Positions 1-64,000 of a DNA stretch of 64,000 nt are shown piece by piece. The DNA comes from Octopus sinensis. Lineage: Eukaryota. The notes under the pieces are model-generated. The model worked only from the letters and a program-made list of their open reading frames with translations. It was not told where the DNA came from and did no database searches. The first letter of the stretch is position 1, and each line of letters opens with the position of its first letter. Location of the stretch: the NCBI RefSeq assembly GCF_006345805.1, contig NC_042999.1, forward strand, positions 72,106,001 through 72,170,000. Direction: 5' to 3'. The translations under genes were made by a program, and so were the position numbers.

Positions 1-161
1 AGGTTCTTATTCTTTAAAGTTAACATTCTCACGTAGAGATGAGTAAATGATTCAGTTTAACCGCAGCGGAAATGACAAATTGAAAACAAATCAGATGACC
101 AATGAAATTAATTGTGGATAAATAAATCACCCTAAAAGGAAACAAAGTGGTTTGTTTACAG

Positions 162-234
162 ATGTCATTTAATCGAAGGAGAAAGATGCTAGGTAGATGG
201 GTAGAGGACGTGGGTAAATTAAAGATAATGACAG
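162..234 (+). other. Candidate host exon (73 nt; only frame 0 open, MSFNRRRKMLGRWVEDVGKLKIMT)
   Basis: Acceptor tttgtttacAG at 151-161 and consensus donor CAG|GTAAGT at 232-240; the other two frames contain stops. No recognisable protein family. Confidence 0.3.
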
Positions 235-1742
235 GTAAGTGTCTCAGTCGTGTTAGTAAAATTCCTTCACACTTTGGCGTCGGAGAGATAGTAGGAGGTA
301 AAAAGCCCATAGAGTACGGAGTTGAGCGATAATTCTTGACCGCTTTCTGTATTTATTTTATTTTCCCTTCAAGTCGTAATTTTATTATTAATATCCGAAA
401 GTGAAACACTCTATATTGAGCATGCACAGAGAACACATTCGAATCTGATTTGACCTTTTTTACGACAGTTTACGGTACTTTATGCATTTGCTATATGTAT
501 AATATTTCTGCTATCGGAGTGTTTCTGCAGCGCATGGAGATTTTATACATTTCTAATCACTAAGCTTTTAGAACGCTAAAGTAAAAGTTTTAAACGTAGA
601 AAGGACGTATTTGAGTGGTAAATAAAGCGACTATTTCTGACATTTTGCGGCACTACTTACCTATTTTTCCGGTGCTCATTTTGATGCGAGTCTTCTGCAC
701 CTGAAACCGATGGAAGCACCAAAGCACATATTCCTAACTGTTATGCACCTGGGTTCTCTTGTTTCAAGAATATAACTTTATTTTTTAGTTCTTACTGATT
801 AGGCCAGTTCTGTATGTTATGTTATTGCTCTAATTGTTCTCAACTTAAATTTTATTTATCTTCATACAACACACTACTAAAGATTTAATCAAAAGAATAT
901 CTTTGTTATATTTATAGGGTATATCAACAACCAATATGTGGAAATGTCTGTGTGCATCTGCATGCATGTATTTACATGCTCGTATGTATGTGTGTTTCTG
1001 GGTATGTAAGCAACTGTATATATTTATGTATTATTCATATGCTTGCTCCAATTATATCTCAAAACAAAATATTTCTTTATTTCTTTTAAATTTGCCAATT
1101 TTGTAAGTTTTGAATCATATACAAAGACATTGAGACTGTCAAAATATGTTTATATCATTGTCTTATGAAAGAGAAAACGTCACTACAGATAAACGCAATC
1201 ATAAATAAAAAAAAGGAAGAAACAAATATATATATAAATCAGGTACATTCATAACAGCAATCCGAGCAGGAAGGACAGAAAAAACAATCACAGTATCATT
1301 AGTAATTGTGAATTTTCCGTTTCAGCTGCTTCATTATTATCATTAAAACTGTGTAAAAACTTTTTGAAGTCTCATTTTGTTTATCGCCTACTTTAACAAT
1401 ACAGGCCATTGCTAACTGATATGTTGCTATGAAACTTTATATCCTTAGTTCAAAACCTACTTGAGTTCACTTTCCTTTCTGTTTTTTCTCTGTTTTCAGT
1501 GTTGATATAATTCCGTAGGCAAAATATAAATAAAACATTACAAGCTCTCCGCACATGTAAATGTAAATATAAACCAGTCATATACTGTAACCAATTAAAA
1601 GTTTTACTACATTCCTCAAAATGTATACCATTTTGTTTGATCTAGATCAATAATTTAAACTTCTAGCATGTTGACTGTGATAACCAGTATGGTGATGACA
1701 AATATGTTTTGCAAAGACTGACAAAAAAGAAAACATAACAAT

Positions 1743-2147
1743 AATTATCCTTTCTACTGTAGGCACGAGGCCTGACATCTGGAGGAGGAGTTAGTCGGTT
1801 ACATCGATCCCTGAGCCAACTGGTACTTATTTCGTCAATCCAGAAAAGATGAAAGGCTAAGATGACCTTGGCGGAATTTGAGCTCAGAGCGTAAGACATG
1901 ATGCTAAGCATTTTGTCCGGCATACTAACGATACTTATTTCTTTATTGCACACAAGGGGCTAAACATAGAGGGGACAAAGAAGGACAGACAAACGGATTA
2001 AGTCGATTACATTGACCCCAGTGCGACCCCGAAAGGATGAAAGGCAAAATCGACCTTGGCGGAATTTGAACTCAGAAAGTAACGGCAGACGAAATACGGC
2101 TACGCATTTCGCCCGGCGTGCTAACGTTTCTGCCAGCTAGCTGCTTT
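1743..2147 (-). mobile_element. Two tandem tRNA-derived SINEs (family 1), minus strand
   Basis: Reverse complement of the family-1 body (CGACCCCGAAAGGATGAAAGGCAAAATCGACCTTGGCGGAATTTGAACTCAG) twice; one has the long-tail variant CACAAGGGGCTAAACATAGAGGGGACAAA. Confidence 0.85.
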
Positions 2148-2166
2148 AATAAGAGTTTCAAATTTT

Positions 2167-2566
2167 AAGGCGGCGAACTGGCAGAAACGTTAGCACGCCG
2201 GGCGAAATGCATAGCAGTATTTCGTCGGCCGTTACGTTTTGAGTTCAAATTCCGCCGAGGTGGGCTTTGCCTTTCATCTTTTCGGGGTCGATTAAATAAG
2301 TGTCAGTTACGCACTGGGGTCGATATAATCGACTTAATCGGTTTGTCTGTCCTTGTTTGTCCTGTCTGTGTTTAGCCCATTGTGCATAGTAAAGAAATAA
2401 GTATTTCGTCTGGCTTTGAGCTCTGAGTTCAAATTCCGCCGCGGTCGATTTTGCCTTTCATCCTTTCGGGGTCGATGAATTAAGCACCAGTTGCGAACTG
2501 GTGTCGATCTAATCGACTGGCCCCTACCCAAAAATTTCGGGCCGTGTGCCTAGAGTAGAAAATAAT
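2167..2566 (+). mobile_element. Two tandem tRNA-derived SINEs (family 1), plus strand
   Basis: A-box-like head AAGGCGGCGAACTGGCAGAAACGTTAG, B-box GAGTTCAAATTCC, body GCCTTTCATCCTTTCGGGGTCGAT. Confidence 0.85.
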
Positions 2567-2569
2567 AGT

Positions 2570-3775
2570 TTCAAATTTTGGCACAAAGCCAACAATTTGA
2601 GGGGTGGTGTTAAGTCCTTTACATCAAACCCCAGTACTCAGTTAGTACTTATTTTATCGCAAAGACGGACAACATTCCGCTAAGCATTTTACCTGGCATG
2701 CTTACGGTTCTGCCAGTTCGCCAACTTAAATCTATTTTTAATATTACTAGACGGTGAGATGGTAGAATCTTTATCGCTTAGCAGCATTACTTCCGTCTTT
2801 ACGTCATGAATTAAAATAATTACTAGTTGAATACTGGGATCGCTGAAACTGAGTTACCCCCTGCCCCGAATTTGCTGGCCTTGTGCCAAAATTTGAAACC
2901 AATATTGCCAGAATGTTCAAGACCGTGAGCTGGCAGAATCGCTACAGCACCGAGAAAAATGCTTAGCGGCATTTCTCGACATTACGTTCTGAGTACAAAT
3001 GACGCCGAGGTCGACTTTGCCCTTCATCCTTTCGAGATCGATAAAATAAGTACCAGTTGAACACTAGGGACAATAAAATCGACTTAACCCTCTCCGAAAT
3101 TGCTGGCCTGAAATTTGAAATCAGTATTTTGCATTTTATTTTCTTGGTAATATTTATTTGCTTTCTGAACTGAATTTCCATTGAGTTCTACACTTTTGCA
3201 TTCCATAGTCGGTAAAATCACTGTCAGTTAATAACTAGGATCGAGGAAATAATATGAAACGTTCCTACCTTCTTCAAACATGTACCATTGTTCTCTTATG
3301 AAACCTTATAATTACAGAAAAAAACAGGTTATGGTTAGTTAGTTAAATAACACAAAATCATTTTATGAATAAAAGTCTCTTCGGGATCGATAAAATAAAT
3401 ACTTGCATAGGGTGTCGATATAATTGCCTATATGCTCTCTGCAAACTGGATACATGATGTACTGAAAGAGAAAGTAAACAGTTAGACAAAACGGAATGCG
3501 GTACTTAGTTATATCCTTTCACAGAATGCATACAAATACTTGTAGGCTGCGTCTAAATACATACGAATACTGAAGTCTATTTGATCGAACATATCCTCAC
3601 TGTAAAATGTGTATACTCCTGTAATTACAATTTTTACTGTTGGCAGAAATGTTATCGCATCGTAAATAGTCGCTTCTTTTCAGTCTCTTTACGTTCTGAG
3701 TTCAATTTCCACCGTAGTCGACTTCCATTTTCATCCTTTCAGGGATCGGTAAAAATAAAATATTTCGAACACAAA
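2570..3775. mobile_element. Further family-1 SINE copies and fragments (2570-2730 minus; 2750-2905, 2915-3125, 3650-3775 plus)
   Basis: Repeated head, B-box and tail (GCTGGCCTTGTGCCAAAATTTGAAA) motifs. Confidence 0.75.
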
Positions 3776-5839
3776 TGAGAGGTATAGGTAATGTGACCAA
3801 GGCAGGCAGTTGGGAACGTGGGGGTCCTCTTCAAAAGCAAAACCCTCGTGCAGAAGTACTCCATAGTTCCCATATGCATCAAGGAGCTCACCATCTCCCC
3901 AAATATTTAGGAGTAAGGATCTGTTACATTAAGATAAGAGATTTCCACCTGCGCTTGACATAGCTGGATGTTGACCTGTCTTTCTTTGAGGAACAGGGAG
4001 GCCCTTCGCGGCATATAGCAAAAAGAGGGAGATGGTTTTGGACTACAGTAGAGCTCCTCCTAGAGATGCATGTTGCGTTTCAGCGCAGAAGGCCAAGACA
4101 CCACTTGTGTGATGTGAAATAAATCTTTAAAATTTTTGTCCTTAACAAAAAAAGACAAATTGAGATGCCTACTAATGTCATACAACAACAGAATGTGGAG
4201 AAAGAACGCCACCACCTACACCAACCCGTTAAGAACAATAGCAATTGCAGTAACAGTTAACTAAACAACTGCAGCCACCGCTGTGACAACAGCGGCAGAA
4301 TTATCAATAGCATACCTCCGCATCACATGCATCAGAAACTTCTGATGTGGCAATATCAACACGCAAAGAGGAGATGCAACCAAGAATAAAAAATTAAAAT
4401 CCAATCATTTTTTTCAAAGCGGCACCCGTTCTAAACCAAACACATACAAATCCACAACAACAATTCTATCACCGCCATCAGCAACACTCCGGTCAACAAA
4501 AAGAAAAACATAAAGGAACAGCATGAGCAGACAAAAACACAAACACAACATCAATACCACCCTCACCAACTTTGCTCTGATAAGAAGCACGTATGAATAA
4601 GTCCTGTCGCCTGCAAATGGAAAACATCGAAACACGTTAAGAGGACTTCAAGTCCAGCACTGTCAAAAAAGCCACAGAAATTGAAAATAATAAGGCTGGA
4701 CTTAGAGATTAAAATTACGGAGAGAGAGTTTCCCCAATGATGTGGGAACTTCGAACATAAAGACCAGCAGCTGGCTCTGAAAGGACTTCCCAAAGCCAAA
4801 TCAAAACTCCATAGAGACAATCATCCCGTCTCCGAAAACACTTATTTCTATTTTAACTATTAAATCAATGCTTCCATAATATCATTATTATTCTTGTTTC
4901 ATGTTTGTGTTGTTCTCCATTTCATTTATTCTTAATCATATCAAAGATTACGTTTAATGTAATTCTCTTCTCCTTGTTTCTTCATCTGGAATAATAAAAA
5001 AAATACAAATTCTTAAATAATTTTCTTCTCTTCTAAGTTGCATTCACGCAATTTTCGGATCCGATTCATGTAATACATACACCAGTGTTTATTTTTCTTT
5101 CGTTTATCAGCAGCAGCATAAAACCTTGGGTCGATCATTCTCACAGCGTTTGTATTGATTCCAACCTTGTTTAACATGTTAATTAAAGATGTTAGCACCA
5201 GAGGTAAAGAGAAACAAGAGAAGAATCCCACATGGAATACCTCTCTTCAAATGGTACTCAGATTAGGTTTCATAATTCTCTTTTGTATTTTTGCTATTAA
5301 CTGAAGACGTGTTTAATGTATTTATTTATTATTAGAATTTCGTTATTTTTAGCTATAGTTCTCAAGATAGAGATGCGAGGAAAATGTCAAATCCTGCCTG
5401 ATGGTGAATGTATTTCAAACTCACTCACAGCTTTCTCTTTTCACAATCTATACATATGGTTTTGTTTATCACTAAATACTTTATATAAATGTATGAGCTA
5501 CTGCAACAACCCTTCTGTTTTTCTAGAAACGGGTTGTTTGTATCCCATGTTTATTATTTGCAATATTGCTGCACAAAATTCGTTGTAGAACGTAAGCTGG
5601 TGGGTTATAAGACTCTAAGTTTGTGATCCTTGTTGGTTTTATAAGATAGGTATTGCGTAATTCTGTCACTCGTAAATATTTGACGTCGACGGAGTTCAAT
5701 ACTGTTAGACATTTTGGTCTATACTCTAGCGATACCGCCTATCAATAACAGTGTTTCTAAAAACGTATATCCTTTATAACTGATTTAAAGTAAATATATT
5801 TGTAAAATATATTTACATAAAGTGAATTATATATATATA

Positions 5840-6224
5840 CTAGCAGTATCGCCCGGCGTTGCTCAGGTTTGTAAGGGAAATAACTATAAAGCATTTTTAG
5901 AGAGTTATAGCCAAAAAACAGCAAAAAAATTGAAAAAAATTATGGTAAATTTTTTTTTTGAGAGTTAAAAAGGTCGAGTTGCGTCCCCTGGACAGTCTGT
6001 GGTTCGTGTTTCTGATTCTCGACCCCATGTCGAATTTATCGACTTTTTTCAGAACTGGGGGAACTTTTCAAAATTTTCGCTGCGTTAATTTTGAATTATG
6101 ACATTGGGCTATGTGTGTGTTAAGTTTCATCAGAATCGGTTGAAAGCCGTGGTCAGGGTGAGGGTACAAGCAAACAGACACACAGAAACACGCACAGACA
6201 AACTGCCGTTTATATAGAGAGAGA
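5840..6224 (-). mobile_element. Non-autonomous Helitron-type element (~385 bp)
   Basis: On the minus strand it starts A|TC (6224) and ends CTAG|T (5840), preceded by a GC-rich subterminal palindrome (CGCCGGGCG). Internal ACAG/ACAC microsatellite and AAGTTTCATCAGAATCGGTTG block are typical of Lep1/DINE-like elements. Confidence 0.75.
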
Positions 6225-6227
6225 TAA

Positions 6228-6265
<38 letters not shown>

Positions 6266-6272
6266 TTATTTA

Positions 6273-6577
6273 TGCGCCTTTTTCAAGCCTAGCCAGGCTC
6301 ATGGGCCCGGTTTCCCGGTTTCTGTGGCGTATGTGTTCGCCCCAAATGGACGGGACGCCAGTCCATCGCAGCGTTACTCAAGAAACAGGAAGAAAGAATG
6401 AGGGAAAGCTGGGGCGAAAGAGTACAACAGGGGGTCTCCACCACCCCTTGTCGTAGCGTCGTGGATATTTAGGTGTTTTCGCTCAATAAACACACACAAC
6501 GCCCGATCTGGGAATCGAAACCGCGATCCTCCGACCGCGAGTCCGCTGCCCTAACCACTGGGCCATTGAGCCTCCAC
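6273..6577 (-). mobile_element. tRNA-headed SINE with V-domain-like core
   Basis: Minus strand: GGAGGCTCAATGGCCCAGTGGTTAGGGCAGCGGAC...GGTTTCGATTCCC (A/B boxes) and core TGCGATGGACTGGCGTCCCGTCCA. Confidence 0.75.
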
Positions 6578-6606
6578 ACACACACACACACACCACACAC
6601 ACACAC

Positions 6607-6641
<35 letters not shown>

Positions 6642-6643
6642 TG

Positions 6644-6711
<68 letters not shown>

Positions 6712-6903
6712 CAGTAATAATAATTATAAGTATTATTACGATGTTGCATAGCATTACCTTTAACGCTTTAAATATATTTACTGCTTTATATAGACCTACA
6801 CATGTTTCAACTGCATCGATTAGTAACCGTTGCAGTTGCAACCCTACTATAATACCGGTGCAGTTTCTTGGGGTCTTTACTTAATATTCTTTGATTTAAC
6901 TGT

Positions 6904-6964
<61 letters not shown>

Positions 6965-7022
6965 CTATATATATATATATATATATATACATATATATAA
7001 TATATATATACATATATATATA

Positions 7023-7098
<76 letters not shown>
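6578..7098. repeat. Compound (CA)n/(TA)n microsatellites
   Basis: Visible dinucleotide runs. Similar (TA)n, (CA)n, (TATG)n, (GATA)n and (AAT)n blocks recur across 8.6-48.3 kb. Confidence 0.95.
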
Positions 7099-7519
7099 AA
7101 CCGAAACACTGCTAGCCCTTCTTACTACCTACCATACCATCGCCACATAACACATATCTCACTCTACCTTCTACCTCTCTGAAGAGAAAAAGGAATATGT
7201 ATGAGAGAGAGAGATACAGAGAAAGACAGACAGAGAGAGACAGAGAGAGACAAAGATTCTAGCAGAGGATCGCATCGTTTTGATCTCTATATTGAATCAT
7301 TACATTCCAATAATTTTCTTCTCAAAAGGATGTAAAGTAAGATTGATATCGCTGGAATTTGAACTCAAAGAACAAAGAATTTCTTCCGACGACCTTAAAT
7401 GGCAATTATAATAATTATAATAATCAAACTTGTATATATTTCATTACAATTGCTATTTACGCTGTATTTCTCATAGATACAGACAGAGCCGAGTAGTGGG
7501 AAATCTGTCTTCGCAATCT

Positions 7520-8140
7520 TGTGATAACATGTACTTTTCTACAGTAGGCACAAGGCTCGAAATTTTGGGAGAGGGTGCCAGTCGATTGGATCGAACCCAG
7601 TACGCAACTGGTACTTAATTTATCGACCCCGAAAGAATGAATGACAAAGTCGACCTCGGCGGAATTTGAACTAAGAACGTAAAGACAGAGCAATGTGTGG
7701 TGTCTTGAGAGGATATATTTTTAACATAGTTTCCGATGAACCTCAGCATTGTGGAAAGCCGGATAATATCTGGAAGTTGGTTAGATAGATTTCTCCAGTA
7801 AATCAAAGTCTCAGCCTTGTCACGTATTGTGTCATGCTGATTCGGCCAAAAATTATATTAATAGTAGTCATGTATAAGATACTCAGTGAGAAATTTTTCT
7901 TTATTCATTACTACAAATTTTAAAAACAGATTTGTATATTGATTTCAAATTACGGCACAAAGCCAGCAATTTCGGGGCAAGGATTAATACGATTATATCG
8001 ACCCCAGAGTTCAAATGGTACTTATTTTATTGACTCCGAAAAGATGAAAGGCAAAATCGACCCCGACGGAATTTTATCGCAGAACGTAAAGTCGGTAGAA
8101 ATCTCGATACTTATTTTATTCGGTGCAGTAACGATTCTAC
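7520..8140 (-). mobile_element. Two family-1 SINE copies (about 7520-7690 and 7940-8140)
   Basis: GGCACAAGGC...ATCGACCCC...GAAAGATGAAAGGCAAAATCGACC motifs. Confidence 0.75.
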
Positions 8141-8634
8141 CATCTTACAGACTTTTTATATAAAATGAACGTTTATGCCACAGTAATTTCTTATATGAAC
8201 TTACTGCTCGAAACTTCACATAGACGACTCAGATGTGCGTGCTTCTTAAGGAAACCATTAGATAGACACTGGAACTTCCCAATGTAGTCCCCAAATACCC
8301 TTCTGTCTACCAAGCTTTTTAACCAAGTCATTAAGTACGGGCTAGTCAGGGCTAGATTCCTTATAAATTATTTAAAGTGAACCCAAAATGTCATGCAGAA
8401 AAATTTATAGTCGTACAAATATGGTTCTGAGCTCTAGGCATCTTATGATTAGCTACCTATATTTTTCCTGTTGAAGACAGAGAACATTAACCAAGGTTTT
8501 ATCAACGATATAACAAAATTTCAATGTTTAAAAAATGAAATAAAATAACAAATTTTCAACAAATGTTCAACAGAAAACATATCGACAAAAATAAACTTCT
8601 AAAAGAAACAAATGTGTGTGTATGTGCGTTTGTG

Positions 8635-8710
<76 letters not shown>

Positions 8711-11629
8711 TATCGGAAACGTGTTCTTTTACGTGAACGGGGAAGGCAGAAACGAAATTTCTAAAAGCAAGAAGTAAAATACGGGTAAAAGAAAAAAGAT
8801 TATATATGAAAGGAATTAATAAGCAGAGAAATACGCAAGCTGAAAGCCGGTAAAGATATTTCCTTACTCTAATCTGTGACTTTTGAAGAAGAAGGCTACG
8901 GAAAGAAAAGAAAATATAGTCATTAAAGTCAGTAATGTGTATTGAATTGAAGAGAGAAATTCCATTATGTTATCTTAGCTGAGATTAGAAAGTTAATTAT
9001 ATGCTTATTGTTATATGCAAAAGATAATGAATTTGCTTTGTGATTTTGTTTCTTAGCCTGTCTACATTATTATATACGTTTTGCATGGACATCGATAGAG
9101 TAGAATCTTGTTTCATAACGATCAACAATCAAGTGAACGGTGATGACAATAGCAGCCTAAGTAAGAAGTGGTCAAGGCGTAGGATGAGAATATAGAAAAT
9201 GAAACACACTCGTGTATAGACAACCTATATACGTATATGTATCTATATGTGTGCGTGTGAAGTATGTATATATACATATGTATATATATTTATACACACA
9301 CACGTATACACACACATGTATGCACACACGTATATACATAATGTTTTCCTTTATTAAAATATGGGGACAGCAGGATATCAAAATAATAGACAAAAACGAC
9401 GTTTTCTTTTGCATCTGTTATAAACTTGTATTGATAACAATTTTGTATACAACAGTGGAAACAATCAATCAACGAACTCAAACATTGTCCGGCTGGGATG
9501 CTAACTAAAAATCTTTATTTCTTAGAAGACATAATGTTATAAGTTCTTTGTTGTATGAACAAGTTAAAGTACTCCTGGTATTATCTGCCTATTGCTTTTC
9601 AACACACAATTTTAAACGTTCCTGATACAAAAAATTGAATGCGACGTGAAAGTGACATGACTGCGAAGCAAACTTTATTTGTGGAGCATTTCATCAAGAC
9701 TAAACTAGTATTTGTTATGAGCTATGTCTAAAGGGAAACGAAAACAGACCTCCTACATGATTAACATCGTCTGTAATAATAGTAAATGCAAGATTGTAGC
9801 TTTTCAACTACTATTTTTGTTTGTCGTCGTGGAATACAGAACTATATGTTGTATTATTTCAATTTCTTTCTTGTATCTTCGTTACTTTGCTAATATATTT
9901 CTCACTTAGATGACAAGTACATTTGCTACCTACTGCTAAAGGTTATAAATTCGATCTAAAATACTTGTTTTTACTTATTTGTAATTGTGATAAGAAATAA
10001 TAGTGGAGATATTAAACGTTTTTCATATCTCTGCTTGTCCTGCTATTGTGGCAATCTCTTAACATTAGCACGCAAAAAAATATTTTTCATAAACTATTCT
10101 CGCAATGCATACATATACATATAAATATGTGTGTGTGCAAACACACACATACACACACACACACATATACATACATACATACATATACATACATCATGCA
10201 TAATATATATGTGTATGTAAGTATCTTATTCTGCTGTTATTACAAACATGGAAAGAAGAGATGCGTAATTTGTTTCTTTTTCTATTGTGATTCAATTATG
10301 AAAATGGATGCGTGGCTTCATATTAAAATGACAATAACAGAATGTAAAATAATACCGCACGTAGATGCTTGGGCACAACGAGAGTAATTAGTGTTGTATC
10401 GTGTATCATATTTCCACACGACACATTTCCAATTGATACAGCGAACTGCGACAGGATGATACAATAGCTAAGACGTTAATGCTTCAGAGTTGCGATATGA
10501 GTTGTCTAAATCACGCTATCTTTGTTATAAAGGTCAAACATTTGCTATAAATGGAATTGCTTAAGACGGTTATAACCAATTTGACGTTATTGAAATTTCA
10601 TGCCTCAGTCAGACGAAGAAATGTAGCACCCTTCACGCTTTCTGCAGAGCCTTCGCCATAGCTGGCCACTGACCAGATAATGAGAACAACGATCTCTATA
10701 ATGCTCTTCCAAATAGTTTCCATCTAATTATTTCTTACAAGACTTGGTCTAGCAAAGCCTTTGGTAGAAACGTGACTAAGGTCTTGCGCAATGGAATCGA
10801 GCCCTAAACTACGTAGTTCTGCATTTTTAACCACGTAACCATCACTAATTATAGAAGCTATTAGTACTGCTGTTGTGAGCTTATGCTCTAGAGGGACTAT
10901 CACAACTGACTTTATGTGGTCACATACATTGTGATAAAACCCCCGATAATCTTAACATCAGCAGCAACACAAATCGTTATATGAAAGATCCGCACTATTT
11001 TACACTATTTTGGTAGATTACGTCAGTATTCGACACTTGTGTTACACAAATGTTTTGCACTCCTAAAATGTTTCATCAATAAATGAAAACAAATTAGTTT
11101 TTCTTTGTTTTGTTTTGTTTTTTGTATTTAAATTTTTTTTAACCTTTAGTATTTATTATTTTGTATTTTAAAATGTTTTTATCTGTTTCGTCATAGATAA
11201 CGAATAAGTTGTTTGAACGACTTTTAAATTTCAAACGTAAAGCTATTTAAACAAAACCAGTGACTCTGCTATGCACAACGATTTTCGCATAAAATCACCA
11301 ATCATCAAATGCCATATTAACCATGTTTATATTTCTTCTCAGTGTCATAGCAATCAAAATATACTATTCAGCCACAAAATAGACATCTAACACAATTTTA
11401 GGAGAAACGTGGGAAACATTAGCAAAACTCTTTTTACAATAAATACAAAAAGTGAAATAAGTTGAAAATAAAAAAAGAACACAGTGTTATGTCAAAAAGT
11501 TATGCGTACTAAACTCAACATCGATCGCATTATGACCATTAGCTTCTACATGGGGTGCCACAATATTAATGAATACTCTTAGCGCAGAGGTGCCCACATA
11601 CGGCACACGGTCCGGATTCAGCCATTTCA

Positions 11630-11935
11630 CTATGCTTAGTTCGACCCTCGTGTTGTGTTCTTGAACAAGACACTTTATTTCAGGTTGCTCCAGTTCACTC
11701 AGTTGTAGGAATGAGTTACAACGTCTCTGGTGCTAAGATGTATTGGCCTTTGCCTTTCCCTCGGATAACATCGGTGGTATGGAGACGGGAGGCTGGTATG
11801 CATTCGTGACTGCTGGTCTTCCACAAAAACAACCTTAGGTTGTGCATTCGCCGGTGAGACGACTTTCCGCTCAGACCTGTACCCCGGCGGGGAATCACTT
11901 AGATGCACCCAAGGTCATTCGTGGCTGACCTAGTC
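11630..11935 (+). mobile_element. SINE of another family (CORE/Meta-like middle), head degraded
   Basis: GTGTTGTGTTCTTGAACAAGACACTTTATTTCAGGTTGCTCCAGTTCACTCAG; a related minus-strand copy with a tRNA head lies at 14190-14403. Confidence 0.6.
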
Positions 11936-13059
11936 GAGATTTTTTTTATATGTTGTGTATATATGTACTAAGCTTACGAAGAATCAGTCTGCAGCCGATT
12001 TGTTCGACTAAAGGCGGTGCTCCAGCATGGCTGCACTCATATGACTGAAATAAGTAAAAGAAAGAAAAGACATAAAAGAAACATATGAACACACACATGC
12101 ACACACATACATATAAATACTAGAGAGGTCTATCATTGCTTCAATGCTGCTACATTTTTCTACGCACATGGCCATTTATAATATAATGCCAAACACCTAC
12201 CACAATCAGGAATAATAATAACAGCGGAAAGAGAACAAGAACAGCAAACACAGCTACAATATAATTACCAATGTCGTAAGCACAAAAACTACAGTCGAAA
12301 CAAAAGCGAACACTGCTACGATCTCCAAGATCTCATATTTAGAGAAAGCAAGCAGCACAAAAGCGTTCAGGTGGCACATTGTAAGAAAAGACGCTGAAAA
12401 TGAAGAGCGGAGAGACGAGGGCCACCTCCCAGTGGTGTCGGGCGTCAACGAATACCCCTCGACTACAACAAGACGACCAAATTTTTTTTCCGAAGGTCTG
12501 CGGTCCCCCGCCCCTAAGCCCTAGACCATCACCTAATCACCCTTATCCGTCATGTTGCTTAACAACAACAACAACAACAGCAACAACACAAAAAACAACA
12601 ACATAGAATAGCTTCAGCAAGTATGGCAACAAGAGACAAACCAACACCAGCAATCCTAAGAATAGATACAACGTTCATGCTATGAACAGGAAATGTAACA
12701 TCAAGTGCAGCCATACCAATGAACACATCAACACAATCACTAATAAGAGCAGTGAATATCAAGTATCTAACTCCGTAGTATGGACACACGCTTTATTTGA
12801 ATTGAGTTCACCAGCCATTTTATATATTGTATTACATTTATACCTTTAGAAAAAGGAAGGATATCTGAAGCTTCCATTTATTATTCAAGAATTTAGAGTC
12901 TTTGTTTTGTTTTTGGGGGGGTGTTTTTTCGTAATATATGACAATTCTCAATGCAAAATTATTTCACAAAACGGAAAGATTCAGGAGAGCAGATCTGAAT
13001 ACACTTAACCACATGAGATACCTACCCACTAGGGTATATATATATATATATATATACAC

Positions 13060-13091
<32 letters not shown>

Positions 13092-13218
13092 TTTCTTCTG
13101 CCCTTATCTTGTAAATTATTTATAAATTTAACCTTTAATGGTATTTTTTGATATGCTGGCCATTGATAAAATATTCCCCGAAAAAAATGTTATCCTACAT
13201 TAGTTATATATATGTATG

Positions 13219-13283
<65 letters not shown>

Positions 13284-13471
13284 GGAAAAAAGCAACAAGA
13301 ATGGATTAAAATCTCGGTACGATCGTTTCGTACGAGGACATCTTTAATAAGCTACAAAAAATGCAGTGAATACAGATGGCTCGTACTCGTCAGCCGAAAA
13401 AACATCAGAGAATTCCCAAACATCAAAAGGGGTAGATACAAAAGAGGTTGTAAGATTAACTGCATTGAAGA

Positions 13472-13925
13472 AAGTTCGATTCATGGAGATCCGATGAAAG
13501 GTTTTAAACTTACAGAATTTGTGCATGTCTACATATAGCTCATATTGAATTTTTAATCAAGTTGTGTGAAGAAATTTTCGGATACAGTCATGCGAAATTT
13601 CTGAAAATCCGAGTAAGAGGCAAAGTGACTGCCATATCATGTAGAGGAAAGTCTGAGTAAAAGCAAAGTGACTGTCATATCGTGTAGAGGAACAGATTGT
13701 TATTGAAATTTACAAGAATCGCAGATAAGTTCGATTCTTGGACATCCGATGAAAAGTCTTGAACTTACAGAATATGTGCATGTCCTTATAGTTCATAATC
13801 CAGTTTTGTGAAGAGATTTAGGGTACAATCATGCGAAAATATCAGGGAATCCGAATGAGAAGCAATATGACAGTCTTATATTGTAGAGGTGCCTGTTGTT
13901 AATGAATTTTACAAGAATCACAGAG
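13472..13925. repeat. Degenerate direct duplication (13472-13726 / 13727-13925) with an internal ~40-bp duplication
   Basis: AAGTTCGATTC(A/T)TGGA(G/C)ATCCGATGAAA at 13472 and 13727; both copies end TTTACAAGAATC(G/A)CAGA. Confidence 0.8.
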
Positions 13926-14117
13926 AGAGGGGGAAGGAAGTAGGATTTAATCAGTTACTGCTATTAAAGCTATCAAAGAGAAAGGAAAGGGGAAGCTAAG
14001 GGGATGGACACAAGTTGATACTACCAGAAAATCTAAGCTTGTTTAGTGCAAAATTCGAACTGAGGTCAACAATTTATTTCTTTATTTATAAATGTTACTA
14101 TTAATAGAATGTCAGGT

Positions 14118-14151
<34 letters not shown>

Positions 14152-14189
14152 AGAAAGGATAAAAATCTTTCATGAATAACATAGACTGA

Positions 14190-14403
14190 TAGGGCAGGTT
14201 TCCCGGTTTCTGTAGCGTATATATTTCCCACCTGGATGTGTGGACGGTCGCAGGATTACTCATTTCTGCCAGTTGAGTGGACTGGAGCAACGTCAAATGA
14301 AGTGTTTTTGATCAGCAGCACAGTAAGCCGCCCGATCAAGAAATCAGGAGAATATTCTTACGATCATTTGTCCAACACCCTAACCACTAAGCCACGCACC
14401 TCT
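14190..14403 (-). mobile_element. tRNA-headed SINE
   Basis: Minus-strand head AGAGGTGCGTGGCTTAGTGGTTAGGGTGTTGGAC; tail ACAGAAACCGGGAAACC shared with the 6273-6577 SINE. Confidence 0.65.
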
Positions 14404-14975
14404 ACATATTATATATCAAATATGTTATATCTAACATATAGTTTTTTATACGTAAAATATACAATACGCTAAACATTAAATTACATTGAAAGTAATAATA
14501 ATCAGCATGTCTTAGAATATATTACATATTTCAAAAATACATACTGTTCATATCATTTCTTCCCCGTCTCTATCAAACTATACTGTAAAAACATATTTAC
14601 ATATTTCCGGACGTATGTTATTTTTATTCCCGTTTTTAATAAGACAACCAATGCTACAATTGTGTGCATTATAAATATAAACGAGCATTAGATGTAAACC
14701 AATTGCAACGAAGTGGAAATATGATATTAAGTAGCCACTGCCAGTTGAAAAATGACATCTCACCTGCAATGCCGAGATGTTTCTGTGAAAGAATTATAGA
14801 AAACCAAATTTAACACAACTATTTCTTATTCAAACGTTTGTTCTGTCCAGACATATACTATTCAGTAAAGATTAAGCTCAATTTTAATTCTTTTTCGCAG
14901 GTTAAATAATATATATGAGTGTGCATGTGTGTGTGAGTGTGTGTGTGCATGCACATATATATATATACATATATG

Positions 14976-15087
<112 letters not shown>

Positions 15088-15092
15088 GTTAT

Positions 15093-15126
<34 letters not shown>

Positions 15127-15559
15127 CGCATATGCTTATGCATACACACATGCATACATACATATATACACACACACACATACATACATACATACATACA
15201 TGTTAACATAAAACTGAAGATCAGTGAAAAAGAGGCACCTATGCTGAACTATTGGGAAATCTGCAGTTACTCTATCTAGATTACAAGTTCAGGGTTATAC
15301 TGTAATTATTGGGGCCCTGGTATATGTAACACACTGTCTAAATACCAATCTAGAGAAATTAGGCTTCTCAAAACCAGAAAGGAGAAGGCTAATTCAAAGA
15401 CTACAGATCCAATCCATCTATAGAACTGTAAAACTCTAAAACTTTCCAGAATTTTATCATTTAAATATATATGAGCATGTCCAGATATGCAATTATATGC
15501 ATGAGAATACATACGTATAACATACAAATCTTCACATACATACATAGTTGGAATTTACA

Positions 15560-15690
15560 AAAAGACAAAAGACAAAGACAGGTGTATAAACAACAAACAG
15601 GTGCATTAGTTTGACGCTCGGTAAAGTAAGAAAGCATTTTACATTTCGAGCCTACGCTCTTCAACAGAAAGAGAGTAAAACAAGCTTTAG
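15560..15690 (-). mobile_element. Short Penelope-like terminal relic with degenerate hammerhead boxes
   Basis: Minus strand CTGTTGA-A-GAGCgtagGCTC-GAAAT at 15638-15670: stem II intact, catalytic core mutated. Confidence 0.4.
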
Positions 15691-15790
15691 TGGCTAGCGA
15701 TCGTTTATGGCGGCTGGCTTGAGGGAGGTGGTAAAAAAACAACAATAGGAAAAAACAGAAAGTTCAAAAACGTTCAGAAAATTTCAAAAA

Positions 15791-16300
15791 GTACATTAAT
15801 TACATTTGACGGATATTTGTCCTCATCTTATTTGTTGTTAACACAACATTTTGGCTGATATACTCTCCAGCCTTCATCAGGTGTCTTGGGAAAATTTCGA
15901 ACCTGGGTTATAATTCCTAAGGTATTTTTCGATGCCATTATTATTATTCTTATTCAAGTCACTACCTGGAATCGAACTCAGAATTTTGGGGTTAGTAGCC
16001 CTCGCTCTTAACCACTACGCCGTATGCGCGTGGGAAATTACAGAGTGACTTTTAGGGTTCATAAATCTAATATTACCCTGTCATTCTTTAATACCGGTTC
16101 CCATATGCTATTTAAATCTGCACTGGATCTGCTAAGGAGGTGTCCAAGCTTATGTGCTGCTTCCCCAAGACATCTGATGAAGGCCGGAGCGTATATCAGT
16201 CGAAACGCTGTGTTAACAACAAATTGAGGACAAATATCCGTCAAATGTAAATAATGTAAATAATGTACATAATTCCTCATCTCTTAAATATAGAACTGAA
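15791..16300. mobile_element. Penelope-like element with ~90-bp inverted arms (15801-15892 / 16161-16249) enclosing a tRNA-like head (15958-16026, minus)
   Basis: Arms are reverse complements (TACATTTGACGGATATTTGTCCTCA vs TGAGGACAAATATCCGTCAAATGTA) and carry CTGATGA-A-GGC(T/C)G...CAG(C/T)C-GAAAC. Confidence 0.6.
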
Positions 16301-18577
16301 GTCAAAAATGTTCAAACGTCGTGGTATATTCATCAACGGAAGAATCTAGTGAAATCCACATGTATTTCTAGTAATACTCAGGTGGAATGCTGGGGTGTAA
16401 GTGAGGAGAGGTGCAGAATACACACATACATACATACAAACAAAAATACGCTGTTCTTGATGTTGAAATTCCAGTGTAGATGACTTGGATCTAGGTTAGA
16501 AACCGGTTCTCTTTATTGGCAAGAAATTTTGAAATACACTGAATAATGACATGCATACATAGATACATACATACATACATACATATATACATACATACAT
16601 ACAAACATACATACATAGAGTATCATCGTTATCATCCACTTTGGTTCCAGTATGGTGGCTTAGCTACTACTATACTTAACTGGTAATGATTCCAGAGCAA
16701 ATGAAGAAATTATGATAAACACAAGCTCATATCGTTTAATCCCTACTTACATTTTACCGCTATCGTTATTTGCACGCTCTTCATTGGATGCCCCTAGTAA
16801 AATTGCGTGGTGGATCACAACTGATCATCAAAGGAACACTTTATTACGCTAAACAGATCAAATGCTTCATTTGATAATGAATATATACGCATGTGTGTGT
16901 CTATATTTATAAAATACAGGCATATGTTTTGTGCATGTGTGTGTGTGTTTGTGTGCGTATGAGTCTATATATACTTTGTAAAACTCATTCAACATTCTCT
17001 TCAGAGACCCTGCTCTCACCTTAGTGCATTGCCATCAACAAATATTCCAGGATTATTCTGAAACTTATATGTATATATATAAATATATATATATATGTAC
17101 CTTGACATGCTAAGAGAACTTACGCCCTTAGGTGGTGGGGAAGGCTCGTGATAGTTCGACCAACTCGCGCAGGTCCCTTCCGTTCGAGGGTAACCCTAAG
17201 TACTGAAATCGTCTCCCCGGTCGCCATCAAGCCGGGGCTCGAGATGTCCATGGGTCATCCCAAGTTGAACGAAAGCCCACTCCGAGGAGTAGCAACGGTC
17301 GGGGCTACCCTCGGGTACGAGCCGACCAACTTGGCGCCGGCCTGTCGGAACGGTACGTGATGGCCCCGATGACACCGATCCACCCAAATACACCGGGTGT
17401 TTAGGTATGGTTATGATCCTCTCCTCTCTCCCCACCTAGAGGAGGGCGATGGATGCGACCCCTGGACTCGCGGCTCGTCCACGAAAGCCGAGGTTCCCAC
17501 AAATGTATGTCGATTCTCACCTACCTCAGATGGCATGTGTTAATGTGCAGCCATGTGTCGAATACCCGAGTCCTGTGACGTTACGTCGTCCCTTCCTTCC
17601 GACTGCACCAATTATGTCCTTTTGTTGGTGGTGCTAAAACCGCCAATAAGCATACGCTCTAGCGTGCAAACATTATTTAATTTGAAATTTCTGTCTCTAT
17701 AGCGTACAAATGAAACGTAAAATGATTAGATCAAATTTAATTGGCTGATTTCTTTGTGCAACAGAAATCAATTCACAAAGGTGTGTGAAAGGTTTTTCTG
17801 TCGTAGATTTCACATGCTTGGTCAAGTTACTGATTGACGTTGCTACGAAGCGGATTATGAGCTACCAGTTACAGATATAGAGAGTAGTGTTGAAACAGAA
17901 TAATACATACACACATAAACACACATGTATATATTGTGTGTATATATACAAAATTATACATGCACGTATATATACTGTGTACTTGTGGTGAGGTCTTTAT
18001 GTTTAGATGTAATTTTGGATATTTCTTTCAGAAAGACATAAAAAGGTCCGAAAAGACACAGAATAGAAATGATATCAGGAAAGACTATATACTGTGTGTA
18101 TGTGTAAATATGTGTATATATACGAGTGTGTGTGAGAGAGTTATGTGTGCGAGTGCGCGTGTGTGTGTGTAGGTTTGTATGTGTTTTGTAGGAGTGTGTA
18201 TCTTTGTATTTACTTTTAAGTGAGTATAAATGTACACTATTGCCTTTGGATTTCCATCCTTTTCCGAAGAGAGGTTAATTGAATAAAATCCCATGAATGT
18301 GGTCCCTTTGTAGGTCTTCGTTACAATAAAAGAAAACGCTGAAAATAAACATATAATAAACAAATAATTGTTGTATTCATCGATATATAGTAATCTACTT
18401 CACGCTACACGTTTTTTGCGCGAAGAAATTATAATTTATAACAAATATGCTAATAATGTTAAGTGTGGTTAGTTTTCTGGGATTACAAACTATAGTTTTC
18501 TGGGGTAAAAAAAGAATGCCAATTTCACAACAAATTGACAATTAAAATACCAGAGATGTCTATGATCTGCGACCGAG

Positions 18578-18613
<36 letters not shown>

Positions 18614-19318
18614 CACTTCAAATATTCGTTATTTAATATATTATATTCAGTGGAAAACACAATCATATCTATTAGCAAACAGAACATATGAGCCGTACAC
18701 ATCACTCACACAAACGCACACACACACTTATACATGTATATATACACAAAGGCACACGCACGAACACACACACACTATCTAATTAAAATATTTCAATAAT
18801 CAAGAATAGAACATTTTACAAAGTGGAGACATACTTATTTTAAAATCCGTTATGACTGTGACAAATTGCTTATACAATATCATTTTTGTTTCTTTTTTTA
18901 TTTTATTTGTTTCTGTGATTAGACTGCGACCGTCTTGGGGCACCGCCTTGAAGACTGTTAATCGAACAAGGTGACTGCACTTCCTATTTTATTATTTTTT
19001 AACATGTGGCAAACCGCTAGGTTACAGGAACTTAAAAACACCAACACCGGTTGTAAAGCGGTAGTTGAGGATAAGCACAAGTGCAAGACACACTCGTACA
19101 CACAAACACATATACACATATACGTTGTCTATATGCTGCGTTTTCAATATTTACGCGCGTCTTCTCTTATTGAATTTCTTTTATAGTTCCTTATTATATG
19201 TTGTTTGTGCCACATATAGGACTTAAAGACATGTATTGTGTCCTTTAGATAAATAATATTTATCCCTCACCAGATGGGGTACATTTTTTTAATACAGAAC
19301 AGTGCATTTTATATATGA

Positions 19319-19386
<68 letters not shown>

Positions 19387-19520
19387 AATATATATATATA
19401 TATACATCTAATATAGAATAAAATTTTCGAAAGAATTTTATCAGTGGACAGCATATTAAAAAATACCTTTAAAGGCTAAATTTATAAACAACTTATAAAT
19501 ATTTGAAGTGCTTAGATATA

Positions 19521-19910
19521 TAGGCGCAGGAGTGGCTGTGTGGTAAGTAGCTTGCTTATCAACCACATGGTTCCGGGTTCAGTCTCATCACGTGGCACCT
19601 TGGGCAAGTGTCTTCTACTATAGCCTCGGGCCGACCAAAGCCTTGTGAGTGGATTTGGTAGACGGATACTGAATAAATATGTATATATATATATGTGTGT
19701 GTGTGTATGTTTGTGTGTCTGTGTTTGTCCCACTAGCATTGCTTGACAACCAATGCTGGTGTGTTTACGTCGTCACTTAGCGGTTCGGCAAAAGAGACCG
19801 GTAGAATATGTACTGGGTTTACAAAGAATAAGTTCCGGGGTCGATTTGCTCGACTAAAGGCGGTGCTCCAGCATGGCCGCAGTCAAATGACTGAAACAAG
19901 TAAAAGAGTA
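19521..19910 (+). mobile_element. CORE-type tRNA SINE (family 2), near full length
   Basis: Head TAGGCGCAGGAGTGGCTGTGTGGTAAG, core GTGGCACCTTGGGCAAGTGTCTTCTACTATAGCC, tail GGCGGTGCTCCAGCATGGCCGCAGTCAAATGACTGAAAC. Confidence 0.85.
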
Positions 19911-20319
19911 AAGAGAGTAAGAGTAAAGGCAAAAGAAAAAAATTAAATGCCAAATATGCCGAAAATAGACTTAAATCGTCAATAACCATATACAATACAT
20001 CACTATAAGCACGTGTTTATTTCTTATCGTATTTACTGCTAACGAAGTCTATTTTCGGCATATTTGGCATTGAATTTATTTCCTTTTGCCTTTGTTTATA
20101 AGTTATATACATATATATATATGTATCCCCCAAAAAACGAAGACCAAACCCAAACAACAACGCAAGGACATGGTACATGTATAGTATTAGCAGACGCTCA
20201 GGAGAGGAAAGAAAGGTGGTTTTACGTCTCTTCTTCAGAAACAGGAGACAGAGGAAAGTCCAATAGAAATGGAAGACGGAGGAAAATAAATTGCCAACGA
20301 TTCACATGTGATTACATTA

Positions 20320-20480
20320 GGTTTTTTTCAGTTTCCGTCTACCTAATCCACTCGCAAGGCTTTGGTAAGCTCGAAGCTATAGTAGAAGACACTTGCTCGA
20401 AGTGCCATGCATTGTGATTGAATCCGGAACCATGTGTTTGAGAAGCAAATTTCTTAGACTACAGCCACGCCTGCGCCTAA
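20320..20480 (-). mobile_element. Family-2 SINE 5' half; other fragments at about 10690-10835 (-), 11970-12070 (+ tail), 23285-23440, 36185-36650 (-), 37330-37510 (-)
   Basis: Reverse complement of the head and core of the 19521 element. Confidence 0.75.
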
Positions 20481-21117
20481 TAAGTGAAGGATTTTTATTT
20501 ATTTATGTTTATACGTTAAAATGGCTGGAAAATTTCATTAATAGAGATACTGAAATTTTAAATGAGAGTTTGTTTTATTTGGCTTTTGTTTTGTTTTTTT
20601 TTCTTTCTTTCACATTATTACGGTGGGGAAATCTGAAAAGCTTAACAACAGCCGATGAGTAGTCAAGACACGAAAGAAAGCAACTGAAAAAGATTTGGGG
20701 TTGAAATATCTCGACAAAATGGCAGCCAAGTCTGTTGTTTTTAATAGAATTATGTAGGTAGAAAGAAAACAGACATTCAATAAACATTTTTCTCCCAGCA
20801 TTTTTTAATCAAATAGTTATCATATAGCTATTAGCTAAAATAATATCATTACTTTATTGGTATATTTATTTGTCTATATTATGAGCCTACATCATTTCTA
20901 ATTTTACGATTTTATTCATACCATTATTAGTGTATTTAGTTTGTTACAGTGCTGTATTGGTTTGCATATAGCTGTGTTTATGCATTAACATACATATACA
21001 TTGAATGGATTTTGCACGTTTGCATTCGAGTTTGCTTTTGACTTTATATTCATGAACGCGTTGTTTTACCTAGATATCCGTGCTTATGTATGTATTTACG
21101 TGTACATATATATATAT

Positions 21118-21184
<67 letters not shown>

Positions 21185-21296
21185 GAGAGAGAGAAATAGA
21201 GAGATGTATATGTATCCACACGTACACATACGACACTTCCTTGTATATACATCCATTTATGTAGAAATACATATATATATATATATATATATATAC

Positions 21297-21342
<46 letters not shown>

Positions 21343-21483
21343 TCAGGGTAATAAAACATTTTTGAAATTTTTACTACTAGTAGCCTAGCGTGTAGAAAAA
21401 TTAGTCAATAGACTATATATTATTCATATATATTAGTGTACATTTAAACAAATAAGAGGTATCCATCAGCGTGCCAGGAATCC

Positions 21484-22113
21484 TTGCGATGAAAAGTGGA
21501 TTCTCTACGACAACCGGCGATGCTCAGCTCGGTGGTTGGACGCCGACGAAGCTCCACGGCATTTCCCGAAGCCAAAGTTGCTCCAAAAGAAGGTCATGGT
21601 GACTGTTTGTTGGTCTGCGGTCGGTCTCATCCATCACAGCTTTTTGGATCCAGGCGAAACTATTACGGCGTAGAAGTACTGTCAGCAAATGGATGAAATG
21701 CATAAGAAACTCCGAGAACAACAGCCAGCATTGCTCAATAGGAAAGGATCAATTCTTCTCCACGACAACTGACCCTGCAGAAGTTGAACGAATTGGGCTA
21801 CGAAACTCTGCCTCATCTTCCATACTCACCAGATCTCTCGCCTACCGACTACCAATTTTTCAAACATCCCGACAACGTCCTGCGTGAGAAATGCTTCAAA
21901 AACCAAGACGATGTCAAACACGCCTTCAACAACTTCATCACCACCAGAATGCAGGATTTTTACGCCTCAGGCATAAATAAGCTTGTTTCGCTTTGGTAAA
22001 AGTGTGTGATTCTGATGGTGTTTATTTCGATTAATAAAATTTTGTCTTAACCGAGATATGCGCATCTGAATTTAAAGTCTAAGATCCGCAAGAACTTTCT
22101 TGACAACCTAATA
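21484..22113 (+). mobile_element. Mariner transposon, 3' half (transposase pseudogene plus right TIR)
   Basis: Frames give CDEKWILYDN, LLHDN and HLPYSPDLSPTDY (DD34D catalytic motifs) with a stop and a deletion; ends CGCAAGAACTTTCTTGACAACCTAA followed by TA. Confidence 0.92.
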
Positions 22114-22689
22114 GAACATTCCACCAGTACTCCTTTTTAATATGAGTGGCTATGTCTTCCACCATACTGTAGGTTCTTATTTCTCTGTCCTTCGGTTATC
22201 CCTTCGATGGATCTCATTATACAGTGTTCTAACTACATCATGTCCCATTGGCAGATAATGGTGTGATGACATTTTCGGACAACTACTTTTGATGCGGATG
22301 ATTTGTATGTATGTATGGATGGATGGATAGATGTATGTATGTACGCATGCATGCATGTATGTATGTATGTATGTATGTATGTATGTATGTATGTATGTAT
22401 GTATGTATGTATGTATTATGTATGTATGTATACGTATGTTTAGGTGTGCATTATAGGTATGAATTATTTTTCCATATATCTTCAATTAACTATGAATGCA
22501 TACTTATCGATTTACCCATACTAAAATATATTAGCAGATGTGTTTAAATCTTGTTACACAAGCTTCCAACCTGAATATTTTCCAATATATATATACTTCA
22601 ATATATCTGTTCATTTAGATTTACTTCAAACGTACTGCGATATATTTACATAGATTTACTATTAAACTGTAATATAAAATGCACTCAAC

Positions 22690-22950
22690 CGGGCCAGCAT
22701 ACTGTTCTCGTTTATAATCAGGTTTCGGTTAGTATTTATGTTAAACGAGCTAATTTTAAAGATATCTAAACGCTTATTCAATATAGTTCTTACTCCTTAT
22801 ATCGAATTTTCTTCTATTACATTCAGAAATATTATTCTATCGTTAGCTTTGATATCAAGAGTAAACATTAGTTTATATAGTACATTTTTTTTAAAAGTAA
22901 TCGCTAGAAGCTGTAAACTACATTCGATTTCTTTTTACGATATCATTGCG
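22690..22950 (-). pseudogene. Possible highly decayed Penelope-like RT fragment
   Basis: Minus frame KLMFTLDIKANDRIIFLNVIEE resembles the PLE RT motif KFT.E.E.N..I.FLDV; several stops. Confidence 0.3.
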
Positions 22951-24788
22951 ACTTAGTGAAGTTGAAAGCAAATACTTAAAGTTTTGTACCTACAATTACC
23001 ACACACGTAAACACACATGCATGCATATGCAAACGTTAAGCATTTGTAATATTAAACATCCACAATATAATAGAGCGATGCATATGTATAATTTTTATAT
23101 ATCAAAAATCTATTTTCTCGAAGTAAATTCTAGCTGAAAGCTTTAACACGCTGCATACATACGGTGCTGACGCCTGCTCAATTTCTTGATACGATCTGCA
23201 AATAAAATAACCTACATTCATATGTATCAAAATACGTATACACTTATACACACATACTAATACAGGCACACATACATATATGAACATGCTTAGCTGCGTG
23301 ATTAACAAGCACCTTTTACCACAACGTAGTTTTGGGTTCAATCCCATCACACAGTATTTTTGATGCCACGCGGTGGGACTGAACTCAGAACCGTGTGGTT
23401 GGGAAGCAAGCTTCTTACCACACAGCCACGCCTGTGTCTAATGTACACACATATTCTTCATAACATCTTACTATATTGATAATTGCGAAGTTAATATTTT
23501 ATTCCTATATCCTCAAAAAACGAATACCAACCTTTCGAATATACTTTAAACTGAGTCCCGTTAGCAAACATATATAAAATCCAAATCCTTACTTGCACTT
23601 ACTGTGACCTTTCATAGTACTGTGATGGATGAAATAGTAACAGCATACTTTGTTTAACTCCATCGACAACTATATTCCCTTTTACCAATCATTTCTTGTA
23701 TACCAGTAGTAAATGATATACATGAAAGGTGGAATGAAACGCAATTCACAAAATCAAATTTAACATAAAGCGATAAACATCTAAAATAAGAAAGACATCC
23801 TTTCTCTGTTTAAAGATAATGTTTCTCGTCGAGTGCTTTATAGAGTCAACCGTTTTTTGCAAGACATTTTATGCTGTGATTAATGATCCTAGAAGGTAAT
23901 TTTCCTTTTAGATTGAGTGAGCAGGTGTGAAGTCTATAGAATTCCAATTTAGTGTTTTAAGAAAATTCGGAAATGTACTTTTAAAGGAAATATACATTTA
24001 TTTGACCAAAAAATGACATATCATATATCAACAGATATAGCATCTGTGTGATACAATGAATATTACTACAATTTTCTTTAAGTTACAAGAAAGTGCTCGT
24101 GTACATTCAAAAGGCAGGTGTCTAAACATTTCTATGTTGATTTAGTTTGAACTCAATATATTGTCTGTTATGCTATGGTATTGATTAATTCTTTTCTTCA
24201 GTATAGATTGAATTATTCTGTATAATTTTTAAAAGACATTCAACACTTACAACAGTATCGTTATATACTCTCCATTCTTGATTTCAAATTTTTTATCTTA
24301 TAGATTGACAGATACAATATATTTGGTAGACTTCTTTAAATTTCAAGTATTTGATTTACGATTTTATATCAATCGATAAACATCTAAAACATATAAAGTA
24401 AGGTGTATAGAGTAAGCAAGCCTTTTCACTTCATTGATTTACAATTGTTTCATCAAGAATCGATCTCTTTAGCGTTGCTACATTATGGAATAATATATGC
24501 AACCATTGATACCTGAGATATGATAGACACGAAATCGAAGATCGACTTTCCAGAATCATGCATAAAAGCTTTTGGCTGTGGACATATGTGTTAACGATTA
24601 TTTATACCTATATCGAGTTGAACGCCTTTAAATGGTTACATTTACATATTATAAAACAAAGCAAATCAAACCTTGTTTTAGTTGACTGGTCAAGAAAAAG
24701 ATGAATCGATAGAAAAAAAAGAAAGAATAAAAGCATAAAAGAAAAGGAAATCTTTTGTTTTTAGACAATATAATACATAATAGTTTTC

Positions 24789-25190
24789 TCGGACGTTGTC
24801 ATATTGAACAAGAAAGGCAAATACTATCAGATCACTGATGTGGCCAGACCGAATGACATGAGTATTGTGAGTAAAGATGTTGCAAAAATAACTACGTACT
24901 TCGAATTGAAAGTAGAGATGGCAAGACTGTTGGGAATGCAAAAGGGTAATGTAAAATAATACCAACTGTGATTGGGGAATTAGGGTCAATCCTACCGAAA
25001 CCGCAAGACTTCTTAATGTAACAGGTAAACCCGAACAAGACTGGTGTCAAACAAAATTCAGCCTTCCTAAGTACTGTGCACATTTTAAGAAGATTACCTG
25101 TCTGAGATCCTTATTGCGATTAACAGATGACTAAATTCACCGGTGCATTTTCCACTTACACTACCTGACGAAGTTGTAATAATCATAAGA
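24789..25190 (+). mobile_element. 3' end of an RLE-type (R4/NeSL/Hero-like) non-LTR retrotransposon, degraded
   Basis: SDVVILNKKGKYYQITDVARPND...KITTYFELKVEMARL then IPTVIGELGSI...AFLSTVHILRR: PD-(D/E)xK restriction-like endonuclease C-terminus with frameshift and stops. Confidence 0.8.
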
Positions 25191-25359
25191 CTTTCAAATT
25201 TTGACACAAGACCAGCAATACCGGGGAGTGGATATTTTATCGACCGCGAAAGGATGAAAGGCAAAGTCGGCCTCAGCGGAAATTGAACACAGAACGTACA
25301 GACAGGAGAAATAATGCTAAGCATTTTGTCTGGTGCGCCAACATATGGCTGGTACAGTA

Positions 25360-25570
25360 CTCATGTTTCAAGACAGCCTTCGACTAGGGTTAAAGAAAGA
25401 CTTCCATAGATCCAGGATGACGCTGACCATAAAGCAATCGACTCACTGTTGTTCACCATGCTTGAAGTAGTTCCATTCACCACGAGTATTTTGAATACAG
25501 CCACCCGCCTTTTGACAAATTCGCTAAAGAAGAGCACTTCACTCTTCACCCTCCACTCCTTTCCAAGATG
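25360..25570 (-). pseudogene. Degraded APE-endonuclease fragment of a LINE
   Basis: Minus frame RICQKAGGCIQNT...YFKHGEQQ*VDCFMVS resembles the C-terminal N-T...IDY motifs of APE domains; several stops. Confidence 0.45.
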
Positions 25571-25794
25571 ACCTTGAATAGTAGTAATAATGTTCTTGTA
25601 TACTTGCAGGAATTTTAAGTGCAGGAGTTTTGGCTATTATTTTAACCCCATTAACCAGCTTGTAGTTATTTTATCAAACCCGAGATGAACATAAAAACCA
25701 ACCTCTGTGGCATTTGAACTGAGAACGTAAAGATGAACAAAAGCCTCTAAACATTTTGTCTGACATGCTAACGATCCTGCCAGCTCACTGCCTT

Positions 25795-26860
25795 TAATAA
25801 GGCACAAAGACTAATATTTAATGCGAGGGGGCTAGTCGATTACGTCGGACCAAGAGTTCAACTGATATTTATCTTATCGACCCTAAAAGTATGAAAGGCA
25901 ATATCAAAAATTTGGAGATGGTCTAACGAATGGGACCTGTGGCTGAACGCGTCAAAGTGCTGTCATCTGCCTGTTGGCTCTCCTCCTGCAACTTCGAGCC
26001 GGGTCGTCTGCTGCTGGAGAGGACCGACCAGGTAAAGGACCTGGGTATCTTGGTGGATTCCTCCTTTTCGCCTTCGGCCCAGTGCGTCCATGCTGCCAAC
26101 AAAGCACGCGGAGTTCTGTTCTTGATTCGACGGTCATTCGGAATGCTCACAGCAGCCATATTCCTACCGCTCTATGTCACGCTGGTGAGACCCATATTGG
26201 AGTACGGGATTCAAGCCTCTTCTCTTTATCTCCTCAAAGACATACAACATCTCGAAAGAGTCCAGAAGCTGGCTACCCGCATGGTTCTTGATCTCAAGAA
26301 TTTATCTTATGAAGAAAGGCTGAAGACGCTCGACCTTTATTCTCTAGAAAAACGACAACGCCGTGGTGATCTCATTCTTGCTCACAACATCATAAGCGGA
26401 AAGTGTAACCTCTCGAAAGAGCTGTTCTTCACTCCTGCTCCAGAGCGTCGGCTGCGAGGTCACTCCGAAAAGCTCTATCTGCGACGATTTCATCTCAATC
26501 GAAGGAGAGGGGCTTTCTCCGTCCGGGTTGCGGATCCGTGGAATAAGCTGCCGGACAAGATGGTGAAGATGCCGACGACCGCTCGGTTCAAAGTCTCCCT
26601 TGACCACAAGTGGTCTGAACTCTTTACATGAGCACCACCCTGTACATAACTCCATGCCGCCTACATGGCCTTGCTTTTTGCTTTTTGAGCCAAAAATTAA
26701 CTACATGGCCTTGCTTTTTGCTTTTTGAGCCAAACATTAACTAACTAACTAACTAACTAACCTCAGTAGAATTTGAACTCAGAACCTAAGGACGGAAGAA
26801 AAGCTGCTAAGCATTTCGTCCGGCATGCAAACGAATCTATAAGCTCGCCACTTTTAATAA
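25795..26860 (-). mobile_element. Family-1 SINE split by a LINE insertion (halves 25795-25907 and 26761-26860); neighbouring copies at 25200-25345, 25630-25795, 26860-27020, 27105-27315
   Basis: Left half ends GAAAGGCAATATCAA and right half resumes CCTCAGTAGAATTTGAACTCAG, contiguous in other copies. Confidence 0.8.
25908..26760 (+). mobile_element. 5'-truncated CR1-clade LINE (RT C-terminus, 3' UTR, (CTAA)5 tail)
   Basis: IWRWSNEWDLWLNASKCCHL, then one frameshift into ORF 25930-26631 (KDLGILVD, RPILEYG, LEKRQRRGDLI, FSVRVADPWNKLP); tail at 26741-26760. Confidence 0.92.
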
Positions 26861-28973
26861 TGGTTTCAATGTTGGACACAAGCTATTTTGAGTATATGGG
26901 ATTATATCGACCGCAGTACTTGATCGGAACTTGAAAGACAAAAGTTTACCTCTGCGAGACTTGAACTCAAAACCCATCAAGAACCATTGCAATTATGCGA
27001 TGCTCTATTGGTTTTGCAGCTCCCTGTCTAAATTATTGATACAGCTACCATTGTTGATAAAGAATTTTAAACAGTGATGTAAGAAATTATAATATTGATG
27101 TTACTCTTTTGGCACAAGGCCAGCAATATTCATGGGAGTGGATAAGTGGATCACTTCAACCTCAGTGTATAACTAGTACTTATTTTATCTACCCTAAAAA
27201 GATGAAAGGCAAAACCGACCGCCGCAGTATTTGAACTCAGAACGTAAAGACGGCCGAAATGGTGCTTAGAATTTTACCCGGCGTGATAACGACTCTGCCT
27301 GCTCGCCGCCTTATAAAGAATTATATATCTAAAATAAAGGAAATTGTTTTACAAATACCGTTGACTTATAAACAGAAAATACCATTTACAATCATATACA
27401 TCGACAGATCTCTTTTTTTTTTCTGATAATCCCCGAAGCAAATCTTGACTCATGTAAGCACAAAGTAAATCCACTCTAAATATAAAATCGAAAATATATG
27501 CCTATTTTCAAAGTCGTATTGACGCTCATGCCACAGAAATTCCTATCAAGTTATTTTAATATAATTCACAGTGATATGTAAAATGTTGACTATAACTGAG
27601 AAGTGAGAGAAAAGGATTAAAGAGCATTCAAGATAGAACTCTCAGGCTCTGAGTTCACTCGGTTCTTAGTGTCTGCCTCAGGGTGGTATACCTCATCTCT
27701 GCTTTGTACAGTAAACGCAACAATTGATTCACTTAAGTGCAGTAATGGAAACATGATCTTGGCGTTACATACAGTGGGTTTCGTAAGATTTGTATCTTTT
27801 GTGCTTCTAACCGTGTGAACCGAAGACAAGCACCAGCTCTGTGGACCGTACATCCGTTAAGGACATACATCATAATTTAAATTGTTTACTTGCTATATGT
27901 TATAAAGGAATAAAGCAGTTATATAAACTTATTTCACTAGTATTTCATTCTGAATTGAGCTAAAAAAGAAAAAACTTGTCTCAATATTAAAATGCTCCTC
28001 CATTTACCTAGTTCGTTTCACATCAAAAGATGAAAGGTGTGAGATTTCTTACTCACCTCTGTTATGTGCCATCCATGTCTAAGGATCTTAACTCATAAAT
28101 ATGGAAGATATCCGTCATTTGTCACCCCAAATAATTAGTCACTGTTAATATATGTTCTCTACTGAGTTGTGAGTTACATATACTTCCATTCCACTCCACA
28201 ATCAAAAAGGTAGGCCATCTATATAATTGGTCTATTGAAAGCTTATGATGAACAATGCCAGTTGCGATATTAAATTAGAAACTAACTAAATGGACATTTA
28301 TGCCAGAGTTTTGTATAAGCTGTCGTATGACAATGGATTTTATGTGAACATTTCATTTTATAATTTTAAATAATGTGTTTAATTTTATTTTATATACTTG
28401 CATTGAATAATTCAAACTAAATTACAATTTTACAATGTTATATATTATCTGCATAAAACGCTAACAATTTTTTATCAGATCAGAACTAACTGATTGACTT
28501 ATTCGGTTTTCTCATATTCATTGGTATTTGGTCAACCAGTTTCTACCACAATAGCCTTTAGAAATATACGACGCAATCATAAATTGATTTCAGGTATAGA
28601 AAAATCTGGAATCTAACGTTTTCTTCGAACCTCAAATTTTAATCATTCATTATTTTGAAAAATTGATAATAAAGAAGTTAGAAGCATTTTAAGTTACGTA
28701 TTTATAGCCAATGAATTTTGAGCCATTGTCATTCACAACGGAAGTCGAAATGCTTTGTTCTCATGGCAACTCCGCTTCGTTAATTTTTTTTTTCAGTTGA
28801 GCACGAACCCGCGAGCAGCAATCCGTTTGAAACAAATTCTTTTCAGAATGAATGCTCCAATAATATTTTAGTCAGAGATAATTAAGATGGAGGATGAATC
28901 AGCGATACATTTTTTGACATTTCACACACACACACACATACGCATACACATTGTGTGTGTGTGTGTGTCTCTC

Positions 28974-29022
<49 letters not shown>

Positions 29023-29073
29023 GTATATATATATGAATAAATGAAAGAATGGTGTCGAACGACGATTTTAACA

Positions 29074-29178
29074 AAATTCCTTTACTCTCGACACATGTTT
29101 CGAAGGCTGCATATTCCTAATTCCAAAGGAATAAAGGGTGCATTATGCCGCCATCTCATCAGGAAAGACAAGGAACTT
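29074..29178 (-). ncRNA. Type I hammerhead ribozyme, mirror copy
   Basis: Reverse complement of 29873-29977 with an intact core (TCATCAG 29156-29162, GTTTC 29097-29101, GAC 29090-29092). Confidence 0.75.
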
Positions 29179-29872
29179 ATGTCAGCACCATGAAGAGCAA
29201 AAACTTTTAGATGACTGCCCACATGATGTCCACAGTAATAATGAGTGTTTCTTTAAAATATCCCGTTATAAGCAATGACGTCAAAGTTGGTTGGATGGAG
29301 AGAGAGAGAAAGAGAGAGAGGTGGGGAGATGCAGAGAAAAAGAGGAAAACATATCCCAACAAATTTAGTAGTAATTCTTCATGTAATTTCTTTTTTTCTA
29401 CTACGTTACATGAAGAATTACTACTAAATTTGTTGGGATATGTTTTCCTCTTTTTCTCTGCATCTCCCCACCTCTCTCTCTTTCTCTCTCTCTCTCTATC
29501 ATACCCACAATCGAACACACAGACACAAATCTGTCACCTCACTACTAAATGTTTCTGACATTTGTCACCCTACACACACAGTCACGCACACACATAGGCA
29601 CGAATCCAGTTATATACATACACACACACAAGCACTCAAACTCATTAACAATAGAATACACCCACGCATACAATACAGCTTGCACTCTATCCCCTTCCTA
29701 GAGCTTTCTCCTCCCAACCAAATTTGAACTCTTGAACTCTTTAGAACATTCTCCATCCAACCAACTTTGACGTCATTGCTTATAACGGGATATTTTAAAG
29801 AAACACTCATTATTACTGTGGACATCATGTGGGCAGTCATCTAAAGGTTTTTGCTCTTCATGGTGCTGACAT

Positions 29873-29977
29873 AAGTTCCTTGTCTTTCCTGATGAGATGG
29901 CGGCATAATGCACCCTTTATTCCTTCGGAATTAGGAATATGCAGCCTTCGAAACATGTGTCGAGAGTAAAGGAATTT
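29873..29977 (+). ncRNA. Type I hammerhead ribozyme (minimal stem III)
   Basis: CTGATGA 29889-29895, G-C-closed long stem II, GAAAC 29950-29954, loop ATGT, GTC 29959-29961; stem I CTTTC/GAGAG plus AAGTTCCTT/AAGGAATTT. Confidence 0.75.
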
Positions 29978-30159
29978 TGTTAAAATCGTCGTTCGACTCC
30001 ATTTTTTCATTTATTCATAGTTAAAAAAACACACAAATTTACACACGAGAACACGGGATCCCTGCCCTTGGCATATAGCTTCAACCGTGTTTTCTGACGT
30101 GAATGTGCTACCCAGGTATCGGTTAACCGAATTATCCATACTAGGATAATTCATTCACC

Positions 30160-30215
<56 letters not shown>

Positions 30216-30318
30216 AGACAAGTTTCTTTTTAGTTTCCATCTACCAAATACACTTCTGAGGCTTTGTTAAGCTCAAGAATATAATAGGAGATACCCGATG
30301 TACCACGCATGAATCTGT

Positions 30319-30400
<82 letters not shown>

Positions 30401-33127
30401 TTCGACAAAAGATCTCTATACAAAACTCCTGGGTCCTCTCCAGCATCCTAAGACTTCTACTACCATCCTTCTCCGGGCACATCAGCAACTTCGATAGAAA
30501 ACAGAAACAGTCAAAGGTGGAATACATTCATGAGAGTCAACGGCCTTTCACTAGTGTGTGTATGAGCATTTACGTAGTTTTAGGTTCATATAAAAGTACA
30601 TTTTTCTGTAGTCGTTAACCATCTTGACATTTTTTATTACTAGTTTAAGAGTTTCCAATTTCGAGAGTGAAATTTGTGTAGCACCAGGTTTTGTCACAAT
30701 AAATTTCATTTAGGGATACTTATATTTATAGTTTCCTGTGTAATTTAAGATTCGAGTTTCTTGAAGTCATAATTGAGGGATCTATCGTTGTAATGGTTGA
30801 GAATTACATGCATCTTCAATAAAACTCCACCACTTCCAGGCCCACAGCTGCAGCACAAACGAAACGTAAGATGATTCCTCTGTCATCCACGCGTGAATCA
30901 TGAAACACTCCGTGTCGTTAAATGGTGTCAGTGCCAAGGAGGTGGAGAACTATGGTGAGAATTCATGGTAGGAAAGTACTACATCATGTAAAGGAAAGAG
31001 GAAAGGAGCCTAAAAAGTGGCCATAATATTAGTGATTCAATGGCTATCATGTATGTTTCCATGTATGTACGTTTGTATGCAAATATGCATGTAGGTATAT
31101 ATCTTTGTATGTATGCATGCATATATATATATATATATACATGTATGTATGTATGTATGTGTGTATCTTACAGGTTTTATATATCTGCAGGATATGTAAA
31201 TATCAGAGAAAAAATTAGTGCTTTTAGCCAAACATTCCTTGTAATATTATCCCTGTATAAGGTTCACAGGCAATTTGTTGTCCACCTTGCCATCCTAAAT
31301 GCAATGGCCCTAATCCTGTTATTCATTTGGCGATTATGGAGATTATTACGTTGGCTTGCAACATTACGTTCAATAGGAACGTCATCTATTTTCGTTTCAT
31401 TTGTATTCTCTCAGTCAAAGATAACGGAAAATACATCATCTTAGCACTTTAACATAGTGAGCCATTCATTGAAAGCCTAGATTTATTGCTAATTATGCGT
31501 AATATGCGTGAGTGTGTATATGCATGTGAATTTCAGCGTTTATGTGCCAAAGAATCATTGGTGTTTCATACTATTTTAAATGCAAACCTGTAGCTTCATT
31601 ACGTTGAAATGAGGGTCATAATAAGAAACCAGTCAGATTAAAAGGCTGTCAGTTATTATTCAATCATAGGATCGCATACACGTTAACATGAAACTGATGC
31701 AGTAAACTTAATGAGGCCTCTAATTTACAACTCCACCAGATATGATACAACAGTTGTCAGCATATAAACGGTCGCCACCAAATTACCTCGTCACTGCCTT
31801 TAATGCCTTAACGTTCGTTCTCTTCCCACACACATCAAAGTATAAATTTGATCATAAACAAAATTAATAGGGCATTTAAAGCAAATCAGATATGGTCATG
31901 ATAATTTAATGTAACTACCATTCAATATTTCTCAGTAAGGCTCCATAAACATTTAAAAACTTGTCGATATACTCTTTTACTAGGAAAACAATTTAACATT
32001 AACTTCACAGATATAAGGTGTTATTTTCCAGTTGGTAGCTCCCCATATTGAGTACTTAGACAGTTTATGCCATCATGACTACTGCTTTTACAATTCATTC
32101 CTTTTAGTGACAACATAAGTCAGCCACAACTACATTCCCTGTGCTTTGATGAATAGGACGAATTCATAAAGGGTACTATGCCCTTTCTATCACATGTTAC
32201 AGATAGCTGAAGCACCAAGGTACAAGAAACTACAGATCCTAGTTATCCTTTGAGTACTTAAAAGAAGCATTTCAGGGGCTTAGCCTTTATGGAAATTAAT
32301 CGTTCTTTCTTGATTATTATTCGTGTGGCCATAACTCTGTTGACGTAATCTTCATCCTTTAAGGTATATAAACCAAAGATTGAAATCCCTACAAAATATT
32401 GGGCCAGTAATAAGCAGAAAACACAAGATCAAAATACAATGTGTCGGAGCGAGTGATATTTTCTCAAAATGCTACTACTGGCTCGGGAAACACATCGTAA
32501 AAAAAAATTGCTTTCCAAAATGACTAATATTCCACTTTCAAACATTTTCATCGAAGTTTCCAAAGAGATATTTATTTAACTATCGAATTATTATTCCAAA
32601 CACGTCGAAGACGATTTTTTATTATATTTATTCACAACTACTATGATACAAAATACAGGTTACTATAGTTCTTAAAGTGAGAGAAGTAACAAGGTATCTG
32701 GACTACTTCAACCACCAATTTAGCTTACTAACGTTAACTTATTGTTAATAACGAACGCCTACATATACATACTTAATACAAAGTTGATGCTTTAAATATA
32801 AATGCAACAACATTAATAATTATATTTATAATTCATATTTGCCAATATATTAGCTGTTTCGTGATAACTATATTTTGATTTCTCTTCTCTCACTCTCTTT
32901 CCCCTTCTCTCTTTTCCTTACTCTACACCTCTCTCTTACACTGTCTTTCCCCTCCCCCTCTCACTCTTTCCCTCTATATATATATATAAATGTACATATA
33001 TATATACATATATATACATATATATATTATATATATATATATATAATATATATATATATATATTTATTTATATTTGTCTGTCTTTGTGCGTGTCCTTGCC
33101 TGTAGGTATTTATTTATCCATATTAAC

Positions 33128-33173
<46 letters not shown>

Positions 33174-33962
33174 TCTGTGTACGTGTATATGCATATAAAG
33201 TTGGTTATGTCCGAAAATAGAGTGTAAATACGTGCACATATGCACACATGCACATACCAACACACACAACGCATATACACACATAATGTTTCTGTATGTA
33301 TGTGTAAGAGAGTAAGCATGTACATGTGAGCGTTTGTAAATAAGTGAGAAGGGAGGGGAGAAAAAGAGAGGGGGAGTGTGAGTGAGAGAGGGACAGAGAG
33401 AGAGAGGGAGGACATGTTGGATAATATATGTTATGTATATGTATGCAGATGTTTGAAAGTGCCAATTTCTGCCTATGATATCTACTCATACTTCCATTCA
33501 TGTTTAGAAAGTGATATTGTCTAGTCACGAAATTAATTGTCTGTTTCGTAGTTATAAAATCTTTCGAAGAGCTGCAACTTTTTTTTCTTTTTAAATCACG
33601 TTTTATTAACTCCTATTTCACAGCTGCATTTTCTCATCGTAATATTATCTCAGATTTACCAGTTAACTTCTTTCTTATGTAAACAAATCTCTTAGCTGTA
33701 GTGTTGTTTTTGTATCGTTAGTGTAATTAATATGATTATTAAAGCTGTGCAGATAGCCGAGACAGACAAGCGTAGGATTACATTTTTTAACAATGTTTCA
33801 TGTTCCATTTCCTCCCACTCAACACCAATCGCTTATCTTTCACTTCTTTCATTCATTGGACTGCTGCCAAGCTGAGGCACCGTTTTCAAGTATGTAGTCA
33901 AAAAACTTGACTCAAATACTTCTTTTTTTCTAAGTCTGGCTTCTATTCTACACCTCTATATG

Positions 33963-34027
<65 letters not shown>

Positions 34028-34121
34028 TGAGAATTTACAAAAAATGAAAAGACGAAGATGGGTGTGCAATCAACAAACGCATTAGTTAAACGCACGGGAA
34101 ATGAGAAAGTCTTTGGAGTCT

Positions 34122-34735
34122 GATCGATAAGTATCCCGATTGTGGCCATAATAATGACGTTACAGCACGCAGAGGGAAACTGCTTAGCACAGATTGACTT
34201 TGAGCTCTGTTGTGCATGCGCACTATGTTTTAACATTCTAGCTCACTTTCACTGTTTACAGCAGTGCTTGGAAGGAAGGTGGGTAGTGTATAATAGTCGC
34301 ATTGACCATGACAAAGATAATTGCCATGGCGATACCTGTTCAGAGGCCTACGCAAAGTTGCAGGAAGTGCATGGAGAGGTATGTATGAGTCACATTAAGT
34401 GTACGAGTAGTTCAGAAGTTTCCAAGACGGCCTAAAAAATGTCGATATTGACGAACGTTCTCGGAGAACCGCAACCAGCAGAAGTGAGTAAAATTTCACA
34501 GATGTGCATGCAGCTGCGAGGAGAAATCGTCGAATTACCATCTGCGAGTTATCAGAGGATGTGCAGATTAGTTACGGTTCAGTTTAGCCATTATCCCTGA
34601 AGATCTAGATATGAAACGCGTGTCTGACAAGTTTGTGCCAAGCAGCTTTCAGCTGACCAAAAAGACAACTTGGGTTTCTGTTGCACAAATTCTCCTCGAT
34701 TATATCGAGAACAATGAAATGTTTTTGAAACATTT
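34122..34735 (+). mobile_element. Mariner-family 5' portion (HTH region), degraded
   Basis: SEAYAKLQEVHG...DERS...RRITICELSEDVQISYGSV...KFVP (HTH and WVPxxL-like linker) with stops and frameshifts. Confidence 0.75.
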
Positions 34736-34821
34736 GCGTAGGCTGTAAGCAGGGATAGTCAAGCTTTTGGCAAAATTTGACGCAGATTATCGGCTCAACG
34801 TTCTCTATAATGGTCAATGCG

Positions 34822-34862
<41 letters not shown>

Positions 34863-35148
34863 TATATAAGGAAAATAAGACAAGGTAGAAAATGCGGTTT
34901 CAGACTTTTGCGACTTTTTCAACTTAGAATAAAGCATGAAAAACAAGTAAATTGTGGAAAAATTAAATGAAATGGGTTTTATTAAATATTTCCATAGTTT
35001 TCAAATGCAAGGGACAGTTTACTTTCTTCTGTCTGTCTTTGTTACACCTTTTTACTCTTGTTGGTTCTAGATAGTTAGCAGCTGCTAGTTTCATATGATT
35101 TCTTGTCTTGTTTCCTTATACATATCAACTCGTGTGTTCCTTTTCAAA

Positions 35149-35213
<65 letters not shown>

Positions 35214-36430
35214 TATAATGATAAAGGGCAAATTAATCAATTGTTTAATAATTAATAATTATACCAAGTAGTTAGCTATTTTAAAAGAACCGTTATCGGT
35301 AAACATATATAAAAATTCTATAATTATGAGTATAATTATAATTAGGGTTCAGCAAAAAATTTGCTTCACCACAAACCGAAATTAAGAAATAGCAGTTAAA
35401 ACTAACTATTTCACTACCAAAAGAAAATCTCCCAGACAGCAATACTCAACAACCCACGAAGGTCAAGAGAAAAAAAATGACGAATCCGTATATCCGTATA
35501 TGTATATGCGTTTCGGAGTTAGAGAGATGTGAAAAATGTAAAATCATATTTCCACTCTATCATTCTCCTCTTCAGTACAGTAATTCAAGATTTTAAATTT
35601 GAGAGCACTGCAAAAATTAATCATATTTATCTGACCAGGGGACATCAGACAACATACATCTAACGACCAGTACTTCTGAATTCAAACAGACGAATGAGAT
35701 CTCGTATTCCTCCTCACTCAACCACCTGTGCTAGCAAGTAAAATTCTACAAAATATATATATAACAAGAACACAAGTGAAGTTTAAAGAGTTACAGCAGC
35801 TGTTTCAGTGACGTTTTTTTTTTAATAAATGATTAGACCACTACAATTACATCATGAATAAAATTCGCTCTCGTCAGGTGCTTTTTAAACGACGTAGTAG
35901 TAGAAGAAAATTTAAAACGACTCACTTTCCCAAGCTTTAGCAAAGCCAGTGAATATATTTGATGAACCATTGTTTGTCTACGTGTGTAGATGTTGATTGT
36001 ACTATATTTTGTGCGTACATGTTTATATATGAGCTTATTGATATGTATACTGTATGTCCATGTATATGTATATGCATATACATGCTTGTATGTGTGTGAG
36101 TCTGTGTATGTATACCTGCTTGAATAAATATATTCTTTTATTCTTATATGGATATTTGTCTTTCCTTTTACTTGTTCTTTTTTTCTTTTATTTGCTCAAG
36201 TCATTTGACTGCGGACATGCTGGAGCACCGCCTTTAGTCGGAGAAATCGACCCCAGGACTTACTTATTCTTTCTAAGCCTAGTACTTATTCTATCGGTCG
36301 CTTTTCCGAACAGCTATCTTTCGGGGACGTAAACACACCAACATCGGTTGGCGGGGCGAGAGGACAACTCAGACACATGCACATAAATATATACATATAT
36401 ATATATATATATATACATATACACGCACAA

Positions 36431-36491
<61 letters not shown>

Positions 36492-37313
36492 GTTGGTCGT
36501 CTTTCAGTTTCCGTCTACCAAATCCATTCACATGGCTTTGGATGGCCCGAGAATATAGTAAAAGACACTTGCCCATGTGTCACGTAGTGGGATTGAACCC
36601 GGAACAACGTGGTTTGGAAGCAAGCTTCTTACCACACCCGCTCCTATGTCTATTTGTATACGTCTTAGTGTCGTTGTCTACATATACGCATGTGTGAGTA
36701 TGTATACTAGGGTGGTTGTATATATTTGTGTGTGTGAGGCCATATAAGATAATACGTTGTTTCAAATTATTTGAGTGTATGTTGGTGTTTTTGATAACGT
36801 ACACACTAACTATGGTAAGCACTTCAATGGCCGCAGGGGTTTTAACGCCAACCTTACCATTTGGACAATGTTTTCCCCTTCACCCTATAATTCTTCTTTC
36901 TCTATCTTCTCATCTTTTATTTCCTTGCTAGTCTTCATTGAATACATAAATAACTATGATAGCGATCTATAAAAGTTTTATTGCCTCTGATCTCTGCTCC
37001 AAGTGTATTGCTAACAGCCTTTTAAAATTCAACGGTTCATAAAATATACGTAGACGATTTGCTAATGCTTGGCAAAGTGATTCGTCTTGAAGTTTCTTCC
37101 TCTGCCTATGGTTAAAATAACCCGATGAAAGCGGACTTTTTCATGATGTGATAGTAGGAATCGAACTACTTATCCATAAGAACAAAATGCTGCTGAAACA
37201 GCTGTTGTGAATCTTTAAATTCCACTTTTGTTCTTTATGCAAATGCCCTAACTGGAACCATCTTTATGCTGAATCTATAACTTGCATTGGGCCAGTAATC
37301 TGCGTGTATATAT

Positions 37314-37351
<38 letters not shown>

Positions 37352-37984
37352 TTTAGTTTCCGCCTTTTAGTTTCCGCCTACAAATTTCGTTCAGAAGGCT
37401 TTGGTCAGCATGCAGTTATAATAGATAACACTTGCTCACTGTGCTATACAGAAAGACCGAACCCAGAATTTAGTGGTTGGAGAGCAAACATTTTACCACT
37501 CAACGCACCTGTACCATCTAGACTGTGATTTAAGATGAGTTGATGAAGTACGCGTAATATTACTGTTGATCTATTGGAGTTCGTAAAAACTGGTAGATTA
37601 TTGGACGAAAATAACTTGTCTGTTTATATTCTGAATTCAAATCTACTTAACCATTTAGCTTCCAGCTGTTATTTGTTATGGATTCGTTAAGTGAAAACTG
37701 CAGTGCCTTTTGTATTGACAATTTCTCTAAATCGGGAGATTCATAACTTGTGTTCAGTTTGAAAACATGAACACTAAAATATTTCTATGAGACTACCGTT
37801 CGGTAAAATGGGGCGCTGTGATTCATATTGAAGCCAGGGAGGCGTGACAGGGTGAACGTTTCATATGAGCTCGGATAGAGTAGGTATACGGCTAGATACT
37901 TCAGACATGTTAATGTAGTATGAATATTATGGATATTATGTTTACATTCTTATGATAGGTGGTCAACATTGTTACGGTCATGGG

Positions 37985-38023
37985 AGAAGAAGAAGAAGAA
38001 GAAGAAGAAGAAGAAGAAGCAGC

Positions 38024-38069
<46 letters not shown>

Positions 38070-38096
38070 TAGTAGTAGTAGTAGTAGTAGTAGTAA
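37985..38096 (+). repeat. Compound (AGA)n(AGT)n microsatellite
   Basis: Direct inspection. Confidence 0.95.
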
Positions 38097-38119
38097 TGTG
38101 TGTGTGTGTAGTTTGTTCA

Positions 38120-38590
38120 ACAAGTATCCAGACTGTTGCTAGAGAAACGAAGGTAAAGTACGCAGAGTGAAGCCGCTTGGTAAAGATTGACCTTGAGCTC
38201 TGCTGTGCATGCACACTAATTGCTTGGAAAGTAGCTGTATAGCATGTGATCGTCGCATTGAGCATGACAGAAAAAGTTGTTATAGTGATATCTGTTTAGG
38301 TGTAGAAAATGTATGGAGCGGAGTGTATGAACCGCACACAAATGCAAGAATGATTCAGACGTTTCCAACATGACCGAAAAAATGTCGATGTTGACGAACG
38401 TGCTGAGAGACCTGCAACCAGCAGAACTGAGAAAAATATCGCAGATGTGCGTGCAGCTGTGAAGGGAAATCGTCCAAACACCAATATCCAGCCCTGAGTC
38501 CCGAGATATGGTACTTGGAAATGTCAGTTTCCTGGAGAAACACTTACAGAGAGATGCCATAAGAGCAGGGATGAGATAACCTCTTTATAT
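38120..38590 (+). mobile_element. Second, internally deleted copy of the 34122 mariner family
   Basis: Shared blocks TGAGCTCTG(T/C)TGTGCATGC, AAAAAATGTCGAT(A/G)TTGACGAACGT and GCAACCAGCAGAA. Confidence 0.7.
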
Positions 38591-38724
38591 ATATAGATAT
38601 ATATCATTCTTAGATACTTAGATAAACATGTTGTTGACAGTGACTTCGAAGTTTTAACAAGCTAATCCATCGTCGCACGTGAAAACACACATACATAAAT
38701 ATGTAAGTGCCTAAATGCTCTAAT

Positions 38725-38950
38725 TAAAGCCCATAATTCTTTTCTACTCCAGGCACAAGGCCCGAAATTTGGGGGGAGATGGCCAGTCGATTAGATTGAC
38801 TCAGTTCGCAACTGGTACATAATTTATTGACCCCTAAAAGATGAAAGACAAGGTCAACATCGGCGAAATTTGAACTCAGAAAGTAAAGACAGGGGAAACC
38901 GCTAAGCATTTAGCTCAGCGTGCTAACGTTTCTGCCAGCTCACCGCTTCC
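38725..38950 (-). mobile_element. Family-1 SINE; further minus-strand copies at about 45975-46190, 46310-46480 (long-tail variant) and 47100-47300
   Basis: Same motifs as the 1743-2566 copies. Confidence 0.8.
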
Positions 38951-38976
38951 CAGTTAAAATATAAGTTAAAACACAT

Positions 38977-39540
38977 AATTGTATACGTATATACTGACAG
39001 GGATTTCAATCACTCGAAGTCACCGATCGAAAATTCATTATACCGACAGGTCAGTTTCAGCAATATTCGCCGTCTCATCAATAAGGTCTGGCTCGACTTC
39101 TGTGGATTCCGGACTTAATTCTCTGTCAGTATATGTTTTCACCATAAAAATCTATGGATGATTTAGCGAATTGCAATTGTATGTACATAAAATTAATATC
39201 GACAGCAATGTGCAATATTTTCTATAATTTTCACTAAATATGAAACACGTACATTGCTAGAAGTAAGAGCTAAAATGCTCTATTTCTCTAGTCAAAGCAC
39301 ATAATTGTATACATATATGTATAGTGACAGGGACTATAATCGCCTGAAAACACCCATCGAAAATTCACTATAATGACCGGTCAGTTTTGGCAATTTTTGC
39401 TACCTCATCAGTAAAGATTGGTTCGATTTCGGCAGATTCCGGACTTAATTCTGTTTCAGTATATATGTTTTCACCACAAAAATATATGTATGATTACGGA
39501 ATCGCTAATGTGTATACAGAAAATTGATATAGGCAACAGA
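38977..39540 (-). repeat. Diverged direct duplication (about 38977-39210 / 39302-39540) with decayed coding signature
   Basis: Shared GATTCCGGACTTAATTCT and ATCGAAAATTCA; minus frames TDRELSPESTEVEPDLIDETANIAETD / TETELSPESAEIEPIFTDEVAKIAKTD. Confidence 0.75.
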
Positions 39541-39789
39541 AATCCAGAAATCCTGAGAAGAATGTTTCTATAAGGAACGTGAAGATTAAGAATTCCAAGC
39601 TAAAAATAATGTAGGAAGCTGTGATGGTCATGTATATCTCCACAGGAACCAAAACAATGCGACTGAAATGAAATAGAAGCAGTTAAAATGTAAATATTCA
39701 TCAATGGTGTATTGTATACATACATATGTGTGTATATAGCTAGCCATAGTTTCTACATCAGACATACAAGAATGTATCTAGCTAGCTGC

Positions 39790-40551
39790 AAATGCGAGCT
39801 AGAGAAATAATATTCTTAAGATTATAAACCCGGAAAAATACAAAGCAAGTTATTACACTTGGAAAATTTGAGGACAACTTATTACATCTGGTAAAGTACA
39901 TAACAAGAAAAGTTTTGCTTAAAATATTGCAGCTAAGGATAAAATTTCAAATAAAATATTTAGATTTAGAAAATATCTTCTATTAAAGCTAAACTTTTTT
40001 TTACAAATTATTACTTCTAATGGTTATTTGTTACTTCTATTAAAAATTTTAAATAACTCAAAATATTTTTTATGCATTTTAAAACAATTCATTTTTAAAA
40101 TTATTAATTAATAATTAGAAATTTGAAAATAGGTTACAAAAATAATAGTAGTATATAAATAATACAATAAATAGAATAATACAAAAATTAGTTATATGTT
40201 ACAGTAAAATCTATTTATCACAAATTCACAGTAAACTTTGCTTAATGAATTTGCTACTTTGCATACAACTTTAGCTATATTGGTATCACTGGTTCTCATT
40301 TATTATTCTAGTGTGTCAATATTTTAAGAAAATAATGGTATCATTTTTAATTATAATGTTAGTTTGTAAATTAAAATCGAATAATTTTTAATCTTCAAAT
40401 TTTATCCTTAGCATTATTTTAAGTAAAGATTTTCTTGTTCTGTACTTTACCATATGTAATAAGTTGTCCTGAATTTTTCCAAGTGTAATAACTTGCTCTG
40501 TATTTTTCCAGGTTTATAATCTTAAAAATATTATTTCTCTTGCTCGCATTT
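39790..40551. mobile_element. Foldback/MITE-like element with ~160-bp inverted arms (39790-39950 / 40394-40551)
   Basis: AAATGCGAGCTAGAGAAATAATATT vs AATATTATTTCTCTTGCTCGCATTT; arms built from ~29-bp subrepeats (AAGTTATTACAC.TGGAAAA). Confidence 0.75.
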
Positions 40552-41289
40552 TCCGATGTAATCCATGTTTTTTCCAGGCTTATGCTATTATGCTAATTAA
40601 TAATGTGTCAAATGTGTCAACTAGTGGTGTCGTTGATAATTTTTTTCCTTACCTCAATGATGCCGGTTACATATATTAAAAGTCTCCTTATGAAATTATA
40701 TTCATGAACAAGAATAGAACTATATTATCACACTCATATTTGAGAAACAAACACTTATAACTTTTTTCTTTTAAAACTTCATTGCATGAGATTGATACGA
40801 TGAAATTCCTCGAATTGATCTCTATCATTTAAGCTTACTTAAAATATAGTTTGTTCTTAAAAAATGAAAGTTAATTATACTTAAATCCAATTTTTTTTTC
40901 CTTATTTATATTTTGTCATGATATTTTACCTCACAACTTTTTTTATACAAAATTTTGTTGCATGGAAAAAAAACCATGAAATTCTTCATGCTTTCGTCTA
41001 TCATTTGAAGCTAAGATAAATACGTTTTGCTTTCAAAATATAAAAAAAAGTTATTTAGATCTAAACTTGATTGGTGGTGTTACTTACTTTCCTATAACGG
41101 TACTACAAATTTTGATGTAACCTTCTACTGGTTCAAATCTCATTTGTTTATGCCAAAATGTAGCTAGGGACCAAGCCCCTTCAAAAATGTTAACAGTTTT
41201 CAATTTCGTTAAGAACTGAATTAGTGAGAAGCTCTGAAATGTACTGCGTGTGAGTAAATTGCAGACTTAAGAATATTATTCAACTACTA

Positions 41290-43900
41290 CCGTAGTTGAA
41301 CGCTACGTTTCGACCAAAGATTGGTCCAGGCCATGTTTAACTTAATAGCACCACCTCAAAGGGTGAACTAAATCCGTTTTAAGTCAAGTTTTGTGGTATT
41401 GTGGTTCATTCAAGTTGAGTGAGTTGTATCCAGATATAGGTGGCTTATCCGGTATTCCTTGAATAAATTTATCCAGATTCCGTTTAAAAGTGATGGGATC
41501 CTTTTCGTCTTTGATCTCTTTCGGGACAATATTAAATAAGGCAGGGCCTGTTGATGAAAAGAAATTGTGTTGCAGTGTGTTTAAATGTTGTGATCCTGAA
41601 TTGGGTAGTGAACGTATAGCCTGTGGTCCTAGCCTTGGATGAATTTTGAAGCTAATGCCGAGGACGCTTGTGCAATGCTGGTGGTATATTCTCCACATAG
41701 TGCAAATGATGTATCGCTCATGGTGGCGCTGGAGAGAATAGAGTTTCCTTTAAGGCGGTGCCAATACTCGAGATCAGTCATGCTCTTAATTCTTTTAGTG
41801 AATGATCTCTGGGGTGATTTGATTTTCGAGATGTTTTGTTTTGTATGGGTAGACCCCAGGGGCAGTAGTATTCGAGGTGTGGCCTTACAAAGGAGGAGAA
41901 AAGAGGAATGATGACACTTTGTTCTCTGGACCGGAAGGTTCTTAGGATCCATGAGCTTATCCTACGAGCTATAACGACCTTATTGTTGGTGTGGGCACTT
42001 CATTTGAGTTTGTTATCAACAATTACTCCTAGGTCTCTGATGTTATTAGATGCTATGAGCGGTTCCCCTGAAGGAAGGGAATGTGGCTGTTTTAGCATAA
42101 TATTTCTTCCAAAATGCATCAGATCAAATTTTTCCTCGTTTAGTTGCATTTTGTTTTTGTCTGCCCATTGATTCACAACATGTAGGTCCGATTGGAGCTG
42201 TGTTCAGTCTTCTTCATTGATAATTTTCTGGAGCTTAGCGTCATCAGCGAATATTTTCACTTTGCTGTGTTTTATGACGCTGGAGAGGTCGTTTATATAA
42301 ACTATAAAGAGGAGTGGGTCCAAAACAGTCTCCTGAGGGACACCACTGGTGACTTTTACTGGGCTTGAGTGGACTCCACCGATCACAACATGTGGTGCTC
42401 TGTTCTCCAGAAAATACTCAATCCAGTGTAGAGGTTTTCCACGGATTCCAACATTTGACAATTTTGATAGTAGAATGTTACGGTCAACTCTGTCGAACGC
42501 TTTACTAAAGACAAGACATATGACATCAAAGCACGAAGCTGAACATAAGGCTTTAAGGATATCATTGATGTGATGTAAGAGCTGTGTTAGACAGTCCCTG
42601 TTGCAGCGATTGGATTTCACCACCATCTCAAACAATTTAATGACAAGGGACGTGAGTGAGATTGGGCGATAATTGACTGCGAGGGATCTGTTTCCCTGTT
42701 TAAAAACCGGGATGCCATGCTGAGATAAGAGCTGTTTCGGTATACAACCTGTGTCTAAAGAATTTCTCCAGAGGTTGGTCAGAGGGACTGCAAGTTGGTG
42801 TCTACATTCCTTCAGGAGACTAACGGAGAATCTATCAGGGCCTACAGCAGAACAGTATTTGATCTCATTTATTGCTGCTATGATGTCTGAAGCAATAAAG
42901 GCTATGCCCAGCTTATACTTCGGGAATCGACGTCGTTCACATTCCTCAAGTCAATATCAGTGGGATCACTAAAGACAGAGCATTATTGTTTCTGCAGTAC
43001 TTTTGCTATTTCGTTAGCATCGTATTGGAGAATGCCGTTATCATTGATCAATGGACCAACGGGTGAGACAGCAGCCCTATGCTTAGTTGCATGTGAATAG
43101 AACATGTTTGGCTTCTGTTTGATTTTATTGATTACCCACTGTTCCTCTGCAGCTTTTTTGATTTTCAATGCAGGATTTGATGTTGATCTGCAGATGACGT
43201 TTTTCCAACTCCAGCCTTTTCATTGTTGTTGAATGAGGATGCTACATGTGGGAGTATTTTAATTCGTTGATTTTTTAGAAATTATGTCTTTTGATGAGCC
43301 TGATGAGTGTTCTTTTCTCTCTAGGGAGCCTGTTTTTGTTTGTGCTGGTGGATTTCATAGTAGCGTGTTTTAAGCATGTATAGATGACAATATCCTCAAA
43401 GCGCTGCCATGTGATTTCAATGTCAGTGGAACTGAGAGCAAAGGACCAGTCGATAAAGGACAGATCCTTTCTGATGATTGCTCCCGCGTGTGCTTTGTGT
43501 AAGTTTATGTTGTCAAACAAGTGCAGTAGAGTGGGATTAGCTGGTTTGGTTTTGATATACCGGAAATTAAAATTACAGAGTATCATGTGGTCCAAGAGGA
43601 GAAGTTTTTCAACTGAAATATTGTGGATGGAGCTAGAGTAGTTTGTTAATATTAGCTCAAAGGTCGTTTTATTCTTTTTTGTTGGTTCGAGCACTAGCTG
43701 TCCTCGAACAATTAGATTGAAGAGTAATTCTGCAGCTGATTTGTCTGGTGTGGTGCAGTTGTCTAACTTCTGGGTATGTGTGGGCCAGTTTATATAAGGG
43801 AGGTTAAAATCACCCATCACCAGTATGTTTCCAGAGTTGTGTTTTTCAAGGAGGGCTTGATTTTGTTGAGGTATTCTTCAAAGCACTTTAGAGTTGCTTA
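41290..43900 (-). mobile_element. Degraded CR1-group LINE ORF2 (endonuclease C-terminus, RT, C-terminal domain)
   Basis: MGDFNLPYINW (43275-43820), SKAFDRVD...SGVPQETVLDPLLFIVYINDL...FADDAKL (42204-42635), GPALFN...FKRNLDKFI (41384-41698); many frameshifts. Confidence 0.92.
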
Positions 43901-44578
43901 CAGACAGTGAGTGTGAGTGAGAGAAAGAGAGAAGGGTAGGGTTGGACAGATACATATACATACGTATATACATACATAGACGCTAACAGTTAGACACAGA
44001 GAGAGGGAAAGAGAGGGAGATTGAATTGATTGATTGGTTGAGTGAGTGAGTGAGTGGGTAAACGAGTGAGTGAGTGAGTTAGTGATAAATACCTGATGCC
44101 TGGTGTGCATTTGATCCGTACTGGCCTACACACATATGTATACGATAAATTTTCCTGAATAAATATAAAGTTAATAATGAAGTCCTTACAAATGTTTATA
44201 TTTTACATTTAGCCAGCCAATACTTCTGCAGTATTATTGAATTTATGTGGTAATTTATCAATCACACACGCACACATGCACACACATATTCGCATAGCGG
44301 CGAAGACAGATAAAACATGCATACTTCTCTCTCTTTATCTGTCTATCTAAGTCCCCTCTCAGTTTCTCTCCCACATTTTCTCACTCTCTCTCTCTCTTTC
44401 TCAGATATTCCCTTCTAACTGTCTCTTACATATGCCACCACTCCCCTCCTCGCACTCATTCTTTATTTTACCCTATTCTTTGTTTCTCTATTTTTCGCAT
44501 AAATTCAATCCTTCCTTCCTCCCACCTCTGTTGATTTTCATCTGTCTTGATTCATCTTCTCATATATATATATATATT

Positions 44579-44656
<78 letters not shown>

Positions 44657-44666
44657 TATACGTATA

Positions 44667-44705
<39 letters not shown>

Positions 44706-44859
44706 ACATATATATATATACATATATATATGTATGTATATCTTTATGTATATATATATATATATACATATATAAGATGCATATGCATATATACATACTT
44801 GTATATATGCATGTGTGTGTATGTATATTCATGTATATATGCATATGTGTGTATGTATG

Positions 44860-44899
<40 letters not shown>

Positions 44900-45765
44900 C
44901 ATGTGTGTATGTATGCATATTGTCACTTCCAATGTTTAAATATAGTTCACATATTTTTACATCCAGCATCTTTCTTGATCTCAATATATCTATTTATCGA
45001 TCTGTATAAACACATACATGCATTACAGGCATTTCTGCATATGCCTATATGTGAATCCATATATACTCTATATGCATATATTTTGAGAGAGAGTAGATAT
45101 ATAGGTATACGTGTATACTCACACACGCACACACGCACACAGCATTTATCCAGTTAACTAGGTTTTTATTGATCTACTGTATAATTATTTATCTATCTCT
45201 AGCAATACATTTCTCTGTATTATTTAGATACGTAGCAATCGATATCTCCCTTTTTTCTCCCTCTTTCTATGTATGTACATATACGTATATAAATGAATTA
45301 AATATAAGGATAAAATCTATATAAGATTTTATCAGGTAGCTAGTGTGTAAAACCAATTAAGGTAAAAAATTAATACTAAATATGTAATGTTTTTAAATAT
45401 ATTATTACATTAAGTGTTGTTACTGTTAGTAAAGTTTGACTTTAGCGACCCTTTCCAGCGTATGGCCTATAGTAGCAGCTCTTAATGTAATGATTACCTA
45501 TGTAGATGTATATGCGTGAGTGCATGTGCGTACTGGTGCGTGTGCGAGCAGGTGCGTGTACGTGCGGATGCATATGTGACTTCCATGCGCATATGCACAT
45601 ACCTACAGAATGTAATTTACTTTTGTACATTTTCCCTCAAACTTTCACCGAAAGGCACTGGCGAATCCAAAACTACAGTAGAAAACATGTGGCCAAAGTT
45701 TGACATACTATGAACGGAACCGGAATATGTGTGGATAACTCCTTACACGACTTTGGCTTTCTTTT

Positions 45766-45859
45766 CGCCTACGTTGTGTGTGTTACGCCTACGTTGTGTG
45801 TGTGTTACGCCTACGTTGTGTGTGTGTTACGCCTACGTTGTGTGTGTGTTACGCCTACG

Positions 45860-45870
<11 letters not shown>
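45766..45870 (+). repeat. Minisatellite (GCCTACGTTGTGTGTGTGTTAC, ~22 bp, ~5 copies) decaying into (GT)n
   Basis: Direct inspection. Confidence 0.9.
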
Positions 45871-45911
<41 letters not shown>

Positions 45912-46509
45912 TGTATGTGTGTGTATGTGTGTGTTCGAAATTGCAGCACACACATTGCAACACAAAAACTGCAACACAAAGTAAAGATAATCCTTTCTGC
46001 TATAGGCACAAGGCCAGCAATTTTGTGGGAGTGGCAAACTGGTTATAAAGATCCCAGTGCTCAAGTGGTACTTATTTCATTGATTTGACCTCGGCAGCAT
46101 GTGAAACCACTATGTAAATGTGGACTAAATGCTTAGCGGCATTTTGTCCTCTGTACCAACGATTCTGCTAGCCCGCCGCTTTAGTTATAATAATAATAAG
46201 AGGATGAAGAAAAAAAAGAAGAAGAAGAAGAAGAAGAAGAAGGAGGAGGAGGAGGAGGAAGAAGAAGAAGAAAAGGAGGAGGAGAAGAAGAAGAAGAAGA
46301 AGAAGAATATTTCTTTATTGTCCATAGAGGCTAAACATAGATGGGAGAACAAGGGCAGACAAAGGGATTAAGTCGATTACATCAACCCCTGTGCGTAACT
46401 GGGAATTATTTATTCGACCCCGAAAGGATGAGAACAAAGTCAACCTCGGCGACATTTGAATTCAGGACGTAACGGCAAATAATAATAATAGCAACAACTA
46501 CAACAACAA

Positions 46510-47021
46510 TACCTGGCAGTGGCTCTCATGGCTTCTGATCTTAACTGATTGGAAGTGTTATCAAGTACATTGTTTTGGCTTGTCAGTTGTTTGACCTTAA
46601 CCAGTTGACCGTGTCCCTTAGTTGCTGACGATATGTGCATCTCTGATCATGAACAGAAGTAATGGGGGAGCATCCATCATAGCCGTGTGTTGAAAGGAAT
46701 TCTTAGAGGTTTGGATAATTCACCTTTGGAAACATGAGTGGTTCGTTCAACTTCCTTAAACCATCCTTATTCAGAGACCTTTTGAGCGGGATGGGCTACT
46801 CGACCAGAAGAAAATTCTAACTGGGCTCCACCTGCAAGGTCATGCGCTGTTTATCTTCATATGAGATCACCATGTCGCGCACATGTGCTTGTGATGCATG
46901 TGCCTAGTGTACCCTTATCAGACGGGTAGTCATGATGGGTATACTGGGCTTCGTATATTTTATCCCAGTGTCACTCTGATGGCATACACTGCTCTCTCAC
47001 TCAACAACAATAATAATAATC

Positions 47022-47078
<57 letters not shown>

Positions 47079-47105
47079 TTAATAATAATAACAACAACAA
47101 TAATA
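46510..47105 (+). mobile_element. Interspersed repeat ending in an (AAT)n tail, probably a retroposon 3' end
   Basis: ~490 bp of higher-GC sequence ending CACTGCTCTCTCACTCAA followed by a long AAT/AAC run; family not identified. Confidence 0.45.
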
Positions 47106-48115
47106 ATATCACATTTTGGTATAATGTTGGGGGAGGGTAAGTTGATTACATTGATTCCAGTACTCAACTAGCATTTCTTTTATTGATCTCGCAAAGTCGA
47201 CCTTTGCGGCATTTGAACTCAGAAAGTAAAGACGGACGAAATGCCGCTAATAATTTTGTCCGGCGTGCTAACGATTCTTACACCTCGCCACCTTAGCCAA
47301 AATAAAGATAATACATTGTTTAATATCTTTTCCCTTTTTTTTACCATTCAATTTGAAATAAAGAATGTGGGTGTGTCTCACTTTTTGTTTTCCCGTTCTT
47401 ATTCGTCGATGTCAGAGGTTTACCAGAACGAAAACGGATGATGATACGTTGCGTAAATGGATCTATATGAACATGTTTTTGCTCTTCGACATTGTTTACA
47501 GACTTCCATAGCACTTTGGGATAAATTATCTTTGCTGAAATATTATTGTGGCTCGCTTCGTTATTTACAAAGGGTTAAATCTAAAAAGAAATAACACTTC
47601 AGTTATTAGTAGTTAATTTTTGTATACATTTTCGTGGTGTGGACACTCTGTGTATATGTTATTCGTGATTCAACGCACACAAAAACTTCTCACCTTACCT
47701 TAACATTCCAGACAATATCATTTAATCTCAACACGTATACAACCTTTAGTTATAGCATCTTATGAATCCGCCTACCTATTGTTATAATTTTTATCAGATG
47801 TTCTTCTGTGATGTCGAAAAAAGTAAAATGAAATAATTATTGTTTGAATTTTTACTGTGTTTGTAACTGAACATCTGCAGTAGTTCTGAAACAGCATGAT
47901 AATGTTTATGGTAACGTTAGCTATTGTGTATTTTGATGGTGTTTCTTTGATAACGCTGTTATTGTTAATGGAAATTTGTTGTTTGTATGATCCTAAGTTC
48001 GTACAAACAAACACTCATACACACACTTACACACACGCACGCTCACACACATATACTCATGAATATATACATGTGTGCGTGCTTGTGTGTGTAGATACAT
48101 GGACAGTTAGTTAGC

Positions 48116-48183
<68 letters not shown>

Positions 48184-48305
48184 AAGAATGTATTTTGAAT
48201 AAATGCAGTATGCATATACAGCCACACACACACACACACACAACACACACACACACACACAACACATGTATGTATGCAAACATGCGCACATTATATATAT
48301 ATATA

Positions 48306-48580
48306 TCTTTATATATTTAAAACTGAGAATCTGTTTGTCTGTCTGTCTGTATGTCTGTGTGTTTCCCTAAAACTTGAGAACTACACAACCAATTTCATTC
48401 AAATTTTACACATGCCTTACTTAGGGTCCGGGGAGTGTCATCGGCAAAAGAAATGTTCAACTTCTTGTCTAGAGCGAGCCCATAGCAATATCATATCTTC
48501 TCCACTATTTCAGTATTACGTGTTAAAAGTGAAACAAAAACGTTTGTTCTCTATTTTATGTCAGATACTTTCACTTTAAC
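48306..48580 (+). mobile_element. 5' part of a non-autonomous Helitron-type element, 3' CTAG end not seen
   Basis: A|TCTTTATATATTTAAAA start, (GTCT)n, CCAATTTCATTCAAATTTTACACA block, same architecture as the 5840-6224 element; no hairpin-CTAG|T end before 48843. Confidence 0.6.
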
Positions 48581-48842
48581 AAAAAATAATAATAACAATT
48601 GAATTATATATAGTAAGTAATAATTAAAATCAATAAAGTAACATGAACAAAAGTAAAAATAGCAATTGGTTAAAATTGCATCAATGATTTGAACTTGAAT
48701 AAGTGGTTTCACATAATGGGAATAAATTAAAAATAAAATTAACGTGCAGAAAAGGAATAGTCCAGATGGATAATAAAAAATTAAATTAAAGAAAAGACTA
48801 TTGTCTATAAAGTATACAATGTAGAGAAAAAGGAAATTCGAA

Positions 48843-50601
48843 CAGCGTGTCGGAAATTTACCCACGTGTGTTGTTATCTGTGATTAGACGTTGAAATTTT
48901 GTTGTGTAAAGTGATTAATATCGCGCAAGGCATTTGCCTCCACGTTTGGAAACCTTCTGAAGAAGGTGAATTGACCCTCTAGTCATGGCGACTTACGCGG
49001 GGGTCACGGGAAAGAATAATAATGATTCGGCAATAATCGTGAAGGATGTTTTCTTTGAGAAAAGTAAAATCAAAGAATATGAAAAGCTATTCAAAAGGGA
49101 GGGTGATAGCGTGAAGCTAATCCCCCCCGCGAAGCAAAGGAGGACAAGGAAAACAAAACTGTAACGTATAGAACCCAGGACAAAAGTACAAAGAAACTGG
49201 CAAGAGTGGAGATAGCAGAGATCGAAAAATGTCTGGGAGACATAATGGAAAATCGACCTACGTGAGTAGAGGAAAAAAATTGGTACGGTGGAGGTGAGAT
49301 GTGCAACGGAAGAAATTGCAGCCTCACTGGCTACCACTGTTCTAAGAGCGGAAACATTTATAATGTGGCCCTCATACAAGGGAAGAAGAGGGGTCCGGGT
49401 TAAAATCCCGAATATACCCCCAGAGTAAAAACAGAATGGCTGGCAACAGCTATTCTAGGAGCAGCAGAAGAGGAAGTGGAGGTGGAATCCTTTAAGGAGT
49501 CCAACGCAGTAAATTGGAGAGGATATGGGGTAGAACTGTGTTTGATGGCCACAAAAGAGGACATTGAAAGGTTCCCCTATAGATAGAATCGAAGACGAGA
49601 AAACCCTCAGTGTAATTGTAGAGGAAGAAAGCCAAACGCTACTTGTGCGGGACAAGGGGGCACATTAAAAAAGAGTGCCCGTTATATGAATTCATGGCGG
49701 AGTATGAAAGGAAATGAAGAAAAGAAGAATACGGAAAGGAAAAGAAAACATAGAAAAGGAGACAAAACAACAAGAGAAAGGAAATAATAAGTCAACGAAG
49801 GAAAAAGAAATAAAAAAGAAAGAAAGAAATAACCAAACAAAACAGAGTCAGGAAAAGAAAAAGGAAAAGAACAACAGGAAAAAAACAAGAGAGAGAACAG
49901 AACCAAACGAAAAGAAAAGACGGCACACAAAAAGAAAAAGAAAAGGAACATAAAACACGAGAGAAAGAAGAACAGACAAGAACCAAAAAGACAAGAGAAG
50001 GAAGAAGAAGAGAAAAGAAGGCAAAAAGAGAGAAGAGAGAAAAACAAAGAGAGGAAACAAGGAAGAAATAAGCCCGAAAAGAAAAAAACGAGAAAACGTA
50101 GGACGGAAAAAGATTACTACAAGTTAATAACCTTCCATTCCAGCCCCGAAATGAAGGAATTGACATGTAGTATGGAGGGACATGTGTGGGTCAACAGGAT
50201 GACTGATCAGTGGCAGGAGACTGCTCTGATCCCCGAAGAAAGAGTCGCTGAGTTCCTCAGAGCAGCTGGAGAGAGTGTAATTTTTTACACGGGTGTTCGA
50301 GTGAAAGAGCGGCTGCCTGAGGGCTCAGTGATTGACTTTAGAGACTTGAAAAGTATTATGGAATACGTGTGAGATTGTGAGAGGAGAGAGAAAAAGAAGA
50401 GAAAAGAAAAAAAAAATTGTGAACTATAGTGACGAAAATGTACCTCTCGATTCCGGGGATCGAGTGGGCATTTGCATCTCATTGTAAATTCTTTCATTTG
50501 TCATTTTTATTTTTCCCTTCTTGTCATTTCGCTTTCTTATTTTAAGTTCCCCGATTGTATTGTCCCTCTCTATGTTCGCCCCTTGTGGGTAGTAATAAAA
50601 T
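48843..50601 (+). mobile_element. ORF1-only non-LTR element, family A, unit A1 (1759 bp)
   Basis: Starts CAGCGTGTCGGAAA; ATG 48985, stop 50372; ends GTGGGTAGTAATAAAAT; several homopolymer frameshifts. Confidence 0.9.
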
Positions 50602-52363
50602 CAGCGTGTCGGAAATTTACCCACGTGTGTTGTTATCTGTGATTAGACGTTGAAATTTTGTTGTGTAAAGTGATTAATATCGCGCAAGGCATTTGCCTCC
50701 ACGTTTGGAAACCTTCTGAAGAAGGTGAATTGACCCTCTAGTCATGGCGACTTACGCGGGGGTCACGGGAAAGAATAAATGATTCGGCAATAATCGTGAA
50801 GGATGTTTTCTTTGAGAAAAGTAAAATCAAAGAATATGAAAAGCTATTCAAAAGGGAGGGTGATAGCGTGAAGCTAATCCCCCCCGCGAAAGCAAAGGAG
50901 GACAAGGAAAACAAAACTGTAACGTATAGAACCCAGGACAAAAGTACAAAGAAACTGGCAAGAGTGAGATAGCAGAGATCGAAAAATGTCTGGGAGACAT
51001 AATGGATAAATCGACCTACGTGAGTAGAGGAAAAAATTTGGTACGGTGGAGGTGAGATGTGCAACGGAAGAAATTGCAGCCTCACTGGCTACCACTGTTC
51101 TAAGAGCGGAAACATTTATAATGTGGCCCTCATACAAGGGAAGAAGAGGGGTCCGGGTTAAAATCCCGAATATACCCCCAGAAGTAAAAACAGAATGGCT
51201 GGCAACAGCTATTCTAGGAGCAGCAGAAGAGGAAGTGGAGGTGGAATCCTTTAAGGAGTCCAACGCAGTAAATTGGAGAGGATATGGGGTAGAACTGTGT
51301 TTGATGGCCACAAAAGAGGACATTGAAAGGTTCCCCTATAGAATAGAAATCGAAGACGAGAAAACCCTCAGTGTAATTGTAGAGGGAAGAAAGCCAAACT
51401 GCTACTTGTGCGGGACAAGGGGGCACATTAAAAAAGAGTGCCCGTTATATGAATTCATGGCGGAGTATGAGAAGGAAAATGAAGAAAGAAGAATGGGAAA
51501 TGAAAAAGAAAACATAGAAAAGAGACAAAACAACAAGAGAAAGGAAATAATAAGTCAACGAAGGAAAAAGAAATAAAAGAAAAGAAAGAAATAGAACCAA
51601 AACAGAGTCAGGAAAAGAAAAAGGAAAAGAAACAACAGGAAAAAAACAAGAGAGAGAACAGAACCAAACGAAAAGAAAAGACGGCACACAAAAAGAAAAA
51701 GAAAAGGAACATAAAACACGAGAGAAAGAGAGAACAGACAAAGAACCAAAAAGACAAGAGAAGAGAAGAAAGAAAAGAAGGCAAAAAGAGAGAAAGAGAG
51801 AAACAAAGAGAGGAGAACAAGGAAGAAATAAGCCCGAAAAGAAAAACGAGAGAAAACGTAGGACGGAAACAAGATTACTACAAGTTAATAACCTTCCATT
51901 CCAGCCCCGAAATGAAGGAATTGACATGTAGTATGGAGGGACATGTGTGGGTCAACAGGATGACTGATCAGTGGCAGGAGACTGCTCTGATCCCCGAAGA
52001 AAGAGTCGCTGAGTTCCTCAGAGCAGCTGGAGAGAGTGTAATTTTTTACACGGGTGTTCGAGTGAAAGAGCGGCTGCCTGAGGGCTCAGTGATTGACTTT
52101 AGAGACTTGAAAAGTATTATGGAATACGTGTGAGATTGTGAGAGGAGAGAGAAAAAAGAAAAAAAAAATTGTGAACTATAGGTGACGAAAATGTAACCTC
52201 TCGATTCCGGGGATCGAGTGGGCATTTGCATCTCATTGTAAATATTCTTTCATTTGTCATTTTTATTTTTATTTTTTCCCTTCTTGTCATTTCGCTTTCT
52301 TATTTTAAGTTCCCCGATTGTATTGTCCCCTCTATGTTCGCCCCTTGTGGGTAGTAATAAAAT
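50602..52363 (+). mobile_element. Family A unit A2 (1762 bp)
   Basis: Same termini; ATG 50744, stop 52133. Confidence 0.9.
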
Positions 52364-54140
52364 CACGTGTCGGAAATTTACCCACGTGTGTTGTTATCTG
52401 TGATTAGACGTTGAAATTTTGTTGTGTAAAGTGATTAATATCGCGCAAGGCATTTGCCTCCACGTTTGGAAACCTTCTGAAGAAGGTGAATTGACCCTCT
52501 AGTCATGGCGACTTACGCGGGGGTCACGGGAAAGAATAATAATGATTCGGCAATAATCGTGAAGGATGTTTTCTTTGAGAAAAGTAAAATCAAAGAATAT
52601 GAAAAGCTATTCAAAAGGGAGGGTGATAGCGTGAAGCTAATCCCCCCCGCGAAAGCAAAGGAGGACAAGGAAAACAAAACTGTAACGTATAGAACCCAGG
52701 ACAAAAGTACAAAGAAACTGGCAAGAGTGGAGATAGCAGAGATCGAAAAATGTCTGGGAGACATAATGGAAAATCGACCTACGTGAGTAGAGGAAAAAAA
52801 TTTGGTACGGTGGAGGTGAGATGTGCAACGGAAGAAATTGCAGCCTCACTGGCTACCACTGTTCTAAGAGCGGAAACATTTATAATGTGGCCCTCATACA
52901 AGGGAAGAAGAGGGGTCCGGGTTAAAATCCCGAATATACCCCCAGAAGTAAAAACAGAATGGCTGGCAACAGCTATTCTAGGAGCAGCAGAAGAGGAAGT
53001 GGAGGTGGAATCCTTTAAGGAGTCCAACGCAGTAAATTGGAGAGATATGGGGTAGAACTGTGTTTGATGGCCACAAAAGAGGACATTGAAAGGTTCCCCT
53101 ATAGAATAGAAATCGAAGACGAGAAAACCCTCAGTGTAATTGTAGAGGGAAGAAAGCCAAACTGCTACTTGTGCGGGACAAGGGGGCACATTAAAAAAAG
53201 TGCCCGTTATATGAATTCATGGCGGAGTATGAGAAGGAAAATGAAGAAAGAAGAATACGGGAAATGAAAAAGAAAACATAGAAAAGGAGACAAAACAACA
53301 AGAGAAAGGAAATAATAAGTCAACGAAGGAAAAAGAAATAAAAGAAAAGAAAGAAATAGAACCAAAACAGAGTCAGGAAAAGAAAAAGGAAAAAGAACAA
53401 CAGGAAAAAAACAAGAGAGAGAACAGAACCAAACGAAAAGAAAAGACGGCACACAAAGAAAAAGAAAAGGAACATAAAACACGAGAGAAAGAGAGAACAG
53501 ACAAAGAACCAAAAAGACAAGAGAAGGAAGAAGAAAGAAAAGAAGGCAAAAAGAGAGAAAGAGAGAAACAAAGAGAGGAGAACAAGGAAGAAATAAGCCC
53601 GAAAAGAAAAACGAGAGAAAACGTAGGACGGAAACAAGATTACTACAAGTTAATAACCTTCCATTCCAGCCCCGAAATGAAGGAATTGACATGTAGTATG
53701 GAGGGACATGTGTGGGTCAACAGGATGACTGATCAGTGGCAGGAGACTGCTCTGATCCCCGAAGAAAGAGTCGCTGAGTTCCTCAGAGCAGCTGGAGAGA
53801 GTGTAATTTTTTACACGGGTGTTCGAGTGAAAGAGCGGCTGCCTGAGGGCTCAGTGATTGACTTTAGAGACTTGAAAAGTATTATGGAATACGTGTGAGA
53901 TTGTGAGAGGAGAGAGAAGAAAGAAGAGAAAAAAGAAAAAAAAAATTGTGAACTATAGTGACGAAAATGTAACCTCTCGATTCCGGGGATCGAGTGGGCA
54001 TTTGCATCTCATTGTAAATATTCTTTCATTTGTCATTTTTATTTTTATTTTTCCCTTCTTGTCATTTCGCTTTTATTTTATTTAAGTTCCCCGATTGTAT
54101 TGTCCCCTCTATGTTCGCCCCTTGTGGGTAGTAATAAAAT
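52364..54140 (+). mobile_element. Family A unit A3 (1777 bp)
   Basis: Same termini (5' motif lacks one G); ATG 52505, stop 53898. Confidence 0.9.
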
Positions 54141-55920
54141 CAGCGTGTCGGAAATTTACCCACGTGTGTTGTTATCTGTGATTAGACGTTGAAATTTTGT
54201 TGTGTAAAGTGATTAATATCGCGCAAGGCATTTGCCTCCACGTTTGGAAACCTTCTGAAGAAGGTGAATTGACCCTCTAGTCATGGCGACTTACGCGGGG
54301 GTCACGGGAAAGAATAATAATGATTCGGCAATAATCGTGAAGGATGTTTTCTTTGAGAAAAGTAAAATCAAAGAATATGAAAAGCTATTCAAAAGGGAGG
54401 GTGATAGCGTGAAGCTAATCCCCCCCGCGAAAGCAAAAGAGGACAAGGAAAACAAAACTGTAACGTATAGAACCCAGGACAAAAGTACAAAGAAACTGGC
54501 AAGAGTGGAGATAGCAGAGATCGAAAAATGTCTGGGAGACATAATGGATAAATCGACCTACGTGAGTAGAGAAAAAAATTTGGTACGGTGGAGGTGAGAT
54601 GTGCAACGGAAGAAATTGCAGCCTCACTGGCTACCACTGTTCTAAGAGCGGAAACATTTATAATGTGGCCCTCATACAAGGGAAGAAGAGGGGTCCGGGT
54701 TAAAATCCCGAATATACCCCCAGAAGTAAAAACAGAATGGCTGGCAACAGCTATTCTAGGAGCAGCAGAAGAGGAGTGGAGGTGGAATCCTTTAAGGAGT
54801 CCAACGCAGTAAATTGGAGAGGATATGGGGTAGAACTGTGTTTGATGGCCACAAAAGAGGACATTGAAAGGTTCCCCTATAGAATAGAAATCGAAGACGA
54901 GAAAACCCTCAGTGTAATTGTAGAGGGAAGAAAGCCAAACTGCTACTTGTGCGGGACAAGGGGGCACATTAAAAAAGAGTGCCCGTTATATGAATTCATG
55001 GCGGAGTATGAGAAGGAAAATGAAGAAAAGAAGAATACGGGAAATGAAAAAGAAAACATAGAAAAGGAGACAAAACAACAAGAGAAAGGAAATAATAAGT
55101 CAACGAAGGAAAAAGAAATAAAAGAAAAGAAAGAAATAGAACCAAAACAGAGTCAGGAAAAGAAAAAGGAAAAAGAAACAACAGGAAAAAAACAAGAGAG
55201 AGAACAGAACCAAACGAAAAGAAAAGACGGCACACAAAAAGAAAAGAGGAACATAAAACACGAGAGAAAGAGAGAACAGACAAAGAACCAAAAAGACAAG
55301 AGAAGGAAGAAGAAAGAAAAGAAGGCAAAAAGAGAGAAAGAGAGAAACAAAGAGAGGAGAACAAGAAGAAATAAGCCCGAAAAGAAAAACGAGAGAAAAC
55401 GTAGGACGGAAACAAGATTACTACAAGTTAATAACCTTCCATTCCAGCCCCGAAATGAAGGAATTGACATGTAGTATGGAGGGACATGTGTGGGTCAACA
55501 GGATGACTGATCAGTGGCAGGAGACTGCTCTGATCCCCGAAGAAAGAGTCGCTGAGTTCCTCAGAGCAGCTGGAGAGAGTGTAATTTTTTACACGGGTGT
55601 TCGAGTGAAAGAGCGGCTGCCTGAGGGCTCAGTGATTGACTTTAGAGACTTGAAAAGTATTATGGAATACGTGTGAGATTGTGAGAGGAGAGAGAAGAAA
55701 GAAGAGAAAAAAGAAAAAAAAAAAATTGTGAACTATAGGTGACGAAAATGTAACCTCTCGATTCCGGGGATCGAGTGGGCATTTGCATCTCATTGTAAAT
55801 ATTCTTTCATTTGTCATTTTTATTTTTATTTTTTCCCTTCTTGTCATTTCGCTTTCTTATTTTAAGTTCCCCGATTGTATTGTCCCCTCTATGTTCGCCC
55901 CTTGTGGGTAGTAATAAAAT
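54141..55920 (+). mobile_element. Family A unit A4 (1780 bp)
   Basis: Same termini; ATG 54283, stop 55676. Confidence 0.9.
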
Positions 55921-56062
55921 CAGCGTGTCGGAAATTTACCCACGTGTGTTGTTATCTGTGATTAGACGTTGAAATTTTGTTGTGTAAAGTGATTAATATC
56001 GCGCAAGGCATTTGCCTCCACGTTTGGAAACCTTCTGAAGAAGGTGAATTGACCCTCTAGTC

Positions 56063-57461
56063 ATGGCGACTTACGCGGGGGTCACGGGAAAGAATAATAA
56101 TGATTCGGCAATAATCGTGAAGGATGTTTTCTTTGAGAAAAGTAAAATCAAAGAATATGAAAAGCTATTCAAAAGGGAGGGTGATAGCGTGAAGCTAATC
56201 CCCCCCGCGAAAGCAAAGGAGGACAAGGAAAACAACTGTAACGTATAGAACCCAGGACAAAAGTACAAAGAAACTGGCAAGAGTGGAGATAGCAGAGATC
56301 GAAAAATGTCTGGGAGACATAATGGATAAATCGACCTACGTGAGTAGAGGAAAAAAATTTGGTACGGTGGAGGTGAGATGTGCAACGGAAGAAATTGCAG
56401 CCTCACTGGCTACCACTGTTCTAAGAGCGGAAACATTTATAATGTGGCCCTCATACAAGGGAAGAAGAGGGGTCCGGGTTAAAATCCCGAATATACCCCC
56501 AGAAGTAAAAACAGAATGGCTGGCAACAGCTATTCTAGGAGCAGCAGAAGAGGAAGTGGAGGTGGAATCCTTTAAGGAGTCCAACGCAGTAAATTGGAGA
56601 GGATATGGGGTAGAACTGTGTTTGATGGCCACAAAAGAGGACATTGAAAGGTTCCCCTATAGAATAGAAATCGAAGACGAGAAAACCCTCAGTGTAATTG
56701 TAGAGGGAAGAAAGCCAAACTGCTACTTGTGCGGGACAAGGGGGCACATTAAAAAAGAGTGCCCGTTATATGAATTCATGGCGGAGTATGAGAAGGAAAA
56801 TGAAGAAAAGAAGAATACGGGAAATGAAAAAGAAAACATAGAAAAGGAGACAAAACAACAAGAGAAAGGAAATAATAAGTCAACGAAGGAAAAAGAAATA
56901 AAAGAAAAGAAAAATAATGAACCAAAACAGAGTCAGGAAAAGAAAAAGGAAAAAGAAACAACAGGAAAAAAACAAGAGAGAGAACAGAACCAAACGAAAA
57001 GAAAAGACGGCACACAAAAAGAAAAAGAAAAGGAACATAAAACACGAGAGAAAGAGAGAACAGACAAAGAACCAAAAAGACAAGAGAAGGAAGAAGAAAG
57101 AAAAGAAGGCAAAAAGAGAGAAAGAGAGAAACAAAGAGAGGAGAACAAGGAAGAAATAAGCCCGAAAAGAAAAACGAGAGAAAACGTAGGACGGAAACAA
57201 GATTACTACAAGTTAATAACCTTCCATTCCAGCCCCGAAATGAAGGAATTGACATGTAGTATGGAGGGACATGTGTGGGTCAACAGGATGACTGATCAGT
57301 GGCAGGAGACTGCTCTGATCCCCGAAGAAAGAGTCGCTGAGTTCCTCAGAGCAGCTGGAGAGAGTGTAATTTTTTACACGGGTGTTCGAGTGAAAGAGCG
57401 GCTGCCTGAGGGCTCAGTGATTGACTTTAGAGACTTGAAAAGTATTATGGAATACGTGTGA
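56063..57461 (+). CDS. Gag-like ORF1 protein of family A (~466 aa after restoring a 2-nt deletion near 56233)
   Basis: MATYAGV N-terminus; RRM-like KFGTVEVRCATEEIAASL and VRVKIPNIPPEV; CX2CX4HX4C knuckle CYLCGTRGHIKKEC (56721-56762); K/E-rich linker; SPKRK; ~85-aa C-terminal domain. The 392-aa ORF 56283-57461 is open. Confidence 0.85.
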
Positions 57462-57535
57462 GATTGTGAGAGGAGAGAGAAGAAAGAAGAGAAAAAAGAA
57501 AAAAAAAATTGTGAACTATAGTGACGAAAATGTAA

Positions 57536-57560
57536 CCTCTCGATTCCGGGGATCGAGTGG
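57536..57560 (+). promoter_or_regulatory. Conserved 3' UTR stem-loop (in every A and B unit; B copy at 61268-61292)
   Basis: CC(T/G)CTCGAT-T(C/T)CGGGG-ATCGAG-TGG; the A/B differences keep or add wobble pairs. Confidence 0.6.
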
Positions 57561-57701
57561 GCATTTGCATCTCATTGTAAATATTCTTTCATTTGTCATT
57601 TTTATTTTTATTTTTTCCTTCTTGTCATTTCGCTTTCTTATTTTAAGTTCCCCGATTGTATTGTCCCCTCTATGTTCGCCCCTTGTGGGTAGTAAAAAAA
57701 T

Positions 57702-59483
57702 CAGCGTGTCGGAAATTTACCCACGTGTGTTGTTATCTGTGATTAGACGTTGAAATTTTGTTGTGTAAAGTGATTAATATCGCGCAGGCATTTGCCTCCA
57801 CGTTTGGAAACCTTCTGAAGAAGGTGAATTGACCCTCTAGTCATGGCGACTTACGCGGGGGTCACGGGAAAGAATAATAATGATTCGGCAATAATCGTGA
57901 AGGATGTTTTCTTTGAGAAAAGTAAAATCAAAGAATATGAAAAGCTATTCAAAAGGGAGGGTGATAGCGTGAAGCTAATCCCCCCCGCGAAAGCAAAGGA
58001 GGACAAGGAAAACAAAACTGTAACGTATAGAACCCAGGACAAAAGTACAAAGAAACTGGCAAGAGTGGAGATAGCAGAGATCGAAAAATGTCTGGGAGAC
58101 ATAATGGATAAATCGACCTACGTGAGTAGAGGAAAAAAATTTGGTACGGTGGAGGTGAGATGTGCAACGGAAGAAATTGCAGCCTCACTGGCTACCACTG
58201 TTCTAAGAGCGGAAACATTTATAATGTGGCCCTCATACAAGGGAAGAAGAGGGGTCCGGGTTAAAATCCCGAATATACCCCCAGAAGTAAAAACAGAATG
58301 GCTGGCAACAGCTATTCTATTCTAGGAGCAGCAGAAGAGGAAGTGGAGGTGGAATCCTTTAAGGAGTCCAACGCAGTAAATTGGAGAGGATATGGGGTAG
58401 AACTGTGTTTGATGGCCACAAAAGAGGACATTGAAAGGTTCCCCTATAGAATAGAAATCGAAGACGAGAAAACCCTCAGTGTAATTGTAGAGGGAAGAAA
58501 GCCAAACTGCTACTTGTGCGGGACAGGGGGCACATTAAAAAAGAGTGCCCGTTATATGAATTCATGGCGGAGTATGAGAAGGAAAATGAAGAAAAGAAGA
58601 ATACGGGAAGAAAAAGAAAACATAGAAAAGGAGACAAAACAACAAGAGAAAGGAATAATAAGTCACGAAGGAAAAATAAATAAAAGAAAAGAAAGAAATA
58701 GAACCAAAACAGAGTCAGGAAAAGAAAAAGGAAAAAGAAACAACAGGAAAAAAACAAGAGAGAGAACAGAACCAAACGAAAAGAAAAGACGGCACACAAA
58801 AAGAAAAAGAAAAGGAACATAAAACACGAGAGAAGAGAGAACAGACAAAGAACCAAAAAGACAAGAGAGAATAAAGAAAGAAAAGAAGGCAAAAAGAGAG
58901 AAAGAGAGAAACAAAGAGAGGAGAACAAGGAAGAAATAAGCCCGAAAAGAAAAACGAGAAAACGTAGGACGGAAACAAGATTACTACAAGTAATACCTTC
59001 CATTCCATCCAGCCCCGAAATGAAGGAATTGACATGTAGTATGGAGGGACATGTGTGGGTCAACAGGATGACTGATCAGTGGCAGGAGACTGCTCTGATC
59101 CCCGAAGAAAGAGTCGCTGAGTTCCTCAGAGCAGCTGGAGAGAGTGTAATTTTTTACACGGGTGTTCGAGTGAAAGAGCGGCTGCCTGAGGGCTCAGTGA
59201 TTGACTTTAGAGACTTGAAAAGTATTATGGAATACGTGTGAGATTGTGAGAGGAGAGAGAAGAAAGAAGAGAAAAAAGAAAAAAAAAATTGTGAACTATA
59301 GGTGACGAAAATGTAACCTCTCGATTCCGGGGATCGAGTGGGCATTTGCATCTCATTGTAAATATTCTTTCATTTGTCATTTTTATTTTTATTTTTTCCC
59401 TTCTTGTCATTTCGCTTTCTTATTTTAAGTTCCCCGATTGTATTGTCCCCTCTATGTTCGCCCCTTGTGGGTAGTAATAAAAT
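57702..59483 (+). mobile_element. Family A unit A6 (1782 bp)
   Basis: Same termini; ATG 57843, stop 59241. Confidence 0.9.
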
Positions 59484-61386
59484 CAGCGTGTCGGAAATCT
59501 ATCCACATGTGTTGTGAGTTATTTTGTATGTGAAAATTGAAAAAAAAACTGTTAAAAATTGTCAAAAAATTGAATCGCGCGAGGCGTTTGCCGCTACGTG
59601 TTTGAACCTTTTATAGAAGGTGTGTCGACCCTCAAGTCATGGAGACTTACGCGGGGGTTGCCACAACAAAAAGTGACGAGTCTCTTAGAATAAAAGAAGT
59701 GTTCTTTAGAAAAGAACAATTGAAGGAATACGAGAAGTTTGTCAAAAGGGAGGGTGACAGCGTGAAGCTGGTCCCGCCTGTGGAAACAATAGAAGAGAAA
59801 ATAACAGACGATAACGTATAGAACGCAAGATAGAAACACGAGAAAACTGGTGAGAGTGACGATTGAAGAAATAGAGAAATGTCTGGGGGACATCATGAAA
59901 AAAGCGACTTTTGTAGACAGAGGAAAGAAATATGGTACGGTGGAGGTGAGATGCGCAACAAAGGAAGTGGCGGCCTCATTGGCTTCCACTGTCCTGAAAG
60001 CGGAAAATTTCACCATGTGGCCGACGTATAAAGGAAGACGAGGGGTACGGGTAAGAGTCCCAAAGGTGCCCCCAAATATTAAAACAGAAATGCTGGTAAC
60101 AGCCATTATTGGGGCAGCAAAAGAGGAAGTAGAAATAGGGTCAATTAAGGAGACGAACGTTGTAAATTGGAAGGGATTCGGAGTCGAGTTTTGGCTGATG
60201 GCCACAATGGAAGACATCGAAAGATTTCCCTTCCAAATAGAAATAGAAAACGAGAAAACAATTAGTGTAATAGTGGAAGGCAGAAAACCGAATTGCTACC
60301 TGTGCGGTTCAAGAGGGCACATAAAAAAGGAATGTCCGCTGTATGAATTCACAGCGGAGCAAAAAGAGACACAAAGTGGAGAGAAGGAAAACGAACACGA
60401 AGGAAAGAACAGCGAAAACAAGGAAAAGGAAATAACGGAGAAACAACAAGAGAAGGGAAGTAACAGCGCACTGAAGGAAAATGAAAACAAAGGGAAGAAG
60501 ATAGTAGAAAGGAGCAAAATTCACAGGGTGCAGAAGTAGTGGAGAAGGAGCCAAGCAGCAAGAAGAAAGAAAAGGAAAGTACATTAAGGAAAGAGAAAAA
60601 GCAGAAAAGAACAAGAGAAGGAACAGAACCAAGAGAAAGGAAAGATGGTATGCAAAAAGGAAAAGAAACAACAGGAAAGGAACTTAAGGCACAGGGTAGA
60701 GAGACGGCAGACAAAGAGCCAAAAAGACAAGAGAAGGAAAAGAAAGAAGAGAAAGCAAAAAGAGAAAAGAGAGAAACCGAGGGAGGAGAAAAAAGGGAAG
60801 TAAGTCCTAAGAGAAAAACTAGAGAAAACGTAGGTACGAATAGAAAATTAAAATACTATGGAACGTTGATCCATCACAGGCACTGTGAGGAGATGGAAGA
60901 TTTAATAAGCGTAACAAACGGATATACGTGGGTCAGGATGGGCACCGAATGGAAAAAACAGGTGCACTCGTCCACGAGAACGACGCCGAGGCGTTCATCG
61001 AGGCAGCTGGCAGAACGTGTCAAAACATATGAAATGCCGACTTACAAGGTGGCCTCGAACGATGGAATTTACTCAGATTTGGTAGACATAATGAGTATAT
61101 ATAAAAGAAGGTATTGTGAAAACTTTTAATTGGAAATGATAAAAGAACTTTAATTCGGAAAAAAAAAAGAATGTTGAACTTTGTAAAACTTTTGGAATGT
61201 ATGTTGAAAATGTAAAAATGTTTTATTTGAAATATTGTTGACGAATAAAAATAATGACGAAATGTAACCGCTCGATTTCGGGGATCGAGTGGGCATTGCA
61301 CCACATTGTACAAACTTCATAATTCATTATTCATTTTCCCGATTGTATTGTCCCATCTATGTAGCCCCTAGTGGGTAATAATAAAA
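59484..61386 (+). mobile_element. ORF1-only non-LTR element, family B, unit B1 (1903 bp)
   Basis: Starts CAGCGTGTCGGAAATC; ends GTGGGTAATAATAAAA; diverged paralogue of A with no ORF2. Confidence 0.88.
59639..61104 (+). CDS. Gag-like ORF1 of family B (frameshifted as assembled)
   Basis: METYAGV..., KYGTVEVRCATKEV, CYLCGSRGHIKKEC, SPKRKTRENVG; the second read (61761-61910) gives ...AFIEAAG...YSDLVDIMEYI*. Confidence 0.8.
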
Positions 61387-61660
61387 CAAGCGTGTCGGAA
61401 TCAATTTTTTGCGTTATTGTGAGTTGATGTATTTTTGCTCTCGTACTGTTGTCTCTGTTATTGTGTACTGTTGGTCTGCCTGTTTGTCTTTGCTTGTTGT
61501 CGACTGACGAAGTCAGCCTTCGCGCGAACTTCGCGTTGGTGTTCCCCCTCAGTGGGGAGAACTACAATTGGTTTGGATTTACCAAGGCTTGTTTAGCCAT
61601 TTGTTCAAGATGGAGTCCCCCATCTCTTGTTCGCCCGTGACGAGCGAGGATGGTCCCGGC
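61387..61660 (+). mobile_element. 5' end of a family C element, cut by the gap
   Basis: CAAGCGTGTCGGAA start; near-identical to 62201-62482. Confidence 0.8.
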
Positions 61661-61760
61661 NNNNNNNNNNNNNNNNNNNNNNNNNNNNNNNNNNNNNNNN
61701 NNNNNNNNNNNNNNNNNNNNNNNNNNNNNNNNNNNNNNNNNNNNNNNNNNNNNNNNNNNN
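61661..61760. other. Assembly gap (100 N)
   Basis: Run of N. Confidence 1.
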
Positions 61761-62200
61761 ACAGGTGCACTCGTCCACGAGAACGACGCCGAGGCGTTCA
61801 TCGAGGCAGCTGGCAAGAACGTGTCAAAACATATGAAATGCCGACTTACAAGGTGGCCTCGAACGATGGAAGTTTACTCAGATTTGGTAGACATAATGGA
61901 GTATATATAAAGAAAAGGTATTGTGAAAACTTTAATTTGGAAATGATAAAAAGAACTTTAAATTCGGAAAAAAAAAAAGAAATGTTGAACTTTGTAAAAC
62001 TTTTGGAATGTATGTTGAAACTATAAAATGTTTTATTTGGAAAATATTGTTGACGAATAAAAAATAAATGACGAAATGTAACCGCTCGATTTCGGGGATC
62101 GAGTGGGCATTGCACCACATTGTACAAACTTCATAATTCATTATTCATTTTCCCGATTGTATTGTCCCATCTATGTAGCCCCTAGTGGGTAATAATAAAA
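61761..62200 (+). mobile_element. 3' part of family B (B2), possibly the same locus as 60959-61386
   Basis: Near-identical to the B1 3' end apart from small indels. Confidence 0.8.
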
Positions 62201-62430
62201 CAAGCGTGTCGGAAATCAATTTTTTGCGTTATTGGTGAGTTGATGTATTTTTGCTCTCGTACTGTTGTCTCTGTTATTGTGTACTGTTGGTCTGCCTGTT
62301 TTGTCTATTGTTGTCTGACTGACGAAGTCAGTCTTCGCGCGAAGACTTCGCGTTGGTGTTCCCCCCTCAGTGGGGGAGAACTACAATTGGTTTGGATTTA
62401 CCAAAGGCTTGTTAGGGCCATTTGTTCAAG

Positions 62431-63791
62431 ATGGAGTCCCCCATCTCTTGTTCGCCCGTGACGAGCGAGGATGAGTGCCCGGCGTTGTCGCCAAGAAAAA
62501 AAGAGGCGTTGTCGCCGAAGAAAAAAGAGGCGGCGTCGCCCAGGAGAGTGGAAGGACCAGTACCAGCATCGGCTCCAGCAGGGAAATTCGCTGAAGTGGC
62601 TGGGAGGAGGATCAAAGGGATAGATGTGGAAAGTTTTAAAAGATTTGCAGACTGTGTAGAGGGGGAGGGCACAGAGGTGACTGTGGCCACAAGCATACAA
62701 ATACATGACGATGTGGAAGGGGAAAGAATGATATATGGAACTTACGACACAGCGAGGGGAATGATCCAAAGAATCGAAGAGAAGATGGAGTTTTGTCTAG
62801 AACCTTTTATGGATAGAGTAACGTATATAAGCGGAGGAGAGAGGTGCGGCACGGTGGAGGTGCGTTTTGCTACGGAGGAGATGGCGAAGAAACTGTCGAT
62901 GGAGCCGATCAAAGCGGAAAGCATTGTCTTACTACCATTGTATAGAGGAAGGGGGACGTCGAGAATTTCAATGAACAACATACCGCCGGAGGCAGATGCT
63001 GAATGTCTGGTGGCTGCAGTGATGGTGGGTCTGGAGGAAGAAATAAACATCCTCCAGGCCACAGTGGAGGAGGAGGAGTTTTGGAAGGGGCGGAGAATAG
63101 TGATGGCCATTCGGGCGGAGGTGCAAACACTGGAAGAAGTTCCAGAAAAGGTAGAGATTGGTGAAGACGAGAAAGTGGCAGTTTTCGCGGAGGGCAGGAG
63201 GCCGAGGTGCTTCGGCTGCGGCAAGAAGGGTCATGTAAGGGCGGAATGCCAACCCAAACCCAAACCGCAGAAAGCACCTAAGCCAAAAGAGAGGGAGGAT
63301 AGTGTGTCGCCGGAAGCAGCGTCGGACGGCCCAGAGGGGAAGACTGAAGGTGTGGAGGTGACGGTGACAGCGGAGCCAGCGGCGGAGGAGGGAAGGAGCG
63401 AGGAAAAGATAAATGAGGAGGGGTGGGCGAAAATTACCGGAAAAAAAAAAGAAAAACGGAAACCACCCCTCCCAGAGTGGTTTTAATGGGGAAGGAGGAG
63501 TCAATGAACTCGTATATGGCCGTAAGGGCGGCAAATGGCAGACTCGGAAGCGTGTTGGCGGCTGTGGCCAGGGTGGAGAGGGTAGTGAGGAAGAACGACT
63601 TTGTAATTTGCAGAATGGGCCGGAGGGATTGCGGGCGGATGGAGTCAGAAATCTTCCATGACGTAGGCCCACTTAGATTGGATGTGACATCTCCACATAT
63701 ATTCGATGGCCTACGTCAGACTCCCCCGCGAGGCCCGGAAGAGGAGTTGGAAGAACAGGAGAGGACCGAACCACTGATGTGGGGTAAGTAA
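62431..63791 (+). CDS. ORF1 of family C (Gag-like, CCHC knuckle); one frameshift at the A10 run 63441-63450
   Basis: RCGTVEVRFATEEMA, RISMNNIPPE and EGRRPRCFGCGKKGHVRAEC (knuckle 63208-63249) align to A/B. The frame of 63423-63791 continues to a TAA overlapping the ORF2 ATG. Confidence 0.8.
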
Positions 63792-64000
63792 TGGATTGCA
63801 TTTGTGTTGGTTGTTTGAATGTGCGCGGCCTGGGAGCGGGCTGGAAGCAGGGTCGCTTCCTGCATGATATCAGGTCGCGTAATTTGGATGTTATTGTTGC
63901 TACAGAAACCCGGTTAGAGGGGCCAAGAGGTCTGCTCCCGCTGTTTGACGGCTACGAGAGTTTTTTCTCTCCTGGCAGTCCTACAGGCGGGAGTGGGGTG
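63791..64000 (+). CDS. ORF2 N-terminus: APE-type endonuclease (partial, 70 codons open)
   Basis: My translation: MDCICVGCLNVRGLGAGWKQGRFLHDIRSRNLDVIVATETRL...GGSGV, matching the L1/Tx1 endonuclease motifs NVRGL, D(I/V)..xET and GV. Confidence 0.88.
   Translation, partial: MDCICVGCLNVRGLGAGWKQGRFLHDIRSRNLDVIVATETRLEGPRGLLPLFDGYESFFSPGSPTGGSGV

What the first reader, a model, noticed from the sequence alone, without database searches (positions are those of the whole stretch)
48843..64000. Head-to-tail array of Gag/ORF1-only retroelements (two families) stacked on an autonomous L1/Tx1-like partner
Seen: six A units, a B unit and a C element, same strand, no spacer DNA. A and B have a 5' UTR, one CCHC ORF1, a 3' UTR and an AATAAA end but no endonuclease or RT. 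C has a homologous ORF1 plus an APE ORF2. Established: ORF1-only elements that borrow RT in trans are known (HAL1, Dictyostelium TRE5-A.2, Drosophila HeT-A), and Tx1-clade elements are often target-specific. Inference: a multi-family parasite/helper system in which C supplies ORF2 and the half-elements keep their own ORF1. I do not recognise this arrangement as described in molluscs.
Basis: partly seen in the sequence, partly recalled or inferred. Interest (0 to 1): 0.93.

Follow-up and report, generated by a model that had tools for sequence, protein, structure and literature searches.

The report
Stacked Gag-only retroelements beside octopus LINE
This octopus DNA holds a head-to-tail stack of small retroelements that encode only a Gag-like protein, piled on the 5' side of a complete LINE that has the enzyme they lack; the same kind of stack recurs on at least nine Octopus vulgaris chromosomes.

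Summary
Window 48844-64000 holds six near-identical 1.78-kb A units, one 1.9-kb B unit and the 5' 1.8 kb of a LINE (C), all on the + strand. The N gap lies between two copies of one sequence (B 3' end plus C 5' end). It is therefore either an unmerged contig overlap or a second B-C repeat.

A and B encode only an ORF1 (RRM-like domain plus CCHC knuckle). C adds an APE/RT ORF2, which is intact (1129 aa) in an O. vulgaris copy. All families share the last ~47 nt.

Ten O. vulgaris loci on nine chromosomes carry such stacks. Nine carry the same flanking repeats (X on the 5' side, D on the 3' side). At least five more Gag-only families appear (A*, E, F, F2, G).

Each junction holds a locus-specific 13-18-nt target-site duplication. 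Within stacks, A units grow older towards the 3' side (rho 0.95 and 0.96). Stacks therefore grow by repeated insertion at one site, not by local duplication. A-family ORF1 is under purifying selection (dN/dS 0.16-0.22).

Trans-mobilisation itself is not shown. I found no description of this arrangement in the paper library searched.

The parts
48292..48843 (+). Repeat X: the 5' flank of the stack. It ends in ...TTCGAAC and is preceded by a (TA)n run.
   Evidence: The same ~550-bp sequence (88-92% identity) lies directly 5' of the stacks in L001, L003, L004, L005, L008, L009 and L010.
48844..48857 (+). First copy of the 14-nt junction sequence T (AGCGTGTCGGAAAT). It recurs, sometimes 1 nt shorter, at 50603, 52365, 54142, 55922, 57703, 59485, 61389 and 62203.
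   Evidence: The same T precedes A, B and C units in this window. Other loci have other T sequences, each shared by different families within that locus. At L006, T is a piece of the interrupted SINE, which shows it is a target-site duplication.
48844..50602 (+). A1, a Gag-only unit: T, 5' UTR, ORF1, 3' UTR, AATAAAATC end.
50603..52364 (+). A2, a Gag-only unit.
52365..54141 (+). A3, a Gag-only unit.
54142..55921 (+). A4, a Gag-only unit.
55922..57702 (+). A5, a Gag-only unit with the longest ORF in the window (56283-57461, 392 aa). The full ORF1 starts at an ATG near 56064 and is put out of frame in this copy by a 2-nt deletion.
57703..59484 (+). A6, a Gag-only unit.
59485..61388 (+). B, a Gag-only unit of a second family. 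ORF1 runs 59639-61129 and is split by frameshifts. It has a CCHC knuckle and ends ...AATAAAACA.
   Evidence: An intact 493-aa B ORF1 exists at L005.
61389..61660 (+). 5' fragment of a C element: T, 5' UTR and the first ~19 codons of ORF1, ending at the assembly gap.
61661..61760 (.). Assembly gap (N x 100). Its two flanks repeat the same sequence.
61761..62202 (+). 3' fragment of a B unit, a duplicate of 60958-61388.
62203..64000 (+). C, the autonomous L1/Tx1-type LINE, cut off by the window end. T and 5' UTR run 62203-62430. ORF1 runs 62431-63486, and its tail continues in another frame to 63791, with the frameshift at the A-run near 63443. ORF2 (APE) starts at 63791.
   Evidence: Full-length homologues are 5216-5254 bp in L002 and L003, and ORF2 is an intact 1129 aa in L003.
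57654..57702 (+). Shared 3' terminus of ~47 nt (GATTGTATTGTCCC.TCTATGT..GCCCCT.GTGGGTA.TAATAAAAYM), shown here for A5. The same element ends every unit.
   Evidence: It is conserved in all 41 unit ends collected, across the A, B, C, E, F and G families. It contains a 4-bp hairpin GCCC/GGGT with one compensatory change.

Best explanation
The region is a stack of non-LTR retrotransposons.

The elements. C is an autonomous LINE of the L1/Tx1 group: ORF1 with an RRM-like domain and a CCHC knuckle, and ORF2 with APE endonuclease, reverse transcriptase and a zinc finger. It has no poly(A) tail. A and B are non-autonomous relatives, as are families A*, E, F, F2 and G seen at other loci. They have kept a 5' UTR, their own ORF1 and a 3' UTR, but have no ORF2.

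Inferred dependence. All families end in the same ~47 nt. I infer that the ORF2 protein of C-type elements recognises this terminus on the RNA, as in LINE/SINE pairs that share a 3' tail. It would then reverse-transcribe Gag-only RNAs in trans, while each Gag-only RNA is coated by its own ORF1 protein.

How the stack forms (shown by sequence). Integration makes a 13-18-bp target-site duplication (T). Stacks arise because successive elements insert at exactly the same position, between the left flank and T. T is therefore re-duplicated at every junction, and the stack grows on its 5' side. The oldest member, usually C, ends up 3'-most and the youngest A units 5'-most.

Target. The preferred site is the end of a dispersed repeat, X. 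A second recurrent site lies in the head of a SINE.

Shown: the anatomy, recurrence at many loci, T as a target-site duplication, the age order, purifying selection on ORF1, and an intact partner ORF2.
Inferred: trans-mobilisation by C, recognition of the 3' tail, and what directs re-insertion to the same bond.
For: Anatomy in the window.

Recurrence. The stacks found in O. vulgaris GCA_951406725.2 are:
- L001: X-A8-C
- L002: A>=7-C-D
- L003: X-A-C-D
- L004: X-F-A'-B*-C-D
- L005: X-E-A'-B-C
- L008: X-A4-C-D
- L009: X-B2-C-D2
- L010: X-B-C-D2
- L006: SINE head-F-A*-SINE rest
- L007: a mixed stack

Partner LINE. C is 5.2 kb with the shared terminus. The L003 copy has an intact 1129-aa ORF2 with Exo_endo_phos, RVT_1 and zf-RVT domains. 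Its best solved relative is human L1 ORF2p, E 1e-64.

T is a target-site duplication. At L006 the 18-nt T (AGAAACGTYAGCACGCCG) is part of the interrupted SINE, and an uninterrupted SINE copy lies in the same locus. T is locus-specific and is shared by different families within a locus. Examples are L005 (ATTCCAGTCTTCAT before E, A', B and C) and the window (AGCGTGTCGGAAAT before A, B and C).

Sequential growth on the 5' side. The tree of A units is ladder-like. The mismatch of each unit to the youngest A consensus rises from the 5' to the 3' end of a stack: L001 rho 0.95, p 3e-4; L002 rho 0.96, p 5e-4; L008 rho 0.8, n=4. T variants change stepwise in the same direction.

Independent insertion of C. 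The 3' 3.6 kb of the L003 and L004 C copies is 98.1% identical, while X and D at those loci are 92-93% identical to L003's.

Selection. dN/dS between A subfamilies is 0.16-0.22, with pS up to 0.27. Intact ORF1 copies exist for A (467 aa), B (493), E (473) and F (453).

Old separate lineages. In the ORF1 core, the A/B/E/G clade members are at least 68% identical to each other but 29-42% identical to C-type ORF1s. An O. bimaculoides protein belongs to the A/B/E clade.
Against: - No direct evidence that C's ORF2 protein moves A or B. No transcripts, polymorphic insertions or assays were available.
- C shares only the last ~47 nt with A and B. The strongly conserved A/B hairpin motif is absent from C, so recognition could be more complex, or another partner could be involved.
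- The six A copies in the window are identical within assembly noise and share one T. They could therefore also have multiplied by unequal exchange after one insertion.
- Most individual ORFs are frame-broken in both assemblies, often at homopolymers (a C6 versus C7 run). Intactness of any given copy is therefore uncertain.
- The leftmost T is sometimes heavily rewritten, and one unit (F in L004) has no recognisable T on its 5' side. A simple target-site-duplication model does not predict either.
- Only ten loci were sampled, all found through annotated ORF1 proteins.
- The RRM assignment rests on a low-confidence model (pLDDT 51) and weak fold matches.
Confidence: 0.7

Rival explanations
1. 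The array is a local tandem duplication (unequal exchange, satellite-like expansion) of one internally deleted LINE. A and B are not mobile on their own.
For: The six A copies in the window are identical within noise and have the same junction. Unequal exchange is known to expand tandem dimers of transposable elements (PMC5932611).
Against: The same A subfamilies occur at several loci on different chromosomes, each with a locus-specific T. Within stacks, units are ordered by age rather than homogenised. Different families (E, A', B, C) share one T at L005. A ORF1 is only 37% identical to C ORF1.
Confidence: 0.07
2. The recurrence reflects copying of whole composites (X-stack-C-D), by segmental duplication or by retrotransposition of read-through transcripts. 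It does not reflect independent insertions into a preferred site.
For: X and D flank most stacks. The odd fragment D1 has the same structure in L002, L003, L004 and L008, so at least the empty 'host' X-T0-D1-T5-D2 was itself copied. The order A, then B, then C is the same at several loci.
Against: Stack content differs at every locus. T differs between loci while X is conserved. The L003 and L004 C 3' parts are 98.1% identical while their X and D are 92-93% identical. The L004 C is a chimera of two C subfamilies. L005, L009 and L010 use the same X end without D1. L006 and L007 have stacks in other targets.
Confidence: 0.1
3. A and B are mobilised by some other autonomous LINE, not the C family. 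Co-location with C only reflects a shared target preference.
For: C lacks the conserved A/B 3' UTR hairpin. A second C-like lineage, C2 in L007, has a tail variant (..AGGTAATAAAGAAATAC) close to that of the F units (..GGGTAATAAAGAAATC). This suggests several partner pairs.
Against: The last ~47 nt of A and B are about 92% identical to C's (45 of 49 positions by my own count from the sequences). C has intact ORF2 copies. No other LINE with this tail was seen in about 250 kb of loci.
Confidence: 0.1
4. The Gag-only units are domesticated host genes (a tandem gag-derived gene family) kept by selection for a cellular function.
For: dN/dS is 0.16-0.22. The units are annotated as protein-coding genes in O. 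vulgaris and in RefSeq-derived names.
Against: The units carry LINE termini and target-site duplications. They show subfamily succession and many frame-broken copies. They sit in stacks with a LINE at a repeat-specific target. Selection on master copies of an active element explains the dN/dS equally well.
Confidence: 0.03

Closest known systems
Drosophila telomeric HeT-A / TART / TAHRE arrays
   Same: A Gag-only non-LTR element (HeT-A) depends on relatives that encode RT. The elements form mixed head-to-tail arrays, and new members are added on the 5' side of resident ones (own knowledge; telomeric tandems are also described in PMC5932611).
   Different: The octopus stacks are chromosome-internal, for example 64 Mb into a 226-Mb chromosome. 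Every junction has a target-site duplication. There are no oligo(A) junctions. The stacks sit at the end of a dispersed repeat, and several Gag-only families coexist.
R1 tandem arrays and 'double insertion' tandems (McGurk and Barbash 2018, PMC5932611)
   Same: Head-to-tail tandems of a site-specific non-LTR element are separated by identical short duplications of the target. They are explained by repeated insertion at one site.
   Different: Here up to four different families stack at one site. Stacks are ordered by age, so growth is mainly by successive insertion rather than by unequal exchange of a dimer. The duplicated target can be rewritten without stopping further stacking.
ORF1-only LINE derivatives: mammalian HAL1 (half-L1) and Dictyostelium TRE5-A.2
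   Same: These are non-autonomous derivatives that keep ORF1 and the LINE ends, lack ORF2 and rely on a full-length partner (own knowledge; HAL1 is mentioned in papers listed).
   Different: The octopus Gag-only ORF1s are only 29-42% identical to the partner's ORF1. They have radiated into several families under purifying selection, and they occur in ordered stacks.
Tx1L in Tx1D composites of Xenopus and other site-specific Tx1-clade LINEs (Keno, Kibi, Koshi, Mutsu)
   Same: An L1/Tx1-group LINE with APE, RT and a C-terminal zinc finger, and ORF1 with a CCHC knuckle. It inserts at a defined site inside another repeat with a longish target-site duplication (own knowledge). O. vulgaris is reported to have 13 recently active L1-Tx1 families (PMC13282606).
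   Different: Clade placement was not tested by phylogeny. I know of no reports of Gag-only satellite families or multi-family stacks for these elements, and none turned up.
LINE/SINE partner pairs with a shared 3' tail (for example eel UnaL2/UnaSINE1)
   Same: The non-autonomous element shares only the terminal tens of nucleotides with its LINE. There is no poly(A) requirement (own knowledge).
   Different: The dependants here are 1.7-1.9 kb, probably pol II-type units that encode a conserved protein.

Membership tests
Autonomous L1/Tx1-group LINE (element C) | ORF2 with an APE endonuclease followed by reverse transcriptase. | tested here: met
   The L003 C ORF2 is 1129 aa with Exo_endo_phos (residues 23-225), RVT_1 (509-750) and zf-RVT (969-1021). 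Its best solved relative is human L1 ORF2p, E 1e-64. In the window only the first 70 residues are present, 68/70 identical to L003 (my own count).
Autonomous L1/Tx1-group LINE (element C) | ORF1 with an RRM and a CCHC knuckle (type I ORF1p). | tested here: inconclusive
   The CCHC knuckle is found by Pfam. The RRM is suggested only by beta-alpha-beta-beta-alpha-beta topology in a low-confidence model of the homologous A ORF1 (pLDDT 51) and by weak RRM-dominated fold matches, best E 6e-3.
Autonomous L1/Tx1-group LINE (element C) | Placement in the Tx1 clade by RT phylogeny. | not tested
   No reference set was at hand. The only named neighbour is 'Transposon TX1 149 kDa protein' of a coral, at 31% identity. 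O. vulgaris repeats of class L1-Tx1 are reported as recently active.
Autonomous L1/Tx1-group LINE (element C) | Poly(A) tail at the 3' end (typical of L1 proper). | tested here: not met
   All units end in ...AATAAAAYM and are followed directly by T.
Autonomous L1/Tx1-group LINE (element C) | Site-specific insertion with a target-site duplication (typical of the Tx1 clade). | tested here: met
   Nine of ten O. vulgaris loci, plus the window, carry the X and/or D flank. X is seen directly 5' of the stack at seven of those loci and in the window. Two loci use the same SINE position. T is 13-18 nt. Specificity is not absolute (L007).
ORF1-only non-autonomous LINE derivative (A, B; like HAL1, HeT-A, TRE5-A.2) | No endonuclease or RT, but LINE-type ends and an ORF1. 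| tested here: met
   Units are 1.65-2.0 kb with a single ORF. Pfam finds only zf-CCHC. tblastn with ORF2 finds nothing inside them.
ORF1-only non-autonomous LINE derivative (A, B; like HAL1, HeT-A, TRE5-A.2) | Shares the terminus that the partner's RT would use. | tested here: met
   The last ~47 nt are conserved in all families, including C.
ORF1-only non-autonomous LINE derivative (A, B; like HAL1, HeT-A, TRE5-A.2) | Has transposed: copies at several loci with their own target-site duplications. | tested here: met
   Ten loci on nine chromosomes, locus-specific T sequences, and subfamily succession.
ORF1-only non-autonomous LINE derivative (A, B; like HAL1, HeT-A, TRE5-A.2) | ORF1 maintained by selection. 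| tested here: met
   dN/dS is 0.16-0.22 between A subfamilies. Intact ORF1s exist for A, B, E and F.
ORF1-only non-autonomous LINE derivative (A, B; like HAL1, HeT-A, TRE5-A.2) | Mobilised in trans by the partner's ORF2 protein. | not testable with these tools
   Needs a retrotransposition assay or population data.
Telomeric retrotransposon array (HeT-A/TART type) | Located at chromosome ends, added to the terminus without a target-site duplication. | tested here: not met
   The loci lie tens of Mb inside O. vulgaris chromosomes. Every junction has a target-site duplication.
Tandem formed by repeated insertion at one site (R1-type, PMC5932611) | [quoted passage not shown] | tested here: met
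   definition.

The most novel reading that the evidence does not exclude
Octopus genomes may harbour a community of at least seven Gag-only retroelement lineages (A, A*, B, E, F, F2, G). These would have persisted under purifying selection since before the O. vulgaris / O. bimaculoides split. New copies would home to the position just upstream of the 5' end of a resident relative, independent of the sequence of the duplicated target. Each locus would then become a chronologically ordered 'stratigraphic' stack on a founder LINE. This would be a resident-directed, internal analogue of Drosophila telomere accretion.
Probability: 0.3. Interest if true: 0.8.

Novelty: new variant of a known kind. 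Interest (0 to 1): 0.68.

Why it matters
Gag-only non-LTR elements that live off a partner's reverse transcriptase are known from only a few cases (HeT-A, HAL1, TRE5-A.2). This system has several such lineages, each keeping its own ORF1 under selection. It offers a natural test of what ORF1 proteins contribute in cis when ORF2 is supplied in trans.

The age-ordered stacks record insertion order at single sites. That makes subfamily succession and target re-use directly readable from sequence.

The arrangement also bears on two broader points. One is how transposable-element tandems seed satellite-like arrays. The other is the very repeat-rich cephalopod genomes, where L1-Tx1 elements are reported as recently active.

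In practice, these units are currently annotated as anonymous protein-coding genes in O. vulgaris.

Tried and rejected
- Ribozyme or known RNA at the junctions: Rfam at a permissive threshold found nothing credible.
- LTR-type or Penelope-type explanation: rejected because C has an APE-RT ORF2.
- Orthology of the window locus with L001: first suggested by a shared 424-bp stretch upstream. That stretch is a common interspersed repeat, so the claim was dropped. The window's species remains unknown. A units are 98-99% identical to O. vulgaris copies, but no locus is identical.
- Covariation support for the 3' hairpins: the terminal hairpin has a single compensatory change, and the A/B hairpin stem is invariant. 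Structure is therefore unproven.
- Structure-based annotation of ORF1: the AlphaFold model has low confidence, and Foldseek gave no match at E <= 0.001. Only weak RRM-type hits appeared.
- The C-terminal domains of A ORF1 and C ORF1 show no detectable similarity.
- An empty X|T|D site could not be searched for, because no cephalopod genome collection is searchable with these tools. Only an empty copy of the SINE target was found.
- Literature searches for a prior description found none. The library is incomplete, and Repbase and Dfam were not available.

Full report
**1. What is in the window**

Repeat finding shows a 1759-1791-bp period from 48.8 to 60.4 kb. Motif mapping places unit ends at 50602, 52364, 54141, 55921, 57702, 59484 (A1-A6...GGGTAGTAATAAAATC), 61388 and 62202 (B type...GGGTAATAATAAAACA), all on the + strand.

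Aligned, the six A units differ almost only by private 1-2-nt indels. 56 of 91 indel columns are in homopolymers, and most apparent substitutions sit beside indels in low-complexity stretches. This is the signature of a noisy long-read assembly rather than of divergence.

The majority consensus has a 142-nt 5' UTR, one intact 466-aa ORF and a ~240-nt 3' UTR. Individual copies are frame-broken.

Pfam finds a CCHC knuckle in A, B and C ORF1 and nothing else.

C starts at 62203. Its ORF1 (62431-63486) is homologous to A ORF1: 37% identity over 155 aa, E 4e-37. The ORF1 tail continues in another frame after an A-run near 63443. ORF2 starts at 63791, overlapping the ORF1 stop as TAATG.

**2. The gap (tested first, as asked)**

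The ~700 bases left of the gap (60958-61660) and the ~720 bases right of it (61761-62483) are the same sequence: the B 3' end, the junction and the C 5' end. They differ mainly by 1-2-nt indels, plus one short poorly aligned stretch.

The two sides are therefore not continuous with each other, and the ORF listed across the Ns (61568-62026) is meaningless. There are two possible readings:
- Two contig ends overlap and were scaffolded without merging.
- A real second B-C repeat exists, with about 6.4 kb missing.

Reads are needed to decide.

**3. Related loci**

A5 ORF1 has homologues only in Octopus: O. vulgaris on eight chromosomes, and one O. bimaculoides protein. I fetched ten O. vulgaris loci (GCA_951406725.2) and mapped the window's parts on them.

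| Locus | Chromosome record | Structure, 5' to 3' |
|---|---|---|
| L001 | OX597814 | X, eight A, C |
| L002 | OX597820 | at least seven A, C, D |
| L003 | OX597816 | X, A, C, D |
| L004 | OX597830 | X, F, A', B* (A 5' UTR fused to B), C, D |
| L005 | OX597833 | X, E, A', B, C |
| L008 | OX597816, a second site | X, four A, C, D |
| L009 | OX597820, a second site | X, two B, C, D2 |
| L010 | OX597821 | X, B, C, D2 |
| L006 | OX597815 | SINE head, F, A*, rest of SINE |
| L007 | OX597818, between haemocyanin genes | Gag-only units on both sides of a second C-like LINE |

- X is a ~550-bp repeat. In the window it is 48292-48843.
- D is a ~490-bp repeat on the 3' side.
- All loci are tens of Mb inside chromosomes, so the stacks are not telomeric.

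**4. The partner**

C is 5216-5254 bp in the two full-length copies measured, L002 and L003. The L003 copy has an intact 1129-aa ORF2 with Exo_endo_phos, RVT_1 and zf-RVT. Human L1 ORF2p is its best solved relative, E 1e-64. The only named neighbour is a coral 'Transposon TX1' protein at 31% identity. A 2026 repeat annotation lists 13 recently active L1-Tx1 families in O. vulgaris but does not mention Gag-only units or arrays (PMC13282606).

C ends in the same ~47 nt as A and B. Upstream of that terminus its 3' UTR is unrelated. It lacks a hairpin motif that is nearly invariant in the A, A', A*, B and G units.

The terminus contains a 4-bp hairpin with one compensatory change, in the second C-like lineage.

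**5. The junctions are target-site duplications**

Between the conserved 3' end of one unit and the family-specific 5' UTR of the next lie 13-18 nt (T). T is the same for different families within a locus but differs between loci.

| Locus | T sequence and where it occurs |
|---|---|
| Window | AGCGTGTCGGAAAT before A, B and C |
| L005 | ATTCCAGTCTTCAT before E, A', B and C |
| L003 | ACATGGCTCCAAG before A and C; ACATGGAGGAAAG before D |
| L001 | ACGTGTCGGAAAT eight times; ACATGGAGGAAAT before C |

L006 settles the meaning of T. There T (AGAAACGTYAGCACGCCG) is a piece of the SINE that the stack interrupts. It is present on the left, in the middle and on the right, and an uninterrupted copy of the SINE site lies elsewhere in the same locus. 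The units were therefore inserted one after another at the same position, each time re-duplicating the same target.

This is the 'double insertion' route to tandems described for R1 and other elements (PMC5932611).

**6. Direction and tempo**

A substitution-only tree of 24 A units is ladder-like, as expected for successive subfamilies of one master lineage. The same subfamilies occur at different loci.

Within stacks, mismatch to the youngest A consensus rises monotonically from the 5' to the 3' end:
- L001: 0.009 to 0.048, rho 0.95, p 3e-4
- L002: 0.005 to 0.020, rho 0.96, p 5e-4
- L008: rho 0.8 with only four units

T variants also change stepwise from the ancestral form beside C and D to derived forms at the 5' edge. 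At L006 the one informative site says the left T copy was the one re-duplicated.

Stacks therefore grow at the boundary between the left flank and T. Local tandem duplication cannot give this order. It may still have contributed to the six indistinguishable A copies in the window.

**7. Targeting**

Seven of ten O. vulgaris loci and the window have X directly on the 5' side. Two more have D or D2.

The L003 and L004 C copies are 98.1% identical over their 3' 3.6 kb, whereas X and D at those loci are 92-93% identical to L003's. The L004 C is a chimera of two C subfamilies. This argues for independent insertions into pre-existing X-D copies rather than copying of whole composites.

The 'host' itself was copied, however. 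The fragment D1 has the same odd structure at four loci.

The X end in L005 and L009 (GAGCTAAC^A) resembles the SINE site (GAGCTGGC^A). This is a hint of sequence recognition, based on two sites only.

Stacking continues after T has been rewritten. The recognised feature is therefore either the left flank or the resident element itself. This is unresolved.

**8. Are the Gag-only units a living lineage?**

- Between A subfamilies, dN/dS is 0.16-0.22 over the whole ORF, with pS up to 0.27. It is low in the N-terminal, RRM-CCHC and Lys/Glu-rich parts, and 0.25-0.75 in the C-terminal domain.
- Intact ORF1s exist for A (467 aa), B (493), E (473) and F (453).
- Many copies are frame-broken at a C6/C7 run, whose length neither assembly can be trusted on.
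- In an ORF1-core tree, A, A', A*, B, E, G1 and G2 form one clade. Members are at least 68% identical to each other and 29-42% identical to C-type ORF1s. F and F2 are separate Gag-only lineages.
- An O. bimaculoides protein aligns to the E ORF1 from the first residue through the CCHC knuckle at 46% identity, against 35% over the core only for C ORF1. The Gag-only lineage is therefore old.
- A model of A ORF1 is of low confidence, but shows RRM-like topology and an ordered C-terminal domain. Fold matches are weak and mostly RRMs.

**9. Mechanism proposed**

C-type ORF2 protein nicks at the X-end site or the SINE site. It primes on RNAs that carry the shared ~47-nt terminus and leaves a 13-18-bp target-site duplication. 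Gag-only RNAs, coated by their own ORF1 protein, use this enzyme in trans.

The left half of the target survives each event, so the site is hit again and the stack grows on its 5' side.

Shown: the anatomy, the target-site duplications, the age order, selection on ORF1, the shared terminus and an intact partner.
Inferred: trans-mobilisation, recognition of the tail, and the cause of re-targeting.

**10. Comparison and novelty**

Each ingredient is known:
- Gag-only dependants: HeT-A, HAL1, TRE5-A.2.
- Shared 3' tails: LINE/SINE pairs.
- Site-specific Tx1-group LINEs.
- Tandems with target-site duplications in the junction: R1.

I found no description of the combination, in which several selected Gag-only families accrete in age order on a LINE at a repeat-specific site inside chromosomes, nor of its occurrence in cephalopods, in the searchable literature. 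Repbase and Dfam were not available.

I rate it a new variant of a known kind, of clear interest to people who work on transposable elements.

Noticed in passing
window 57517-57575, 61249-61307, 62063-62121 (and every A/B/G unit in L001-L010): A nearly invariant 3' UTR motif, TGACGAAA(A)TGTAACCnCTCGATTyCGGGGATCGAGTGGGCATT (6-bp stem, 7-nt loop). It is shared by the A, A', A*, B and G families but is absent from C's 3' UTR. It may be a cis element specific to the Gag-only clade, for example a binding site for their own ORF1 protein. There is no covariation, because the stem never varies.
   Followed up: partly
L008 5480-5592; L006 1197-1256: A SINE-like repeat ends in a tail homologous to the LINE's terminal ~45 nt (..TGTCCCCTCTGTGT..CCCTTGTGGGTAmTAAAGAAAT). 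C-type LINEs may therefore also be the partner of abundant octopus SINEs.
   Followed up: no
L006 8575-8610, 10264-10281, 12288-12305, 20607-20624; L008 5593: The same position in the head of a tRNA-like SINE (GGCGAGCTGGC^AGAATCGTTAGCACGCCG) lies next to an F-type 3' end at two independent loci. At L006 it is the duplicated target. This looks like a second recurrent target site.
   Followed up: partly
window 63789-63793: C ORF1's stop and ORF2's start overlap as TAATG in the window. In the O. vulgaris copy L003 the two ORFs are instead separated by 9 nt. The stop-start overlap recalls the translational coupling described for the SART1 LINE (own knowledge).
   Followed up: no
L003 16300-16604 (also L002, L004, L008): Piece D1 is a ~300-nt fragment homologous to ORF1 codons ~88-190. 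It is preceded by the ancestral T (ACATGGAGGAAAG), lacks any 3' tail, and is followed by ATTCCAGTCTGTTAT plus D2. L005, L009 and L010 have X joined to the stack through ATTCCAGTC... without D1. The 'host' repeat therefore exists in two forms, and both are targeted at the X end.
   Followed up: partly
window 25930-26631 (+) and 43275-43820 (-): ORF fragments of other, unrelated LINE ORF2s: an RT C-terminal part and an APE part.
   Followed up: no
window 46574-47088: A common interspersed repeat, with copies in L001, L005, L006 and L007 in both orientations. It gave a false impression of synteny between the window and L001.
   Followed up: yes
A ORF1 codon ~46 (for example window 49124-49130): A poly-C run decides the reading frame. 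It is C7 (in frame) in the window copies and in L001 u1 and u5, L002 u1 and u2 and L004's A'. It is C6 in 13 of the 18 O. vulgaris copies aligned, and C13 in L005. Homopolymer length is unreliable in both assemblies, so counts of 'intact' copies are soft.
   Followed up: yes
L007 1-9345 and 30612-39929: One mixed stack lies between two haemocyanin genes of O. vulgaris. The annotation's gene model for the Gag protein there spans 20 kb, so it is probably a mis-joined model.
   Followed up: no

What the first reader, a model, noticed from the sequence alone, without database searches (positions are those of the whole stretch)
50580..62215. Every junction is base-precise: a 3' AATAAAA end fused to C(A)AGCGTGTCGGAA, including between different families
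Seen: A-A (50601, 52363, 54140, 55920, 57701), A-B (59483) and B-C (61386, 62200) junctions all join ...GTGGGTA(G/A)TAATAAAA(T) to the motif (one G missing at 52364; TAAAAAAA at 57701), and the flank-A1 junction reads TTCGAA|CAGCGTGTCGGAA. No unit is 5'-truncated, which is unusual for non-LTR elements. Unequal crossover can multiply A but does not readily explain precise A-B and B-C joints. Inference: independent insertions at one sequence, either the elements' own 5' end (self-targeting) or a ~13-bp target duplicated as a TSD each time.
Basis: partly seen in the sequence, partly recalled or inferred. Interest (0 to 1): 0.82.

Follow-up and report, generated by a model that had tools for sequence, protein, structure and literature searches.

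The report
LINE stack at one reused target site
The repeated 13-16-base motif at every junction is most likely the duplicated target site of an octopus Tx1-like retrotransposon family, whose members inserted again and again at one spot inside another mobile element; this is a known way of building such arrays.

Summary
The junctions are real and base-precise. They run from 48843, earlier than the finding's start.

- **Assembly gap:** the 703 bases left of the gap and the 723 bases right of it are the same sequence. The two B-C joints therefore count as one observation.
- **Source:** the window comes from an Octopus genome.
- **Elements:** C is an autonomous L1/Tx1-like LINE. A and B are 1.8-1.9-kb relatives that keep only an ORF1-like gene and share C's last ~45 nt.
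- **Flank:** the 'host flank' is one arm of a ~1-kb Helitron-like repeat.
- **Same layout elsewhere:** five O. vulgaris copies of that repeat show it too, with arm, ORF1-only units, C, then the other arm.
- **TSD evidence:** the junction sequence differs between loci. Three loci show it is a target-site duplication: a perfect 14-bp copy on both sides of C, a 12-bp site present four times but once in uninterrupted sister copies, and a 19-20-bp SINE site with an empty copy nearby.
- **Order of insertion:** unit sequences interleave between arrays and are ordered by position, oldest next to C and youngest at the 5' edge.
- **Verdict:** this favours repeated insertion at a target that each duplication regenerates.
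- **Side finding:** the window's C copy carries ADAR-type A-to-G hypermutation.

The parts
48291..48842 (+). Left arm ('U') of a ~1-kb Helitron-like repeat that hosts the array. It starts after a (TA)n run with TCTTTATATAT and ends ...GGAAATTCGAA.
   Evidence: The same ~480-550 bp precedes the arrays in L001, L003, L007 and L008. The three copies compared (window, L001, L003) are ~5% apart pairwise, and sequence further out differs.
48843..48857 (+). First copy of the junction spacer CAGCGTGTCGGAAAT, read as the left copy of the target-site duplication.
   Evidence: By position it matches the 14-bp TSD CAACATGGAGGAAA that flanks C in L007.
48843..59483 (+). Six head-to-tail A units of ~1.78 kb each: 48843-50601, 50602-52363, 52364-54140, 54141-55920, 55921-57701 and 57702-59483. 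Each consists of the spacer, a 5' UTR, one ORF1-like gene (466 aa in the consensus, with a CCHC knuckle and a K/E-rich stretch) and a 3' tail ending GTGGGTAGTAATAAAAT. None has a reverse transcriptase.
   Evidence: The A protein is 34% identical to LINE ORF1 over 231 aa. Differences between units are private and mostly indels.
59484..61386 (+). B unit, a second ORF1-only family ~71% identical to A. It has the same spacer at its 5' end and a tail ending GTGGGTAATAATAAAA.
   Evidence: B copies 92-96% identical lie next to C in L007 and L008.
61387..61660 (+). First 274 nt of C (spacer CAAGCGTGTCGGAAT, 5' UTR and start of ORF1), cut off by the gap.
   Evidence: Colinear with 62201-62483.
61661..61760 (.). 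Assembly gap. The sequences on its two sides are duplicates of each other, not neighbours within one element.
61761..62200 (+). Last 440 nt of B, a second rendering of 60958-61386.
62201..64000 (+). C, an autonomous L1/Tx1-like LINE that runs off the window. Its parts are the spacer (62201-62216), ORF1 (62431-63486, 351 aa, CCHC knuckle) and the start of ORF2 with the endonuclease (from 63791). This copy is A-to-G hypermutated.
   Evidence: Full-length relatives are ~5.2 kb with Exo_endo_phos, RVT_1 and zf-RVT domains. The best named relative is Xenopus Tx1 ORF2. Editing signature.

Best explanation
The window holds a stack of non-LTR retrotransposons that inserted one after another at a single position inside a ~1-kb Helitron-like repeat.

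C is an autonomous L1-superfamily, Tx1-like LINE. A and B are non-autonomous relatives that keep only an ORF1-like gene and share C's terminal ~45 nt. Presumably the reverse transcriptase of C-type elements copies them for that reason.

Each insertion by target-primed reverse transcription duplicates 12-20 bp of target. The left copy of that duplication, together with the untouched upstream arm, recreates the original target. The next element therefore lands at the same base, on the 5' side of the stack. The result is a head-to-tail array with one copy of the duplicated target at every joint, whatever families are involved, and with the oldest unit (C) at the 3' end.

The motif C(A)AGCGTGTCGGAA(AT) is this locus's version of that duplicated target.

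**Shown:**
- the junction anatomy;
- the TSD nature of the spacer at sister loci;
- the reuse of one site by different families;
- the positional age order.

**Inferred:**
- that the endonuclease prefers this site (contexts GATTTGAA|CAAC and GGATTAA|CAAT);
- that A and B are mobilised in trans;
- that unequal exchange may have added some of the six identical A units.
For: **1. The spacer is a target-site duplication.**
- In L007, C is flanked on both sides by a perfect CAACATGGAGGAAA, followed by the right arm D.
- In L008, an array of B, B and C sits at another site. CAATTCCAGTCT occurs four times there, with 1-base variants. It occurs once, uninterrupted, in the D arms of L002 and L003, which serve as empty sites.
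- In L004, two different ORF1-only relatives (F, then E) lie inside a tRNA-derived SINE with three copies of CAGAAACGTYAGCACGCCG. An empty SINE copy lies 8 kb away.

**2. The spacer follows the locus, not the family.**
- L003's A and C both carry CACATGGCTCCAAGCTAT.
- L1_A8 and L3_A1 differ by 0.7% in the body yet carry different spacers.

**3. The same layout recurs.** Six copies of the host repeat (the window plus L001, L002, L003, L007 and L008) show ORF1-only units followed by C, between the arms wherever an array end lies within the locus. The unit content differs: A x6 + B; A x8; A x>=8; A x1; F, A, A/B; B x2. No unit lies 3' of C at the three loci where the C|D joint sits at this site (L002, L003, L007) or in L008.

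**4. Units are ordered by age and interleave between arrays.**
- C-distal units of L001 and L002 and the window consensus are 0.3-1.3% apart.
- C-proximal units form a different type. L1_A1 and L1_A8 differ by 4.6%.
- B lies next to C in the window, L007 and L008.

**5. Old and young A types are subfamilies of a coding lineage.** They differ mainly at third codon positions (39-41 differences, against 10-14 at each of the first two), so the difference is not in-place decay.

**6. Spacers can differ between near-identical units.** L002 spacers differ while the unit bodies are 0.3-2% apart. Unequal exchange would copy spacer and body alike.

**7. Family assignment and precedent.**
- ORF2 scores 307-314 bits against Xenopus Tx1, 211 against human L1 ORF2p and 90 against R2.
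- Many Tx1-clade elements show target preference, and tandem insertions of SINEU-3, a SINE family reported in the same paper, 'sandwiching a TSD' are on record (PMC4494074).
- Double insertion is the accepted origin of the Drosophila R1 array (PMC5932611).
Against: - The 3' end of the window's own array lies beyond base 64000, so the TSD cannot be shown in the window itself.
- No empty copy of the host repeat at the main site was available. Every locus was found through an ORF1 protein, so only occupied copies could be found.
- The middle of the spacer varies far more between loci, and within L002, than the unit bodies do: ATGGAG, ATCGAG, AGCGAG, GTGTCG. Simple duplication does not explain this.
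- The window's six A units are identical apart from noise, so they fit unequal exchange equally well.
- If the host repeat moved together with an already inserted C, the first C insertion would be one event rather than several.
- In arrays of related autonomous elements (L005, L006, L009), part of the junction sequence recurs between loci and seems to belong to the elements. Those arrays do not count as TSD evidence.
Confidence: 0.78

Rival explanations
1. One insertion per family was followed by DNA-level amplification. Unequal crossover or replication slippage between the flanking repeats multiplied the units, so the precise joints are simply copies of one joint.
For: The window's A1-A6 have identical spacers and differ only by private noise. 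Runs of near-identical neighbours exist in L001 (A5-A7, 0.2-0.7%) and L002. The B-C duplicate around the gap could be such a duplication.
Against: - It cannot make A-B, B-C or F-E joints.
- Units cluster by type across arrays, not by array.
- L002 spacers differ between near-identical units.
- Array content differs between loci in a consistent order.

As a contributor to the six A units in the window it remains quite possible, roughly even odds. The 0.1 refers to it being the whole explanation.
Confidence: 0.1
2. Self-targeting: the motif is the conserved 5' terminus of all three families and the endonuclease cuts just upstream of it, so elements home to each other's 5' ends.
For: In the window, A, B and C all begin with the motif. 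New units do go immediately 5' of an existing unit. A contribution of the resident element to site choice cannot be excluded, because every occupied site has C on its right.
Against: The same families begin with other sequences at other loci (L003, L007, L008). The sequence also follows the last element and continues into target DNA. In L004 it is part of an uninterrupted SINE.
Confidence: 0.06
3. A single-event concatemer: during one integration the reverse transcriptase jumped from the 5' end of one RNA to the 3' end of another (C, then B, then A and so on). This would give precise head-to-tail joints with C, the first template, at the 3' end.
For: C is always at the 3' end. End-to-end template jumping is known for the R2 enzyme (from memory, not checked here). 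There are small variations at the joints (an extra T or A).
Against: RNA-to-RNA jumps would not place a copy of the target between units. Units within one array belong to subfamilies 4.6% apart, laid down in the same order at different loci, which points to evolutionary time rather than one event.
Confidence: 0.04
4. Assembly artefact: the array, or its copy number, was produced by a noisy long-read assembly.
For: The window has many 1-bp indel errors and a redundant join at the gap.
Against: The same architecture is present at five loci of an independent chromosome-level O. vulgaris assembly. Only the copy number and the B-C repeat in the window are doubtful.
Confidence: 0.02

Closest known systems
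Target-preferring Tx1-clade LINEs and SINEU-3 tandem insertions (Tx1L inside the Tx1D DNA transposon; SINEU-3 in Mariner-N4_AMi; PMC4494074)
   Same: - L1-superfamily ORF2 with endonuclease, reverse transcriptase and zf-RVT domains.
- The best named relative is Tx1 ORF2.
- Insertion at one position of a non-autonomous DNA transposon.
- A ~12-16-bp TSD.
- Tandem insertions of the non-autonomous element 'sandwiching a TSD', explained in that paper by sequential insertion.
   Different: - The host is a Helitron-like repeat.
- The non-autonomous units are 1.8-kb ORF1-coding elements, not SINEs.
- Stacks reach 8 or more units from several families, in a consistent age order.
- A second site in the same repeat and sites in a SINE are also used, so specificity is a preference rather than absolute.
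- Clade membership was not tested by phylogeny.
Double insertion giving tandem transposable elements; the Drosophila melanogaster R1 array with 33-nt rDNA duplications between units (PMC5932611)
   Same: Head-to-tail non-LTR elements separated by identical copies of the duplicated target. The model is repeated insertion at one site, possibly followed by unequal exchange.
   Different: Here different families share one stack. The sequence data indicate many separate insertions rather than one dimer that later expanded.
Drosophila telomeric arrays (HeT-A, TART, TAHRE)
   Same: Head-to-tail arrays that mix a Gag/ORF1-only element with autonomous relatives (from memory).
   Different: The octopus arrays are internal and bounded on both sides by the arms of a repeat. 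They have a TSD at each joint, and the window's units show no 5' truncation.
HAL1 (half-L1), ORF1-only derivatives of L1 in mammals (from memory)
   Same: A non-autonomous element that retains only an ORF1 gene and depends on a LINE's ORF2 protein.
   Different: A and B are only 34% identical to the partner's ORF1. They share just the last ~45 nt with it and are found stacked at one site.

Membership tests
L1 superfamily / Tx1-like LINE (element C) | ORF2 with an N-terminal apurinic-type endonuclease, a reverse transcriptase and a C-terminal zinc-binding (CCHC, zf-RVT) domain | tested here: met
   Pfam on a full-length relative (L006): RVT_1 6.5e-31, zf-RVT 1.7e-08, Exo_endo_phos 0.006 (below cut-off; this ORF lacks its N-terminus). 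Many homologues carry all three domains. The window shows the ORF2 start at 63791.
L1 superfamily / Tx1-like LINE (element C) | Closer to Tx1 than to other LINE groups | tested here: inconclusive
   Scores are 307-314 bits (31% identity over 777 aa) against Xenopus Tx1 ORF2, 211 bits against human L1 ORF2p and about 90 against R2. No phylogeny with reference clades was made.
L1 superfamily / Tx1-like LINE (element C) | ORF1 with a CCHC zinc knuckle | tested here: met
   zf-CCHC hit in the A ORF (8.7e-05, above cut-off). The hit in C ORF1 is weak (0.041). The motif CFGCGKKGHVRAEC is visible.
L1 superfamily / Tx1-like LINE (element C) | Target sequence preference | tested here: met
   Five copies of one repeat are occupied at the same base. 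A sixth is occupied at a second site with a similar context (GATTTGAA|CAAC against GGATTAA|CAAT). Ascertainment is biased towards occupied copies.
Tandem elements made by repeated insertion at one site (double insertion) | One copy of the TSD at every joint, so n+1 copies for n elements | tested here: met
   L004 has 3 copies for 2 elements. L008 has 4 copies for 3 elements. L007 has a perfect 14-bp copy on both sides of C. In the window itself only the left end and the internal joints are visible.
Tandem elements made by repeated insertion at one site (double insertion) | The empty site has a single, uninterrupted copy of the duplicated sequence | tested here: met
   A SINE copy at L004:20593 and the D arms of L002 and L003 for the L008 site. 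No empty copy was available for the main site.
Tandem elements made by repeated insertion at one site (double insertion) | Units are independent insertions, not copies of a neighbour | tested here: met
   Units interleave between arrays and are ordered by type. Different families share one stack. For the window's six A units this is inconclusive.
Telomeric retrotransposon arrays (HeT-A/TART type) | Attachment to a chromosome end, no TSD, variable 5' truncation | tested here: not met
   The arrays lie between the two arms of a repeat and have internal flanks. TSDs are present, and the window's units are full length.
Helitron (host repeat U+D) | 5' TC, 3' CTRR preceded by a GC-rich hairpin, insertion between A and T, no terminal inverted repeats | tested here: inconclusive
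   The repeat starts (TA)n|TCTTTATATAT and ends GACCCGGCGACGACGGGTCTTTAATGCTAG|T in L002, L003 and L007, within (TA)n in L003 and L007. It was not compared with any Helitron library, and it has no coding part.
ADAR hyperediting fixed by retrotransposition (window copy of C) | Clustered, strand-specific A-to-G changes with G depleted 5' of the edited base, and polarity set by outgroups | tested here: met
   There are 112 G(window)/A(L003) sites against 3 the other way in 1184 nt. Outgroup elements have A at 54-81 of the 92 sites where L001 and L003 both have A. The edited fraction is 2% after G, against 37% after A, 39% after T and 19% after C.

The most novel reading that the evidence does not exclude
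These sites work as self-renewing landing pads. Because each insertion rebuilds its own target on the 5' side, a Tx1-like LINE lineage and its ORF1-only parasites lay down chronologically ordered stacks. Those stacks would be a readable stratigraphy of family activity across many copies of a Helitron-like repeat. One layer in the window preserves an RNA that ADAR had hyperedited before it was copied back into DNA, which would be direct genomic evidence that RNA editing acts on LINE transcripts in the cephalopod germ line.
Probability: 0.35. Interest if true: 0.65.

Novelty: new member of a known kind. Interest (0 to 1): 0.45.

Why it matters
It replaces a puzzling 'universal junction motif' with an ordinary mechanism, target-site duplication at a reused site. 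It also gives a clear example in a mollusc of target-preferring Tx1-like LINEs with protein-coding non-autonomous partners.

The ordered stacks could be used to date waves of retrotransposon activity in octopus genomes. The A-to-G hypermutated copy suggests that ADAR editing, which is very active in cephalopods, leaves heritable marks on retrotransposons.

For genome assembly, it flags a redundant scaffold join at 61661-61760.

Tried and rejected
- **Orthology of the window with L001.** I first read the shared flank as orthology. I rejected this because the left arms compared (window, L001, L003) are all about 5% apart and L007's outer flank does not match the window. I make no cross-species claim.
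- **G-to-A (APOBEC-type) reading of the C differences.** Outgroups reversed this to A-to-G in the window copy.
- **L005 spacer as a third locus-specific TSD.** I withdrew this because similar sequences recur at L009 and in L006 5' regions.
- **Search for an empty host repeat.** None was found in the window or held loci (that run was flooded by microsatellite hits).
- **Rfam scan of 48000-64000 for a 5' self-cleaving ribozyme of the R2 type.** Only sub-threshold chance hits appeared.
- **Insertion on the 3' side guided by the shared tail.** Rejected because no unit lies 3' of C in any locus with a visible C|D joint.
- **L003.** It never appeared as a file for scripts, so its pieces were brought in through alignments.
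- **Literature search for ADAR-hyperedited genomic LINE copies.** Nothing specific was found.

Full report
**Observation**

Reading the region and listing every GTGTCGGAA confirms the junctions at the stated bases.

- The layout is: flank, then A1 from 48843; A-A joints after 50601, 52363, 54140, 55920 and 57701; A-B after 59483; B-C after 61386 and 62200.
- Each joint is ...GTGGGTA(G/A)TAATAAAA(T) followed by C(A)AGCGTGTCGGAA.
- The 12-mer occurs 8 times against 0.09 expected.
- Nothing related lies elsewhere in the window.

**The gap**

Bases 60958-61660 and 61761-62483 are the same sequence (691 matches, 7 mismatches, 30 indel columns). The match runs exactly up to both gap edges.

- The left edge is 275 nt into C and the right edge is 440 nt before the end of B. 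The sides are therefore not continuous, and the ORF listed across the gap is spurious.
- The two C pieces share 14 A-to-G sites. They differ at 6, which I judged from the pairwise alignment to lie in stretches with assembly indels.
- I treat the joints at 61386 and 62200 as one joint, most simply an unmerged contig overlap.
- The six A units differ only by changes private to one copy, mostly single-base indels. This points to a noisy assembly.

**What the units are**

- The A consensus (1784 bp) has one 466-aa ORF with a CCHC knuckle and no reverse transcriptase. It is 34% identical over 231 aa to the ORF1 of C-type elements.
- B is a 71%-identical relative of A.
- C has ORF1 at 62431-63486 and an ORF2 that starts at 63791.
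- Full-length relatives are ~5.2 kb with Exo_endo_phos, RVT_1 and zf-RVT domains. The best named homologue is Xenopus Tx1 ORF2 (307-314 bits), ahead of human L1 ORF2p (211) and R2 (~90).
- All families share the terminal ~45 nt.
- The closest proteins are from Octopus vulgaris and O. sinensis.

**Other loci**

Protein look-ups gave nine loci.

- Five O. vulgaris loci repeat the window's layout:
  - L001: U, A x8, C.
  - L002: A x>=8, C, D.
  - L003: U, A, C, D.
  - L007: U, F-like, A-like, A/B chimera, C, D.
  - L008: U, B, B, C, part of D.
- U (~480-550 bp, = window 48291-48842) and D (~495 bp) are the two arms of one repeat. The three left arms compared (window, L001, L003) are ~5% apart pairwise, and the outer flanks that were compared differ.
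- The repeat begins TC after (TA)n and ends with a GC hairpin plus CTAG|T. That looks like a Helitron but was not tested against a library.

**The spacer is a target-site duplication**

- In L007, C has a perfect CAACATGGAGGAAA on both sides, and the right-hand copy runs into D.
- In L008, the stack sits 300 bp further along the repeat. CAATTCCAGTCT appears at all four joints there but once, uninterrupted, in the D arms of L002 and L003.
- In L004, two different ORF1-only relatives lie in a tRNA-derived SINE with three copies of CAGAAACGTYAGCACGCCG. An intact SINE copy nearby shows the empty site.
- The spacer goes with the locus, not the family. L003's A and C share CACATGGCTCCAAGCTAT.
- The window's motif is therefore best read as its locus's copy of the duplicated target.

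**How the stacks grew**

- Body-only distances between A units show that units interleave between arrays and follow position.
  - Units far from C in L001 and L002, and the window consensus, are 0.3-1.3% apart.
  - Units next to C form another type (L1_A8 against L3_A1, 0.7%).
  - The two ends of L001 differ by 4.6%.
- The two types differ mainly at third codon positions, so they are successive subfamilies of a coding lineage.
- B lies next to C in the window, L007 and L008.
- No unit lies 3' of C.
- In L002 the spacers differ between units whose bodies are 0.3-2% apart.
- Together this favours repeated insertion on the 5' side, where the left TSD copy and the upstream arm rebuild the target. 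It argues against unequal exchange alone, RNA-to-RNA template jumping, and homing to an element-borne motif.
- Unequal exchange may still have contributed to the window's six identical A units.

**Known parallels**

- Many Tx1-clade LINEs are target-specific. Tandem SINEU-3 copies 'sandwiching a TSD' in a Mariner element were explained by sequential insertion (PMC4494074).
- The Drosophila R1 array with 33-nt duplications is the textbook case of double insertion (PMC5932611).
- This finding is a new example of that kind.

**Unexplained**

- The middle of the spacer varies much more than the unit bodies.
- Arrays of autonomous relatives (L005, L006, L009) have junction sequences that are partly element-borne.

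**Side finding**

The window's C differs from O. vulgaris copies by a one-way excess of G for A: 112 against 3 compared with L003. Outgroups show A at most of the 92 sites where L001 and L003 both have A, so A is ancestral. Editing is almost absent after G (2%, against 37-39% after A or T). This is the ADAR signature. This copy descends from a hyperedited RNA.

Noticed in passing
window 62201-64000 (and 61387-61660): The window's copy of C is A-to-G hypermutated relative to four O. vulgaris copies: 112 G/A sites against 3 the other way in 1184 nt when compared with L003. Outgroup elements show A at 54-81 of the 92 sites where L001 and L003 both have A, so A is ancestral. Edited sites almost never follow G. 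This is an ADAR-type signature fixed in DNA by retrotransposition. ORF1 stays open, as expected, because A-to-G changes cannot create stop codons.
   Followed up: yes
window 48291-48842; L002:18110-18604; L007:8096-8585 and 18895-19378: The array is embedded in a ~1-kb repeat with Helitron-like ends: TC after (TA)n at the start, and a GC hairpin plus CTAG|T at the end. The six copies examined are all occupied by LINE stacks.
   Followed up: partly
window 61568-62026: An ORF listed across the N gap is an artefact. The gap joins C's 5' end to B's 3' end, and the two sides duplicate each other.
   Followed up: yes
window 48843-59483: The six A units differ by private 1-bp indels that break the ORF in most copies, while the consensus ORF is intact (466 aa). 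This is a sign of an unpolished long-read assembly rather than of decay.
   Followed up: yes
L002:398-12856; L006:4425, 9704, 14984: Junction spacers are far more variable than the units they separate. Unit bodies are 0.3-2% apart in L002 and 99.6% identical in L006, yet the spacers differ at several bases or in length. I have no satisfying explanation. Error-prone 5' joining is one guess.
   Followed up: partly
L008:7330-16407: A stack of B, B and C sits at a second site of the same repeat (12-bp TSD CAATTCCAGTCT). The local context, GGATTAA|CAAT, resembles the main site's GATTTGAA|CAAC. That copy also lacks the ~300 bp between the two sites.
   Followed up: yes
L004:8606-12305 and 20593-20760: A tRNA-derived SINE is the target of two stacked ORF1-only relatives. 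A second insertion into another position of the same SINE family is seen at L009:19424 on the minus strand.
   Followed up: partly
L009:1-39929: A mixed array of F-like, C-like and E-like units lies between two haemocyanin genes. Fragments of the U arm are nearby in the opposite orientation.
   Followed up: no
L007:12042-13679: One unit is a chimera: an A-like 5' end (A positions 24-142) joined to a B body (from B position 425).
   Followed up: no
window 46478-47002 vs L001:2103-2665: A second stretch upstream of the array matches L001 (91% identity in substitutions only) at similar spacing, although the loci do not otherwise look orthologous. It may be another repeat or a sign of a larger duplicated block.
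   Followed up: no
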